A stretch of 63,006 nt of DNA, counting the filler, from Nemertoderma westbladi (taxonomy: Eukaryota; Animalia; Xenacoelomorpha), in assembly GCA_032718475.1 (NCBI GenBank). It is 4 parts of 4 records of this genome, joined end to end, with 100 filler letters (N's around TTAATTAATTAA, not from the genome) between each part and the next. Parts side by side here need not be neighbours in the genome. Positions count along the whole stretch, not along the records: positions 1 to 21,408 come from JAUCBJ010006075.1; positions 21,509 to 36,230 come from JAUCBJ010006405.1; 2 more parts are not named here. One strand, written 5' to 3'. How positions within the stretch are numbered: the stretch's first letter is position 1; each line of letters opens with the position of its first letter. Shown piece by piece: positions 1 through 63,006 of this stretch. The notes below the pieces were generated by a model. It made no database searches, was not told the origin of the DNA, and saw only the letters and a program-made list of their open reading frames with translations. The position numbers were made by a program, and so were the translations under genes.

Positions 1-2740
1 GTATATATAATTCTGGACTAGAATTAATTACAAGTACCGGTATAATTTCAGCCTAAATTATAGAAATAAAGATAATAGGCCTATCGTAAATACCGGTATG
101 CAGTTTACACTTATAGTGTATATATATAAGTATAATTACAAACTGGAATTAATTACAGAATACCGGTATGATTTCAACCTAAAATTTATAGAAATAAATA
201 TAATAAGCCTATTGTAAATACCGGTATATCAATTATTTTAAATAACTGAATTTCTGAATTTTAAAGGTTACTTGGTTACTTTAACTTACTTTATTGCCGT
301 TAGTTAAGCAGTAGTCCAACTGATATCGAGACCTAATGGTTGTATGGCAGGCCTACTATTTATAAATCGTTAGATTTGATTTATAATATATATATACCCG
401 TTTTAATGGGTTTTGTCAGTGTTTGAAATAAATGTTATTATTTCGGGGGGTAATCACTACACAAAGCGGTACGCTTTCAGTGAAGTGTTACTTATAAGAC
501 ACTAAAACAAATAATGCTAATTTACCTAAGTTACTTAATACTACAAATTACGTACAATTCGGGTGAGATTACGATCTCTAAATAAACACAAAAATTTACA
601 AAAACGCAAAATACGAATTTTTAGGGTGATTTTACAAGAAGTCTACAAACCAGCCTAACAAAGGGTTAGAAATCTGGTTATTACAACGGACAGGGTACTA
701 CGGTATTTGAAAATAATAAGTAGTAGTGAATACACTGCGTTGTCCAGATAGGAAAATACCACCGCCTGATGACCTATAACCGTATCGCTATAGGTTCTAC
801 GTTATGTATCACGGAGTGTTCCTACCTAGAAGTTAATAGAGCTAATCGAACGTGCCTATCAACCACTTTACAACACAAATATAATGCCTACACTAATTAC
901 TTTCGGTAAGCACTGTACACTAAACCCTAAATTAGGTACGAGTACTTGTACAACAGATAATCAGTAGTTAAATATACTTGAACAGCTAAAAGAACCACGG
1001 CATCTGCTGGAGTGACCGGTGCACAAAATCACCAGTCTTTACCTACGCCAAGCAGCCCGTGTAGTACCGGGGTTAATTTAACTATAGCGGTATGTATAAC
1101 AAACACAATTATTGTAGGAACAAACTTGGGGAATGAATGTTGCGGATAATCGCATAAACTCTGAATAATAAATATTACGCTACGCGTACAAACTACTCAA
1201 ACAAAATGCAGACCGAACACTGACAGACTACCATCAAGCCCAAACAAACTACGGTATATGCAGACTCCGAAATAATTAGGTAGTATGCGTTCTAACCCAG
1301 TAGTACGACTTATTCTTTAGTTGGGGGTTTACCTTACAGCATTCGCTGCCCCTACTTCCTAACCGTTCTTTATCGGACAAGTGATCTACACACGCTGCAA
1401 TCCGTTCAGACCTAATAACAGCCAGACAACTATCCAGCCTACAAATTATCTAAATAAAATTATACGCTACCCGTACAGACTTACACAAACAAAGTACAGA
1501 CCAAACGATGGCAGACTACTCTCAAGCCTAAATAAACTACAGGACATGCAGACTCCGAAATAATTAGGTAGTATGCGTTCTAACCCAGTAGTACGACTTA
1601 TTCTTTAATTGGGGGTTTACCTTACAGCATTCGCTGCCCCTACTTCCTAACCGTTCTTTATCGGACAGGTGATCTACACACACTGCAATCCGTTCAGACT
1701 TAACAGCAATCAGACAACAGCTCAGCCTACAAATTGTCTGTACAATCTGATCAGGCTTACACGTCTTCTGTTCAATACTGGCCTACAAACAAATAAAACT
1801 TGACAGAAATAAGTAAAATCTCAATAAAAAACCAGGGCGGCCGTTCCCTGATTAAGTACTAAGACCTACCGGTATACAACAATCAAATCGAATAATACTA
1901 ATGTACTTATACGGGAAGTACCGGTTAGGACAGTTAGGCCTACGGACCTACAGAAGTACCGGTTCTGGCAATTGGACCTATGGGCCTACAGCAGTACCGG
2001 TTCTGGCAGTTGGGCCTACTGACCTACAGAAGTACCGGTTCAAGTTTACCGGTTGACCGGTATTTTCAACTTTATTGCTTACTGCAATAAAGAAGCTATA
2101 TCCTTTAATGTTCGCGCTTTCAGACCTTTGGCAGTTTAACCCGCCAAATTAAGATGTCTTCTAGATATTAAATCGCCTTTTAGCCTATGACAAGTATTTG
2201 ATTCACTACACTAGTCGAAACCAATCTGTGCGCGATCATTCACCCGCTGGATATTCCCGGGAGATTGGGTTCGACGGTTTAATTTTATTGCTATGTAAGC
2301 CTAATGTATTATTCGACTGACAGTATTATATAATCTCTGACAATATTATTCACCTTCGGGAATATTAACAGTTCCTTTAGGACGTGGCGCTTTATCTATA
2401 TAAACAGAGTTATGACTTAAACTACTCACAACGATATGGCTTAATTATAATTCACATATATGGCGCATTCTTTAGGAATTGCTTCTTTAACAGACTCACT
2501 CATACACAATGCTGCACAATACTGCACACTAATCTGCCAATCTTCACTGATTTTAGTCACATATAAAAGGAACACAGACTGACTCATGTAGGGTCTATCA
2601 AATAACATTAGATTCACTTCAAACCACTTTAACATAAGTCACAATCGTTATAGGTAACCTTTTTCGGGGTTATTTCTCGTTATTCCAATATAATAATTCA
2701 TCAACAAATATAATGAATAACCGACAACAAATAGCAGTAT
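1..2740. repeat. Long diverged direct repeat, copy 1 (5' end outside window)
   Basis: Collinear similarity to ~5560-7990, e.g. 301 TAGTTAAGCAGTAGTCCAACTGATAT vs 5867 and 2351 CACCTTCGGGAATATTAACAGTTCC vs 7561. Contains a 288-bp internal tandem duplication (1261 vs 1549) and ~120-bp AT-rich subrepeats at the start. Confidence 0.9.
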
Positions 2741-3217
2741 ACAGTATTGATTGAGCAGGTAATTTTTAGCAGAGTTCGTCAGATAGTTAAAGGATATATG
2801 TCCTTATAATTAAACCTACTAGTGTTGGGCTAAAAGCAGAAAAGCACAAAACACTACAAAGCCGTTCTTTCGTGGCTTTGAAAAACTCGTGACTACTACT
2901 CTATACGAGGATACCAACTACCCTTATTCCACGAAGCTCCCGTTCAACACAGAGAAAGAGCAGTGAGATAGGAAAATTTCAGTTCAGTAGCTCTGTGATA
3001 GGTCAAAATCAAGGCTAACTCAAATTCTATTGGGAGATACAAAAAACAAGGCTATGACGCAACCTTCCTAGGCTGGTTGGCCGATTAAACAGAGCCCAGA
3101 TACCTGCGTACAGCAAATCAGCCAATAAGCTGGTAGCTTGCACTATTTTAGCTATAGATCCCCTTTAGAGTATTCTAGCGACCGGGGGGGAACTGGCCAG
3201 CAAAGCAAACGAACCAG

Positions 3218-4498
3218 TTATACCACAAAAGCTTTTACAACTTCTGCTGCCTTTCTTTCCGCTTCTGCTTCTGCCGCTGCCGCTTTTCTTTCAACTTCTG
3301 CAGCTGCCGCTGCTGCCGCCTTTCGGTCTTCTATACGTTTTTTCTTTACTTGTGCTTCTTGAACCTTAGCGATGCGGATGCTTTCATCAAATTTAGCTTG
3401 GTTCGCAGCTAGCATTTCCGCATCTATTGCGTCCAGCACAAACTTGGCTCCTTCACTATTAGGGCGAAGTCCAGCCAGCCTTCTACTCAACTCTTCGTCA
3501 CCTAGAAATCGTTGACAGTCCGACAGATAGATGTCAATAGCATCCTTCTTCTGCGGTTTCTCTGCTGTCGCTTCGCTTTCCACTTGAGAAAAGGTAGCGT
3601 CTGTTGATTCTCCATGGGTTGAGCGCTCAGCCAGCTGAGATTTCCACTGGGCCGTTCCTTGAACCTTGAGACTCACCCGCTGGAACCAAGTCTTTACGGC
3701 AACTTGCAACGACGTGTCTTGTCTTCTTTTCGAAGCTTCCTCAAAGGCCGATAGGATTAGTCTGATTCTTAGAATTCTTTCTCGAACTTGATAAAGCAGC
3801 TCTCCCTGCTCTTGAGGTCCTTGGGGTTGTTGAAACAGTTGTTCCTCTAATCGCTCCAAAGAGCTGAAGAATCCATGTACATATCCTGCTGCCGACCTCT
3901 TCCACACAGCTGGATCACTAGTGTCTTTTGTCACTCCCATCCTGTGTATGTCTTCCCAGGCAGCTTCCGATAAGTCAAACGGGAGTCTGGGTCCGGGGAA
4001 GTTCCATTGCGACTCGACAATAGACTTCAGTTCCTCCCTTGTGTATCCCGCATAACAGTCCTTGGTCGATCGCTTACTTCTCGCCCAATCAATTTGGTGT
4101 TCCTCCACCGCAATCAATACCCTAGTGAGTACGGCTGCAGGAAGAATGAGAAGGGGATCCGAATAAACCGCATCTGCCATCTTTGCTCCACGCTCAGGTG
4201 TCAGCTCTACAGTATCCGAACTACTGGAGCTATCGGGCCGCTGAGAAATAAGTTCTCGGCTAGGGTGTTGCTGCTGTTTGACAGCTGCTTCTTGATCCCG
4301 CTTGACTTGAGCCCAAGTGCCTATGATAGACCTACGGTGTTGGACTAGCCTAGGGTCTGATACTACTACTGGAGGGATGATCTTTCTTACAGTAGGAGGT
4401 GAGTTGAACTTCGGTCTCAAACGTTCAGCACTCCTATCTGGGTCACAGATGGTTGTATCTAGGAGACTGTCTGACAGGTTTTGCTTTGTGTCAGACAT
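3218..4498 (-). CDS. Orphan 426-aa ORF with an Ala/Glu/Lys-rich, probably coiled-coil C-terminus; possibly an ORF1/gag-like protein of a mobile element
   Basis: Uninterrupted ATG-to-stop ORF, more GC-rich than its flanks, lying between the two long repeats. No motif recognised. Confidence 0.5.
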   Translation of the reverse strand: MSDTKQNLSDSLLDTTICDPDRSAERLRPKFNSPPTVRKIIPPVVVSDPRLVQHRRSIIGTWAQVKRDQEAAVKQQQHPSRELISQRPDSSSSSDTVELTPERGAKMADAVYSDPLLILPAAVLTRVLIAVEEHQIDWARSKRSTKDCYAGYTREELKSIVESQWNFPGPRLPFDLSEAAWEDIHRMGVTKDTSDPAVWKRSAAGYVHGFFSSLERLEEQLFQQPQGPQEQGELLYQVRERILRIRLILSAFEEASKRRQDTSLQVAVKTWFQRVSLKVQGTAQWKSQLAERSTHGESTDATFSQVESEATAEKPQKKDAIDIYLSDCQRFLGDEELSRRLAGLRPNSEGAKFVLDAIDAEMLAANQAKFDESIRIAKVQEAQVKKKRIEDRKAAAAAAAEVERKAAAAEAEAERKAAEVVKAFVV

Positions 4499-4657
4499 GT
4501 TTGTTTGTACAGTTGAATGCCTACTGCTATATTACAGTTAAAGCAAGTCTAGTAATTCAGTATCAACTGTTAGCCTAGTAATTAATTACCGATATCGTTA
4601 CTCTATGTATCGTGATATATATACAATATATTAGAGTACCGGTATACACTTATAGTA

Positions 4658-5551
4658 GTTAAAAAATTCAAAATTTACATGGCAATATAATTATGATCAT
4701 TAAACATTAAATTATTAAAAGTAATTAAAAACAAATAAATAAGTAAACCAGATATTAAAAACGTTAATGCATTTCAAAATCTTCAGAACGTCTGGTTTAA
4801 AAATAATAAAGTAACATTATTGGAAACTCAATAAGGTTTATATAGTTTATGAGATTGACAAAATCTGGGCCCACTTTACAACAATTGGTTCTTAGTTCTA
4901 TTGTTGGCTGTTTAAAGAAGGTTGGTATTTATCTATGAAATGTTGTTCGTAGCCTTCTAATAAGTTTTCATGTCGACAACAGAAGAATGGGGCCACTTTA
5001 AATTGGTTTTCCCCGCAGTTGTGAAAGTGTTTGCTACACCTTAAATGTCTATAACGTTCATTGAGTATTTGGTTTCTGTGGAGATTAATTCGGTGTCTGA
5101 AGTCCATGGTCTGACCAATATAAGTTTCGGGACAGTTCTGACAATACATGACGTATACAACATTGGTGCTTCTGCAGGAAAGTTCGTGTTTAATTTTAAA
5201 AGTTTCCCCATTCTGCATAGTCAGGCTATCTCCCTCGACTAAAATGTCGCAAATGTCACAAAGTGAGTGTTTGCACTTAGTAATGCCAGGTGTAATCACT
5301 TTCTTTTGGCGGCCCAAAATGCTTTTTAGTGAAGGAGGTTGTCTAAACGCACAGATTAGTCTTTTATTTTTCAAATTGTTCCCGATTCTCCCATTCCCCA
5401 CAGATAGTGAGTTGTAGGCCGGTTTTATAATGTTATGAAACGGAATAATAACATTTGGATTATATGTAGTAATGAAAGGGACAATGTCATGGCTGTTTTT
5501 TTTCTTTTTGATTCGAAGTTCAGTTGAGGACGTTTTCCGAATCTTATATAT
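4658..5551 (-). mobile_element. 5'-truncated Penelope-like retroelement
   Basis: Carries a GIY-YIG reading frame and is flanked by the 10-bp direct repeat ACTTATAGTA (4648-4657 and 5552-5561), interrupting the AT-rich subrepeat. Confidence 0.8.
4898..5545 (-). pseudogene. Penelope-type RT C-terminal linker plus GIY-YIG endonuclease (truncated)
   Basis: VPFITTYNP...FRQPPSLKSIL...CKHSLCDIC...CRSTNVVYVMYCQNCPETYIGQT...RINLHR...HF...EQHFI...PSLN. The first residues of the tracked ORF come from flanking DNA. Confidence 0.85.
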
Positions 5552-7990
5552 ACTTATAGTATATATATAAGTATTATTACAAACTAGGTTTGTCACAGAA
5601 TACAGGTATATAATTTCAGCTCAAGTATATATAAATATATAATAAGCCTACTGTGAATACCGGTATACAACTTACACTTATATTATATAAGTATAATTAT
5701 AGACTAGAATTAATTACAGAATACCGGTATATAATTTCAGCTTAAATTTATAGAAATAAATATAATAAGCCTATTGTAAATACCGGTATGTCAATTATTT
5801 TAGAATAATTGAATTTCCGAATTTTTAGGGGTTACTTGGTTACTTTACTTTACTTTATTACCGTTATTTAAGCAGTAGTCCAACTGATATTAAGACCTAA
5901 TTGATGTATAACAGGCCTACTGTTTTATAAATCGGTTTGAGTTGATTTATAATATATATATACCCGAATAATGGGTTTTTGTCAATGTTTGAAATAAATG
6001 TTATTATTTCTGGTAAGGAGTCACTTCACAGAAGCTAAACGCTCTCAGTGGAGTGCTACTTATTGTATTGGACACTAAAACAAATAATTCTAATTTACTA
6101 AGTTACTTATTACTACAAATTATGTACAATTGCGGGGTGAGATTACAATCTCTAAATAAACACAAAAAATTACACGTACAAATTTTAGGGGTAATTTTAC
6201 AAGAAGTCTACAAACCAGCCTAACAAGGGGTTAGAATTTCTGTTTATTACAAATGGACAGGATGCTACAGTATTTGAAAATAATAAAGCAGTAGAAAATA
6301 AATTGCGTTGTCTAGATAGGAAAAATACCACCGTCTGACGACTTATAGCCGTAGCGCTATAAGTACTACGTTATGTACACGGAGTGTTCCTACCTAGAAG
6401 TTAATTACCGCAGCCTACTATAGCTAACGTGCCTATTAACCACTTTACAACACAAATATACTGCCTACACACTAATTACCTTCGGAAAGCACTGTACACT
6501 AAACCCTAAATTAGGTACAAGTACTTATACAACAAATAACCAGCAGTTAAAAATACTTGTACAGCTAAAACAACCACGGTATCTGCCGGAGTGACCAGAG
6601 CATAAAATCACCAGTCTTTACCTACGCCGAACAGCCCTGATGTAGTACCGGGGTTAATTTAACTATAATGGTATGTATAACAAGCACAATTACTGTAGGA
6701 ATAAACTTGGGGGTATGTATGTTCCGAATAATCGCATAAACTCTGAATAATAAATATTACGCTACCCGTACAGACTACACAAACAAAATACAGACCAAAC
6801 TCTCGAAGACTACTATCAAGCCTAAATAAACTACAGTATATGCAGACTCCGAAATGGTTAGTTAGTATGCGTTCTAACCGAGTAGTACGACTTATTCTTT
6901 CGGGGGGGGATTTACCTTACAGCACTGGAAGCCCCCACGTTCCTAACTAGTATTTTATCGGACATACACTCTACACACACTGCAATCTCTACAGACTTAA
7001 CAACAGCCAGACAACAATCCAGCCTACAAATTATTTATACAATCTGAGCAGGCTTACACACCTTCTGCTCAATATTAACTTACAAATAAATAAAACTGAC
7101 AGAAATAAGTAAAATCCCAATAAAAATCAGGCGTCCCCGATTAAATATCAAGACCTACCGGTATATAATTATAAAAATCTAATAATACTGCTGTACCTGT
7201 ACTGCTGTAAGTACCGGTTCGGGTGGTTAGGTAGTCAGGCCTACTGGTTACCGGTCGACCGGTACTTATCGACTTTATTGCCTACGTTGCAATAAAGAAA
7301 GCAATAACTGTTGTTGTTCGCGCTTTTAGACCTTTAGCAGTTTAACCTGCCAAATTTAGGTGTCTTCCAGGTTATAAATCGACTTTAGCCTATAACAAGT
7401 ATTTGATACACATAAAGTTACATTAGCCGAAGCCAGCCTATGCGCGATCATTCACCCACGGTTAAGGGAGACTGGATTCGGATGCTCTGACCTTATTGCG
7501 GTGTAGGCCTACTGTATTATTCGATTGATCGTTAATATATAATCTCTGACAAATATTATTCACTTTCGGGAAATATTAACAGTTCCTTTACGACGTGGCG
7601 CTCTAAGTATGTAAACAGAGTTATGACTTACACTAAACACAACGGGATGGCTTATGATTTACATATAAGGCGCATTCTTTAGGAAATGCTTTGTTATCTA
7701 TCACACTCATGCACACTACCGCACACTGCTGCACACTGATCTGCTGACCTTCACTAATTTTAATCATATATAAGGAGAACAGCAACTGCCACATGTAGGG
7801 TCTATGAAATAGCATTCAATTCACTCCAAAACCACTATAATGTAAGTCGCAATTGCTATATGTAACCGGTCTCTCTAACCTTCAGTATATCAAGAAGATT
7901 GGGGATTTCTGATTATTTATCGATATTCTCCAAATATAACAATATTCCATCAAATGATAACACTTAATAACCGACAGTAAATAGCAGTAA
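5552..7990. repeat. Long diverged direct repeat, copy 2
   Basis: Homologous to 1-2740 and lacks the 288-bp duplication. Patchy similarity continues to ~8240. Confidence 0.9.
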
Positions 7991-9692
7991 AATAATGCGG
8001 TGTTTGTATGTGATCAGGTTTGTATGAGATATGACAGGCTGATTTGCCAGTTTGATAACAGTTATACGTTTCTATGATCAAAGCCGTTCTAATGTTTGGC
8101 TAAAGTCTGAAACACAGAATAATTCCACAGCCGATCTTCTGGGCTCAGGAAAAAAGGTAAACAAAGACCATAATGCATTGCGCGATTTCCCGGAGGCCTC
8201 TGTGCAAGTAAAAGGAAAATCGCTCTGATTGGTCGAGTGAGTGAGCCTGAACAAAGAAAGCCAAAAGCTACACGTCGACATATCAGCTGATAGATGTCGT
8301 CATCTGAACTACACTGTATTAAGAGTATTTTGGTGCATTGCGGCATAAAATTGCTAGTTATGTCCGCTAAAGTACACATACAGAAGAAATGGCTTTTTAT
8401 GTCCACTAAAACACCTGTACAGTAAGGAAACGGCTTTTTATGTCCGCTAAAACACCTACAGAGTACTTTGCGGGAAAAATAACCAGCTAAATCCGCAAAA
8501 GCCTTTACAGACATAGCTTACCCAGTGCGAAAGATCCAGTGCGCGACATAGTGCTTTGCCGACCTCATGGTGATACAAAGCATAGTAGACAGCCCATGAC
8601 TTTCTTGGCGCATTTTAATGATACTTGTAGTGATAGTGGCGTATGGCGTATCCATGGGCGTATCCAGAGTGGGGGTGGGGCAAAGGGGGCAAGTGCCCCA
8701 CCCCAAGATCCCCCCCCCCCCAAAGTGGGAAAAACACCTCGTTAGTATGTGCTGATGCATATATATTTGTGTAGTTGTGTATATGATACCGCTTCAGTTT
8801 ACATGAGCTTAGTAGTTACTTTAGTTCCCTTGTATAATTTTGTGTACACCATATATGTATAATTTTGTGTCCCCCCGGAATTATAATGTCGTAGTTTAGG
8901 TACCGTAGTTACAGTTACAGTTACAGTAGTTACCGTAGTTACAGTACCTCACCACCTCCATCCCATTTATCTAAAAAAAATAGTTAGTGCATGAAATGTG
9001 AAGGAATGATCTGACCTCGGGTCTGAATTCCTGGGACAAAATTGTTATTTTTGCTTTCAATAAAAGTATTAAAAATGTGTCTCCATCGATATTTCAGCAA
9101 TTACTGTACTACTACTAGCAGTTCCAGCAAGGTTGTAGTGTGTCAAAGCTCGGCGTTTGTCATGTGTTATCTCCAGCTGACATTTAATGCTGATACCCTT
9201 AGTTATCTTGTGTAACTTTACCGTAGCTGTTTAGAAATAAACGTAATATTCCAAAATATGGTGTTTATTTTAAAGTTTTTTTAGACTTAAGATATCTATA
9301 ACTATTGACTGCCTAATAAGGTTTTTTGGGGTGCTGATTACAATGAATTATGTTATGGACTTACTCGGATGTGTGAAATTGTTATTTTTTGCACCCAGCA
9401 TGTTGCACGAAAAGTGCTGGTAATGAAAAAATTTCATTTGTTTGTTTTCATGTTTATTTTCATTCAGAAGATGAATTCTCGTCTATAATAGCTGTCTTAC
9501 CATTAGCATTCAACCTTCCTAATAGTTGTTTATAGTTTATTTTATTATACAGTAGGTACCTATTTTTTAAATTTAAAATAAATATCATAGAACAAAGAAT
9601 ATATATACACACAAATAATAAATGAGGATTCCTGAAGGTTTATGTAGATGAAGTGTTTATGTTGTATCCCCTACAGTCGCAGTTTATACCGT

Positions 9693-10056
9693 TTACACAG
9701 ACGTCTCGCTCTGCAACCTCAAAACGAATGTATTCTTACTCGGGTCCGGGGTGGGCAACTCGCGAATCTGAAAGTAAGGTAACCTGGATACCGCGACTAC
9801 TAGTTGGACACCGGAAGCCGAATGTCTGAGGCTAAAGTTAAACCCGCACCGGATGCTGGACAGAACAGATGTACTGGATTCTATAGTCCACTCTTCCTTC
9901 GATTTCATATCGTTCGCGTTACTGATTACAGCTCCGGGACTCAGGTATTCTTCCAGGAAAGCTCGTGGAGTGAAGTCCTGCTCTATGCAGACTGACAGAT
10001 GTTTGAGTATCGCTTCGGTAGAATGGTGATGGTGCTGTCTGGTTGCCCGTAGATAC
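9693..10056 (-). CDS. Vangl: Vang-like/strabismus, exon 5 (last)
   Basis: Acceptor TTACAG|G; encodes YLRATRQ...FTPRAFLEEYL...FVLRLQSETSV*, the Vangl C-terminal PDZ-binding motif. Confidence 0.95.
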
Positions 10057-10145
10057 CTGTAATTGAACAAAATAGTTATTGGCCGGAAATTCATATTTGA
10101 AAAAATTATGGGATTAGTAGTTCGGGTCAATACAGAGTTCGACCT

Positions 10146-13115
10146 GTAGCAGCATGGTAGCAGCATGGTAGCAGCCTGGTAGCAGCCTGATAGCAGCCTG
10201 GTAGCAGCCTGGTAGCAGCCTGATAGCAGCCTGGTAGCAGCCAGGTAGCAGCTGGGTAGCAGCCTGGTAGCAGCCTGGTAGCAGCATGGTAGCAGCCTGG
10301 TAGCAGCCTGGTAGCAGCCTGGTAGCAAAAGGGTAGCAGATTGGTAGCAGCCTGGTAGCAGTCTGGTAGCAGCTGGGTAGCAGCCTGGTAGCAGCAACCT
10401 GGTAGCAGTCTGGTAGCAGCCTGATAGCAGCCTGGTAGCAGCTGGGTAGCAGCCTGGTAGCAGCCTGGTAGCAGCCTGGTAGCAGCCTGGTAGCAGCTGG
10501 GTAGCAGCCTGGCAGCAGCCTGGTAGCAGCCTGGTAGCTGTCTGGTAGCAGCTGGGTAGCATCCTGGTAGCAGCCTGGTAGCAGCCTGGTAGCAGCCTGG
10601 TAGCAGCTGGGTAGCAGCCTGGTAGCAGCCTGGTAGCAGCACGGTAGCAGCCTGGTAGCAGCCAGGTAGCAGCCTGGTAGCAGCACGGTAGCATCCAGGT
10701 AGCAGCCTGGTAGCAGCACGGTAGCAGCCTGGTAGCAGCCTGGTAGCAACCTGGTAGCAACCTGGTAGCAGCCAGGTAGCAGCCTGGTAGCAGCACGGCA
10801 GCAGCCTGGTAGCAACCTGGTAGCAGCCTGGTAGCAGCCTGGTAGCAGCCTGGTAGCAGCCTGGTAGCAGCCAGGTAGCAGCCTGGTAGCAGCCTGGTAG
10901 CAGCCAGGTAGCAGCCTGGTAGCAGCTGGGTAGCAGCCTGGTAGCAGCCTGGTAGCAGCCAGGTAGCAGCCAGGTAGCAGCCTGGTAGCAGCCTGGTAGC
11001 AGCCAGGTAGCAGCCTGGTAGCAGCTGGCTAGCAGCACGGTAGCATCCAGGTAGCAGCCTGGTAGCAGCACGGTAGCAGCCTGGTAGCAGACTGGTAGCA
11101 ACCTGGTAGCAACCTGGTAGCAGCACGGTAGCAGCCTGGTAGCAGCACGGTAGCAGCCTGGTAGCAGCCTGGTAGCAGCCTGGTGGCAGCCTGGTAGCAG
11201 CCTGGTAGCAGCCTGGTAGCAGCCTGGTAGCAGCTGGGTAGCAGCCTGGTAGCAGCCTGGTAGCAGCTGGGTAGCAGCCTGGTAGTAGCTGGGTAGCAGC
11301 CTAGTAGCAGCCTGGTAGCAGCCTAGTAGCAGCCAGGTAGCAGCCTGGTAGCAGCCTGGTAGCAGCCTGGTAGCAGCCTGGTAGCAACCTGGTAGCAGCC
11401 AGGTAGCAGCCTGGTAGCAGCACGGCAGCAGCCTGGTAGCAACCTGGTAGCAGCCTGGTAGCAGCCTGGTAGCAGCCTGGTAGCAGCCTGGTAGCAGCCT
11501 GGTAGCAGCCAGGTAGCAGCCTGGTAGCAGCCTGGTAGCAGCCAGGTAGCAGCCTGGTAGCAGCTGGGTAGCAGCCTGGTAGCAGCTGGCTAGCAGCACG
11601 GTAGCATCCAGGTAGCAGCCTGGTAGCAGCACGGTAGCAGCCTGGTAGCAGCCTGGTAGCAACCTGGTAGCAACCTGGTAGCAGCACGGTAGCAGCCTGG
11701 TAGCAGCACGGTAGCAGCCTGGTAGCAGCCTGGTAGCAGCCAGGTAGCAGCCTGGTAGCAGCACGGTAGCAGCCTGGTAGCAGCCTGGTAGCAGCCTGGT
11801 AGCAGCCTGGTAGCAGCTGGTAGCAACCTGGTAGCAGCCAGGTAGCAGCCTGGTAGCAGCACGGCAGCAGCCTGGTAGCAACCTGGTAGCAGCCTGGTAG
11901 CAGCCTGGTAGCAGCCTGGTAGCAGCCTGGTAGCAGCAAGGTAGCAGCCAGGAGGCAGCCTGGTAGCAGCCTGGTAGCAGCCAGGTAGCAGCCTGGTAGC
12001 AGCTGGGTAGCAGCCTGGTAGCAGCCTGGTAGCAGCTGGGTAGCAGCCTGGTAGCAGCTGGGTAGCAGCCTGGTAGCAGCCTGGTAGCAGCCTGGTAGCA
12101 GCCTGGTAGCAGCTGGGTAGCAGCCTGGTAGCAGCCTAGTAGCAGCCAGGTAGCAGCCTGGTAGCCGCCTGGTAGCAGCCTGGTAGCAGCCTGGTAGCAA
12201 CCTGGTAGCAGCCAGGTAGCAGCCTGGTAGCAGCACGGCAGCAGCCTGGTAGCAACCTGGTAGCAGCCTGGTAGCAGCCTGGTAGCAGCCTGGTAGCAGC
12301 CTGGTAGCAGCCTGGTAGCAGCCAGGTAGCAGCCTGGTAGCAGCCTGGTAGCAGCTGGGTAGCAGCCTGGTAGCAGCCTGGTAGCAGCTGGGTAGCAGCC
12401 TGGTAGTAGCTGGGTAGCAGCCTAGTAGCAGCCTGGTAGCAACCTGGTAGCAGCCAGGTAGCAGCCTGGTAGCAGCACGGCAGCAGCCTGGTAGCAACCT
12501 GGTAGCAGCCTGGTAGCAGCTAGGTAGCAGCCTGGTAGCAGCCTGGTAGCAGCCTGGTAGCAGCCTGGTAGCAGCCTGGTAGCAGCTGGGTAGCAGCCTG
12601 GTAGTAGCTGGGTAGCAGCCTAGTAGCAGCCTGGTAGCAGCCTAGTAGCAGCTGGGTAGCAGCCTGGTAGCAACCTGGTAGCAACCTGGTAGCAACCTGG
12701 TAGCAGCCTGGTCGCAGCCTAGTAGCAGCCTGGTAGCAGCCTGGTAGCAACCTGGTAGCAACCTGGTAGCAGCATGGTAGCAGCCTGGTAGCAGCTGGGT
12801 AGCAGTCTGGTAGCAGCTGGGTAGCAGCCTGGTAGCAACCTGGTAGCAGCATGGTAGCAGCCTGGTAGCAGCCTGGTAGCAGCTGGGTAGCAGCCTGGTA
12901 GCAGCTGGGTAACAGCCTGGTAGCAGCTTGATAGCAGCCTGGTAACAGCTGGGTAGCAGCCTGGTAGCAACCTGGTAGCAACCTGGTAGCAACCTGGTAG
13001 CAACCTGGTAGCAGCCTGGTAGCAGCATGGTAGCAGCCTGGTAGCAGCTGGGTAGCAGCCTGGTAGCAGCCTGGTAGCACCCTGGTAGCAACATGTTAGC
13101 AGCCTGGTAGCAGCC
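10146..13115. repeat. 11-bp tandem satellite (GGTAGCAGCCT)n, ~270 copies, in Vangl intron 4
   Basis: Read directly; explains the LLPGCYQAATR ORFs. Confidence 0.98.
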
Positions 13116-13187
13116 CCAATATGAATGTCTAGAAATGGTTTGCCAGCCGCCACTCGCCACTCAAACCAGAGCGTCGTCTCCAACCAC

Positions 13188-13716
13188 TACTAGGATCGGC
13201 ATGCCGCATTGCAGCTGCATTTTTAAGAATGCTGTGCCGGCTTCAGCTCTCGGGGCAAATACCGCACCCTGGTTTGCCATTCCACAGGGTGGGTGTCGCA
13301 ATGGAGTCAGATATGAGGCCCATCACCCATATCTACTCTGGCGCACATGACCCACCATTGGCTGTTGCAGCTCATCTGTTGGGTCATGCCCTGTACCCCT
13401 GCTGCCAGGTGCAGGTCGCAGTGAAGTGCTCTCAGAGTGGACATGAGAACACTCTACTCCTGACCAGCCATTCGTAGATCACCATCTGCCTGGTCAGGCC
13501 ATATACCCCTGCAGCCAAGTATATGGGTCCTTAATCCAGGACCAAGGGCGTCCTTATCCCAGAACGAAGGGGGTCCTAGTTACAGGACCAGATTTGCCCT
13601 AGTAATAGGGTCTATGCAGCTACAGGTGGCACCTCCTTTATGCTGCATGGAGGTGACAAGTTTTCTTGATCAATGACCTAGAATACCTGACCTGAAAAGG
13701 TCAGGTATTCTAGGTC
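13188..13716 (-). mobile_element. ~530-bp non-autonomous retroelement sharing its 3' end with an RTE-like LINE
   Basis: 3' ~60 bp nearly identical to 29952-30012; TAG-type tail; 12-bp direct repeat GTCTCCAACCAC at 13176-13187 and 13714-13725. Confidence 0.75.
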
Positions 13717-14225
13717 TCCAACCACAACCCACGCGTATAGAAGAATACATAAAAATTAAAAGTTTATAAGTGATGATCAATATTTAATATTATAACTTTA
13801 AATTCAGAAAATATAGGAAAGCAATCAAAGGGTTACAAGTGTTAATAATATATTCTGTAAATATGATATTGGAGGTTAAATTATCCTGGGAGCAATTAAT
13901 TGTCCGGGGCCAATTGTCCTACTGTAGTTCCCTAGTACAAATTGAAACGAAATTAATGTGTTATTACGGGATGGAATAGAGCTCAGGTTACCTGTATAAA
14001 ATAATAATATTAAATATTAACAGTAATAACAGCTTTCTGTCAATCAGAGATTAAACTAACTAAACAAAGAATAAATAATAAATAAATGAAAAATAAACTC
14101 CTTCCCCTCCCCTTCTTTGTTCATTAAAAACTTATCTTTAAAAAAATTGATTTTGTTTTTTATAACCCTTGAGTTATGTGCACATACAATCTATAAATAA
14201 TCACTGTATTTAATACAACACGCAC

Positions 14226-14386
14226 CTCTGCAAGGTGTGTGCGAGACTTGGGAACACAGCCTTGGCCGCCTCATCAGGCCCCATCATCGCCAACCCTGGG
14301 AGCCTATCCGCTTCGCTCTGAATTCTCTTTATGTGCGTGAAAGCTTCCTCCGCAGCTACCATCAGCCTCGCACGTCGTTTCCGCAC
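14226..14386 (-). CDS. Vangl: Vangl exon 4
   Basis: TTAG|VRKRRARLMVAAEEAFTHIKRIQ...MGPDEAAKAVFPSLAHTLQ(R)|GTGCGT; phases 0 and 2 match both neighbouring exons. Not shown in this frame in the ORF track. Confidence 0.95.
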
Positions 14387-14393
14387 CTAATAA

Positions 14394-14590
14394 TGTAAGC
14401 AATAAGATAATAAAGTAAGCAATTTGAAAATAAAGTATGTTATAAGATAATAAAGTAAGCAATGTGATAATACGGTATGTTATAAGATAATAAAGTAAGC
14501 AATAAGATAATAAAGTAAGCAATAAGATAATAAAGTAAGCTATAAGATGATAAATTAAGCAATAAAATAATAAAGTAAGCAATAAAGTAA
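14394..14590. repeat. 20-bp minisatellite (GTAAGCAATAAGATAATAAA)n
   Basis: About 10 degenerate tandem copies next to the exon 4 acceptor. Confidence 0.85.
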
Positions 14591-14916
14591 TCAATTATTA
14601 CTATTATAATTCTAAACAAAATTTAATATTAAATAGTTGTTTAAATTTGATTTTTTTATGTTTAATTTATAGTTTGATTGAACAGTTATTGTAGTTGATT
14701 AACTTATTGATAAATTTTTTCAAATTACTGTACATTGATCAACAATAATGATCCTCTAATATCTGTCCTGAAATTGAGACACAGCAACAAAGCAATTTTT
14801 TCAATATCTTACAGAAAATGCCGAGTTCTATATAATTTTAATGCAGATTGCATAAAGCCATGTTTGTAATCAAGTAATTGGGGAACCGTACTATACGTTT
14901 GTAATAATAACATTTA

Positions 14917-15435
14917 CGTGGGGACTTCATGCAGCACTTAAGACAAGATGAGCTTTTGCGTAGCAGCAAAATTAGTTGACCTAGTCATTCGCCCCCTAGC
15001 GGCTGACAAAGGAACTATCTGTGTGTAGAATTTTTAAACTTTATATAGACTACATCTGTACCAAGTTTGATTTCATTTCAACAATAATTAATCAACAATA
15101 ATTGATCAAACATATCCAACAATGACGAGAGACAACAACAATGAAGTTATACCTATTCTAGAACTCTACAATTCTAGTGTGGGAAGAGCTCGTAGACTAG
15201 GAGAGGCGGTATAATTACTGGAACGTCTGTCATCGTCATTTAAAATGTTTGAAAGCAAATAAGTCGGCCAATTTTTGATTAAATGGAACCAAACTTGGTA
15301 AATATGTTGTCTATAAAAAGTTTAGAAATTGTAATCACATACTTATAGTTACCTTCTCAGCCGCTGGGGAGCGACCAGATCCACTAATTTCACTGCAAAG
15401 ACTCAACTTGACTTGGTGCGGCGAAGTCCCCCACG
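14917..15435. mobile_element. Inverted pair of a dispersed repeat (MITE-like)
   Basis: CGTGGGGACTTC...CGCCCCCTAGCGGCTGA...TACCAAGTTTGATTTCATTT on the left is mirrored at 15280-15435; another copy at ~18277-18450. Confidence 0.6.
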
Positions 15436-15871
15436 AAAGTATAGATTGAAGTAGGCCTTACAGTATTGTTGTAATGATCAATTGACTGAAATATTTTATT
15501 AAATTTCATGGGCCTACAGCATTACAAATGTGTGATGAATATATAGAGATAGATTAGATAAATTAATAGCCTTTCCAGCTTTCGTTATATTATTAATAAG
15601 TTTAGAATCCAGTACTCAATTAAACAGATAAACCGTCACTATAATAGAGATAGTTACCGTTTCAATCCAACATGACATAGGATAATGGATTACCCCTAAA
15701 ACATTGCGGCCTTTAGTGAAGGAGAGGATGAACACCCCATATGTTCGAAGGGTTTCTCAGACGGTAGAAATAAAGATTGTTGGTAAGAATTGTTTCTGCT
15801 TGGGTCTATAAAACACTTAGTATTTTCAGCTATCGCTTTATTCGCTACAACATTATCTATAATCAACGCAC

Positions 15872-16108
15872 CTTTCTCTCGATCTCGGATTCCTCATAGA
15901 ATCGATCGTTCCTCCCGCTATCTCGTTGTCTCGCCGCCGCGGCTAACAAGGCCTGAGACGCCCCTAGCGGGTCCTCATTCCCACCGTCTACGTTGTAGAA
16001 CTTAAACCCGGCGAAGTGTTTGAGACTTCGACTTGGTATGTTTATAAGGTTCGGGTTGTACAACGGAAAGTCTCGATAGTAGAATTGTAGAATTTGTTCT
16101 GCCGTTTC
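15872..16108 (-). CDS. Vangl: Vangl exon 3
   Basis: TAACAG|ETAEQILQFYYRDFPLYNP...GFKFYNVDG...AAAARQRDSGRNDRFYEESEIERK|GTGCGT; 237 bp, phase 0/0. Confidence 0.93.
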
Positions 16109-16361
16109 CTGTTAAGGGCAGTTCCAATTAAAGAAGCCAAGTTTATAAATATCTATAAGTTACATTTGAGAAGAAACTTTTTACAGGAGTAGTGCAGATT
16201 AATAGCATTACGCAGGTAGTGAAAAGTAATTTTCAGCGGGAATTCAACATAAGTGACCTCTTAGCCATTCGTTTTTTTATTTTTTTTTTATATATTTATT
16301 TATTTTTTTTTATTTGTCGCAGTGCAATTTTATTTTCTTGGCGCCCTCTAATGGAACTGTC

Positions 16362-17174
16362 CTGAATAGGATAAGCCGGCAAATTGTAGAAGCGAGTTTC
16401 GCCGTCCGTCCCTCGTATAACTTTAACCGTAAATAGAACTCGTCTTGATCTTATCTCAAAGAATAACAAAGCCAAATAATGTATAAAAATTAGGCCATCC
16501 ACTAGAGATGAAGCGAATTCAACAATATTCTGGTACGAATGAATTTTTAGTTTTAGAATTCGAATGCAAAACACCAGCCAATAGGTAGTGAGAATTAATA
16601 TTATTAATCCAATTACGATAAGTTTATGAATAGCAGCTCGCGGTAATGTAGATAGTCTCCTTCGAAGGAATAAACCCCAGGTTCCGAGGCCCAAAACGAT
16701 AAATTTAAAACCGAAATTAATAAATATAGAGTCGCATCCAGTACCACATGTCTCATATTCCCATAGAAACAGAGGAAGTATTATAAATATAATAGGAGTT
16801 AGGTAAGCTGATACACAAACGCAGGTTGATATACTGAGTAGTAAACAATTCCAACCGTTCCTGCCTCCCCATTGGTTAAGGGATGATGAGTCATCCTCGA
16901 TATCTTTCATTAACATGTGTTGAGCTTCCCCATTGGTTGAGGTTCTATCAGCGCTTGTTGCCGTGACTACGGTCTGTGTTTCGGTCCAGTCCTCGGGGAG
17001 TCTCGAGTGCAGACCCCGTATTGGAGACTCCGCCCTATTGAATGTGACCTCTAGCGGCGATATTCGAGGGGAGACAATTCGCCTGGCTGAATCGCGTTTG
17101 CTGATTGGCTGTTTGTCGTCGCTTTTTTTAGATGGTGTGTTGTTAGTGGAAGATGAGTAATCTGGGAATTTCTC
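16362..17174 (-). CDS. Vangl: Vangl exon 2 (Ser/Thr motif and four transmembrane helices)
   Basis: TTTTAG|EKFP...EDWTETQTVVTATS...FASSLVDGLIFIHYLALLFFEIR...VIRGTDGETRFYNLPAYPIQ; 813 bp, ending at a GA donor. Confidence 0.92.
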
Positions 17175-18613
17175 CTAAAACAACATAAAATATAAAGCTA
17201 ACATATTTTATTCTCAAATAATATTCGCAGTCGTGAGCCCATATACACGGGGCGAGCCACGAAGTAAGGTGCGGAGCCTTAGCTTAGGCCTAAGTTAGTT
17301 ATGGTTAACAACGTGAATTCCGCATAAACATTACCAATAATCGCAACAATACTGACAGAGGGGGGGGGGGGGGGGGGGGGTGAAGCGAATCACATCCCGA
17401 TGAATTAACATTGTTAATTATGAATTACCAATGGAAAGGAATAGGTTACAGCGGCATGCTATTCTAACGAATACAATAAACTCGAGTCAATATGACATGT
17501 CACAGTTTATATTGTAATTTTTGTTTTTGTTTTTTCAGTCGTTTTCCCTGGATGAGTAGAATGTATTTTTTTCATCGTCTCCGTTACATCTGCAATAATA
17601 GAGCAATTTACTATTTAATTTACTATCTGGTGTATTTGCATATAGCGATGATATTGTAATGTATGTACTTGAAATAATTTAAAACATATATCCGTGTAAT
17701 TAACTTATTAAATTATTTATTTGTATATATATATATATATTAGGTAGTATTAATCATACTTAAATACGCGTTTGAGCCTTTGTTTAAATATTATTTTCTT
17801 GGACGATTGTTGCGACTCTTAGCCCTCTGCCCAATTTCACACAAATTAATTAAAGCTTATATTTGTCCCGGTATTTTGCCTGACGGTTAATGTACCGTCA
17901 TTTTAATATTATCCGTCCATTTGTCTATTGTTTTGTTTGTTTTTGTTACATTGTTTTCCGTTGTTACGTCTCTTCTTGTCAGTTGCTTGTGGCTATTTAC
18001 TGGTAATTTTATCGTCAATAAACTTAATAATAATAATATGGCTTGTCTCATACCTATTATACTGTATATTATGGTGTCGGTGTCATTGCGCACGTTCAAA
18101 CATTGAGGAAGTTGGGGTTGGACAATGTCCAACACTTAGTTCTTTCGGTGGTTTTTTTTGAAGATCGGCCTTAGTCAGGAATCGAATTCGTGTATCCTAC
18201 AATACGAACCATAGGATACACTAGTAGGATACAAGTGTATCCTACAACAGAAAGGAACCATACAGGATACAAATAAGTGGGGACTTCACGCAAGATGACC
18301 TTTTGCATTTAGCTACAATTAGTGGTCCTAGTCATTCGCCCCCTAGCGGTAGACAGATAAATTATAGAAGTCTGTCTGTGTATAGAATTTCCCAAGTTTT
18401 TATAAACTAGGCCCTACATCTTTACCAACTTTGTTTCAATTTCATCCAAGATTAACTGACTTATTCACGTTCCAACATTTTCGACAACGACCTAATGGTT
18501 CCACTACAGCTCACCTGAACTTACCTATGGCTCGCCCCATGCTAGTATACTGTAGTTATTTTCCATGTAATAATATAATTTTTAATTTAATAATTTCCTA
18601 CATACTAACTAAC

Positions 18614-18931
18614 CTTACTAGTAGACAATCCAACATTGTTAGAGACCATATCAGCAACACCAAGATGGGCAACACCAGACGGCAGCTGAATGACCCCTCC
18701 CGGCAGCTGATAGACCTTGCTAGGCAGCCTACCATTGGGTGATTTTAACAGCTTCCCGGTTCCCGGCTCATAATCTTGGCAACTCCCTCTGGCGGGCAGT
18801 CTTGGGACCGAGGTGTGTAAATCGTTAATAATGTTGTTGGTGATTATAGTTCCATTGTTCTGTCCGTAACATCTAATATTTCCAACATTTGGCCCATTTT
18901 TACGGACACTGGACTCGTGAGATTTATCCAT
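18614..18931 (-). CDS. Vangl: Probable Vangl exon 1
   Basis: ATG-initiated 106 codons ending at AAG|GTTAGT, phase 0, in frame with exon 2 (total 630 aa). The sequence is not recognisably conserved. Confidence 0.6.
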
Positions 18932-19584
18932 TTATACAGTAGAACAAATTCGCCCTGAATATGTCTACCAAAACTACAATCTGTGAAATTATCACATTCC
19001 ATACAAAAACTTATACTTTAAGTACTTATTCCCAAGGTAATATATCCTCTCAATGTTAAATTACCAATTTAGGGAATGGAGCAGGTTATACTGTACAATA
19101 ATATATTGCTTAAAAAGACAATTTGTGGAATAATATAATTTAGACAACAGGCCTACCCGGCTGGGCAAAAAATTGTATCTTTGAAAAAGCTGTAATGTGG
19201 TGCGTTTAAACTTCGTAATGAGAAAAACTAATTTAAATAATTCATTATGGTGACGGGATCAGAAAAGTCTGTCTGTTGGTTGGGAATATATCGAGAGTTA
19301 AAAGCTTAATGAATAACTTAGCTTAATAAAATAATTGGAATTAATTATTCATGACTTTGGCGTAAAGAATAAGTATAAATACAAGAATAGCTGTGATTGG
19401 TTTCACTAACATCGGCCTACCTCAATAAAAACAACATGAAGTAATGGTAATATTTCGAGAAATTATCTTTAAAAGTGAAAAAATCGATTTTGAAATACTG
19501 TACTCTATATAGAATTGGTTGAATTTATTGTATCAATTCAATACGTAACCTATTTAGCATCAAAAAACAGTCTTATAGTCTTAA

Positions 19585-20561
19585 GGGGATCAGTATACAG
19601 GCATTCAAATTTTTTTTCTAATTTGTCCGTCAGTATGTCTGTCCGTCAATAAAAAGCAAACTATCTGTATTCCCTACAGTATATGGGTTTTCGTGGTCGG
19701 TGACTTCATTTCTGATGTCAATATTCAAATTTGGCCTCGTCGTTTCTGACTGTATGACTGTCAGTATGTCCGTCAAAATATAACCGACAGACTGACTGCC
19801 AAACAGACAATTTGGAAGTCATCAAATGTTAAAACTGACACTCGAAATGAATTCTGCGACCAGGAAAACGACTCTAGCTAAACTCTGAACTAGATTGTAT
19901 GCCTTTTTCTTATATTTGACGGACAGATTGTCGGATAGTCAGAAAGACCGACAGACAGACATACAGACAAACAAGAATTGATTAAAAGTGAAAAAACTGA
20001 CCTCAGAAATTAAATCAGCGACCAGGAAAACCCCATAGCAAAAATCTTAGCATGGTTTTGTGCTTTCTTTTTGCTAGGTATATATTGACAGACATTATTT
20101 CATAATTAATGAACAGACAGTTTTTGCGCGGGAAGGTTCAAATTTTAAATGGATTTTTCTCAAAATGTGTTTTTCAAATTTTTTCGGTACATGTTTCTCA
20201 GCTGCCATTTGAGTTATAGACTTGAAAATTTCTCACTAGGATGATTTTTTTACCGTAGAATAACGTAAAACAATTAGTTTGTTTTATATTGTGACACAAT
20301 TTGTGTAGACATAAGCACCGAATTGTAATTTTAATGTTTGTGACACTAATTATTTGGCTATTTTTTTTTTAATTAGGTCAATTTTACAAAAAAATAAGCT
20401 AAATATATTAAAAAAACTTGAAATTCAAAAAAAATTGGTTCACCAGAAAGCCCATTAAATTCCAGTTGGAATGCAAGAATAGTTGGCCTATAAGTAATCT
20501 GATGCGTTCTAACCGAGGCTTAATCGTAGTTTGTATGGTAAAAATGCCTGTATTACTCCCC
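19585..20561. mobile_element. Non-autonomous DNA transposon with TTAA target duplication (Kolobok-like)
   Basis: TTAA|GGGGATCAGTATACAGGCATT ... AATGCCTGTATTACTCCCC|TTAA, with internal inverted subrepeats. Confidence 0.7.
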
Positions 20562-21029
20562 TTAATATTGTTATTTTATAATTAATTAAAAATAATGTAT
20601 TAAAAATCTAAACTCAATTTGAAATTAATATATAAAAAACAACTAAATTAAATGAATTAAACAAATCGCTCGGCGAAATATTATTTGCAGTTATGAGCAA
20701 ATTTTGTCTGCGAAATCCATATATAGGCCTATGGATTGAATTAAAGCGATACAGGACGTTGATAATGGAAACTAATACTGCATCGATGCCGGTATACACA
20801 GTTAATGTGTCAGCTATCAGTTTATTGACATTCACAAGTGTTTTAGATATCACGCATAAGCTGCTAGTTAGCCAGCTATCGACGTAACAAATTATTATGC
20901 AAATAGTACTTTCATATTAGCCTGAAAATTAAATTGTAAAACTGAAATTTGTGCTGAAATTTCCATTGAAAATTGCCTGGCCTGATATGATTGACTAACA
21001 TTTTCAGGAAATCACTGGTTGTTTTGGCG

Positions 21030-21408
21030 AAATTACTTGAACTCAGAATTGATGTTTGCTACACAAGACTACTAAGGGCAGCCCAAAACATCAGCTGGAG
21101 ACAGCACATGACAAACGCCGAGCTTTATGGTACAATACCACCTGTATCAACCACCCTCCGTGAACGCAGATTAAGATTCAGTGGGCACTGCTGGCGAAGT
21201 AAAGACGAGGTCATACCAGATCTACCTTTCTGGCAACCAACACAAGGAAAGCGTAGTCGTGGACGACCTGCCATAACATAAATAGATCAACTTGAAAAGG
21301 ATACTGAAATTGGGAGAAACGAAATTGCAACAACTATGGAGAATCGGGAAGCCTGGAAGGATCTTCTTTACAATGCCCGAGCTCGCTCGACCTAGTAGTA
21401 GTAGTAGG
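21030..21408 (+). mobile_element. 3' remnant of an RTE-like LINE
   Basis: YTRLLRAAQNISWRQHMTNAELYG...RLRFSGHCWR...WQP...RGRP followed by a (TAG)n tail. Confidence 0.8.
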
Positions 21409-21508
21409 NNNNNNNNNNNNNNNNNNNNNNNNNNNNNNNNNNNNNNNNNNNNTTAATTAATTAANNNNNNNNNNNNNNNNNNNNNNNNNNNNNNNNNNNN
21501 NNNNNNNN
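21409..21508. other. Assembly gap/linker (N-TTAATTAATTAA-N)
   Basis: 100-bp spacer with stops in all six frames. Confidence 0.97.
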
Positions 21509-23835
21509 TAGACGCACCCAGTGGTGCACGGGCCCTTAGACGCACCCAGTGGTGCACGGGGCCTTAGACGCACCCAGTGGTGCATGGGGCCTTAGACGCA
21601 CCCAGTGGTGCGTCACGGGGCCTTAGACGCACCCAGTGGTGCGTCACGGGGCCTTAGACGCACCTAGTGGTGCACGGGGCCTTAGACGCACCCAGTGGTG
21701 CGTCACGGGGCCTTAGACGCACCTAGTGGTGCACGGGGCCTTAGACGCACCCAGTGGTGCGTCACGGGGCCTTAGACCCACCAGGTGGTGCGTCACGGGG
21801 CCTTAGACGCACCCAGTGGTGCACGGGGCCTTAGACGCACCCAGTGGTGCACGGGGCCTTAGACGCACCCAGTGGTGCACGGGCCCTTAGACGCACCCAG
21901 TGGTGCACGGGGCCTTAGACGCACCCAGTGGTGCACGGTGCCTTAGACGCACCCAGTGGTGCACGGGGCCTTAGACGCACCCAGTGGTGCTTCACGGGGC
22001 CTTAGACGCACCCAGTGGTGCACGGGGCCGTAGACGCACCCAGTGGTGCACGGTGCCTTAGACGCACCCAGTGGTGCACGGGGCCTTAGACGCACCCAGT
22101 GGTGCACGGGGCCTTAGACGCACCCAGTGGTGCACGGGGCCTTAGACGCACCCAGTGGTGCACGGGGCCGTAGACGCACCCAGTGGTGCACGGTGCCTTA
22201 GACGCACCCAGTGGTGCACGGGGCCTTAGACGCACCCAGTGGTGCGTCACGGGGCCTTAGACGCACCCAGTGGTGCACGGGGCCGTAGACGCACCCAGTG
22301 GTGCATGGTGCCTTAGACGCACCCAGTGGTGCACGGGGCCTTAGACGCACCCAGTGGTGCACGGGGGCCTTAGACGCACCCAGTGGTGCACGGGGCCTTA
22401 GACGCACCCAGTGGTGCACGGGGCCTTAGACGCACCCAGTGGTGCACGGGGCCTTAGACGCACGCAGTGGTGCGTCACGGGGCCTTAGACGCACGCAGTG
22501 GTGCGTCACGGGGCCTTAGACGCACCAAGTGGTGCATGGGGCCTTAGACGCACCCAGTGGTGCGTCACGGGGCCTTAGACGCACCCAGTGGTGCGTCACG
22601 GGGCCTTAGACGCACCTAGTGGTGCACGGGGCCTTAGACGCACCCAGTGGTGCGTCACGGGGCCTTAGACGCACCTAGTGGTGCACGGGGCCTTAGACGC
22701 ACCCAGTGGTGCGTCACGGGGCGGGGCCTTAGACCCACCAGGTGGTGCGTCACGGGGCCTTAGACGCACCCAGTGGTGCACGGGGCCTTAGACGAACCCA
22801 GTGGTGCACGGGGCCTTAGACGCACCCAGTGGTGCACGGGCCCTTAGACGCACCCAGTGGTGCACGGGGCCTTAGACGCACCCAGTGGTGCACGGTGCCT
22901 TAGACGCACCCAGTGGTGCACGGGGCCTTAGACGCACCCAGTGGTGCGTCACGGGGCCTTAGACGCACCCAGTGGTGCACGGTGCCGTAGACGCACCCAG
23001 TGGTGCACGGTGCCTTAGACGCACCCAGTGGTGCACGGGGCCTTATACGCACCCAGTGGTGCACGGGGCCTTAGACGCACCCAGTGGTGCACGGGGCCTT
23101 AGACGCACCCAGTGGTGCACGGGGCCTTAGACGCACCCAGTGGTGCGTCACGGGGCCTTAGACGCACCTAGTGGTGCACGGGGCCTTAGACGCACCCAGT
23201 GGTGCGTCACGGGGCCTTAGACGCACCCAGTGGTGCACGGGGCCGTAGACGCACCCAGTGGTGCACGGTGCCTTAGACGCACCCAGTGGTGCACGGGGCC
23301 TTAGACGCACCCAGTGGTGCGTCACGGGGCCTTAGACGCACCCAGTGGTGCACGGGGCCGTAGACGCACCCAGTGGTGCACGGTGCCTTAGACGCACCCA
23401 GTGGTGCACGGGGCCTTAGACGCACCCAGTGGTGCACGGTGCCTTAGACGCACCCAGTGGTGCACGGGGCCTTAGACGCACCCAGTGGTGCACGGGGCCT
23501 TAGACGCACCCAGTGGTGCACGGGGCCTTAGACGCACCCGGTGGTGCGTCACGGGGCCTTAGACGCACCCAGTGGTGCACGGGGCCTTAGACGCACCCAG
23601 TGGTGCGTCACGGGGCCTTAGACGCACCCAGTGGTGCACGGGGCCGTAGACGCACCCAGTGGTGCACGGTGCCTTAGACGCACCCAGTGGTGCACGGGGC
23701 CTTTGACGCACCCAGTGGTGCGTCACGGGGCCTTAGACGCACCCAGTGGTGCGCGGGGCCTTAGACGCACCCAGTGGTGCACGGGGCCTTAGACGCACCC
23801 AGTGGTGCACCCAGTGGTGCGTCACGGGGCCTTAG
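21509..23835. repeat. GC-rich 28/31-bp satellite GGGGCCTTAGACGCACCCAGTGGTGC(GTC)AC
   Basis: About 80 tandem copies read directly. Confidence 0.98.
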
Positions 23836-24435
23836 GGAGAAGTCACCAATTGTACAATGTACTGTCCGCCGTTGGTGTTAGAAATAAAACTGAAACATTT
23901 CTGTAGAAAACAGTAATTAATAAAAGTAAGAGTTATTATATTTATATAAATTAATTATTGTTTGCATCCATCAATGGTTCACTTCATACCTAATCAATTA
24001 ATATTTTAAAGTTAAACTCTTTAATTAAAACTATTTCTACAAGAGTTATTTCAAGAAATTTTAATTAAAGAAGCGGCGAAAACTCAAATATTTTTAGAAG
24101 GCGACTGACATACTGTACGTGTACACTACTGTACAGGTAGGGAAGATGCCAAAACATTTTGTACTCAAAGTTAAAATAAAACATTTTATTTCCCGCTAAT
24201 TAAATAACTAAAATAGCAGTTTTATTCTTTACAAATATTGCATTATTATTAGCTTTATCGTTATTGCAAAGCAAAACCAACCAAATTGCATAGAAACAAG
24301 TATAAATATGATAACTAATAATAATAGAAAGGAATTCTAGAACAGACTTCCTTGCTAATAATAGTTAATAAAACAAGTTAACAATGTATTAGCATGGCGT
24401 CTTGGTGTTATATGGTTAGTATTACTAGAGTATTA

Positions 24436-25329
24436 CTAGTTATATTGTTGTGGGTTGATTACGATACAATGTTTGGCTAGTTGTTTAATCGCGATAAACT
24501 GCCGCTTAAATTCCAAACCGCAACCTTTGGATAACCGGAAGTCGACCAACGACATCCCCCCGCCTACCGGAAGTACCGCGACCCGGAACACCAAGTCGAC
24601 CTTCCGTTTATCCAACAAACTAACCGCGTAAATACCGCGGTCTATCGACTTAAACTGGTAACCTAAACGCGAGAAAATCACGAGGAATTCAGCGTGGATA
24701 TCCGATTCGGTGTAGTTCGTAAAGAATCGAGTCATTCTCTTGACGAGTTTAGCCAGCGGGTTGGAGCCTTGGGTCAGTTGGGTAGTCAAGGATTGGGTGC
24801 TTAGCAACATGTCCCCGCCGTCAGTGGGCTGCGAGAAGAACAGTTCGATCTGGGGGTCGCGTCTCGGGGGTTTAAATCCGTCGACTGGAGGAGGAGGCGG
24901 CATCGGTTGGCTGTAGACCGCCGACGGTACAGTCTGGTAGTTCTCTTTGTCCGGAGAAGGGCCAACTCTAAACCATCTATCGGCACGGATAGCTAACACT
25001 GTGGCTCGGGACTCGACTACCGGATTTAGTATCTTACAGAGGAGTCCGAGACACTCTGTAGATAGTTTACACCACGGGGAGTTAGTGTAGCCCTTAGCCA
25101 ACCAGGCGGCGTACTGTACCGCGGTAGTCGAGGGTGTGTCCCACGGTAGTTCTCCCGCTAGCATCGTGACCAAAACGATCCCGCAGCTCCAGATGTCGGC
25201 GGGTTCCGCGAGGTATTCCGCTCTCGCGAATACCTCCGGCGCCGAGTAAGGGGGAGTCCCGCAACAACGACTCAACTTACGAGTTTTATCTTTTATACGG
25301 AAGGCGGTACTCAGTCCGAAATCCGAGAT
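24436..25329 (-). CDS. chk1: Serine/threonine kinase Chk1, exon 2
   Basis: CTAAG|ISDFGLST...CGTPPYSAPE...DIWSCG; SQ sites (YSQP, FSQP); C-terminal RMTRFF and DFRLSKGCGLEFKR motifs. Confidence 0.95.
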   Translation of the reverse strand: MSDFGLSTAFRIKDKTRKLSRCCGTPPYSAPEVFARAEYLAEPADIWSCGIVLVTMLAGELPWDTPSTTAVQYAAWLAKGYTNSPWCKLSTECLGLLCKILNPVVESRATVLAIRADRWFRVGPSPDKENYQTVPSAVYSQPMPPPPPVDGFKPPRRDPQIELFFSQPTDGGDMLLSTQSLTTQLTQGSNPLAKLVKRMTRFFTNYTESDIHAEFLVIFSRLGYQFKSIDRGIYAVSLLDKRKVDLVFRVAVLPVGGGMSLVDFRLSKGCGLEFKRQFIAIKQLAKHCIVINPQQYN

Positions 25330-25813
25330 CTTAGAGAGAGAGAGGGGTTTCCTTCGCGTATTAATTTCTCTGTCGCTTTTTATCACTTTTATTACTCGGA
25401 GGGGAAAAGGAGCCCAGCCAGCATGTAAAATAATGTAGTTTATTATTTTGGTTAGAAAACACCGCCACTGTAACCTGCTCCTCTACGTTACCGGTAATGT
25501 TTTCAATTAAATAAAATTAATCTTTCAAACTCACTAAAACAAATTATTTTGTGTTTACGGCCATTTTGCGCCATTGACTCAACTCTAAAGGAAAAATAGA
25601 GTCAAATAATTGGTGATTACGAATGAAAATGTAACCTGTGATGTGCATTTTAACTATATTCATAATGACCTGATGATCCTTGTTTATCTGTTTATTGTAG
25701 GCCTATCTTACCAACGCCAAAATCGTGCAAAAGCAAAAACGTGGAAAAATCTGGTAAGAAAATAGTGGCCTAGTGGCCTAATGCTGTAAAAAAACACGTG
25801 AAAGAAAACTCCC

Positions 25814-26257
25814 CTTCAATAAATCGTCGTCCCCAATTAATAGGTTCTCCGGCTTTATATCCCTGTGGGTTACTCCCTTACTGTGGAGGTATTCTACTCC
25901 GGTTATCAGCTGAGTAAAGAATCTGTGGGCCTCGAATCTGGGCATACCTATATCGGGTTCTATTCTATCGAACAGCTCCCCACCACTGGCGTACTCAAGG
26001 AATATATACTCGGTGGGGAAGTCCGTTCTGTGGCCGAAGAATTTCACGATGTTACAATGTTCCAACATTCGGTGTAACACAATCTCTTTTCTGACGTTTT
26101 CCTGTACTTGTTGGTTTAGATTCAAGTTGATTATCTTTACGGCTATCGCTTCCTGTGTTTCCTGGTTCACCGCCAGTTTAACTTCACCGTAAGCTCCCTC
26201 ACCCAGGGTCTGGATAAGGTCCCATCCTTCTACGAAATGCCCAGGATTGGCTGCCAT
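25814..26257 (-). CDS. chk1: Serine/threonine kinase Chk1, exon 1
   Basis: [29 protein letters not shown]...[14 protein letters not shown]...[18 protein letters not shown]; ends at AAG|GGGAGT. Confidence 0.95.
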
Positions 26258-26378
26258 TACCACTGTAGTAAATAGGTAAATACAGTACCTGCAACGCGGA
26301 AAGTTTTCACATTTTATATGACTGTGTATTACAGTATTAACTGATTAAAAAATGGTTAATAACTATGCTATGGTCAGA

Positions 26379-28688
26379 CAGTTAAGTAGGTTTCTTAAAT
26401 AGGAAGTTTTTTTTTCTTCCTATATAGGAAAAAGTGCTTCCTATATGACATTTTTGCCATATTTCTGAACATTTTCTTCGTTATCTTTTGAATTAAATTT
26501 TAGCGGCATATTTGAATTCCTGCTTATTGCAGGTTAATCATTACTACGTTTGTTGTGAAAACTATCTTTGCGTTCGCTTTCTATAGCCATTTTAAAAACG
26601 TTACTTTTTCCGAGAATTTTTTATATAGGAAATATTTTTTAGACGTCCTATTTAGGAGTTTAACTTATTTCTTATTTAAAATATTTTATGTATATATTTT
26701 TCTTAAATAAGAAAATATATATATTTTCCAGCAGTTCAATCCAGATACTGATAGGGCTGGGGCTGGGATACAGTTAGTTGCCCCGTCATCCTGTCTAGGC
26801 TATATGGTTTGCAGTTTCAGATAATACAGCAATATAAAACTACATCCCTCCAACACAGAGGGATATTTTTTTTAATATAATTAATAATTATTAATGCATA
26901 TTATTTTTATAATAATTAATGATTATTTATAACATATATATACCGGTATATAGTATATACCATATATATATGTCCCATATATCATATATATATATCGTAT
27001 ATATCCCATATAACATATATATATATTACAATAATATTTTTAATTGCATTTTTTTTAACTGCATTTTTAATTATTAGTAGATATACATTTTATAATTAAT
27101 TAATTATTTTAGCTATTTTATAAATTATTAATTCCATATGTTGGATTAAAGAATATAACTATTATCTGATTATTATTATTAATAATATTTTTGTAAAAAT
27201 TAACAGATTAATAATTATTCATGCAATATTATTTTTACAATAGGCCCCCTAAGCCTAATTAATAATTATTTTGCAATAATATCTTAAAATAATTAATAAT
27301 TATTGATGCAATATTATTTTTACAATAATTAATAATTATTTATGCAATAATATATTTTTTTAATAATTAATAATTAATTATGCAATACTATTTTTGCAAT
27401 AATTAGGCCTAATAATGCAATATTATTTTTAAAATAATATTTTTAAAATAATTAATAAATTAGGCCTATTAATGCAATATTATTTTTAAAATAATATTTT
27501 TAAAATAATTAATAAATTAGGCCTATTAATGCAATATTATTTTTAAAATAATATTTTTAAAATAATTAATAAATTAGGCCTATTAATGCAATATGATTTT
27601 TATAATAAATAATGATTATATATGGATCAAACAATAATTTTTGTGTAATAATTAACAGATTGATAATTATTCATGCAATATTATTTTTAAAAATACCAGT
27701 ATATAGGCTTAATTAATAATTACTTTCAGACTTTGCTGCTTTGCAATAATATTTTAAAATAATTATTAACTATTGATGCAATATTATTTTTACAATAATT
27801 AATAATTATTTATGCAATAATATTTTTTTTAATAATTAATAATTATTTATGCAATAATATTTTTACAATAATTAGGCCTAATAATTATTGATGGAAAAGT
27901 TTTTATTACAATAATATAGTATTAGAATATACTATATAGGGAAAGAGTACAGGAGTATAATATAGGGAAAGAATAATGGCAAAGTTAATTTCAGAATGCC
28001 TGTTGTTTTTCATCTACCGTAAGTCTAGCTACTGCAGTACTGTAATTGTGAGTGGAACAAAATTATCTGTCATAGGAACAAAAATTAGACAGACAGACTA
28101 ATTAAATTTCATAGGAACAAAATTCACTCAAATAGGAACGAAATTCGCAAAAAATAGGAACAAAGTTCTATGTGAATTGGAACACAATTCGCATTATCAC
28201 ATTTTAGGAACAAAGTTCGCGCTCCGAAGCTTACAGAAATTTATCGCACTCTACATTAATAACATCATCTTAAACTGAACTGGCAACTGGCAAGTCATAA
28301 TTTTTCTTAATTAAGAAAAATCAAGACATAAAATACTTTAAATAAGAAATAAGTTAAACTCCTAAATAGGACGTCTAAAAAATATTTCCTATATAAAAAA
28401 TTCTCGGAAAAAGTAACGTTTTTAAAATTGCTATAGAAAGCGAACGCACAGATAGTTTTTTTTCTAGTTTTCACAACAAACGTAGTATAGGCTAGATTAT
28501 CCTACAATAACCAGGAATTCAAATATGCCGCTAAAATTTATTTCAAAAGATAACGAAGAAAATGTTCAGAAAAATGGCAAAAATTTCCTATATACAGATA
28601 TAGGAAGCACTTTTTCCTATATAGTACTGTAGTACTGTAGTATATAGGAAGAAAAAAAACTTCCTATTTAAGAAACCTACCCTAACTG
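26379..28688. mobile_element. 2.3-kb non-autonomous TIR element with ~340-bp arms and an AT-rich repetitive core
   Basis: 26379-26715 is the reverse complement of ~28310-28688; CAGTTA..TAACTG termini; 5-bp direct repeat TCAGA on both sides. Confidence 0.85.
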
Positions 28689-29196
28689 TCAGAAGATATA
28701 AAACTGTATTATATCAGTATATTCAGATATTACAGTACCGGTACCGTATATTATAGGCCTAGCTGCCTAGTCCAGTTCCAGTAGTCTGTTAAAACTTGCT
28801 CATAAGCCAGTAAAAAAATCAATAGGCCTACTGCTGTACTGGAAATGGAACACATGGTACAGTACAGTGCCCGCCAGTCAGGCAGTAGGCCTGCAGTGGC
28901 TGAGTGGTACGTACTAAATGCTGAAACACCTCTGCTGCTCTGCACCTTGTTTAAGCAAAAATTCGAAATAAATATCACAAGCTGGCAAGCACGGTGCACG
29001 GGGGTTTACGGTCCTACTTTTTTACTTCTGACTTATATCATTTTATACCGGTATACTTCAAACTACAGTATGCAGTACTGCACACTGATACATATAACTA
29101 AAATACTGAAATACCGCCAAACTGCCAACAAGCAGACCAGTACCGGTTGATTTCACTATTTCTACAAAATTCAAATTTCCCGGGTTTTACTTTTCA

Positions 29197-29349
29197 ACGT
29201 ATGCCGTACGTATCCACGTATGTGCGTATGTATCCACGTATGTGCGTATGTATCCACGTATGTACGACTTTACGTATGTATCCACGTATGTGCGTACGTA
29301 TCCACGTATGTGCGTACGTATCTACGTATGTGCATACGTATCCACGTAT
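29197..29349. repeat. 20-bp minisatellite (ACGTATGTGCGTATGTATCC)n
   Basis: Tandem copies read directly. Confidence 0.85.
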
Positions 29350-29946
29350 CTATACATTACATTGAGCGATTTCACAAACGCGTATGCATACGCGTTGTCG
29401 AATACTGTTTCCTGATTGGTGCAGATGGGATACGAGAGAAATGTCATACAAAACGCTTAGGGGTAAAAATCTTTTCGACCTACGCGTAGTTCGCAACATT
29501 GGGTCATACATCACAGAGTGGCTGGCATAATTCAATGCGCCAGGTATTCATTTCATACATTTAAACATTTGCCACTTGAGGAATAAGGTGGATGAGTAAA
29601 GGATTATAATGATAACTTTTAATAATAATATGTATGGGAAATGGGAAGGTAAAGGGGGGTGGGGGGGGGGGGGGGGGATCGCAATCAATATTCTTCCCTC
29701 CTAGGTGAAAATCGACGAAAATAACAGCTTGTTTACTATTAAAAATAAAACTGCAACTACAGGGAAAATTTTAGAAAGATGTGCTTATTTTAGTCAATAG
29801 ACAATATTACATGTTTACCAAGTTTGGCAGAATTTAGTCAAAAGATTAAATAATGAGTTACGATTTTTAAAATATAAGAATAGTCTTGAATAAAGAATAG
29901 TGATGTATAGGCTACTAAACCAAGGGATACGTGATATACAGTATGA

Positions 29947-30490
29947 CTACTACTACTACTAGGATCGGCATACTGCATTGCAGCTGCATTTTTAAGAATG
30001 CTGTGCCGGCTTCTCGACAAAATTGCACCGCCACAACTCCCTATCACCCATGACATTTGCTAGATCATCCGCATCTTCAAGGCCAGTGTCCTTTAAGATG
30101 CGTCTCAAGAAAGTCATGGGCTGTCCACCATGCTTATTCACTCCATGAGGTTGCCAAAGTACAAGAGTATGCACTGGTTGGTCCTCACGGCGAAAGCAAT
30201 GTCCTGCAAAGCGGAGGCGATTTTGTTCTAGTGTCAAGCTTGGGGGAACCAATGAGACACCTCCAATGTTATATAGTGTCTGGTTGGAGATGTGTGCAAT
30301 TGTGCATTGTACTTGACACAATGAACCCGGCGTAGCATTCTTGTGAATGTGCCATCCAGAGATTTGGTGTCCTCAGCAGTTAGAGCCCAGCATGGACTCT
30401 AATAGAGGAGTACTGGAACTACTGCTGCTCTAAATAATCGGACCTTAAGTTTCCGATTAATTCTCGGTGACTTCCAAATCCTGGAAATCC
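29947..30490 (-). mobile_element. 3' remnant of an RTE-like LINE
   Basis: RLRFAGHCFRREDQPVHTLVLWQP...DRELWR, then a 3' UTR and (TAG)n tail. Confidence 0.8.
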
Positions 30491-31278
30491 AAATCTCTAA
30501 CCGCATCATCCGTTGCCACTTCTCATGTTCTGGAAGACTGGCTAAGAAGTTTCCTAAGGTGGTTCTGATTGTGTGCTACTCTCCAACGAGTGTTGCCCCT
30601 GTAGAGGAGGTGGAAAATTTTCACCACAATCTACAAGCAGCTACTGATGGAGTGGATCAGCATGCATTCTTAACATTCCTGGGAGACTTTAATGCCAGTC
30701 AGCATCAATCACCTATATCGCCCTGGGTCTATAGCAACAGTTTTAACCGAAATTCCATCAATCTTCAGGATTTTATCTCTGGAAATGGATTTGTATTCGG
30801 CTGGAACCCAGTTCAAGAAGCGAACTGGAAAGCTATGGACTCATAGTGGACCCAGTTTTCACAAGTCCCAGATAGACCATATTCTGTTTCGTAGGAAATA
30901 CAGGAGCTCTATACAAGACTGTAATGCATTTACACTACGACCCTTCTCCAGTGATTACCGCTTTATTGTGGCCAAGGTACAGTAAGACTTAGTCTGCGTG
31001 CTAGCAGAACAACGAAATCTGCCTTGCCGCGGCATGACTGGTCCTCTCTGTTGCAACAGCCAAGTGTGAGATCCAGCTTCGCACTACAGCTGAGCAACAT
31101 GTATGAGGTTCTTGCCTCTGAGGCAGCAGATCACTGCGAGGGCTATACTGCCTTCACAAAAGAAGTTAAATTAGCAGCTGCAGAAACAGTTCCTGTATAC
31201 CCTCGAAACAGGAAAAGGGCCCCCTGGACTGACAACAAAATTCAGAAGTGCCGAAATGACCTCTATAACTACCCATGA
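30490..31278 (+). pseudogene. Frameshifted LINE apurinic endonuclease-like (APE) region
   Basis: IVCYSPT...FLGDFNA...NSINL / WTHSGP...SQIDHIL...SSDYR across three frames. Confidence 0.8.
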
Positions 31279-31330
31279 TCCGATGCATAATTTACCTGAT
31301 GAGATATAGCGATTGATAAATTAACGCTAT

Positions 31331-31470
31331 CGTGATCACTGGTTGAGAACGGTGGCTTCGTGATCACTGGTTGAGAACGGTGGCTTCGTGATCACTGGTT
31401 GAGAACGGTGGCTTCGTGATCACTGGTTGAGAACGGTGGCTTCGTGATCACTGGTTGAGAACGGTGGCTT
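31331..31470. repeat. 28-bp tandem repeat x5 (CGTGATCACTGGTTGAGAACGGTGGCTT)
   Basis: Perfect copies read directly. Confidence 0.95.
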
Positions 31471-31529
31471 AACTTCAACGTTAGATACAAATTGATCTTC
31501 TGATGAGAATACGAGATCCAAAAACGCTA

Positions 31530-32745
31530 CCAAGACGTGTAGCTCAATCTGTAGCAGGGAGAGACCAAGACGTGTAGCTCAATCTGTAGCAGGGAGAGAC
31601 CAAGACGTGTTGGCTCAATCTGTAGCAGGGAGAGACCAAGACGTGTAGCTCAATCTGTAGCAGGGAGAGACCAAGACGTGTAGCTCAATCTGTAGCAGGG
31701 AGAGACCAAGACGTGTTGGCTCAATCTGTAGCAGGGAGAGACCAAGACGTGTAGCTCAATCTGTAGCAGGGAGAGACCAAGACGTGTTGGCTCAATCTGT
31801 AGCAGGGAGAGACCAAGACGTGTTGGCTCAATCTGTAGCAGGGAGAGACCAAGACGTGTTGGCTCAATCTGTAGCAGGGAGAGACCAAGACGTGTTGGCT
31901 CAATCTGTAGCAGGGAGAGACCAAGACGTGTTGGCTCAATCTGTAGCAGGGAGAGACCAAGACGTGTAGCTCAATCTGTAGCAGGGAGAAACCAAGACGT
32001 GTAGCTCAATCTGTAGCAGGGAGAGACCAAGACGTGTTGGCTCAATCTGTAGCAGGGAGAGACCAAGACGTGTTGGCTCAATCTGTAGCAGGGAGAGACC
32101 AAGACGTGTAGCTCAATCTGTAGCAGGGAGAGACCAAGACGTGTTGGCTCAATCTGTAGCAGGGAGAGACCAAGACGTGTTGGCTCAATCTGTAGCAGGG
32201 AGAGACCAAGACGTGTTGGCTCAATCTGTAGCAGGGAGAGACCAAGACGTGTTGGCTCAATCTGTAGCAGGGAGAGACCAAGACGTGTTGGCTCAATCTG
32301 TAGCAGGGAGAGACCAAGACGTGTTGGCTCAATCTGTAGCAGGGAGAGACCAAGACGTGTTGGCTCAATCTGTAGCAGGGAGAGACCAAGACGTGTAGCT
32401 CAATCTGTAGCAGGGAGAGACCAAGACGTGTAGCTCAATCTGTAGCAGGGAGAGACCAAGACGTGTTGGCTCAATCTGTAGCAGGGAGAGACCAAGACGT
32501 GTTGGCTCAATCTGTAGCAGGGAGAGACCAAGACGTGTAGCTCAATCTGTAGCAGGGAGAGACCAAGACGTGTTGGCTCAATCTGTAGCAGGGAGAGACC
32601 AAGACGTGTTGGCTCAATCTGTAGCAGGGAGAGACCAAGACGTGTTGGCTCAATCTGTAGCAGGGAGAGACCAAGACGTGTTGGCGCAATCTGTAGCAGG
32701 GAGAGACCAAGACGTGTTGGCTCAATCTGTAGCAGGGAGAGACCA
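31530..32745. repeat. 35/36-bp satellite CCAAGACGTGT(TG/A)GCTCAATCTGTAGCAGGGAGAGA
   Basis: About 34 copies in two variants. Confidence 0.98.
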
Positions 32746-32848
32746 TTATCCAAAACAAAATTGTTACACAAGTTGTATTTCACGTTGTCAGGGTGTGATC
32801 CACAAGACCAATCGTAGTCAAGTTGAAATCGCCAAATAATGCTCCCGG

Positions 32849-34735
32849 AAAAACTACATCGAATAAATAGCTAAGCTAAAAAACTACATCGAATAAATAG
32901 CTAAGCTAAAAAACTACATCGAATAACTAGCTAAGCTAAAAAACTACATCGAATAAATAGCTAAGCTAAAAAACTACATCGAATAAATAGCTAAGCTAAA
33001 AAACTACATCGAATAAATAGCTAAGCTAAAAAACTACATCGAATAAATAGCTAAGCTAAAAAACTACATCGAATAACTAGCTAAGCTAAAAAACTACATC
33101 GAATAAATAGCTAAGCTAAAAAACTACATCGAATAAATAGCTAAGCTAAAAAACTACATCGAATAAATAGCTAAGCTAAAAAACTACATCGAATAAATAG
33201 CTAAGCTAAAAAACTACATCGAATAAATAGCTAAGCTAAAAAACTACATCGAATAAATAGCTAAGCTAAAAAACTACATCGAATAAATAGCTAAGCTAAA
33301 AAACTACATCGAATAAATAGCTAAGCTAAAAAACTACATCGAATAAATAGCTAAGCTAAAAAACTACATCGAATAAATAGCTAAGCTAAAAAACTACATC
33401 GAATAAATAGCTAAGCTAAAAAACTACATCGAATAAATAGCTAAGCTAAAAAACTACATCGAATAAATAGCTAAGCTAAAAAACTACATCGAATAAATAG
33501 CTAAGCTAAAAAACTACATCGAATAAATAGCTAAGCTAAAATCTACATCGAATAAATAGCTAAGCTAAAAAACTACATCGAATAAATAGCTAAGCTAAAA
33601 AACTACATCGAATAAATAGCTAAGCTAAAAAACTACATCGAATAAATAGCTAAGCTAAAAAACTACATCGAATAAATAGCTAAGCTAAAAAACTACATCG
33701 AATAAATAGCTAAGCTAAAAAACTACATCGAATAAATAGCTAAGCTAAAAAACTATATCGAATAAATAGCTAAGCTAAAAAACTACATCGAATAAATAGC
33801 TAAGCTAAAAAACTACATCGAATAAATAGCTAAGCTAAAAAACTACATCGAATAAATAGCTAAGCTAAAAAACTACATCGAATAAATAGCTAAGCTAAAA
33901 ATCTACATCGAATAAATAGCTAAGCTAAAAAACTACATCGAATAAATAGCTAAGCTAAAAAACTACATCGAATAAATAGCTAAGCTAAACAACTATATCG
34001 AATAAATAGCTAAGCTAAAAAACTACATCGAATAAATAGCTAAGCTAAAAAACTACATCGAATAAATAGCTAAGCTAAAAAACTACATCGAATAAATAGC
34101 TAAGCTAAAAAACTACATCGAATAAATAGCTAAGCTAAAAAACTACATCGAATAAATAGCTAAGCTAAAAAACTACATCGAATAAATAGCTAAGCTAAAA
34201 AACTACATCGAATAAATAGCTAAGCTAAAAAACTACATCGAATAAATAGCTAAGCTAAAAAACTACATCGAATAAATAGCTAAGCTAAAAAACTACATCG
34301 AATAAATAGCTAAGCTAAAAAACTACATCGAATAAATAGCTAAGCTAAAAAACTACATCGAATAAATAGCTAAGCTAAAAAACTACATCGAATAAATAGC
34401 TAAGCTAAAAAACTACATCGAATAAATAGCTAAGCTAAAAAACTACATCGAATAAATAGCTAAGCTAAAAAACTACATCGAATAAATAGCTAAGCTAAAA
34501 AACTACATCGAATAAATAGCTAAGCTAAAAAACTACATCGAATAAATAGCTAAGCTAAAAAACTACATCGAATAAATAGCTAAGCTAAAAAACTACATCG
34601 AATAAATAGCTAAGCTAAAAAACTACATCGAATAAATAGCTAAGCTAAAAAACTACATCGAATAAATAGCTAAGCTAAAAAAACTACATCGAATAAATAG
34701 CTAAGCTAAAAAACTACATCGAATAAATAGCTAAG
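32849..34735. repeat. 30-bp satellite (AAAAAACTACATCGAATAAATAGCTAAGCT)n
   Basis: About 63 almost identical copies. Confidence 0.98.
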
Positions 34736-36230
34736 ACAGTCGAGCAATGTGCGATCTTCATCTCATCCCTTTCATTTTCAAACAACCTAAATGACAAAAT
34801 TGACTTTTCATGTAAAATCGATTCTAATTTTGTTTGAAAGTAATATTCCAGGATTTTGGTATTATTTACTTCTAAATCCATTAAATGTAACGATTTTAAA
34901 CAAAAATAGTTATGGTATTGGAATTATGTAACATATTAGGTAGGAAACTATGTATAAGGATATAGGTTGTTTCAAAAAAATATTACATTTTTTACAAGAT
35001 TACTCAAAAAGCATTTATTTATTTAATTTAATATCGTACGTTATTAACACAGTAATAAGTACAGCGAAGAAAAGTATACTAATAACTAGGTAGCACAAAT
35101 AGAGTGTAAAGTAAGTAAATACAGAGCCAACAGGAACAGACAAACCAGGATTAATGATGGCACATTAGATGCACAACCAATATGAGACAAATACATAAAA
35201 AATAATATTAAATCGTTTACACTGTGGCTATATACTCCAATATATCGTTTAAATCGTTTGTACTAAAATAAGGGATCTCCCAGTTATCTGAGATAACAAT
35301 TGATTAATTCTTTACATAAATTGACCTTCCATAAGTTATCAATACCGCACGGCACATATGATAATTGCTTTACATTCTTAACAGTTAATGACCGTAAATT
35401 ACGCAAATTGCACAAATTACTATTTTTCTTAAATTACAACCGGCTCGCGATCTGCAATCGAACAAACACAATTCAGCCAAAAAACGAATGGATGGTTTAA
35501 TTGAAGACAGTAAACTAAAACTAAATGACACAAATCTCGATTGTAACATAATACAGGGATGCATAAAATTGACTAAATTTTCAACAATAAATCTGTGAGT
35601 TAATCGAGGTAAACCAAAAATAATCCTAATGTTAATGTTCCAAGCGCTATAAATTCTAGTACACTGTGGAGAAAACTACATTAAAGCTCTTAAGACAAAT
35701 TCGATTATCGATTATTAAGTTTTAAAAATATAAAACAAATATCCCCCTTGTTGCGATATATGGCGCTGTGTACAGAGCAACCCGTTATACAGTATAAAAT
35801 AAGTTAGATAAGTGCGTATTGATGTGCAACCGTAATAATTAGATAGGGTAAATAAAAAATACACGAGTTCATTTTATATTCAGTCGATTTTATACAGTAT
35901 GTAGCCCTATTTACGTCATTTTATAATAAAACCCTGATATATTCATTTGCGGTGGCAAAATTCTTTAAAACAAAATATGAATTTTGCCGTTTTCCAATAT
36001 ATATCGAATCTAATACATACATTTGTGCTAATTTTATAAATCGATGTTTGTGCTAAAATAACGCCTAAATTGTGCTTTTAATAATCGCCAAATTAAGTTG
36101 AGGCGATTACGTGCTTTAATGATCCTAAATTGAGTTCTGCCCACTGGTTGGTCGAAAATCCAGCTGAGACAACCCTGGATGTCGCCTGATTATGTGAGCA
36201 AATTTAGACTTTGCGTCATTCCTACAGTTT

Positions 36231-36330
36231 NNNNNNNNNNNNNNNNNNNNNNNNNNNNNNNNNNNNNNNNNNNNTTAATTAATTAANNNNNNNNNNNNNN
36301 NNNNNNNNNNNNNNNNNNNNNNNNNNNNNN
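36231..36330. other. Assembly gap/linker
   Basis: N-TTAATTAATTAA-N. Confidence 0.97.
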
Positions 36331-36714
36331 GGTAGTGAAGTTAAAGTCAGACGAAGCCTGATCCGAGCCGCCCTATAGATCTCGGGGTAATATGTTTTAT
36401 AATGAGATCGGTATATTTCATGAACTGAAATCTCTGGATTGCAAGATTTATAAAACTATCTACGTGTGGAGGTAGTGTTTGCAATTAGGTTTCTTGTATG
36501 TATTATTGTATCATTACCACTGCATATATATCTAAAATATAACTTATTAACCTATGTCGACCGTAACGCTGCAAAGTAATACTTTTCTGCGGTACGAGGA
36601 TATCACCAGAACGATTAAAGTTACATAATGTATACAAATTATTACATATTAGAATCAAATAAATACATACTCTGTACCCTATGTCCCTTGATTTATAATA
36701 ATTCACGATCGCGC

Positions 36715-37210
36715 GAACGCAATCTCGGCATAAATTTACCGGAAAATAAAACACTATTTATCTTCAATGTTATTCACAAGCCTACATTAGTTAGTTACTG
36801 TATATAATGATATAAACGAGTCTTTGATGCGAGCGCGTGCTAGTAAAGTAAACATTCCAATCCAATGGAATACGTACAATACACGCAATGCATACAATAT
36901 GTATCGTGTTTCCTCTATCAGCGTATTTGAGACAGAGAGAGCCGTGAGTGCTGTACCTCTTATAGAACGCAATCTCGGCATAAATTTACCGGAAAATAAA
37001 ACACTATTTATCTTCAATGTTATTCACAAGCCTACATTAGTTAGTTACTGTATATAATGATATAAACGAGTCTTTGATGCGAGCGCGTGCTAGTAAAGTA
37101 AACATTCCAATCCAATGCAATACGTACAATACACGCAATGCATACGTATCGTGTTTCCTCTATCAGCGTATTTGAGACAGAGAGAGCCGTGAGTGCTGTA
37201 CCTTTTATAG
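36715..37210. repeat. 250-bp tandem duplication
   Basis: GAACGCAATCTCGGC... at 36715 and 36965, nearly identical. Confidence 0.9.
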
Positions 37211-37849
37211 CTCACTAGATTAGAACGTTTAATTGAACTTTGTTAATGATCTGTTAATTTATCGTTAACCTTAATTAATGCTATTAAATACGCTTCGTAT
37301 ATTTCACTATACTCTAAGAGTGCTCTATCAAGGGCATCATTAAATTTTATTTTTTACAGTAGTTGCCGTAGGGCCGAGTAAATGTATTGCTCGAATCTTT
37401 GATAGGAAATAATATTTCTGAGAAGGTTAATATTACGTGACATTTTAAAAGTTATACTTCGCTACTTATTAATCGTGCTGATAGCTACTGTATTATTCTA
37501 GTTTTGCTATCATCACCCTTCTGCCTAGAAACTTTATTAAAGGTAAACCCGAGTGATTAAATAAACAGAGCGTGACGAGTAATAAATTAATATAATATTT
37601 ACCGTGAAAATTAACAAGGGTGAGGGGGGATTGGACAAGAGGGTAGATTATCTGACATTCTCCTTTAGGAATTCTGGCTCACCGGGAGCTTGTTTCTACG
37701 CCAGGAAGAGCTCATACGATTGATACATATATATCATATCTATAGTATAGTTTGCATATGCATAGCATTGAAATACGAATACGGACTAATCAAACTTCAT
37801 TTGCATCCATTTCAATACAAAAATAATAATACAATTTCTGTTGAACACA

Positions 37850-37940
37850 TTCTGCCACACAGGCTGCCATGTGGGATCGAACAGGTGACCTCCAGGTTGG
37901 AAGGCTCTAATCATTCAGACAGACACCACAAGCAACTATA
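37850..37940 (-). mobile_element. Possible degenerate tRNA-derived SINE head
   Basis: Minus strand GGAGGTCACCTGTTCGATCCCAC resembles a B-box/T-arm; the A-box is poor. Confidence 0.35.
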
Positions 37941-38181
37941 AACATATAAACCATTAATTATCCCACAATCATTCTTATTATAAATGGAAGGATTTAAGAA
38001 GAATCTGATATATTGAAAAATAAGGTATAAAAAACCAGATGGTGTTTATTGTAACACGAATGTCTAATAATATAATACAATAATAATATACTAGCTCACG
38101 AGTTTATAATTACTAGTTACCAGAACAAAACCTAAAATGTACGTGAGGCTAATTAAATACAAGTTCGCAACAAATTCAGTT

Positions 38182-39597
38182 CTACTTGAGGTCTTCTAAG
38201 TAAGGAGTGGTCATTAGGTTACCTACGGAGGCCATAGACTTGGGACCCGAGAGGACCCGGGAAGCAACCTTGGCGACAGTTTCTAGGGTAACCGCCTCGA
38301 CCAATCGCTCGACGTTGGCGAGGGATATGTGCATCCCGGTTGGGTAGACCATCCGCGCGAGGTAGTCGAGCATCCCTTCAGGGGTGGCCGCCGTCTCGTG
38401 TAGGTTCACTAGGAGGCGCTTCTTGGCGCGACGGAGATGCGCGTCGGTGAGCAACCCGCCGTCCCGTACGGCGGCCAGCGTCGCGTTAACCTCCGCGACG
38501 GCCTCGCCGGCTCGCGAGCAGTGCGCCGCGACAAGGACCCCGAAGAGTCCGGCGTCCGCGTAGCTGTGCGAGAAGGCGGAGAAACCCGCGGGCGTCGCGG
38601 CGAGTCCGACCCCGAGAACCGAGGAGGAATCCGCGCCCCAACGGCACTTGGGTCCGTCCGCGCCCAAGGCGTAGCGGAGTAACTCCAACGGGAGAACGTC
38701 GTCGCTTAACGCGGCGGCGCCCTCGTAGGTGAGGGCGCAGACGACCCAGTCGTCGGGGGTGGCGAGACGCTCCTGGCCGGGGCGGAACCGCGACGGAGTG
38801 CTAGCTACCCCGCTGCTGTCCTGCGCGATCCCGTCTCCTAGCAGCACGGAAGCGAAACCGTTGAGCTCGTAATGCGAGACGCCGTAACCAATGAGAGCGA
38901 TCGATTCCGCTTTAGTTACGGCGTCGTGATACTCGCGAAGTCGCGTCGGGTTGTTGATCAATGGGAGGTTATCCGGGGAGGCGTAGATAGAGTTAGCGAG
39001 CCCCCCGGTGAAGGAGGCACGGTGCAGCAACTCGGTGACCAACGCGGCGGGGTTGCTACGCAACCACGCGGAGTCGTAGCGAACCGCTTCGGCGATCCAG
39101 GGCTCGACCTCGTGCCAATCGAGCCGCGGGTTAATGGCCGCCTCGGCCACGTACTGTACGGCGAGATCGGCTCGGTCGCGCTCGCAAACCGCGGTGTAGA
39201 CGAGATGGTCCCGCGTGCCGGAGACCTGCAGGTCGATGCCGTAGTAGTTGGACTCCTTTATTAGCGTTACGGAGGGGAACTTCTCGGTTGAGGTGTGGCC
39301 GCACGCTCGCAGCGCGTGGCTGATGCCCTCGAGTCCCGGAGGTTCGTACCGGGATCCGCCCGTTACCACGACACCGACTCGTGCGTACAGACTACCGGGG
39401 TCACAGGACACCACAGAGACCCCGTTGGGTAGTTTGCTCAGAGTAACATCCTCCTTCTGTGTCGCATCTCGCACGCTCAGGGATTGCTGCTCCTTTAGTT
39501 TGCTCGACAGACTTCCGGAACGGACCAGCGCTGACTCGGACTGATGTCGCGCGACGAAGTGCCGAGAACGGATCTGGCTTGATACTTTCGCCAACAT
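38182..39597 (-). CDS. UQCRC2: Cytochrome b-c1 complex subunit 2 (core protein 2, inactive M16 family), mitochondrial precursor; intronless
   Basis: Arg/Ser-rich presequence; SKLPNGVSV..GGSRYE..GISHALR (no HxxEH); LHRASF.GGLANS; FSHSYADAGLFGV; C-terminal SMASVGNLMTTPYLEDL. Confidence 0.92.
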   Translation of the reverse strand: MLAKVSSQIRSRHFVARHQSESALVRSGSLSSKLKEQQSLSVRDATQKEDVTLSKLPNGVSVVSCDPGSLYARVGVVVTGGSRYEPPGLEGISHALRACGHTSTEKFPSVTLIKESNYYGIDLQVSGTRDHLVYTAVCERDRADLAVQYVAEAAINPRLDWHEVEPWIAEAVRYDSAWLRSNPAALVTELLHRASFTGGLANSIYASPDNLPLINNPTRLREYHDAVTKAESIALIGYGVSHYELNGFASVLLGDGIAQDSSGVASTPSRFRPGQERLATPDDWVVCALTYEGAAALSDDVLPLELLRYALGADGPKCRWGADSSSVLGVGLAATPAGFSAFSHSYADAGLFGVLVAAHCSRAGEAVAEVNATLAAVRDGGLLTDAHLRRAKKRLLVNLHETAATPEGMLDYLARMVYPTGMHISLANVERLVEAVTLETVAKVASRVLSGPKSMASVGNLMTTPYLEDLK

Positions 39598-41283
39598 TAT
39601 TGATAGAGCATAGAGCAGTAGAGGTAATATAAAAACAGAAAAATAATAAGCCTAGTGCTGTATTGAGATGTAGAGCAGAGAATGGGGGTCAGACTCAGAA
39701 TATTATATCGCTGTACACTGTATCGTATCCGTGAAGGTACTGCTGTACTGGAACAGGGACAGGGTGTACTGCCTGATAAGGTGAACATACAGACATAATA
39801 AAGTAGGCCTATACACATAAACAAACATCAGATATTGGCGCAAAGTGAACTCCTTTTAAAACATTGATGTTCAGCGCAAATTGGTCGCAAGTGCAATAAA
39901 GATTCGTTTATTGTTTTGGTTAGAAAACACAAAACACTACCACCAGTATAACCTGATCCTTTCCCTTACGTCCTATGTCAGTATGTACGGTGTCTAATTC
40001 AGGACAATTTAGTTTCTATTTTTATTGGTGATAAAAAGTTTCAAACTAAAGTACAAAATAGAAAAAGTTTCATCAAACTAAAGTTGGAAATAGAAAAAGT
40101 TTCACACTAAATAAGTAGGATATAATAATAGACAAGATAAAGGACAAGGTAACGAACGATGGTATCTGGTATGAGTTACCGGTATCGATGTTGTAATTTG
40201 ATTTGAAATGCAGCAACAACATGCAGCCACATAAGTTTGCAACTTTTATTTCTTTAATTTGAAACTTTTATACATCCTACTTTAATTTGGGCATTAGGCC
40301 CCCCTCACAAGGAGCAACAACTTGTTTCTGAAACTTGTTGGTGGACCCCCTCACACACAGAAACTTGTTGCTGCAACTTGTTTCCGCAATTTATTTCTGT
40401 GCGTGAGGGAGTCCAGCAACAAGTTGCTGGAAGTTATATTGCCATAGCAACTTTTGGAAAAACCTTTATTACATTCCATTTTGATACTAGCTAATATTAG
40501 ATAATTTGAGTTATGTGATATTATATATAAATGACTGGACATGTTAGCTATTTATTTAGAAATAATTGTTATTTTCTTCAGTAACCAGCTGATACTATAA
40601 TATTATTCTTATTATTTTTTATTTATTCTACCCTGTTTATTTATTAGCCTACATTTATTATTTTTACTGACCTTTGGCGGATCGGATAATTTCCTATAAT
40701 GCTACAGTATCAGATATTACAGTAGGCATAAGTCTCCTTCTACTCAATCAAACAATACGTAACACAGTACAGTACCGGTACAGCAGTAGGCCTACTTCAG
40801 AACAAGTCGCTTGCACAAAAATAAATAAATAAACTAAATTCCAGAAACAGAAGATGCCATGGCAACAAATACAAATAAACTCTACTCATCCGGAACACAC
40901 TGTCGTGTGGATGTATAACAAATACTGTAACTGAATAAGTATAATACATTCGTTTGCAATATAAAAAAGCTGCATTATAAATAATATGTTGATACACTAA
41001 TTCAATATGGTAGTTTTGCGTGTAGTGGTAACATATTCTATTGGGATTATGTACATAAAAATAATTGAAAACTCAAAATTTATAAAGAAAATGACAACAG
41101 AATATACCGTAACAATATGCTCTGAAATTTGTTTTAGTTTTAATTTCAACTTCGAACAAAAACAGAATGCAGCAATGCAGGCCCGTATGGTGATCATATT
41201 AGCTGGGGGGGCAGAGGCCAAATCTGGGGGGGCAAACCCATAACTGGGATTTGGGGAGCATACAACAAAGTGAGAGTTAATTT

Positions 41284-44200
41284 CAATAGTATCTACATCA
41301 TTGTCCAGAATAGGGTGTTTCCCTTCACTTCTATGGGGCTTTCTATTATTCCTACCTGTCCCAAATACGTTGTCTAATGATTTCCAACCTGTCCAATATA
41401 GGGGCATCCAATCAAATCATCATATGAGCCAACTCCTCTTCATCGGACCAATACCAACATTCCTAAAGTTAGGCATCCTCCTTATTGGCTATATAATGTA
41501 AAGGTTAATGGAAAATTCCACTGATATATAATCCAAGGTGTCAACTACGAATCCAGGGCTCATTATAACAACCTATACTGGACAGAGCAACGTATTTGGG
41601 ACAAGAGCTGGTTGAGGTATATGTACAGTGGAAATTCCCATTCTAAATAAGGGCATTTGGAATACTTGTTCCCTAGTTATGGTTAAAGATATACTGTGGG
41701 TGCCTTGCAAATGGCCTGTAAGACTGTGATGCATTATAGGCTATAGTTATTTAATTTCATGTTGTACAATTTATTCATATTGTGCAATTTATCATGTTGT
41801 GCAATTTATTCATTATGCAATTTATTCATTGTGCAATTTATTCATGTGGTGCAATTTATTCACTTATAATAAATCTAAATACATTCGTATATTAATAATT
41901 AAATGACAATCAAATTAGAGATATCGCAACCTCCTCCCCCGGACTCAACTTCATCCCAAATAGTCCTTAATAAGTCTTAAATTTGAATGAAATAGGTTGT
42001 TAGTGTCCCATATAGGGTGTTTGTGTCCCATATAGGTTGATTTTGTCCAAAATAGCCTGTAGCTTTATCAAAATTATTTCAAATAGTTTATAAATGTAAA
42101 GGAATACTGAAAAGAATATTGACTTCATAATCATAGCTTTAATTCCAATTTGTCCCAAATTGGTTGTTTATGTCCCATATAGGGTGTTTGTGTCCCACAC
42201 AGGGTGTTTTTATACCAAATAGCATGTAACTTTCTCAAAATGATTTTACATAGTTTATAAATATGATGGAAATACTCAAAAGAAAATAGAATCCACTATC
42301 ATACATAGCTTTAATTTAAATTTGTCCCAAATAGGTTGTTTGTGTCCCATATAGGGTGTTTGTGTCCCAAATTGCGTGTGACTTTCTCAAAATGATTTTA
42401 CATAGTTTATAAATGTAATGGAATACTCAAAAGAATATAGAATTCACTATCATAGCTTTAATTTAAATTTGTCCCAAATAGGTTGTTTATGTCCCATATA
42501 GGGTGTTTGTGTCCCATATATGGTGTTTTTGTCCCAAATTGCGTGTGACTTTCTCAAAATGATTTTACATAGTTTATAAATGTAATGGAATACTCAAAAG
42601 AATATAGAATTCACTATCATAGCTTTAATTTAAATTTGTCCCAAATAGGTTGTTTATGTCCCATATAGGGTGTTTGTGTCCCATATATGGTGTTTGTGTC
42701 CCAAATTGCGTGTGACTTTCTCAAAATGATTTTACATAGTTTATAAATATAATGGAATACTCAAAAGAAAATAGAATTCACTACCATAGCTTTAATTTCA
42801 ATTTGTCCCAAATAGGTTGTTTTTGTCCCATATAGGGTGTTTATGTCCCGTATAGGGTGTGTTTTGCTTATAATGATTTCCAATAGTTTCTAAATGTAGG
42901 GGAATACTCAAAAGAATAGCGAATTCACTACCATAGCTTTAATTTCAATTTGTCCCAAATAGGTTGTTTTTGGCCCACATAGGGTGTTTATGTCCCGTAT
43001 AAGGTGTTTGTGTCCCAAATAGCGTGTGACTTTCTCAAAATGATTTTAAATAGTTTCTCAATCTCATGGAATCCTCAAAAGAATATAGAATTCACTACCA
43101 TAGATTTAATTTCAATTTGTCCCAAATAGGTTGTTTTTGTCCCATATAGGGTGTTTGTGTCCCGTATAGGGTGTGTATTGCTTATAATGATTTCAAATAG
43201 TTTCTAAATATAGGGGAATACTCAAAAGAATATAGAATTCACTACCATTGCTTCAATTTCAATTTGTCCCGAATAGATTGTTCATGTCCCATATAGGGTG
43301 TTTGTGTCCCATATAGGGTGTTTGTGTCCCAAATTGCGTGTGACTTTCGCAAAATGACTTTACATATTTTATAAATATAATGGGATACTCAAAAGAAAAT
43401 AGAATTCACTATCATATCTTTAATTTAAATTTGTCCCAAATAGGTTGTTTTTGTCCCATATAGGGTGTTTGTGTGCCAAATAGCGTGTGACTTTCTCAAA
43501 AGGATTTTACATAGTTTATAAATATAATGGAATACTTAAAAGAAAATATAATTCACTATCATTTTTTCTTTAATTTAAATTTGTCCCAAATAGGTTGTTT
43601 GTGTCCTGTATAGGATGTTTCTGTCCTGAATAGGGGAATACAGATTGCCAACACATTGTTGCTGAATAGGGTGTACATTTCTTATAATGATTTTAAATAG
43701 TTTCTAAATGTAATGGAATACTCAAAAGAATATAGAATTCACTATCAGAGCGTTAATTTAAATTTGTTCCAAATATGTTGTTTGTGTCCCAAATTAGGTG
43801 TTTGTGTCCCATATAGGGTGTTTTTGTCCATATAGCGTGTGACTTTCTCAAAATGATTTTAAATAGTTTCTAAATCTCATGGAATCATCAAAAGATTATA
43901 GAATTCACTACAATAGCTTTAATTTCAATTTGTCCCAAATAGGTTGTTTTTGTCCCATATAGGGTGTTTGTGTCCGTATAGGGTGTGTTGCTTATAATGA
44001 TTTCCAATAGTTTCTAAATGTAGGGGAATACTCAAAAGAATAGCGAATTCACTACCATAGCTTTAATTTCAATTTGTCCCAAATAGGTTGTTTTTGGCCC
44101 ATATAGGGTGTTTGTGTCCCGTATAGGGTGTTTGTGTCCCAAATTGCGTGTGACTTTCTCAAAATGATTTTACATAGTTTATAAATATAATGGAATACTC

Positions 44201-47200
44201 AAAAGAAAATAGAATTCACTATCATAGCTTTAATTTCAATTTGTCCCAAATAGGTTGTTTTTGTCCCATATAGGGTGTTTGTGTGCCAAATAGCGTGTGA
44301 CTTTCTCAAAATGATTTCATATAGTTTATAAATATAATGGAATACTTAAAAGAAAATATAATTCACTATCATTTTTTCTTTAATTTAAATTTGCCCCAAA
44401 TAGGTTGTTTGTGTCCTGTATAGGGTGTTTCTGTCCTGAATAGGGGAATAGCTTGCCAAACACATTGTTGCTGAATAGGGTGTACATTTCTTATAATGAT
44501 TTTAAATAGTTTCTAAATGTAATGGAATACTCAAAAGAAAGTATAATTCACTATCATAGCTTTTATTTAAATTTGTCACAAATAGGTTGTTTATGTCCCA
44601 TATAGGGTGTTTGAGTCCCAAATGGCGTGTGACTTTCGCAAAATGATTTTACATAGTTTATAAAGAAAAAATATTTTTTTTATTATTCCATTATATTTAT
44701 AAACTATGTAAAATCATTTTGAGAAAGTCATACGCTATTTGGGACACAAACACCCTATATGGGACACAAACACCCTATATGGGACATAAACAACCTATTT
44801 GGGACAAATTTAAATTAAAGCTATGATACTGAATTATATTTTCTTTTGAGTATTCCATTATATTTATAAACTATGTAAAATCATTTTGAGAAAGTCACAC
44901 GCTATTTGGGACACAAACACGACACCCTATATGGGACACAAACACCCTATATGGGACATAAACAACCTATTTGGGACAAATTTAAATTAAAGCTATGATA
45001 CTGAATTATATTTTCTTTTGAGTATTCCATTATATTTATAAACTATGTAAAATCATTTTGAGAAAGTCACACGCTATTTGGGACACAAACACGACACCCT
45101 ATATGGGACACAAACACCCTATATGGGACATAAACAACCTATTTGGGACAAATTTAAATTAAAGCTATGATAGTGAATTCTATATTCTTTTGAGTATCCA
45201 TTACATTTCGAAATTATTTGGAATCATTATAAGCACTTTACACCCTATACCGGACACAAACACCCTATATGGGACACAAACAACCTATTTGGGACAAATT
45301 TAAATTAAAGCTATGATAGTGGATTCTATATTCTTTTGAGTATTCCACTAAATTTCGAAACTATTTGAAATCTATTATAAGCACTTCACACCCTTTACGG
45401 GACACAAACACCCTATATGGGACAAAAACAAACTATTTGGGACAAATTGAAATTAAAGCTATGGTAGTGAATTATATATTCTTTTGAGTATTCCATGAGA
45501 TTTAGAAACGAATTAAAATCACTTTGAGAAAGTAACACGCTATTTGGGACACAAACACCCTATATGGGACACAAACAACCTATTTGGGACAAATTTAAAT
45601 TAAAGCTATGATAGTGGATTCTATATTCTTTTAGAGTATTCCATTACATTTCGAAACTATTTGGAATCATTATAAGCACTTCACACCCTATACCGGACAT
45701 AAACACCCTATATGGGACACAAACAACCTATTTGGGACAAATTTAAATTAAAGCTATGATAGTGGATTCTATTTTCTTTTGAGTATTTCCATTATATTTA
45801 TAAACTATGTAAAATAATTTTGAGAAAGTCATACGCTATGTGGCACGCAAACACCCTATATGGGACAAAAACAACCTATTTGGGACAAATTTAAATTAAA
45901 GCTATGATACTGAATTATATTTTCGTTTGTTTATTCCATTATATTTATAAACTATGTAAAATCATTTTGCGAAAGTCACACGCTATTTGGGACACAAACA
46001 CCCTATATGGGACACAAACACCCTATATGGGACATAAACAACCTATTTGGGACGAATTTTAATTAAAGCTATGATAGTGGATTCTATTTTCTTTTGAGTA
46101 TTTCCATTATATTTATAAACTATGTAAAATAATTTTGAGAAAGTCATACGCTATTTGGCACACAAACACCCTATATGGGACAAAAACAACCTATTTGGGA
46201 CAAATTAAATTAAAGCTATGATAGTGGATTCTATTTTCTTTTGAGTATTCCATTACATTTCGAAAATATTTGAAATCATTATAAGCAATTCACACCCTTT
46301 ACGGGACACAAACACCCTATATGGGACACAAACAACCTATTTGGGACAAATTTAAATTAAAGCTATGATAGTGGATTCTATTTTCTTTTGAGTATTTCCA
46401 TTATATTTATAAACTATGTAAAATCATTTTGAGAAAGTCATACGCTATTTGGCACAAAAACACCCTATATGGGACAAAAACAACCTATTTGGGACAAATT
46501 TAAATTATAGCTATGATACTGAATTATATTTTCTTTTGAGTATTCCATTATATTTATAAACTATGTAAAATCATTTTGAGAAAGTCACACTCTATTTGGG
46601 ACTCAAACACCCTATATGGGACACAAACACCCTATATGGGACATAAACAACCTATTTGGGACAAATTTAAATTAAAGCTATGATAGTGAATTCTATATTC
46701 TTTTGAGTATTCCATTACATTTAGAAAATATTTGAAATCATTATACGCAATTCACACCCTATACGGGACACAAACACCCTATATGGGACAAAAGCAACCT
46801 ATTTGGGACAAATTGAAATTAAAGCTATGGTATTAAATTATATATTCTTTTGAGTATTCCATGAGATTTAGAAACTATTTAAAATCATTTGGAGAAAGTG
46901 ACACGCTATTTGGGACACAAACACCCTATATGGGACACAAACACCCTATATGGGACACAAACAACCTATTTGGGACAAATTTAAATTAAAGCTATGATAG
47001 TGAATTCTATATTCTTTTGGGTATTCCATTACATTTCGAAACTATTTGAAATCATTATAAGCACTTCACACCCTATACCGGACACAAACACCCTATATGG
47101 GACATAAACAACCTATTTGAGACAAATTTAAATTAAAGCTATGATAGTGGATTCTATTTTCTTTTGAGTATTTCCATTATATTTATAAACTACGTAAAAT

Positions 47201-48160
47201 CATTTTGAGAAAGTCATACGCTATTTGGGACACAAACACCCTATATGGGACACAAACACCCTATATGGGACACAAACACCCTATATGGGACACAAACAAC
47301 CTATTTGGGACAAATTTAAATGAAAGCTATGATAGTGAATTCTATATTCTTTTGGGTATTCCATTACATTTCGAAACTATTCGAAATCCTTATAAGCACT
47401 TCACACCCTATACGGGACACAAACACCCTATATGGGACACAAACAACATATTTGAGTCAAATTTAAGACTTATTAAGGACTATTTGGGATGAAGTTGAGT
47501 CTAGGGGAGGAGGTTGCGATATCACTAATTTGATTGTCATTTAATTATTATTATACGAATGTATTTAGATTTATTATATGTGAATAAATTGCACCACATT
47601 AATAAATTGCACAATGAATAAATTTGCACAACATGAATAAATTGCACAATATGAATAAATTGCACAACATGAAATGAAATAACGTGACTATGGTGACACT
47701 ATAGCCTATAATGCATCACAGTCTTACAGGCCATTTGCAAGGCACCCACAGTATATCTTTAACCATAACTAGGGAACATGTATTCCAAATGCCCTTATTT
47801 AGAATGGGAATTTCCACTGTAAATATACCTCAACCAGCTCTTGTCCCAAATACGTTGCTCTGTCCAGTATAGGTTGTTATAATGAGCCCCGGATTCGTAG
47901 CTGACACTTGGATTATATATCAGTGGAATTTTCCATTAACCTTTACATTATATAGCCAATAAGGGAGATGCCTAACTTTAGGAATGTTGGTATTGGTTCG
48001 ATGACGAGGAGTTGGCTCATATGATGATTTCATTGGATGCCCCTATATTGGACAGGTTGGAAATCATTGCACAACGTATTTGGGACAGGTAGGAATAATA
48101 GAAAGCCCCATAGAAGTGAAGGGAAACACCCTATTCTGGACAATGATGTAGACACTACTC
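41284..48160. mobile_element. 6.9-kb foldback element: ~700-bp inverted arms plus opposed internal satellite arrays
   Basis: 41284-41980 mirrors 47460-48160; internal ~120-140-bp units built from TGTCCCATATAGGGTGTT subrepeats switch orientation near 44670; 8-bp direct repeat GTTAATTT (41276-41283, 48161-48168). Confidence 0.9.
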
Positions 48161-48729
48161 GTTAATTTAGTACATAAAGTATAATCAATATTGTTGAAAG
48201 GTGTGTGGGGCGAGCCACGAAGTTGGCGGAGCCTTGGTGAATTGACACTGTTAAGGAGAATGTCAATAATGGCAAATAGTTGTTGACGTAACTATTTTGA
48301 CATTCAAATAAGGCAGAATTTATTTAAAGCTGTCGAATTGAAAATTTTGTAGGCATAAATATGTCCAAAATTGACATTATTTAGCGACTTTTGACCCCAA
48401 CAGTTCAACAGTCTCCCGCTAGATGGCTACATGTCTAAACTTTAAATGTCCTCCCATTTCTTTGCTTTTAATCAGTTTAAGCTGAAACTTGGCAGAATTG
48501 TACTCGACCATTAGCTGTGTCATTTAAACTTGGTTTCTGTGGTCTTAACCCTTCGTTTCTCAAATAGATGATTCCTTTGAGGGCAATTTTGACCTCAGGT
48601 AAATGAGAGGGTTGGGGTGGTTCAAAAAAACTTTTTGTCGAATTTAAACTGAGTTTGTACATCTGATGTCATCAAATGAGCCCAAACTTCGATAGATACC
48701 AAAATTTTGATTTGGGGATGACAGGGATA

Positions 48730-49720
48730 CCTGAAGTGTGTCCTTCGCGCAGCACGTGACATAACTTATGTAAGTGTAATCTTGAAAGAAAAATAAGCAA
48801 AATCTAAGCGGATGCCCTTGATCACTTTACACCAGCCTAGAGGCAGGCTTGAAAACTGCAGTCGATTTAACCCTTGTGCTCTCTTTGAGGTCATTTTTGA
48901 CCCATCGAAGATTTAAACTTATACAATTTTATCACACATTGATATTTTATCTCGAAATTATGTGACAATTACAGATAATGTGAAGTCCGGCACAAGTCAA
49001 AATTAGCGCCTTGATGCGATATTGACAAATACCTGACAAATATCTCAAAAACTATTCGCTTTATGCTTGTTTTGAAGGTGTCTACAACAACTAAATCGGT
49101 CATTGCGGTTCTAAATGGGGATAATATCAATGCAGTAGGAATACTAGAAGTTGATCATCACAAAATGGGGAATATGACTCACTTGTGCCAAGGGCAGGAA
49201 CTGGCCATGTGCATTTGGGAATATTTACTGTCATCCCCAAATCAAAATTTAGGTATCTATCTAAGTTTGGGCCCATTTGATGACATCTGATTTGCGAACC
49301 TAGTTGAAATCAAAAAAAGTTTTTCGTTGATATTGAATGGTACAGGTACAAAACACGATGAGGTGAAATTTGACCTCAAAGTCAATATGTGTAGGCCCCT
49401 ATAAATTGTAAAATTGAATAGACCCCCTTGCAAATTTTTACATTATTGTTTTTCTAATTGAGAAGTACTATAAAATATTAAATGTCACAAATTTCGAGAT
49501 AAAATATCAATGTGTGATAAAATTGTGTAAGTTTAAATCTTCGATGGGTCAAAAATGACCCCAAAGAGAGCACAAGGGTTAAATGGACTGCAGTTTTCAA
49601 ACCTGCCTCTAGGCTGGTGTAAAGTGATCAAGGGCATCCGCTTAGATTTTGCATATTTTTCTTTCTAGATTACACTTACATAAGTTTATGTCACGTGCTG
49701 CGCGAAGGACCCACTACAGG
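48730..49720. mobile_element. MITE with ~240-bp TIRs flanked by TA
   Basis: TA|CCTGAAGTGTGTCCTTCGCGCAGCACGTGAC ... GTCACGTGCTGCGCGAAGGACCCACTACAGG|TA. Confidence 0.8.
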
Positions 49721-51711
49721 TATAATATGGTTAAGGTTAAGTTACAACAAATTATAGCTATGGATACCAGCGCAAGCAACCCTCAGCGCCAAGCCTTTTA
49801 GCTGCAAGCTGGCTCCCAAACTACAAGCAAGTAAACAATGGGTCAACAACAAACAACCCCTACACTCTGGTAGCCAATGAGAGAACCTAGCGCTTTCGAG
49901 TATTTTTAGTAATTATTACAGGTAGGTAGGTATATTATTGTCATGTAGTATTATAGGAATTGGACCAAATGGAATGGTGGGGAGTCAGGTCAGGTCAGTG
50001 GGCAGGAGTATGTGAATCCAATAATATTGATTACCAACAATATTATTATTAATTAATAGTGAACAAGACGAGTGAACAATACATGTCTGGGGGGGCAGTG
50101 GGACTTCTCAGGGGGGGCAGTGCCCCCAAAGCCCCCCCGCACGATACGGGCCTGCAGCAATGGAAGCTGCTGACCCAGTAATTAAGTCAACTAAATAATA
50201 ATATATACATCACAAAAATAATATAAATTGCTGCAACAAAAAAAGTTATGTGGAGCTTTCAAAGCGGCTTCATCGAATTATTTCAGCAGAAAATAAATAT
50301 TTTGTTCAACCCGCCCACCCGCCGTTGAAATATTTATAATCTAAAATATATTTTGCTTTTGGGTTTTGACAGTCGCCAATCCTCTTCGAGGATTGGCGAA
50401 AATTGGCTGTTCAAAAATTTTTATTGATGTTTGTAGATGTGCTCATTGTTATTTTGGAATTGCCTATCACAATAACTGTAGAGACATGGAATAACCATTT
50501 TGCAGTACTGTAAGGTAAAGTTAATACAGTATTATAGTATGTGGCAACAAACAGATAACTATTTTGACATCACACGATGGTAAATTTAGCTATGGATCTT
50601 GTTCAGAGATAGACTCATGCTTGTGGTTTCTATGCATTCACACCTCCGTTGCTAAGGCTTCTAGCGGGCCATAAAAATATTTTGCCAACAAATATTGTTT
50701 GAAATTACATATTTTCAACTAATATCAATCAACTGCTTTCTCGTTGCTATGGTTGATACCTAGTTGCTATGGAAACGAACCCCTGTTGTTACGGTGTGGT
50801 TGTCAAATATATAATGTACTTGTGTAATCAAAAAAAGGTAAACATACAAATTTTCACCAATAACCAACTAATCGTTCATTCGTTGCTATGCAATAGACTT
50901 GTTGCTATGGAAAATGACTACAGACTATTGCCAACTTTTGTCAATCTATCACCTATATTGCATAGTAAGCATGACATAAACATTTTCTACCGATTTCATT
51001 TAACTGCGATATGGTTGCTATGGACTATACCTTGTTGCTATGGTAAAGACCCCCTGTTGCTATGGTGTGGTCCCTAAGTATATCATATAATTATAATAAT
51101 CAATGTAGGTCTATATACAAATTTTCAACAAAAAGTAACCAACCCTTCGTCCGTTGCCACTGTATGTACAGGAATACGCATCTGTTGCCATGGAAACTGA
51201 CTTCAGAGTCTGGCTAACTTCGCACATGTGTCTGTCTACCAACTACCCAGGCATACTGTAATCTTTCAACCGACATACAATGAGACAACGCATTGACATT
51301 TTGGATGCAGGTTATATTTGTTTTAACAAAGATTTTGTAATAATTTTATAGCAACCTTGCTAAATAAGCTTGAGGCGTTGCCATTGGCAACATGTCACAC
51401 TTACTTTGGGACCCTAGAAAAATTTTCCGCGTCTAAAACGGTCTATTTACTGTGGAAACAAAACCATTTACAACCGCGGTGAGGAATGCTTATTATAAGT
51501 TTGAAGTACTTCTATTCATACAATAACTGCCATGGCAACAGAGATATACAACGCAAAATTATAATACTCAAATATTATGAAAAATAGCTAAAATGTGGAA
51601 TTTTTTCAGGAAATCCTTAATAACTCGAGTCAATGTTAATGAAATTCGGAGATATTTAATGCATTCGAAAGCTAAGAGTATTATCTATCTTTATATGTAA
51701 AGAACTCGTCT

Positions 51712-52187
51712 ATGACTATTATCGTGAAGGTTTTTGTTCTAGAACAAAATTTAACCTTCTGTCAGTAAGAAGGTACTGTAGCTATTATTTTTCATTTTTT
51801 ACTAGCTAGTACTATTTACTACTGTAGCTATTAAAATAATTAATTTTGGAAATTTTTTTTTAATTTTTTAAACATTTTTAAACTTATAGTTATATCCCTA
51901 GAATTTTTACTGAGTCGTGATGCCGCTACCTAGCTAGTAATTTTTACTAGCTAGTGCTTTTTTAAATATTTTTTTGTTAATTTAATTTAAACGTTTATTA
52001 TCTATCTATAATAATGTTAATTAGGCCTAATACAAGGAAAGGACCTAAAATATAATTAAAGTGTTCTAAACAGTGAAAAAACACACTTCTAAAAACACTA
52101 GCTACCATACAAAAAAAATACTCACATCTTATTGTCAGAAGGACAAGTTTTTGTTCTAGAAGATAAAACTTCACGATAATAGTCATT
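51712..52187. repeat. Inverted-repeat (MITE-like) segment
   Basis: ATGACTATTATCGTGAAG at 51712 mirrored by CTTCACGATAATAGTCAT ending at 52187. Confidence 0.5.
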
Positions 52188-53470
52188 TTCACATGTTAAA
52201 TTGTTCTAAGCAGTACAAAAACACACTTTTAAAAAACACTAGCTACCATATTAAAATAATACTTGAATTTTTTTTATATACTAGTGCTTTAGTGTATAAT
52301 GTAAGACTTTATCTTACGCCGGTCCCGAGTGTTAATATTTACACGAACGAGCGGAGCGAGTGAGTGAAATATTGAAACGAGGGACCGAAGAGAGATAAAG
52401 GTACATTATACTGTACACAATATAATATGTGGTTCTACAGTCCCTATCTCATTCTAGATACCGTTTCTCAAACTGGGTACCTTTTCTCTTACCGCACTCT
52501 TACTAACTCAAACCTGTCTGGTTTACTCAAACCCTACTCAAACTCGCGTAACTACCCACTGTGCACTGTGTAGCATTCATACAACAAGCTGTCTGTGTTT
52601 AATGGCCCACTCGCTTCTGTTATACTCTGCCAACGGGTTTGATGGTCTCCTGCTGTTATAACATTCCCTAAACTTGATTTGTGTGTGTGTAATTAACTCC
52701 AGTAGACAGTGAGAATTAAGTTGCATACTCAGTGACTCAATTTATTTTTAAATTTCAGAATAAAAAAATGATATGCTATATTATTAAACTGAAGATTTAT
52801 TAATTTTTTATTACATTTATTAAGTATGTCTGACTCATAACATATTAACGTTATTTTACATTAAAATATAACCATAAAATATAACCAACCAATTTTATAA
52901 ATTTATTTTAATGTCGCGTATATTTCGCTAATGTTTCTAATGTTTAACTTTAATGTTTTACTAATGTTTTACTAATGTTTAATTCTCTATTACATCGTCA
53001 ACACAATTATTCGCAATACATCCGGGTGTGGGTATAACGGGCCAAGTGGCCAGAGGAAACCTCTGTAATTATAGACAGGGCCATATTTATGGGATGGGGG
53101 GGGGGGGGGGGGGGGGGGGGGTCCCGCGAGGTCGCGCGGTGTTGCGAGGTCCCATATGCACTAATAATTCTTAATTAACCATTAGATTTTTAAACTGATA
53201 TTTGGCTCCAATTGACACCATTGTCACCAAATTGGATATTTATCAAAAGGCACCAATTGACATCAAACAGACAGACAACAGAGCACCAATTGCCCACAAC
53301 AATATTCCCAGAATTAAAACTTTCTCTACAAACAGACCGAGCCAGTGTGGTTTAGTTAACAACATACATTTAGTAAAGCCCATAAAGGAACTGCGTGATT
53401 GACATGTCTTTTATGAGACACACGCAAGCTGGCCTGCCCAGCTTATGTAATTCAACCCATTAACTCAAGA

Positions 53471-53570
53471 NNNNNNNNNNNNNNNNNNNNNNNNNNNNNN
53501 NNNNNNNNNNNNNNTTAATTAATTAANNNNNNNNNNNNNNNNNNNNNNNNNNNNNNNNNNNNNNNNNNNN
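53471..53570. other. Assembly gap/linker
   Basis: N-TTAATTAATTAA-N. Confidence 0.97.
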
Positions 53571-54434
53571 TGTATGATTCAATACAAAGTACATTAAGCA
53601 AGTAAAGTTCAGTAAATCCTAAAGATAGCATATAGCAATGTATCTCTAACAGTTCAATCTCATGGGGAACTAGTATTCCCGGTCGTTCGAAACCCTGCAT
53701 TAAATATGAACCGGTATGACCTACTATAGATAACAATTATAGTAGGTAATGTAACCGATATTATGATAGATTTAGCGGACCGTGAAAAATAAGAATAGTG
53801 CAACTAAAGTATCTTGCAATACTACTCTATAAATTGCATTAAATTGTGTAGGCTGGGTCCAATTGAGGTTCTAAGGTCACGTTAATAGAGGTAGTTTACA
53901 CTTCAGTACTCAACCCAGTCAACTCTTATACCGGTACTGTATGTCTCTATCTACAACAGGTTCTACACCCACTAATTCAATCTTTGCGTTTCGAATGAGC
54001 CCAGAATATGCGATGTACGACCACCTGGGTGTTTATTTTCACACAATCCATCCACAAGTAGTAAATAAGACAATGTTGTGGTGTGACCGGTGAAAAACGA
54101 CTCCATCTTTTAATGGTGAACATTTTTAAGATTATTTTAGTTATTTCCTTTCTAGAAATCTACATATACTGTAGGATATATATATAAGATTTCTAGGACG
54201 TAAAGATCTCAAGATTGACATAGAAAATCGATAGTACAGAAGAGCGAGTTTTGGTGACAACCAAAACGTTTCAGCTTCCATACACATATCAACCGATTCC
54301 AGGCGAAAATGACATAAAAAACCAAAAAGAGCTTTTGTTTTGGTTAGAATAGCTTACCAATGCAACCTGCTCCTTTTCCCCCGTTTACCCCCCCCCCCCC
54401 CTCCCCCCCACCCCTCAATCTTGAGGAATCATAC

Positions 54435-54563
54435 CTGATCATTGAGTTGTTGAATCGACAGTTCAGCGGGTTCTTGCGTTGTAGGCCTAATACTTCGGAC
54501 TACTTCATGTGAATCGGTTCGCCTTTCAGGAACGGTTGTTGCGTGATCAAACGGAGAATGCAG
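54435..54563 (-). CDS. Putative internal exon of an unidentified gene
   Basis: TTTTTACAG|LHSPFDH...SIQQLNDQ|GTATGA, 43 open codons, phase 0/0. Confidence 0.5.
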
Positions 54564-54899
54564 CTGTAAAAACATAACGGCAAAAAAATACAGTTAATAA
54601 CCAGCTAATACATCCTCCAAGAGCAAATTGTCAGCTAAACGCAGCTAAAAGTAATATCTGTCTCCTCCAGTGATTAAGTCGTCTAGTTGTGGTTGTGGGT
54701 ATGGCTGGACCTCTCTGTTGCGGAATAATCCTAGTGTGCGATAACAGCATACAGCTTCATACTTCACACTGCAGCAGGGCAACAAGTATGAGCCACTTTA
54801 CTATTGTGGTAGCATCATACGATGGAGTAACTAACTATATTCACATTTACTCGTCCCATCACAGTTGCCAACTGCTTCAGTACTACCGTATGGTGTATT

Positions 54900-55420
54900 A
54901 AACCTTCCACAAATCTTGTGTGGGGCGAGCCCTGCCTTGGAATTGGAACGCTCTGCCTAATGAAATTAAAAACCTAGATAATCAACATTCTTTTAAATCT
55001 GCAGTTAAATCTCACCTCGGTGTGCAATGTAAAAATAGGTACAATAGTCCTACAGTAAGTTATTAGTTTATTAATTATTTGCTATTTATACTGTAAATAC
55101 GTTTTATAATAAATTGTTCTGTACATTACATCTTTATCGTTGAGTCGGGCATTGTCCCGCTCTCGGTAAAGTTGTACATGTACATAGTGTATTTACGTTT
55201 TATATTTTATATTTTTATTATAGTTTTTTATTTATGTTAGCGTAGTGTAATATTGTATTTGTAACCATGTAACATAAAGGACCCCCTTGGAAATAAGCTG
55301 CAAAGATTTAGGGGTAATCCTATATGTTATGTTGGACAATACCTTTATACCGGTACATTGTTTGGTGTATTTGTTATTGTTTTTACATAATGTATAAATA
55401 TATCTATCTCTATCTATCTA
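54900..55420 (+). mobile_element. 3' remnant of a CR1/L2-like LINE
   Basis: WNALPNEIKNLDNQHSFKSAVKSHL, an AT-rich 3' UTR with a stem-loop and a (TATC)n-like tail. Confidence 0.6.
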
Positions 55421-57064
55421 TAGCCACAAAGTATAGGTGAGCTTTTGTGTAGCGGTATAATCGATGGACGGTCTGTTTGCTCTGCAGTCGTCGATGGATA
55501 TGTTTGAATGCTAATAAGTCGAACCAAACTTTGTACACTAAGAAACGACTCGAGCTGCGCGAAGTCCCCCCAGCGTGATTTCTGTACTGGCGTTATAATT
55601 TTCTGTTGGCAGTTTCCTGCAAAACCAGCCTTGGATAGGGTCGGTCTATTTCGCACCAATCTCATTGGGTTAATGTCGTCATATATCTTCCACATACATT
55701 TGTTTAGCGCCAAGGCAACAAACTAACCCTGAGTTTTGTAGTTCCACTCGCGATGTGCTGAGTTGAACCTATGACGTCATTCGAAACATAAATTTCTGGT
55801 CCCAAGTGAAATCCGCCAACCCCACCTGCAATATTGTTAGCAGTGTATAAAATAGGTTCTCCTACTGTATAGTAGACGCATAGTTAAATACTCTATTTTG
55901 GAAACCGGCGAGGCTAATGCTGCCGTCCTAAGGCAAATCCATGTAGCTCGAATTTTGACGAAAATGAGATATTGGTATCATTTTAAAGCTTACGGCGAGC
56001 TCTATCTGGTGGTAGAACTTAATAGAGTGCATCTAAACTCTAAAGGGGTTAAAAAGGGTGTAGAAGGTAACTAACTATACATTATATGAATTTGTTAAGG
56101 CATGCCAAGGCAGAACCATGTAACCCTAATGTGTTAATGACACTCCATGTAACTACTATAAGCGTACACCATGTATCTCATGCGAGTTACATTGTATTGG
56201 CTTAGGAACAGCTGTTTAAATTTATATAATTTACATGGTGTAATATAAGTAAACTGGTTAGAATTTGTAAGGTAAATCCATGTAACTCGAAAATCAAAAT
56301 CAAAACATACATTTTTTAAATAGCTAGCTTAAGTTTGGAGATCTAAGACTTTCTAGGTATTTAAATAAACTATTTGACTAAACTTTAGTGTTGAAAATGT
56401 TCACACAAACATTCACATGTTTTCGTGCAGATCCGTTTATGGTTAGGAGGGCAGATTGAATGAATGGCTATACCAACATAAATATTTTAACTCCAACCAA
56501 AATATAATTATTTATCTTCCACTATTTTTAATTGCAAATTAAATTTAAGTTTTTTATCAGAGCAAATTAGGGATTCCAAGTAGAGATATCGTTTACCGTT
56601 TTTGTTAGAAAACAGTTAAAATTTGTGGTTTCTGCGTCATCTTATTATCAGATTATTTATAAATAACTTTACTAATTTCATTTCCAGTATCTCTAAACTT
56701 TATATGACCCTTATAATGACTTTATATATCACCCTTATCCATTTGTTTGTATTCGCGCGGTGCACTTTAAACTTCACAATTATAGAAATTTAATCTGATT
56801 ATAAACACAATGAATGAATGAATTACAGTGGACTTTGGGACCTGAACTACTGTAGGAGGAGACGATCTGGGTGATGGTTTTACGGATATATAGACTAAGT
56901 GCCGGTACTGTAGTACGTAATTAAAATAAACGAAAAGTGAAAACCTGGTATTATATTATTCACATTGGTGGCGTTTGCTTATATTGCAATTTTTACCAAT
57001 TGTAAAAATTCCAGAGGTAGTTTCCTTGCCCAGACCACCGGTGTAAACATACTTAAAGGATTAA

Positions 57065-58848
57065 AGGCGGGTAGCAGATCTGTGAGTGGTCAAAATTGAG
57101 TTTATTGCCAATTTTTTCGGCCCAAACATGAAATTATTTTGCAAAAAAATGAACAATATAAAACAAACAAACAGGCCTTCAACAGGGCAGCTCGGTAATG
57201 CTAACTACTGGAAAACTAAAACACTATACTTAAACTAACAGCACTACAGTACTATAACTACACCACTACTGCACCAACAGTCTGATAGTACCGGTACTGG
57301 ACGGGTCCAGTGGTTCAACATATAGCCCGGCGGCTACAGACTGTTGGTGCAGTAGTGGTGTAGTTATAGTAGTGTTGTTAGTTTAAGTAGTGTTTTAGTT
57401 TTTCAGTAGTTACAGTAGGCATTACCAAGCTGCCCTGTTGAAGGCCTGTTTGTTTGTTTTATATTGTTCATTTGTTTCAATCAGGCCCGTAGCCAGGATT
57501 TTTTAGTTGGGTAGGCGAGGGAATATCAGGGTAGGCTGGCGCAAAAATGTTAATTTGGATAAATTTTATAATATATTTAATTGTATACAGTAGGTATAAA
57601 GCAAAACGACAGTAGGGTCTACATGGAGTCCGCCATCAGTTCATCATTTGTATACAAAGACAACATAAACACAGATAGGGGGGGGGGGGGGGGGGGGGAA
57701 ATGAACGCAATAAAAATTCATCCCTCTCCAGGGGAAATTCGACGCAAATAACAGCTGATTATTCTCAAAAATGATACTGTATCCTGTTCTATTGACTTTA
57801 GTTTATTAACGTGCCACTGTAACCTGATCCTTTCCCTAAATTGAGAATTTAACATTGAGGCGGGATATTAATTCGCCAAGGCGGATTTTGCGTCCAGTCC
57901 CCCCCCCCCCCCCTGTCTCCATAAACAAGTCCAGTCTACTAGCGCATGAACTGTCTCCTTGAATGGCTTACTACCAATCTTACTACCTAAAATATTCACC
58001 GGCTTACCAAAAATATTCACCGGCAAGTGGGATTGAACTCGTTATGTAGGCCTGTGTTGCAGATAAACATCCCTTTTATTGGTAATACACAACACACTCC
58101 ACTGTATGTACCATTACAGGATGGTTGGGTGCAACCTTTGCCCTCTTACAACCATCGCCCGTGTCCAATCTTCATCCGCGTCCAACCTTCACCTGGGGGA
58201 ACCTTCGCCCACACAAGGCAATCCAATCTTCGCCCACGAGCAATCTTCGCCCAATAAGATTTGTGTTAGAAATCATTTTAGTTACCAATTGAGTGAAAGG
58301 ATCAGGTTACAGAGACGGCTTTTTCTAACCAAAACAATAAACGATGTTGTTACAAATTGAAGGAAAGCAGCAGGTTACAGAGACGGCTTTTTCTCACCAA
58401 AACAATCATTGTTTAGTGGGCGAAGATTGGACGCGGGCGAAGTTTGCTGCGCACCTAAAGAACGATTGTTCGATGACTGTAAGGGTGGAGTAGGCCCTAC
58501 TGGACTGTAGTAGTAGTAACCGTGTTTGCCTACGGAAAGTATTATTAAAATGAAAGTAACTTACAATCTGAGTGTAATATGTACCGGTGTTTGATTACTA
58601 CAAGGCTAATGTTTAAAGAAGGCGCGCATGGAACCAGAAAATGGATGTGTAAAAATGTAAAATTATACTAATGAAGAAAAATTTCTTACAAAAAATTGGA
58701 TGGGCGAGACCCACGTTTGGGTAGGCGGCGCCTACCTTCGCCTTATACTGGCTACGGGCCTGGTTTCAATACTGCAATAATTTCATGTTTGGGCCGAAAT
58801 ATTGGCAATAAACTCAATTTTGACCACCCACAGATCTGCTACCCGCCT
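57065..58848. mobile_element. Palindromic TTAA-flanked (Kolobok-like) MITE, interrupted by a hAT-like MITE
   Basis: TTAA|AGGCGGGTAGCAGATCTGTG ... CACAGATCTGCTACCCGCCT|TTAA; inner palindrome 57150-57473. Confidence 0.8.
57482..58762. mobile_element. hAT-like MITE
   Basis: TIR CAGGCCCGTAGCCAG/CTGGCTACGGGCCTG; 8-bp direct repeat GTTTCAAT (57474-57481, 58763-58770). Confidence 0.85.
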
Positions 58849-58986
58849 TTAATCCTTTCAATTGTAAAAATTGGTGATGAATACCTGTGAATAATTTGTT
58901 GTTGAATATAAATACACTGGCGGCTCCTACTAACAACCCTAACTGTAAGATACTGTAGGTTGTACAGTACATGACTAAAGAAATAC

Positions 58987-59179
58987 CTGCTAAATGTTTA
59001 TAGTTGCCCAAGCTGCTACTTCTGTTGTGACTCCCCCCGACTCTATTCGGTACTCGGTGCAGACCGGTGGAGTCATCGCCAGACACCGAGTTGGCCGATT
59101 GGAAGCCAAGCAGAGATGACGTCACACCATAATCACTTCCCAGTTGTGAGTTCCAACTGTATTGCGATTGATCGCCGAT
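58987..59179 (-). CDS. Putative internal exon of an unidentified gene (Ser-rich)
   Basis: TTGCTTTAG|IGDQSQYSWNSQ...SHNRSSSLGNYKHLA(G)|GTATTT; in phase with the exon at 60166. Confidence 0.55.
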
Positions 59180-59817
59180 CTAAAGCAACAAAAACGTAAT
59201 GAAACGCAACTAAATAACGAGAACCGGCTACCCGGTGGTGTGGATTGGTAACTCGCTTTGTTTATACAGTAGCTACCTATTGCGAGGGCCCAGGGTCGAC
59301 CCCGTGCCGAGATTGTTATAATTTCACAACTAAAAGTAAAGTTTTCTTCTGCCGTTGGGTCAGGGATTAGGGTTACGCATAATGTCTGAACTGACTTATT
59401 TCCAGTGCTGCCCCCCCCCCCCCCCAGAACTATACTCCCCAGAGGAAACTCAAGTACGCATTTAACTACCATTTAATGGTTTGGTTAGATGCAGCCCTTC
59501 TGTATCCTTGTTTTTTTATAGTGAAAACTTGGTAATTCTTCAAATTGGGATGAACTACAAAGTGAAAAATAACAGCTGAAAGTATAATTATTATTTGTAT
59601 ACAAGTCTGGTACTTCACATGGGCCCCCTTCGAACCTTACAGGTAACTACCAAGAGAAGCCTTCGTGTAGCCTGTTTAGTGTTTCAAGTTCATCTTATCA
59701 GTTGATTCAAACACAGTGAAATTAAATAGAATTTATTAGCACGGAATGCGCTAATTGGTTGAATGGGAGCAAATATGCCTTATATGAAAGATTATATGTA
59801 GCTATCGGTTTATGAGC

Positions 59818-60065
59818 CAGGGTTGCCACTCTATTTCAGTTTCAATATTCCTGACTTTTTGAACAATATCCCTGCCTGCTGGTACAATATAGTATATACA
59901 ACAATAGTTACAAAAAGTCACGTATCAATTTCCCTGATTTTACGCCGATTTGTACAATTTTTACTAGAATCCCTAGTAGTAGAGTCTTGGCCGGCTCTAC
60001 TACTATCCCTGACATTTCAAGAAAAACTAAAATTCCATGAATATTCCAGGTGAGTGCCAACCCTG
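59818..60065. mobile_element. Small MITE
   Basis: CAGGGTTGCCACTC ... GAGTGCCAACCCTG inverted termini; target duplication unclear. Confidence 0.55.
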
Positions 60066-60165
60066 ATGAACCTTCCCTAATCTTAACACCACAGTTCACT
60101 TTACTGCCCCCCCCCCCCCCCCCCCCCCCACCCCCAACCTCTTTATGTAATGATAGTTTTCATAC

Positions 60166-60399
60166 CGTCCGCAGTGCTTCGTCGGCATTAGCTAGTTGAT
60201 TGATCGCTCTGCGGTCCAGACTAGAAGTCTTAAAGACAGATCCTTCGGATCTCAGGGTGTTCTTTAGGATTCCCTTAACGCTATTCGGCCCACCGTAGGG
60301 TGCGTTGGAGTAGTCGCTTAGCTGCAACGATGGGTTGCTTTCTGTAGAGTACAGCGAAGTAACAGGGTACATTGAAGCGAGCGGTTCCCTAAGTTTCCT
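60166..60399 (-). CDS. Putative internal exon of an unidentified gene
   Basis: CATCTAG|RKLREPLASMYP...VKGILKN...TSSLDRR...ALRT|GTATGA, 78 open codons. Confidence 0.55.
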
Positions 60400-61081
60400 C
60401 TAGATGGGGTAAAGTAGTTGATGGTTTACGGATAAGTATTAATTTCTGTTCATAATAAAAATATATTTAAGAGAAACGTCTTTACATTAATACAATGCAA
60501 TCAGGTTAACTTCTAATATTATTGAAGACCCACTAGGCTATCGTACTGTAGGACAATTATTAAAAAAACAGCAAATGTAAAAATGCCATAGTTAACTATT
60601 AATTAAATTGAACGAAGGGTGAAAATAATCTTAAAATTACATTGGGTTTTAAACGCTCTCTAAACTAAAGTAACCGTAGTAGTCAAAGTAACATGGTCTT
60701 CTATGTGGGAGTTCCTAGTAGGGTTGGAACCAATAAACTGTGGGGCGAGCCACGCAGTCAGGACGAGCCTTTAATCGCACAATTATAATTTGTAAATAGG
60801 GCAAAATTTCATGTTCGTATGTCTGTTCATCTGTCTGTCCGTCTGTTATGAAAAATTCATTCGTAAATAACTTTTGGAAATTTTAACCATTTTCAACCTA
60901 ATTTTGTATGGGCATAGAGAAAAAGTTCCATTATATTTGAAAGTTACGGGCAAATAGCTCTCGAACTTTTGACTCCAGATCAAATCGAACTTGTTTCGAA
61001 CTTGCTCAAGTTCGCCCCCCCACGAACGTGTAGTATAAGATACATTAGAATGTCGTTGTCGTTCCTCATTAAGACGATGAG

Positions 61082-62809
61082 GTGGGGATCGCCTTCAAAC
61101 AGTCCAAACGCGGAGTACGACAACTAAAAAATGCACTTATGAAGACACACGTTGCAAGATCAGTCGGTGAAGTAACTCACAAGCTGAAGTGCAACCCAAA
61201 GGGTTTCTGGCGAAAATTTTCAAACAAGGGAACTTCAAGTACACCACCAACTCAGATTCAGGAACAAATACGTAAGTCATATAGGGACAGAATTACAAGA
61301 AACGTTACTAGTACTACCAATATCACCGATAATTTGGACAGACAATGCAAGAATACTACTGTGCCTACCATATCTGAAGAAACTATAAGGAAATCTATTC
61401 TATCTTTATCGGTAGGGAAGTCGCCGGACCTCAATTCTATAACAGTGGAGCACCTTTTATCCGCCAACCCCGAGACTATGTGTCACCTGTTAGCAAATAT
61501 GTACAATGCAAGTATACGTATTGGCATGGTGCCCGATGTTTTTGGAGCAACTATCATAACAAGTCTATTCAAAGGGAAGAGGAAGGATCCCATGAGAACT
61601 AACTCTTATAGACCGATTGCCAGCATATGCCTATTAGCAAAGGTACTCGAGCGTATAATATACAAGGGCTTCCTTGAGAATATCCTTCCAAGAAACGACT
61701 ATCAGTTAGCATATAAAGAACAAGTGGGATGCGAGGCTGCCATCGGTTTGATACTGGAATGTATACAACACTTTAGTGAACTAGGATCAGGTCTGTATAT
61801 GTGCCAACTTGATATCAAATCCGCTTTTGACGAAGTTGACCACGCAGTTCTCTTCGAGAAGTTATCAGGAATTATAAACCCATTCATTTGCCGTCTACTG
61901 GTTCATTACTACAGCATCGCCATGGTGTACCTCAAGTTTGGAAATCTGATAGATGTGGTTGGCATAAATATGCCTAGAGGGATCATGCAAGGATCATTAC
62001 TGTCACCATGCTTATTTAATCTTTACACCATCAGCGTCATGCAGTCGCTAACTGAATCCGGACTGGGGTGCATGATCAACGATATCTGGTTCGGCTGCAT
62101 AATGTATGCTGATGATGTTTTTCTTTTAGCCACTACAATACAGGAAATAGAACTCATGTCAAATATACTGAACATGGGGCTCGATAAGTTACAACTAATG
62201 TTCGAGCCGTCTAAATGTCACTGGATGTACAGCGAAGCTAACAACAACACTTACATACCGTGTTTCCTCAATATTAATGGGCAGCTAATACCGGAAAGTC
62301 AGACAATCGAGTTCCTGGGCTACACTCTTTCTTCCAACAAAACTAGCGCACACGCTGCCGCAGAGTGCACTCAGCATATATGGAAAATGGGAGGAATTTT
62401 TCAACAGAAAGGGTGGACATCGCAATGGTTAGATACCGAAACATTATCATATCTCTGGAAGTCACTTGTAATCCCAAGCTTGACATACAAGCTGAAGTAT
62501 ACGATTGGTAACCTGAGCAAGAATGACATATCTCGTATCGATTCCGCATATAGACAGGCTCTACGCCGACTTCTGCATGTTGGAGTATATATAAACAACG
62601 ACACATTATACGAACTCCTGAATATTTTGCCTCTCAGCACCATGGCCTATCGTGGCGCCGTGTCAACATTATTGCAAATACTTAGATGCCCTATATTCAC
62701 CTTACAAACTAGCTTCCGGTACATTGCTTTGGATAATGCGATATCAGTAGTAATAGTATGCCATCCTCGGCGACAGTTGGACCCACTTCACACCTTGGGT
62801 GTTAAGTAG
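61082..62809 (+). CDS. Non-LTR retrotransposon reverse transcriptase (5'-truncated LINE ORF)
   Basis: GKSPDLNSITVEHL, KGK.KD..NSYRPI, QLAYK, LDIKSAFDEVDH, GIMQGSLLSPCLFNLY, MYADDV, EFLG; no endonuclease domain upstream. Confidence 0.93.
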   Translation: MGIAFKQSKRGVRQLKNALMKTHVARSVGEVTHKLKCNPKGFWRKFSNKGTSSTPPTQIQEQIRKSYRDRITRNVTSTTNITDNLDRQCKNTTVPTISEETIRKSILSLSVGKSPDLNSITVEHLLSANPETMCHLLANMYNASIRIGMVPDVFGATIITSLFKGKRKDPMRTNSYRPIASICLLAKVLERIIYKGFLENILPRNDYQLAYKEQVGCEAAIGLILECIQHFSELGSGLYMCQLDIKSAFDEVDHAVLFEKLSGIINPFICRLLVHYYSIAMVYLKFGNLIDVVGINMPRGIMQGSLLSPCLFNLYTISVMQSLTESGLGCMINDIWFGCIMYADDVFLLATTIQEIELMSNILNMGLDKLQLMFEPSKCHWMYSEANNNTYIPCFLNINGQLIPESQTIEFLGYTLSSNKTSAHAAAECTQHIWKMGGIFQQKGWTSQWLDTETLSYLWKSLVIPSLTYKLKYTIGNLSKNDISRIDSAYRQALRRLLHVGVYINNDTLYELLNILPLSTMAYRGAVSTLLQILRCPIFTLQTSFRYIALDNAISVVIVCHPRRQLDPLHTLGVK

Positions 62810-63006
62810 GTCATTAATTAATTAAACAATTAATTAATTGGTCGATTAAACAATTAATTAATTGTTTAATCAATCGATTTGTATCAAATAATGTTGCCAA
62901 AGGCAATTTAATTTGACACAAATCAATCAGATAGGGACGCGAGATGAATAAATTGTACTATAACAAACGAAATGTACAATACAATAGGCACTGTGCAATA
63001 TAATAT

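What the first reader, a model, noticed from the sequence alone, without database searches (positions are those of the whole stretch)
16109..25813. Candidate system: transposon-derived introns with non-GT donors in two essential genes
Seen: of five inferred introns, three are GT-AG, one is GA-AG (Vangl, CAG|GACAGT) and one is GG-AG (Chk1, AAG|GGGAGT). Both odd donors keep the rest of the U1 consensus (AG|GnnAGT). Only these two introns have inverted repeats that start at the donor and end a few bases before the acceptor AG. Established: introners are DNA transposons whose terminal repeat and target duplication supply the splice sites, and GA/GG donors are known from a few lineages such as some copepods and dinoflagellates. 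Inference: this animal has a spliceosome relaxed at +2, which lets TIR elements starting with GG/GA become introns, possibly aided by end-to-end pairing. The two genes are on different contigs, so this is a shared pattern and not a linked locus.
Basis: partly seen in the sequence, partly recalled or inferred. Interest (0 to 1): 0.88.

Follow-up and report, generated by a model that had tools for sequence, protein, structure and literature searches.

The report
GA/GG-start introns with transposon-like ends
Two core genes of an unidentified animal each carry an intron that starts with GA or GG instead of the near-universal GT yet is cleanly missing from transcript-like sequence, and only these two of six introns have complementary ends, likely because they are old transposon insertions removed by a splicing machine that tolerates such starts.

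Summary
Vangl has a 253-nt GA-AG intron (16361-16109, minus strand) and Chk1 a 484-nt GG-AG intron (25813-25330). A cDNA-like run joins both junctions, with no GT or GC register possible; DNA contigs confirm both donors; the joins are gap-free in 102 of 104 and 117 of 118 homologs. There are six introns, not five: four GT, one GA, one GG. Only the two odd ones have end-to-end inverted repeats (13/19 matches, p 0.001-0.004; GT introns p>0.7). Both look single-copy, so membership of an introner family is not met. Best reading (0.55): decayed TIR-transposon insertions spliced by a +2-tolerant spliceosome. The likeliest source is TTAA-targeting, GG-ended (Kolobok-type) elements: insertion at TTAAG or TTCAG puts the element's first G in the exon and gives AG|GG and an AG acceptor without a frame change. 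An intact element of this build upstream of Vangl offers the same AAG|GGGAGT donor as Chk1. GA/GG donors are known in a copepod and Oikopleura; I found no report tying them to such elements in an animal. The scan earlier noted lone GG/GA introns in other animals (unchecked). Lineage and genome-wide frequency are unresolved.

The parts
18614..18931 (-). Vangl coding exon 1
   Evidence: ATG-started frame; joined CDS is 630 aa without stops, ending ETSV
17175..18613 (-). Vangl intron 1, GT-AG, 1439 nt, no end-to-end repeat
16362..17174 (-). Vangl exon 2, ends ...YPIQ
   Evidence: Pfam Strabismus 22-251; X4 record 17
16109..16361 (-). Vangl intron 2, GA-AG, 253 nt, phase 0, single-copy
   Evidence: joined in X4 and confirmed in X2/X3 DNA; colinear with human VANGL1 271/278
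16344..16362 (-). 5' arm of the Vangl inverted repeat, starting at exon base -1 (longer ungapped form 16329-16371)
   Evidence: (I5)
16116..16134 (-). 3' arm of the Vangl inverted repeat, directly followed by TTAA (16115-16112) and the CAG acceptor
15872..16108 (-). Vangl exon 3
   Evidence: Pfam Strabismus 254-333; X4 record 17
14387..15871 (-). Vangl intron 3, GT-AG, 1485 nt, 7-nt direct repeat across the junction
14226..14386 (-). Vangl exon 4
   Evidence: Pfam Strabismus 333-386; X4 depth
10057..14225 (-). Vangl intron 4, GT-AG, 4169 nt, holds a large tandem repeat
   Evidence: junction inferred from homology, acceptor lies outside the stretch laid
9693..10056 (-). Vangl last coding exon
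19585..20561 (.). Intact TTAA-flanked, GGGG..CCCC-ended element (Kolobok-type build) upstream of Vangl; on minus it offers AAG|GGGAGT and TTAAG|
   Evidence: multi-copy body in DNA runs; not shown to be transcribed or spliced
29144..29164 (-). Chk1 5' untranslated exon (part seen)
   Evidence: loose 5' end of the X4 contig matches here exactly
26289..29143 (-).
25814..26288 (-). Chk1 exon with start codon at 26257, ends ...DDDLLK
   Evidence: Pfam Pkinase 3-136; X4 record 18
25330..25813 (-). Chk1 intron, GG-AG, 484 nt, phase 0; AAG acceptor after a (TC)n tract; a dispersed repeat lies at 25436-25580
   Evidence: joint in X4 at depth 2038, DNA confirmed in X1 and X2
25796..25814 (-). 5' arm of the Chk1 inverted repeat
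25341..25359 (-). 3' arm of the Chk1 inverted repeat, 11 nt from the acceptor
24436..25329 (-). Chk1 last coding exon, starts ISDFG; poly(A) site near 24220
57057..58856 (.). Second Kolobok-type element, TTAA[AGG..CCT]TTCA, with the same TTAA/TTCA flank pair as the Vangl intron

Best explanation
The two introns, which start with GA and GG and are absent from transcript-like contigs, are likely old, now single-copy insertions of small terminal-inverted-repeat DNA transposons that are likely removed by a major spliceosome tolerant of a purine at donor position +2. Shown: the junctions, the genomic donors, the end-to-end repeats, the kept AG|G..AGT donor context and AG acceptors, and a Vangl position not shared with vertebrates or an acoel. 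Inferred: the source was most likely a TTAA-targeting element with GG ends (Kolobok-type; about 0.35 of the 0.55), else another TIR element with an 8-9-bp duplication (about 0.2). In the TTAA route the element lands in exonic TTAAG or near-cognate TTCAG/TGAAG; its first G becomes exon base -1, its next bases give the GG or GA donor, and the second target copy plus the host's G gives the acceptor, so the mRNA is unchanged. Only ends that also read AGT at +4 to +6 would be spliced well enough to survive. Later changes would be a 2-nt insertion before the Vangl acceptor and a (TC)n expansion before the Chk1 acceptor.
For: Precise joins in X4 and unchanged donors in DNA runs. Joins gap-free in 102 of 104 and 117 of 118 spanning homologs, and better than the nearest GT rival in 103 of 104 and 118 of 118. 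Donors match CAG|GTAAGT at 7/9 and 6/9, like the GT introns at 5-7/9. Inverted repeats in 2 of 2 odd and 0 of 4 GT introns. In Vangl the 3' arm is followed at once by TTAA (site frequency 0.9%) and itself reads GGCAGT, so the end was probably never GT. Both left flanks are TTCA or its reverse complement TGAA; 0 of 4 GT introns have TTAA, TTCA or TGAA there (noticed after the fact). The Chk1 acceptor is TAAG. The window holds intact elements of the required build, one offering the same AAG|GGGAGT 9-mer as Chk1 and one with a TTAA/TTCA flank pair; TTAA duplication with RR..YY ends defines Kolobok (PMC9587614). The vertebrate intron lies 7 nt upstream (28 of 30 broken homologs end in L-R read-through) and acoel contig ORFs read through the site. 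At the human rate of 46 GA/GG donors in 222,263 (quoted in PMC5714493), 2 of 6 has a chance near 6e-7 (my arithmetic).
Against: Neither intron shows a family: depth is flat over the Vangl intron and over both ends of the Chk1 intron, and blastn finds no copy of either end in the window. Neither has a clean duplication: TTCA/TTAA plus 3 extra nt in Vangl, TGAA/CTAA after a microsatellite in Chk1; an 8-bp reading matches at only 5 of 8 in Vangl. The Chk1 repeat is marginal without anchoring (p 0.058) and needs a 3-nt gap in the TTAA register. One GT intron (Vangl 1) also has a left flank one change from TTAA. Likeness between the Chk1 intron and the intact element is confined to about 7 terminal bases. 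No DNA transposase was found in 156 ORFs scanned. The sample is 2 introns, one cDNA-like run, contigs only.
Confidence: 0.55

Rival explanations
1. The spliceosome tolerates GA/GG donors, but these introns did not come from transposons: they arose by sliding or decay of older introns or by repair events, and the complementary ends come from a local inverted duplication or chance.
For: No family and no clean target duplication. The Vangl intron lies only 7 nt from the vertebrate intron position and its tail after the arm is 7 nt long. The Vangl repeat runs 10 nt into the exon. In Eurytemora GA/GG donors are common yet a survey lists 0 introner families for it (PMC12130899 supplement).
Against: Two independent anchored repeats at p about 0.001-0.004 each, in exactly the two odd introns; the exact TTAA after the Vangl arm; intact elements with matching ends nearby. 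Chance nearness of some intron to one of several old positions is not rare.
Confidence: 0.25
2. The segments are transposon relics cut out by a structure-guided route: SOS splicing (AKAP17A, CAAP1, RTCB) triggered by pairing of the ends, alone or as a hybrid with a spliceosomal acceptor.
For: Both pre-mRNAs fold with the two ends paired (z -2.65 and -2.18). SOS splicing is triggered by paired inverted ends, rarely uses GU-AG, and has a hybrid form with an SOS 5' site and a canonical 3' site (PMC12779559).
Against: SOS splicing is described as imprecise, leaving indels; here one exact Chk1 joint was listed at depth 2038 (contigs drop rare variants) and both joins restore conserved residues. The arms are short and about 70% matched. 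Donors keep AG|G..AGT; acceptors keep AG, with TTAAT at -23 and -35 as possible branch sites.
Confidence: 0.12
3. These are two isolated exceptions handled by an ordinary spliceosome, as with rare GA/GG donors in human genes, with no lineage-wide change.
For: Such donors exist at low rate in human; only two genes were examined and the window was picked for this feature.
Against: 2 of 6 against a rate near 0.02%; both are required for full-length proteins and no intron-retaining contig covers the unique intron parts in X4.
Confidence: 0.05
4. The odd donors are artefacts: assembly errors at +2, nearby GT donors, or reverse-transcriptase template switching across a hairpin between short direct repeats.
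For: The junctions have 5-nt and 3-nt direct repeats and a hairpin, the setting for template switching; in-frame GT alternatives exist at +5 in both genes; run X4 is not on record as RNA.
Against: DNA contigs of two studies for Chk1 (one may be the window's source) and of one further sample for Vangl read GG and GA. The GT alternatives do not fit the X4 joins and break colinearity. Both introns carry in-frame stops, so a working mRNA must lack them.
Confidence: 0.03

Closest known systems
GA/GG-donor introns of the copepod Eurytemora affinis (PMC5714493, whole text read)
   Same: Constitutive GA and GG donors with AG at -2/-1 and normal AG acceptors, at lineage-specific positions.
   Different: There genes have 19-47 short exons and +3 is nearly always A; here genes are intron-poor, +3 is C or G, and the odd introns have end-to-end repeats. 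That paper names no transposon source. This organism has no match above 45% for Vangl exon 2 among well-covered hits or 44% for Chk1 exon 2.
GA-AG introns of Oikopleura dioica (PMC7072748, passages)
   Same: GA donor with conserved upstream AG, supported by RNA-seq.
   Different: Downstream A conserved there; 'transpos' and 'GG-AG' do not occur in that paper's main text.
MITE-derived non-canonical introns of Fritillaria borealis (as reviewed in PMC11282704, passages; PMC13326754, passages; the 2019 primary paper not seen)
   Same: Animal introns with TIRs and target duplications at species-specific sites, removed by an adapted spliceosome.
   Different: Mostly AG-AC and AG-AT and most introns are non-canonical; here the first G, the U1-type context and the AG acceptor are kept and 4 of 6 introns are GT-AG. 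The Vangl junction can be written AG-AC, the Chk1 junction cannot.
Introners (bioRxiv 2022.06.06.494994, passages; PMC12130899, passages, section 6 and supplement searches), including dinoflagellate families with up to 40% GA donors and Amoebophrya IR/DR introns (PMC7789003, passages)
   Same: One splice site from the element and one from the duplicated target; frame-neutral insertion; GA donors occur.
   Different: Introners are defined as multi-copy families; these two look single-copy and decayed. In the survey's table Kolobok terminal motifs appear in 4 rows, all Symbiodinium, none finally classed as Kolobok.
Kolobok DNA transposons (PMC9587614, passages)
   Same: TTAA duplication with 5'-RR..YY-3' ends, met by two non-coding elements in the window and partly by the Vangl intron.
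   Different: No transposase seen here; the passages read do not describe intron formation.
SOS splicing (PMC12779559: abstract, passages, Discussion, part 2 of 4 of Main)
   Same: Removal from mRNA of a segment bounded by paired inverted ends at non-GU-AG sites.
   Different: SOS is imprecise and acts on intact ITRs; here the joins are exact and the spliceosomal signals are kept.

Membership tests
Introner elements | Removed exactly from the transcript | tested here: met
   X4 joins and homolog colinearity
Introner elements | Multi-copy family of similar introns in the genome | tested here: not met
   Flat depth at 80% identity over the Vangl intron and both ends of the Chk1 intron; no copy in the window. 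Likeness limited to a 20-30-nt end would be missed: the bin holding the intact element's left end is flat too.
Introner elements | Terminal inverted repeats (common, not universal) | tested here: met
   13/19 anchored matches, p 0.001-0.004; Chk1 marginal when unanchored
Introner elements | Target-site duplication supplying a splice site | tested here: inconclusive
   Exact repeats 5 nt (Vangl) and 3 nt (Chk1); 4-bp and 8-bp readings both imperfect
Introner elements | Lineage-specific position | tested here: met
   For Vangl only, against vertebrate and acoel-cluster sequences; no exon-level homologs were available for Chk1
Introner elements | Empty site in a close relative or another individual | tested here: inconclusive
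   DNA runs X1, X2 (Chk1) and X2, X3 (Vangl) all carry the introns; no close relative found
Kolobok | TTAA on both sides and RR..YY ends | tested here: inconclusive
   Met by 19585-20561; one side TTCA at 57057-58856 and in the Vangl intron; degenerate in Chk1
Kolobok | Homology to Kolobok transposase or Repbase consensus | not testable with these tools
   No genome or repeat library; Pfam found no DNA transposase in 156 window ORFs
Eurytemora-type GA/GG donors | Obligate AG before the donor | tested here: met
   2 of 2
Eurytemora-type GA/GG donors | A at +3 | tested here: not met
   C in Vangl, G in Chk1
Eurytemora-type GA/GG donors | About 10% of introns genome-wide | not testable with these tools
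   No genome held; 2 of 6 in the window
SOS splicing substrates | Heterogeneous, indel-leaving junctions | tested here: inconclusive
   One exact joint per intron in contigs, but contigs drop rare variants
SOS splicing substrates | Dependence on AKAP17A, CAAP1, RTCB | not testable with these tools
   Needs knock-down
U12-type (minor) introns | RTATCCTTT-type donor (consensus recalled) | tested here: not met
   Donors read GACAGTTCC and GGGAGTTTT

The most novel reading that the evidence does not exclude
TTAA-targeting, purine-ended (Kolobok-type) transposons are a route to GG/GA-donor introns in animals: landing in TTAAG-like exon sequence, they hand their first G to the exon and take the AG acceptor from the duplicated target, so a large share of this animal's introns would be such elements, spliced by a spliceosome that no longer needs U at +2. 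The same route would explain the obligate upstream AG and unexplained origin of GA/GG donors in the copepod.
Probability: 0.3. Interest if true: 0.82.

Novelty: new variant of a known kind. Interest (0 to 1): 0.64.

Why it matters
The GT at intron starts is among the most fixed rules in animal genes. Where GA/GG donors are common (Eurytemora, Oikopleura) their origin is unexplained in the papers I read, and transposon-made non-canonical introns in animals are documented mainly in Fritillaria. This window gives transcript-backed GA and GG donors in an animal with no close relative in the databases searched, links them to end-to-end repeats, and yields a concrete, countable prediction (TTAA-like flanks and paired ends in GA/GG introns) that can be tested in this genome and in the copepod. 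If common here, gene models made with GT/GC-only tools would be truncated for many core genes.

Tried and rejected
No whole genome is held, so no donor census or snRNA check; Rfam found 0 families in the window. No run is on record as RNA (no RNA holder listed); X4 was recognised as cDNA-like only by laying it. X8 laid nothing and X5 covered only repeats in the pieces shown. GT donors at +5 in both genes: rejected. A spliced-leader reading of the Chk1 5' end: rejected, the 20 nt map to 29164-29145. The high-copy 45-nt motif in the Chk1 intron as a TTAA transposon end: rejected, its nine window contexts show an internal motif. Euglena-type and U12-type introns: rejected by motif (Euglena features, U12 consensus recalled). 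An 8-9-bp duplication with GG ends (Merlin-like, recalled, no call) is kept as a sub-variant; it matches 5 of 8 in Vangl. Lineage: a fast Vangl tree put the protein beside an acoel cluster at support 80; a careful tree of 29 rows left it unplaced; a quick Chk1 tree of 41 rows put it outside protostomes, but AU tests rejected none of pancrustacean, tunicate or cnidarian placement (p 0.38, 0.45, 0.26). So it is unresolved. The Vangl search among longer proteins found nothing; the M16 peptidase search gave one 29% hit; the metagenome scan gave 78 loci of distant kinases (best segments 26-54%), not used. The first Vangl tree did not finish. Pfam was run on 156 ORFs; the 103 shortest of the 253 listed were not scanned. 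Literature searches (listings only unless named) showed no report of GA/GG donors tied to TTAA or Kolobok elements in an animal; a nemertodermatid genome paper has no 'splic' or 'canonical' in its main text (PMC10565955, passages). Subscription papers are not searched, 2 of 14 supplements of PMC12130899 were not searched, and bioRxiv supplements are closed; these could hold such a case.


Full report
What is there. The window is four contigs joined by N spacers. Vangl lies on the minus strand of the first and Chk1 on the minus strand of the second. Joined by coordinates they give stop-free proteins of 630 and 445 residues. Four are GT-AG. Vangl intron 2 (16361-16109) reads CAG|GACAGT...TTAACAG| and the Chk1 coding intron (25813-25330) reads AAG|GGGAGT...CTCTAAG|. 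A third gene, an M16 peptidase at 38185-39651, has no intron in its open frame.

The odd introns are real and are removed. Five of eight listed runs hold the Chk1 region and none is on record as RNA. Laid on the window, X4 behaves as cDNA: a poly-T end at 24220, a 5' end that looks like a template-switch adaptor (recalled), zero depth over 25629-25810, and a single joint skipping 484 nt with ends CT..CC on the plus strand at depth 2038. For Vangl one 1533-nt X4 contig runs 15867-16106 and then 16360-17173 with consecutive record positions 547 and 548, so 253 nt are skipped. Short repeats let the cuts slide over six and four registers, none GT or GC. DNA contigs have no difference over the donors: X1 and X2 for Chk1 (X1 may be the window's source), X2 and X3, one sample, for Vangl. 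The joins are gap-free in 102 of 104 spanning Vangl homologs (150 examined) and 117 of 118 Chk1 homologs (120 examined), and outscore the nearest in-frame GT alternative in 103 and 118 of them. Human VANGL1 numbering runs straight across the junction.

The inverted repeats are above chance. With the 5' arm fixed at exon base -1 and the 3' arm free within 20 nt of the acceptor, both odd introns match 13 of 19 bases (p 0.001-0.004 against two nulls), the four GT introns 7-8 of 19 (p 0.71-0.98). Without anchoring, Vangl stays clear (p 0.0012; duplex p 0.0005) and Chk1 is marginal (0.058; 0.0225). Both pre-mRNAs fold with the ends paired. Mismatches are 6 G-U, 3 A-C and 3 other, which does not show selection for RNA pairing, and the helix would cover the donor and the pyrimidine tract.

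They are not members of a visible family. At 80% identity DNA depth is flat over the Vangl intron and over both ends of the Chk1 intron; only an internal stretch at 25436-25580 is a dispersed repeat, and its 45-nt core is an internal motif, not an element end. This test would miss likeness confined to a short end. So 'is an introner' fails on the family criterion, while 'works like an introner' stands.

Position. Of 195 Vangl-like proteins examined, 156 reach the junction region; 126 continue and 30 break, 28 of them reading L-R where intact ones read L-S. That is the signature of an intron in the serine codon, 7 nt upstream of the GA intron; named cases are vertebrates. Contig ORFs in the acoel cluster read through. 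Vertebrate sequences also break five codons downstream of Vangl intron 3, so at least one GT intron is displaced too. Chk1 could not be tested this way.

How it most likely arose (inferred). Kolobok elements duplicate TTAA and end 5'-RR..YY-3' (PMC9587614). The window holds TTAA[GGGG..CCCC]TTAA at 19585-20561, with a multi-copy body, and TTAA[AGG..CCT]TTCA at 57057-58856. If a GG-ended element lands in exonic TTAAG, the exon ends TTAA plus the element's first G, the donor is its next two bases, and the acceptor is the second TTAA plus the host's G: the mRNA is unchanged and AG before the donor is obligate. The first element, read on the minus strand, offers exactly AAG|GGGAGT and TTAAG|, the Chk1 donor 9-mer. 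In Vangl the 3' arm is followed at once by TTAA, the left flank is TTCA (the glutamine is invariant in 102 homologs), and both arms read AGT at +4 to +6. In Chk1 the left flank is TGAA and the acceptor is TAAG. Against this: Vangl needs a later 2-nt insertion, Chk1 a (TC)n expansion and a looser register; one GT intron also has a flank one change from TTAA; the pattern was noticed after the fact; no transposase was found in 156 ORFs. An 8-bp duplication fits Vangl at 5 of 8.

How it is most likely removed (inferred). Both donors keep AG|G and AGT, scoring 7/9 and 6/9 against the U1 consensus like the GT introns; both end in AG, Chk1 after 15 of 17 pyrimidines, with TTAAT at -23 and -35. That points to the major spliceosome with +2 relaxed. 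At the human rate quoted in PMC5714493 (46 of 222,263), two in six is about 6e-7, so tolerance is probably general, but two genes cannot give a frequency. SOS splicing, triggered by paired ends, is a live rival, above all its hybrid form with a canonical acceptor (PMC12779559); it is described as imprecise, which the exact joins do not show, though contigs hide rare forms. I took that lead from an earlier AI note and read the paper myself.

Comparison and novelty. GA/GG donors at 10-12% with obligate AG are known in Eurytemora, origin unexplained, and GA-AG in Oikopleura. Transposon-derived non-canonical introns are known in Fritillaria, Amoebophrya and other dinoflagellates, with GA donors up to 40% in some introner families. 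A 2025 survey lists 0 introner families for Eurytemora and Kolobok-like ends in four Symbiodinium rows only. Searches showed no animal case linking GA/GG donors to TTAA elements; the library lacks most subscription papers. The organism has no close relative in the protein sets searched and trees do not place it; a weak tie to acoels is only a lead. The scan has noted lone GG or GA introns in other animals, unchecked here, and nothing else in this genome.

Verdict. Observation confirmed; interpretation partly supported. A new variant of a known kind, interest 0.64: solid on two spliced non-GT introns with paired ends, suggestive on transposon origin, untested genome-wide.

Noticed in passing
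window 14387-15871 and 26289-29143: Two GT-AG introns have 7-nt exact direct repeats across the junction (8 of 9 for the Chk1 UTR intron), which look like target duplications that supplied both splice sites.
   Followed up: partly
window 38185-39651 (-): Intronless M16 peptidase gene whose only hit at E<=1e-30 is 29% identical; with the intron-poor Chk1 it hints at heavy intron loss before new gains.
   Followed up: partly
window 16360: The A at +2 of the GA donor faces a C in the predicted helix, a mismatch type favoured by A-to-I editing (recalled); editing would make the donor GG-like.
   Followed up: no
window 25438-25482, also 17437, 19070, 39906-39950, 54335-54374, 56591-56634, 57790-57831, 58298-58406: A 45-nt motif dispersed through the window and of extreme depth in DNA runs (bin depth about 161,000 against 8-9 for single copy), also present in the cDNA-like run; its parent repeat is unknown.
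   Followed up: partly
window 48871-49578 within 48626-49723: TTAA[CCCT..AGGG]TTAA piggyBac-like ends nested in a longer near-perfect inverted repeat.
   Followed up: no
window 41357-48087: About 6.7-kb palindromic arrangement of short unique arms around an AT-rich satellite present in both orientations.
   Followed up: no
window 26558-28459: 163-nt inverted repeat at 94% inside the Chk1 5' UTR intron.
   Followed up: no
window about 10100-13200 and 21510-23830: Large GC-rich tandem arrays, one inside Vangl intron 4 that reads as long stop-free repetitive frames.
   Followed up: no
window 4901-5620 (-) and 61073-62806 (+): GIY-YIG nuclease fragment and a reverse-transcriptase ORF, likely retroelement remains.
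   Followed up: no

What the first reader, a model, noticed from the sequence alone, without database searches (positions are those of the whole stretch)
16109..16361. Vangl intron 2 is a 253-bp GA-AG intron bounded by a ~26-bp inverted repeat
Seen: splicing ATTCAG|GACAGT...TAACAG|GAA gives PIQ-ETAEQILQF-YY, the same nine-residue spacing I recall for the Vangl motif SIQ-RAAVWVLEK-YY. The 5' end AGGACAGTTCCATTAGAGGGCGCCAA (16363-16338) matches the reverse complement of the 3' end AGGGCAGTTCCAATTAAAGAAGCCAA (16115-16140). After the repeat comes CTTAACAG, resembling the exon end CTATTCAG (5/8), as expected for a decayed 8-9 bp target duplication that provides the AG. A canonical alternative (ACA|GTTCCA to GCAG|AA) is in frame but has a weak donor and deletes two residues.
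Basis: partly seen in the sequence, partly recalled or inferred. Interest (0 to 1): 0.82.

Follow-up and report, generated by a model that had tools for sequence, protein, structure and literature searches.

The report
Transposon-like GA-start intron in Vangl
An intron in an invertebrate animal's Vangl cell-polarity gene starts with GA instead of the near-universal GT, is cleanly missing from a spliced transcript, and has mirror-image ends that likely come from an old mini-transposon; a neighbouring gene has a predicted GG-start intron, so this animal likely tolerates unusual splice starts more widely.

Summary
Confirmed. One contig of run X4 (labelled 'DNA?', behaves as RNA) joins four Vangl exons and skips exactly 253 nt here, so the 259-nt canonical alternative is refuted. 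DNA contigs of X1 and X2 cross the intron with no differences. The GA..AG splice gives the 9-residue spacing of 63 of 63 aligned homologues. The end-to-end inverted repeat beats 3000 of 3000 shuffles; the gene's three GT-AG introns have none. None of 54 orthologous loci covering the site has an intron there, though 9 have one 7 nt upstream. Both arms read AG|GRCAGT, so the intron was likely born with a non-GT donor from a decayed MITE. Not shown: sibling copies (no genome held) and the target duplication (8-bp, 10-bp and TA registers all fit). Nearby Chk1 needs a GG-AG intron (116 of 116 homologues; no RNA check). GA/GG donors and inverted-repeat Introners are known kinds; the lineage (possibly acoel, unproven) would be new. 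The scan earlier noted a GG-start intron in another, acoel genome.

The parts
16109..16361 (-). Vangl intron 2, 253 nt, GA..AG, phase 0 (after Gln of PIQ)
   Evidence: X4 record 28 skips 253 nt; homologue spacing
16356..16364 (-). donor CAG|GACAGT, 7 of 9 to MAG|GTRAGT, A at +2 and C at +3
16338..16363 (-). 5' arm of the inverted repeat (extends 16329-16371, into the exon)
16115..16140 (+). 3' arm of the inverted repeat (extends 16107-16149); its reverse complement reads AG|GGCAGT
16360..16364 (-). left copy of the 5-nt junction repeat CAGGA (core of an 8/11 direct repeat)
16107..16111 (-). right copy of CAGGA, holding the acceptor CAG|G
16362..17174 (-). Vangl exon 2 (four transmembrane segments, ends PIQ)
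   Evidence: Pfam PF06638 E 5.6e-57; X4 record 28
15872..16108 (-). Vangl exon 3 (starts ETAEQILQFYY)
   Evidence: Pfam E 5.4e-25; X4 record 28
18614..18784 (-). first Vangl exon covered by the transcript contig; GT-AG intron 1 is 17175-18613
14226..14386 (-). Vangl exon 4; GT-AG intron 3 is 14387-15871
9693..10056 (-). Vangl last exon (ends ETSV); GT-AG intron 4 is 10057-14225, acceptor placed by reading frame and homology only
25330..25813 (-). Chk1 single intron, 484 nt, predicted GG..AG, donor AAG|GGGAGT (8 of 9), weak inverted repeat at the ends; exons 25814-26257 and 24436-25329
   Evidence: 116 of 116 homologues with the motif need this spacing; IR 62 of 3000 shuffles; no RNA check

Best explanation
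This is a 253-nt GA-AG intron that is removed from the Vangl mRNA, and it likely arose when a short non-autonomous DNA transposon (MITE-like Introner) inserted at a CAG|G site of the coding exon. Shown: removal of exactly 253 nt restores the conserved protein; the ends are an inverted repeat; the position is not shared with orthologues. Inferred: the left terminal repeat, read after the exon's CAG, gives CAG|GACAGT, a donor that keeps -3..+1 and +4..+6 of the U1/U6 consensus and lacks only +2 and +3, and the duplicated or native CAG on the right gives the acceptor, so the major spliceosome takes it out without changing the protein's length. Because the other arm reads AG|GGCAGT, neither arm has T at +2: the intron was likely born with a GA or GG donor rather than decaying from GT, and the element would offer such a donor in either orientation. 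The arms differ at about a quarter of their letters, so the insertion is likely old. The predicted GG-AG intron in Chk1, 9 kb away, suggests that tolerance of non-GT donors is a property of this animal's spliceosome and not of one intron.
For: Transcript contig skips 253 nt and X4's depth over the two bins that hold the intron (25.4, 19.5) equals exon-only cover by that one contig. DNA contigs X1 record 4 and X2 record 10 cross it with 0 other letters, so GA is not an assembly error in those samples. Reading through the intron meets a stop after 22 codons. Spacing 9 in 63 of 63 homologues. Inverted repeat 0 of 3000 shuffles; RNA fold pairs the two ends, z -2.65, 2 of 200 shuffles as good. 54 of 60 orthologous loci show Q plus the next 9 residues uninterrupted, 35 distinct peptides, 17 of them with intron-like gaps elsewhere; the other 6 were not scored by that script. 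The window is rich in inverted-repeat elements (e.g. 14920-15431, 57143-57477, 48727-49723). All five donors in the window keep AG at -2/-1 and GT at +5/+6. Introner families with terminal repeats and up to 40% GA donors are described (Gozashti 2022, passages).
Against: No sibling copy: none in the window, DNA depth over the intron equals the one unique contig at 90% likeness, no look-alike among scanned windows. No target duplication stands out: the best direct repeat is 8/11, and 4 of 7 once CAG|G is set aside (P 0.09). 9 loci have an intron 7 nt upstream, in the Ser codon. Only one transcript contig from one run supports the splice, and that run is labelled 'DNA?'. The donor has C at +3, where copepod and Oikopleura GA donors nearly always have A. 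The Chk1 inverted repeat is weak (62 of 3000) and unlike the Vangl one. The residues beside the junction are odd (Pro where 70 of 77 homologues have Ser and none Pro; Glu where 60 have Arg and 5 Glu), which the model does not explain.
Confidence: 0.63

Rival explanations
1. An older GT-AG intron (possibly the Ser-codon intron slid by 7 nt) whose donor later mutated to GA; the inverted repeat is secondary, from a later insertion or from selection for a stem that holds the ends together.
For: 9 of 60 loci have an intron 7 nt upstream (donors L011, L017, L028; acceptors L026, L049, L056, L058-L060) and L051 has one 12 nt upstream. The donor is otherwise a near-perfect consensus. No sibling elements were found.
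Against: The other arm also lacks T at +2; the repeat reaches both junctions and is far above chance; 39 or more loci have no intron at either place; a 7-nt slide needs compensating changes in a conserved motif.
Confidence: 0.17
2. A new intron made by repair of a staggered break, with a captured fragment of a foldback repeat as filler; no transposase acted here.
For: Short direct repeat at the junction (CAGGA; 8/11 extended); single copy; many palindromic repeats in the window. Repair-born introns with short direct repeats are known from Daphnia (recalled; only a search listing seen).
Against: Both arms end symmetrically at the splice junctions, which a random filler would rarely do.
Confidence: 0.1
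3. The same 253 nt are removed but in another register of the CAGGA repeat (AG..AC, as in Fritillaria) or by a stem-guided, non-standard route as in euglenids.
For: The mRNA is the same in all six registers; the predicted stem buries both splice sites; Fritillaria's MITE-born introns are AG-AC/AG-AT (review PMC11282704).
Against: Three of four Vangl introns are plain GT-AG; Chk1's intron has no AG..AC or AG..AT register but has GG..AG; the GA register matches the donor consensus at 7 of 9.
Confidence: 0.06
4. The cell uses the canonical GT..AG pair (16357..16099, 259 nt) and the 253-nt join is a reverse-transcriptase jump across a hairpin between short direct repeats.
For: Hairpin plus 5-nt direct repeat is the usual anatomy of such artefacts (mentioned in PMC7072748 passages); only one contig was seen.
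Against: No contig with the 259-nt join or with the intron retained is listed for X4 (tables were cut); that donor scores 3 of 9; it removes two residues from a spacing kept in 63 of 63 homologues; unspliced RNA would truncate Vangl.
Confidence: 0.04

Closest known systems
GA and GG donor introns of the copepod Eurytemora affinis (Robertson 2017, PMC5714493, whole text read) and GA-AG introns of Oikopleura dioica (Frey and Pucker 2020, PMC7072748, passages)
   Same: GA or GG donor after an obligate exonic AG, normal AG acceptor, constitutive use, lineage-specific position, mixed with GT-AG introns in one gene.
   Different: C (Vangl) or G (Chk1) at +3 instead of the near-constant A; an inverted repeat at the ends, which neither text that I read reports; an intron-poor gene context; another lineage; frequency here unknown (2 of 5 introns in this window).
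Introners, MITE-derived introns (Gozashti 2022, PMC9860276 and its preprint, passages and a supplement search; review PMC11282704, parts 1-2 of 5)
   Same: Short (253 nt), terminal inverted repeat, one splice site from the element and one from the target, no change of mRNA length, GA donors known.
   Different: No family of similar copies shown; arms about 27% diverged; duplication length unresolved. That survey found Introners in only two animal groups.
Fritillaria borealis non-canonical introns (review PMC11282704; bioRxiv 10.1101/2025.08.15.670264, passages)
   Same: [quoted passage not shown]
   Different: There AG-AC/AG-AT dominate and under 10% of introns are GT-AG; here the acceptor is likely AG and 3 of 5 introns are GT-AG.

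Membership tests
Introner (MITE-derived intron) | Removed from mRNA as an intron | tested here: met
   X4 record 28 skips 253 nt
Introner (MITE-derived intron) | Family of similar introns or elements in the genome | tested here: inconclusive
   None in the window; single-copy depth at 90%; the 80% lay lost even the self contigs; no genome held
Introner (MITE-derived intron) | Terminal inverted repeats | tested here: met
   0 of 3000 shuffles; 18 of 4164 window pairs
Introner (MITE-derived intron) | Target-site duplication | tested here: inconclusive
   In-frame registers 8 bp 5/8, 10 bp 7/10, 12 bp 8/12, or TT/AA at a possible TA site; P 0.41 to 0.04 by how matches are counted
Introner (MITE-derived intron) | Lineage-specific position | tested here: met
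   0 of 54 covering loci have an intron at Q|X; 9 have one 7 nt upstream; no close relative among them
Eurytemora/Oikopleura-type GA/GG donor intron | AG ends the preceding exon; AG acceptor | tested here: met
   CAG|GA ... CAG| and AAG|GG ... AAG|
Eurytemora/Oikopleura-type GA/GG donor intron | A at intron position +3 (nearly always) | tested here: not met
   C in Vangl, G in Chk1
Eurytemora/Oikopleura-type GA/GG donor intron | Genome-wide frequency of several percent | not testable with these tools
   Only five introns in the window; 2 of 5 are non-GT
U12-type (minor) intron | 5' end RTATCCTT and a TCCTTAAC branch site about 10-20 nt before the 3' end (consensus recalled) | tested here: not met
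   5' end is GACAGTTC; CCTTAAC abuts the AG
Fritillaria-type AG-AC/AG-AT intron | Cut at AG..AC or AG..AT | tested here: inconclusive
   An AG..AC register gives the same mRNA; the other introns of the window argue against it

The most novel reading that the evidence does not exclude
A third animal lineage, possibly an acoel worm, has a major spliceosome that routinely accepts GA and GG donors, and after losing many old introns it was re-seeded by DNA transposons whose terminal repeats read AG|GRCAGT and so make a seamless intron in either orientation. A sizeable share of its introns would then be missed by standard gene models.
Probability: 0.35. Interest if true: 0.72.

Novelty: new member of a known kind. 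Interest (0 to 1): 0.45.

Why it matters
GA and GG donors are about 0.02% of human introns and common only in one copepod and one larvacean in the papers read; Introners were found in only two animal groups. A transcript-supported GA-AG intron with transposon-like ends in a core polarity gene, beside a second non-GT intron, points to another animal in which transposon-born introns and relaxed donor reading go together. That would give an independent test of how U1/U6 pairing can do without +2 U, and it would mean that gene models of this animal are truncated at such introns. As a single old copy it is only a good example of a known kind.

Tried and rejected
No whole genome is held, so no genome-wide sibling search. 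No RNA holder was listed as RNA; X4 was judged RNA-like only because one contig joins exons across three introns. The second lay (16030-16440, 80% likeness) laid only 1 contig in four runs and missed contigs known to cover the stretch, so it says nothing on siblings; this also left Chk1 without an RNA check. Word-based protein searches with Vangl exon 2 and with the M16 peptidase gene found nothing at the thresholds used; HMMER did. Rfam found nothing in 14000-27000. TTAA (TTCA/TTAA, 3/4) and TWA (TCA/TTA, 2/3) duplications fit the letters but imply a net -2 or -3 nt change of the mRNA, so were set aside. Look-alikes of the arm at 41647 and 47798 lie inside the long arms of another element, not at its ends. 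Lineage: the Vangl tree puts the window in a 96/98 set with chordate, sea-urchin, placozoan and acoel rows but with no sister (20 of the 150 hits or their cluster members; a quick 49-row tree was no clearer); a clade with Convolutriloba macropyga Vangl and one allied row is not rejected (p-AU 0.57), which does not show it. The 'break upstream' label is a script fault; only its Q|X column is used. Literature: searches and passages of four xenacoelomorph genome papers showed no report of GA/GG donors or Introners in that group; PMC6451197 says it found no introns made only of transposons. Searches gave nothing used. Supplements: 12 of 14 files of PMC12130899 had no hit for six genus names; the file of PMC9860276 was cut when stored and lists one acoel only among the genomes screened; bioRxiv supplements and subscription papers (such as the original Fritillaria paper) were not seen and may bear on the novelty claim.

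Full report
Gene and observation. The minus strand of 9693-18784 holds a five-exon Vangl/Strabismus gene (Pfam PF06638 on three exons; one open frame ending in ETSV when joined). Exon 2 ends ATT CAG at 16362 and exon 3 starts GAA at 16108; between them lie 253 nt that begin GACAGT and end TTAACAG. Read through, the frame stops after 22 codons, so something must be removed. The profile runs from position 251 to 254 across the join with two residues between, leaving no gap. Of 150 homologues, the 63 that carry the downstream motif were aligned: all 63 have nine residues between Q and YY, as the GA-AG model does; the canonical alternative has seven.

Transcript evidence. Eight runs were listed, none on record as RNA. 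X4 held 0.76 of the words, about what an intron-less copy would. Laid on 13200-21400, X4 record 28 (1533 nt, depth 41.6) is made of 14224-14381, 15867-16106, 16360-17173 and 18613-18784 in unbroken record order. It thus skips introns 1 and 3 at their GT-AG ends and skips 253 nt at intron 2, keeping 16099-16106, which the 259-nt canonical alternative would remove. X4's depth in the two bins over the intron (25.4 and 19.5) is what that contig's exon parts alone give. DNA contigs of X1 and X2 (two samples, two studies, either possibly the source of the window) cross the intron with no other letters. This is one contig from one run. The join lies in a 5-nt repeat, CAGGA, so six registers give the same mRNA; only GA..AG ends in AG.

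The inverted repeat. The arms match at 19 of 26 letters and extend to 43 nt at 72%, reaching into both exons. The score was reached by 0 of 3000 shuffles and 18 of 4164 equally spaced window pairs; the three GT-AG introns are at chance. Folded as RNA the ends pair (z -2.65; 2 of 200 shuffles as good). The left arm reads AG|GACAGT and the right arm, reversed, AG|GGCAGT. Neither has T at +2. If the repeat had carried GT, the working donor would have had to lose it against selection and the other arm as well; it is simpler that the intron was born with GA or GG (inference).

Target duplication. The best direct repeat is 8/11 (5 of 8 without CAG, P 0.04; 4 of 7 without CAG|G, P 0.09). In-frame symmetric registers are 8, 10 and 12 bp, and a two-base site reading TT/AA. 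The last would fit a TA-targeting element with CAG-starting ends landing before a host CAG codon (Tc1/mariner habit, recalled), which needs three later changes, as many as the 8-bp reading. These cannot be told apart without siblings.

Position. A metagenome scan gave 60 Vangl loci. In 54 the Gln and the next nine residues are uninterrupted (35 distinct peptides; 17 show intron-like gaps elsewhere, others may be transcripts); 6 were not scored. None has an intron at Q|X. Against my reading: nine loci have a phase-2 intron in the Ser codon 7 nt upstream and one has an intron 12 nt upstream, so sliding cannot be excluded, and none of the loci is a close relative. The flanking residues are also unusual (Pro for Ser, Glu for Arg).

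Siblings. None in the window; DNA depth over the intron equals the unique contig at 90% likeness; no look-alike among scanned windows. The 80% lay failed to lay even known contigs and no genome is held. With arms this diverged, siblings would likely be missed. The window holds several other inverted-repeat elements, so such elements are common here.

A second case. Chk1 (24436-26257, minus) is split once. Joining AAG at 25814 to ATC at 25329 gives the 12 residues between KxEN and DFG found in 116 of 116 homologues that match the motif, of 120 listed; the intron is GG..AG, donor AAG|GGGAGT (8 of 9). Its ends pair weakly (62 of 3000 shuffles; fold z -2.81). No RNA was laid on it. So 2 of 5 introns in the window have non-GT donors, and all five keep AG at -2/-1 and GT at +5/+6.

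Mechanism. Shown: removal, repeat, new position. Inferred: a short DNA transposon inserted at CAG|G; its left end completed a donor that pairs with U1/U6 at all but +2 and +3; the CAG on the right became the acceptor; the major spliceosome removes it. A branch-point candidate (CTTTAAT, about 20 nt from the 3' end) lies in the 3' arm; it is untested. The 5' end does not match the U12 consensus (recalled).

Comparison. Robertson 2017 (PMC5714493, whole text) reports 10-12% GA/GG donors in Eurytemora, always after AG, nearly always with A at +3, at new positions. Frey and Pucker 2020 (PMC7072748, passages) add Oikopleura. Gozashti 2022 (passages; supplement search) describe Introners with terminal repeats, up to 40% GA donors, in only two animal groups. 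Mikina 2024 (PMC11282704, parts 1-2 of 5) and bioRxiv 10.1101/2025.08.15.670264 (passages) describe Fritillaria. Gozashti 2025 (PMC12130899, passages and 12 of 14 supplements) gave no xenacoelomorph. The intron works like an Introner with a GA donor; membership is open because no family is shown.

Lineage and earlier notes. The organism is an animal with no close relative in the protein searches (Chk1 at most 73%; Vangl at most 49%). An earlier unchecked note calls this genome likely an acoel; my trees neither show nor reject that. Another note reports a GG-start intron in another, acoel genome; it is a lead and not support. Passages of four xenacoelomorph genome papers and the searches named under Tried and rejected showed no report of such donors there.

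Verdict. Real, transcript-supported GA-AG intron; transposon origin likely (about 0.63); a new member of a known kind, of more interest if the lineage-wide reading holds.

Noticed in passing
window 25330-25813 (-): Chk1's only intron is predicted GG..AG with weakly paired ends and a CT microsatellite before the acceptor; it also holds a 45-nt piece of a dispersed repeat (copies near 17437, 39906, 54335, 58298).
   Followed up: partly
window 14387-15871 and 10057-14225 (-): Vangl introns 3 and 4 both start GTGCGT; intron 3 has a 7-nt repeat AGGTGCG across its two junctions, as a target duplication would, but no end-to-end inverted repeat.
   Followed up: partly
window 14388-14585 and 10146-13115: A 20-bp tandem array abuts the acceptor of intron 3 and a 270-copy 11-bp array lies near the acceptor of intron 4, like the splice-junction satellites noted elsewhere in this genome.
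   Followed up: no
window 41287-48157: A 6.9-kb foldback element: two arms about 82% alike over 3.4 kb, built of 147/167-bp tandem units behind unique outer ends.
   Followed up: no
window 26374-26715 / 28302-28693: A 2.3-kb inverted-repeat element starts about 120 bp upstream of the Chk1 start codon.
   Followed up: no
window 38185-39597 (-): An intron-less M16 peptidase gene (mitochondrial processing peptidase / complex III core type); with single-intron Chk1 it suggests an intron-poor lineage.
   Followed up: no
window 13243-13716: A very high-copy repeat (summed contig depth above 400,000 in DNA runs) ending in a 19-bp perfect hairpin with a GAAA loop.
   Followed up: no
window 14920-15431: A 512-bp self-complementary MITE-like element nested in Vangl intron 3, with a related piece in intron 1 (18283-18481).
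   Followed up: no
L051 about 2150-2200: One orthologue has its intron 12 nt before the Q|X site, a third position within 12 nt in this motif.
   Followed up: no
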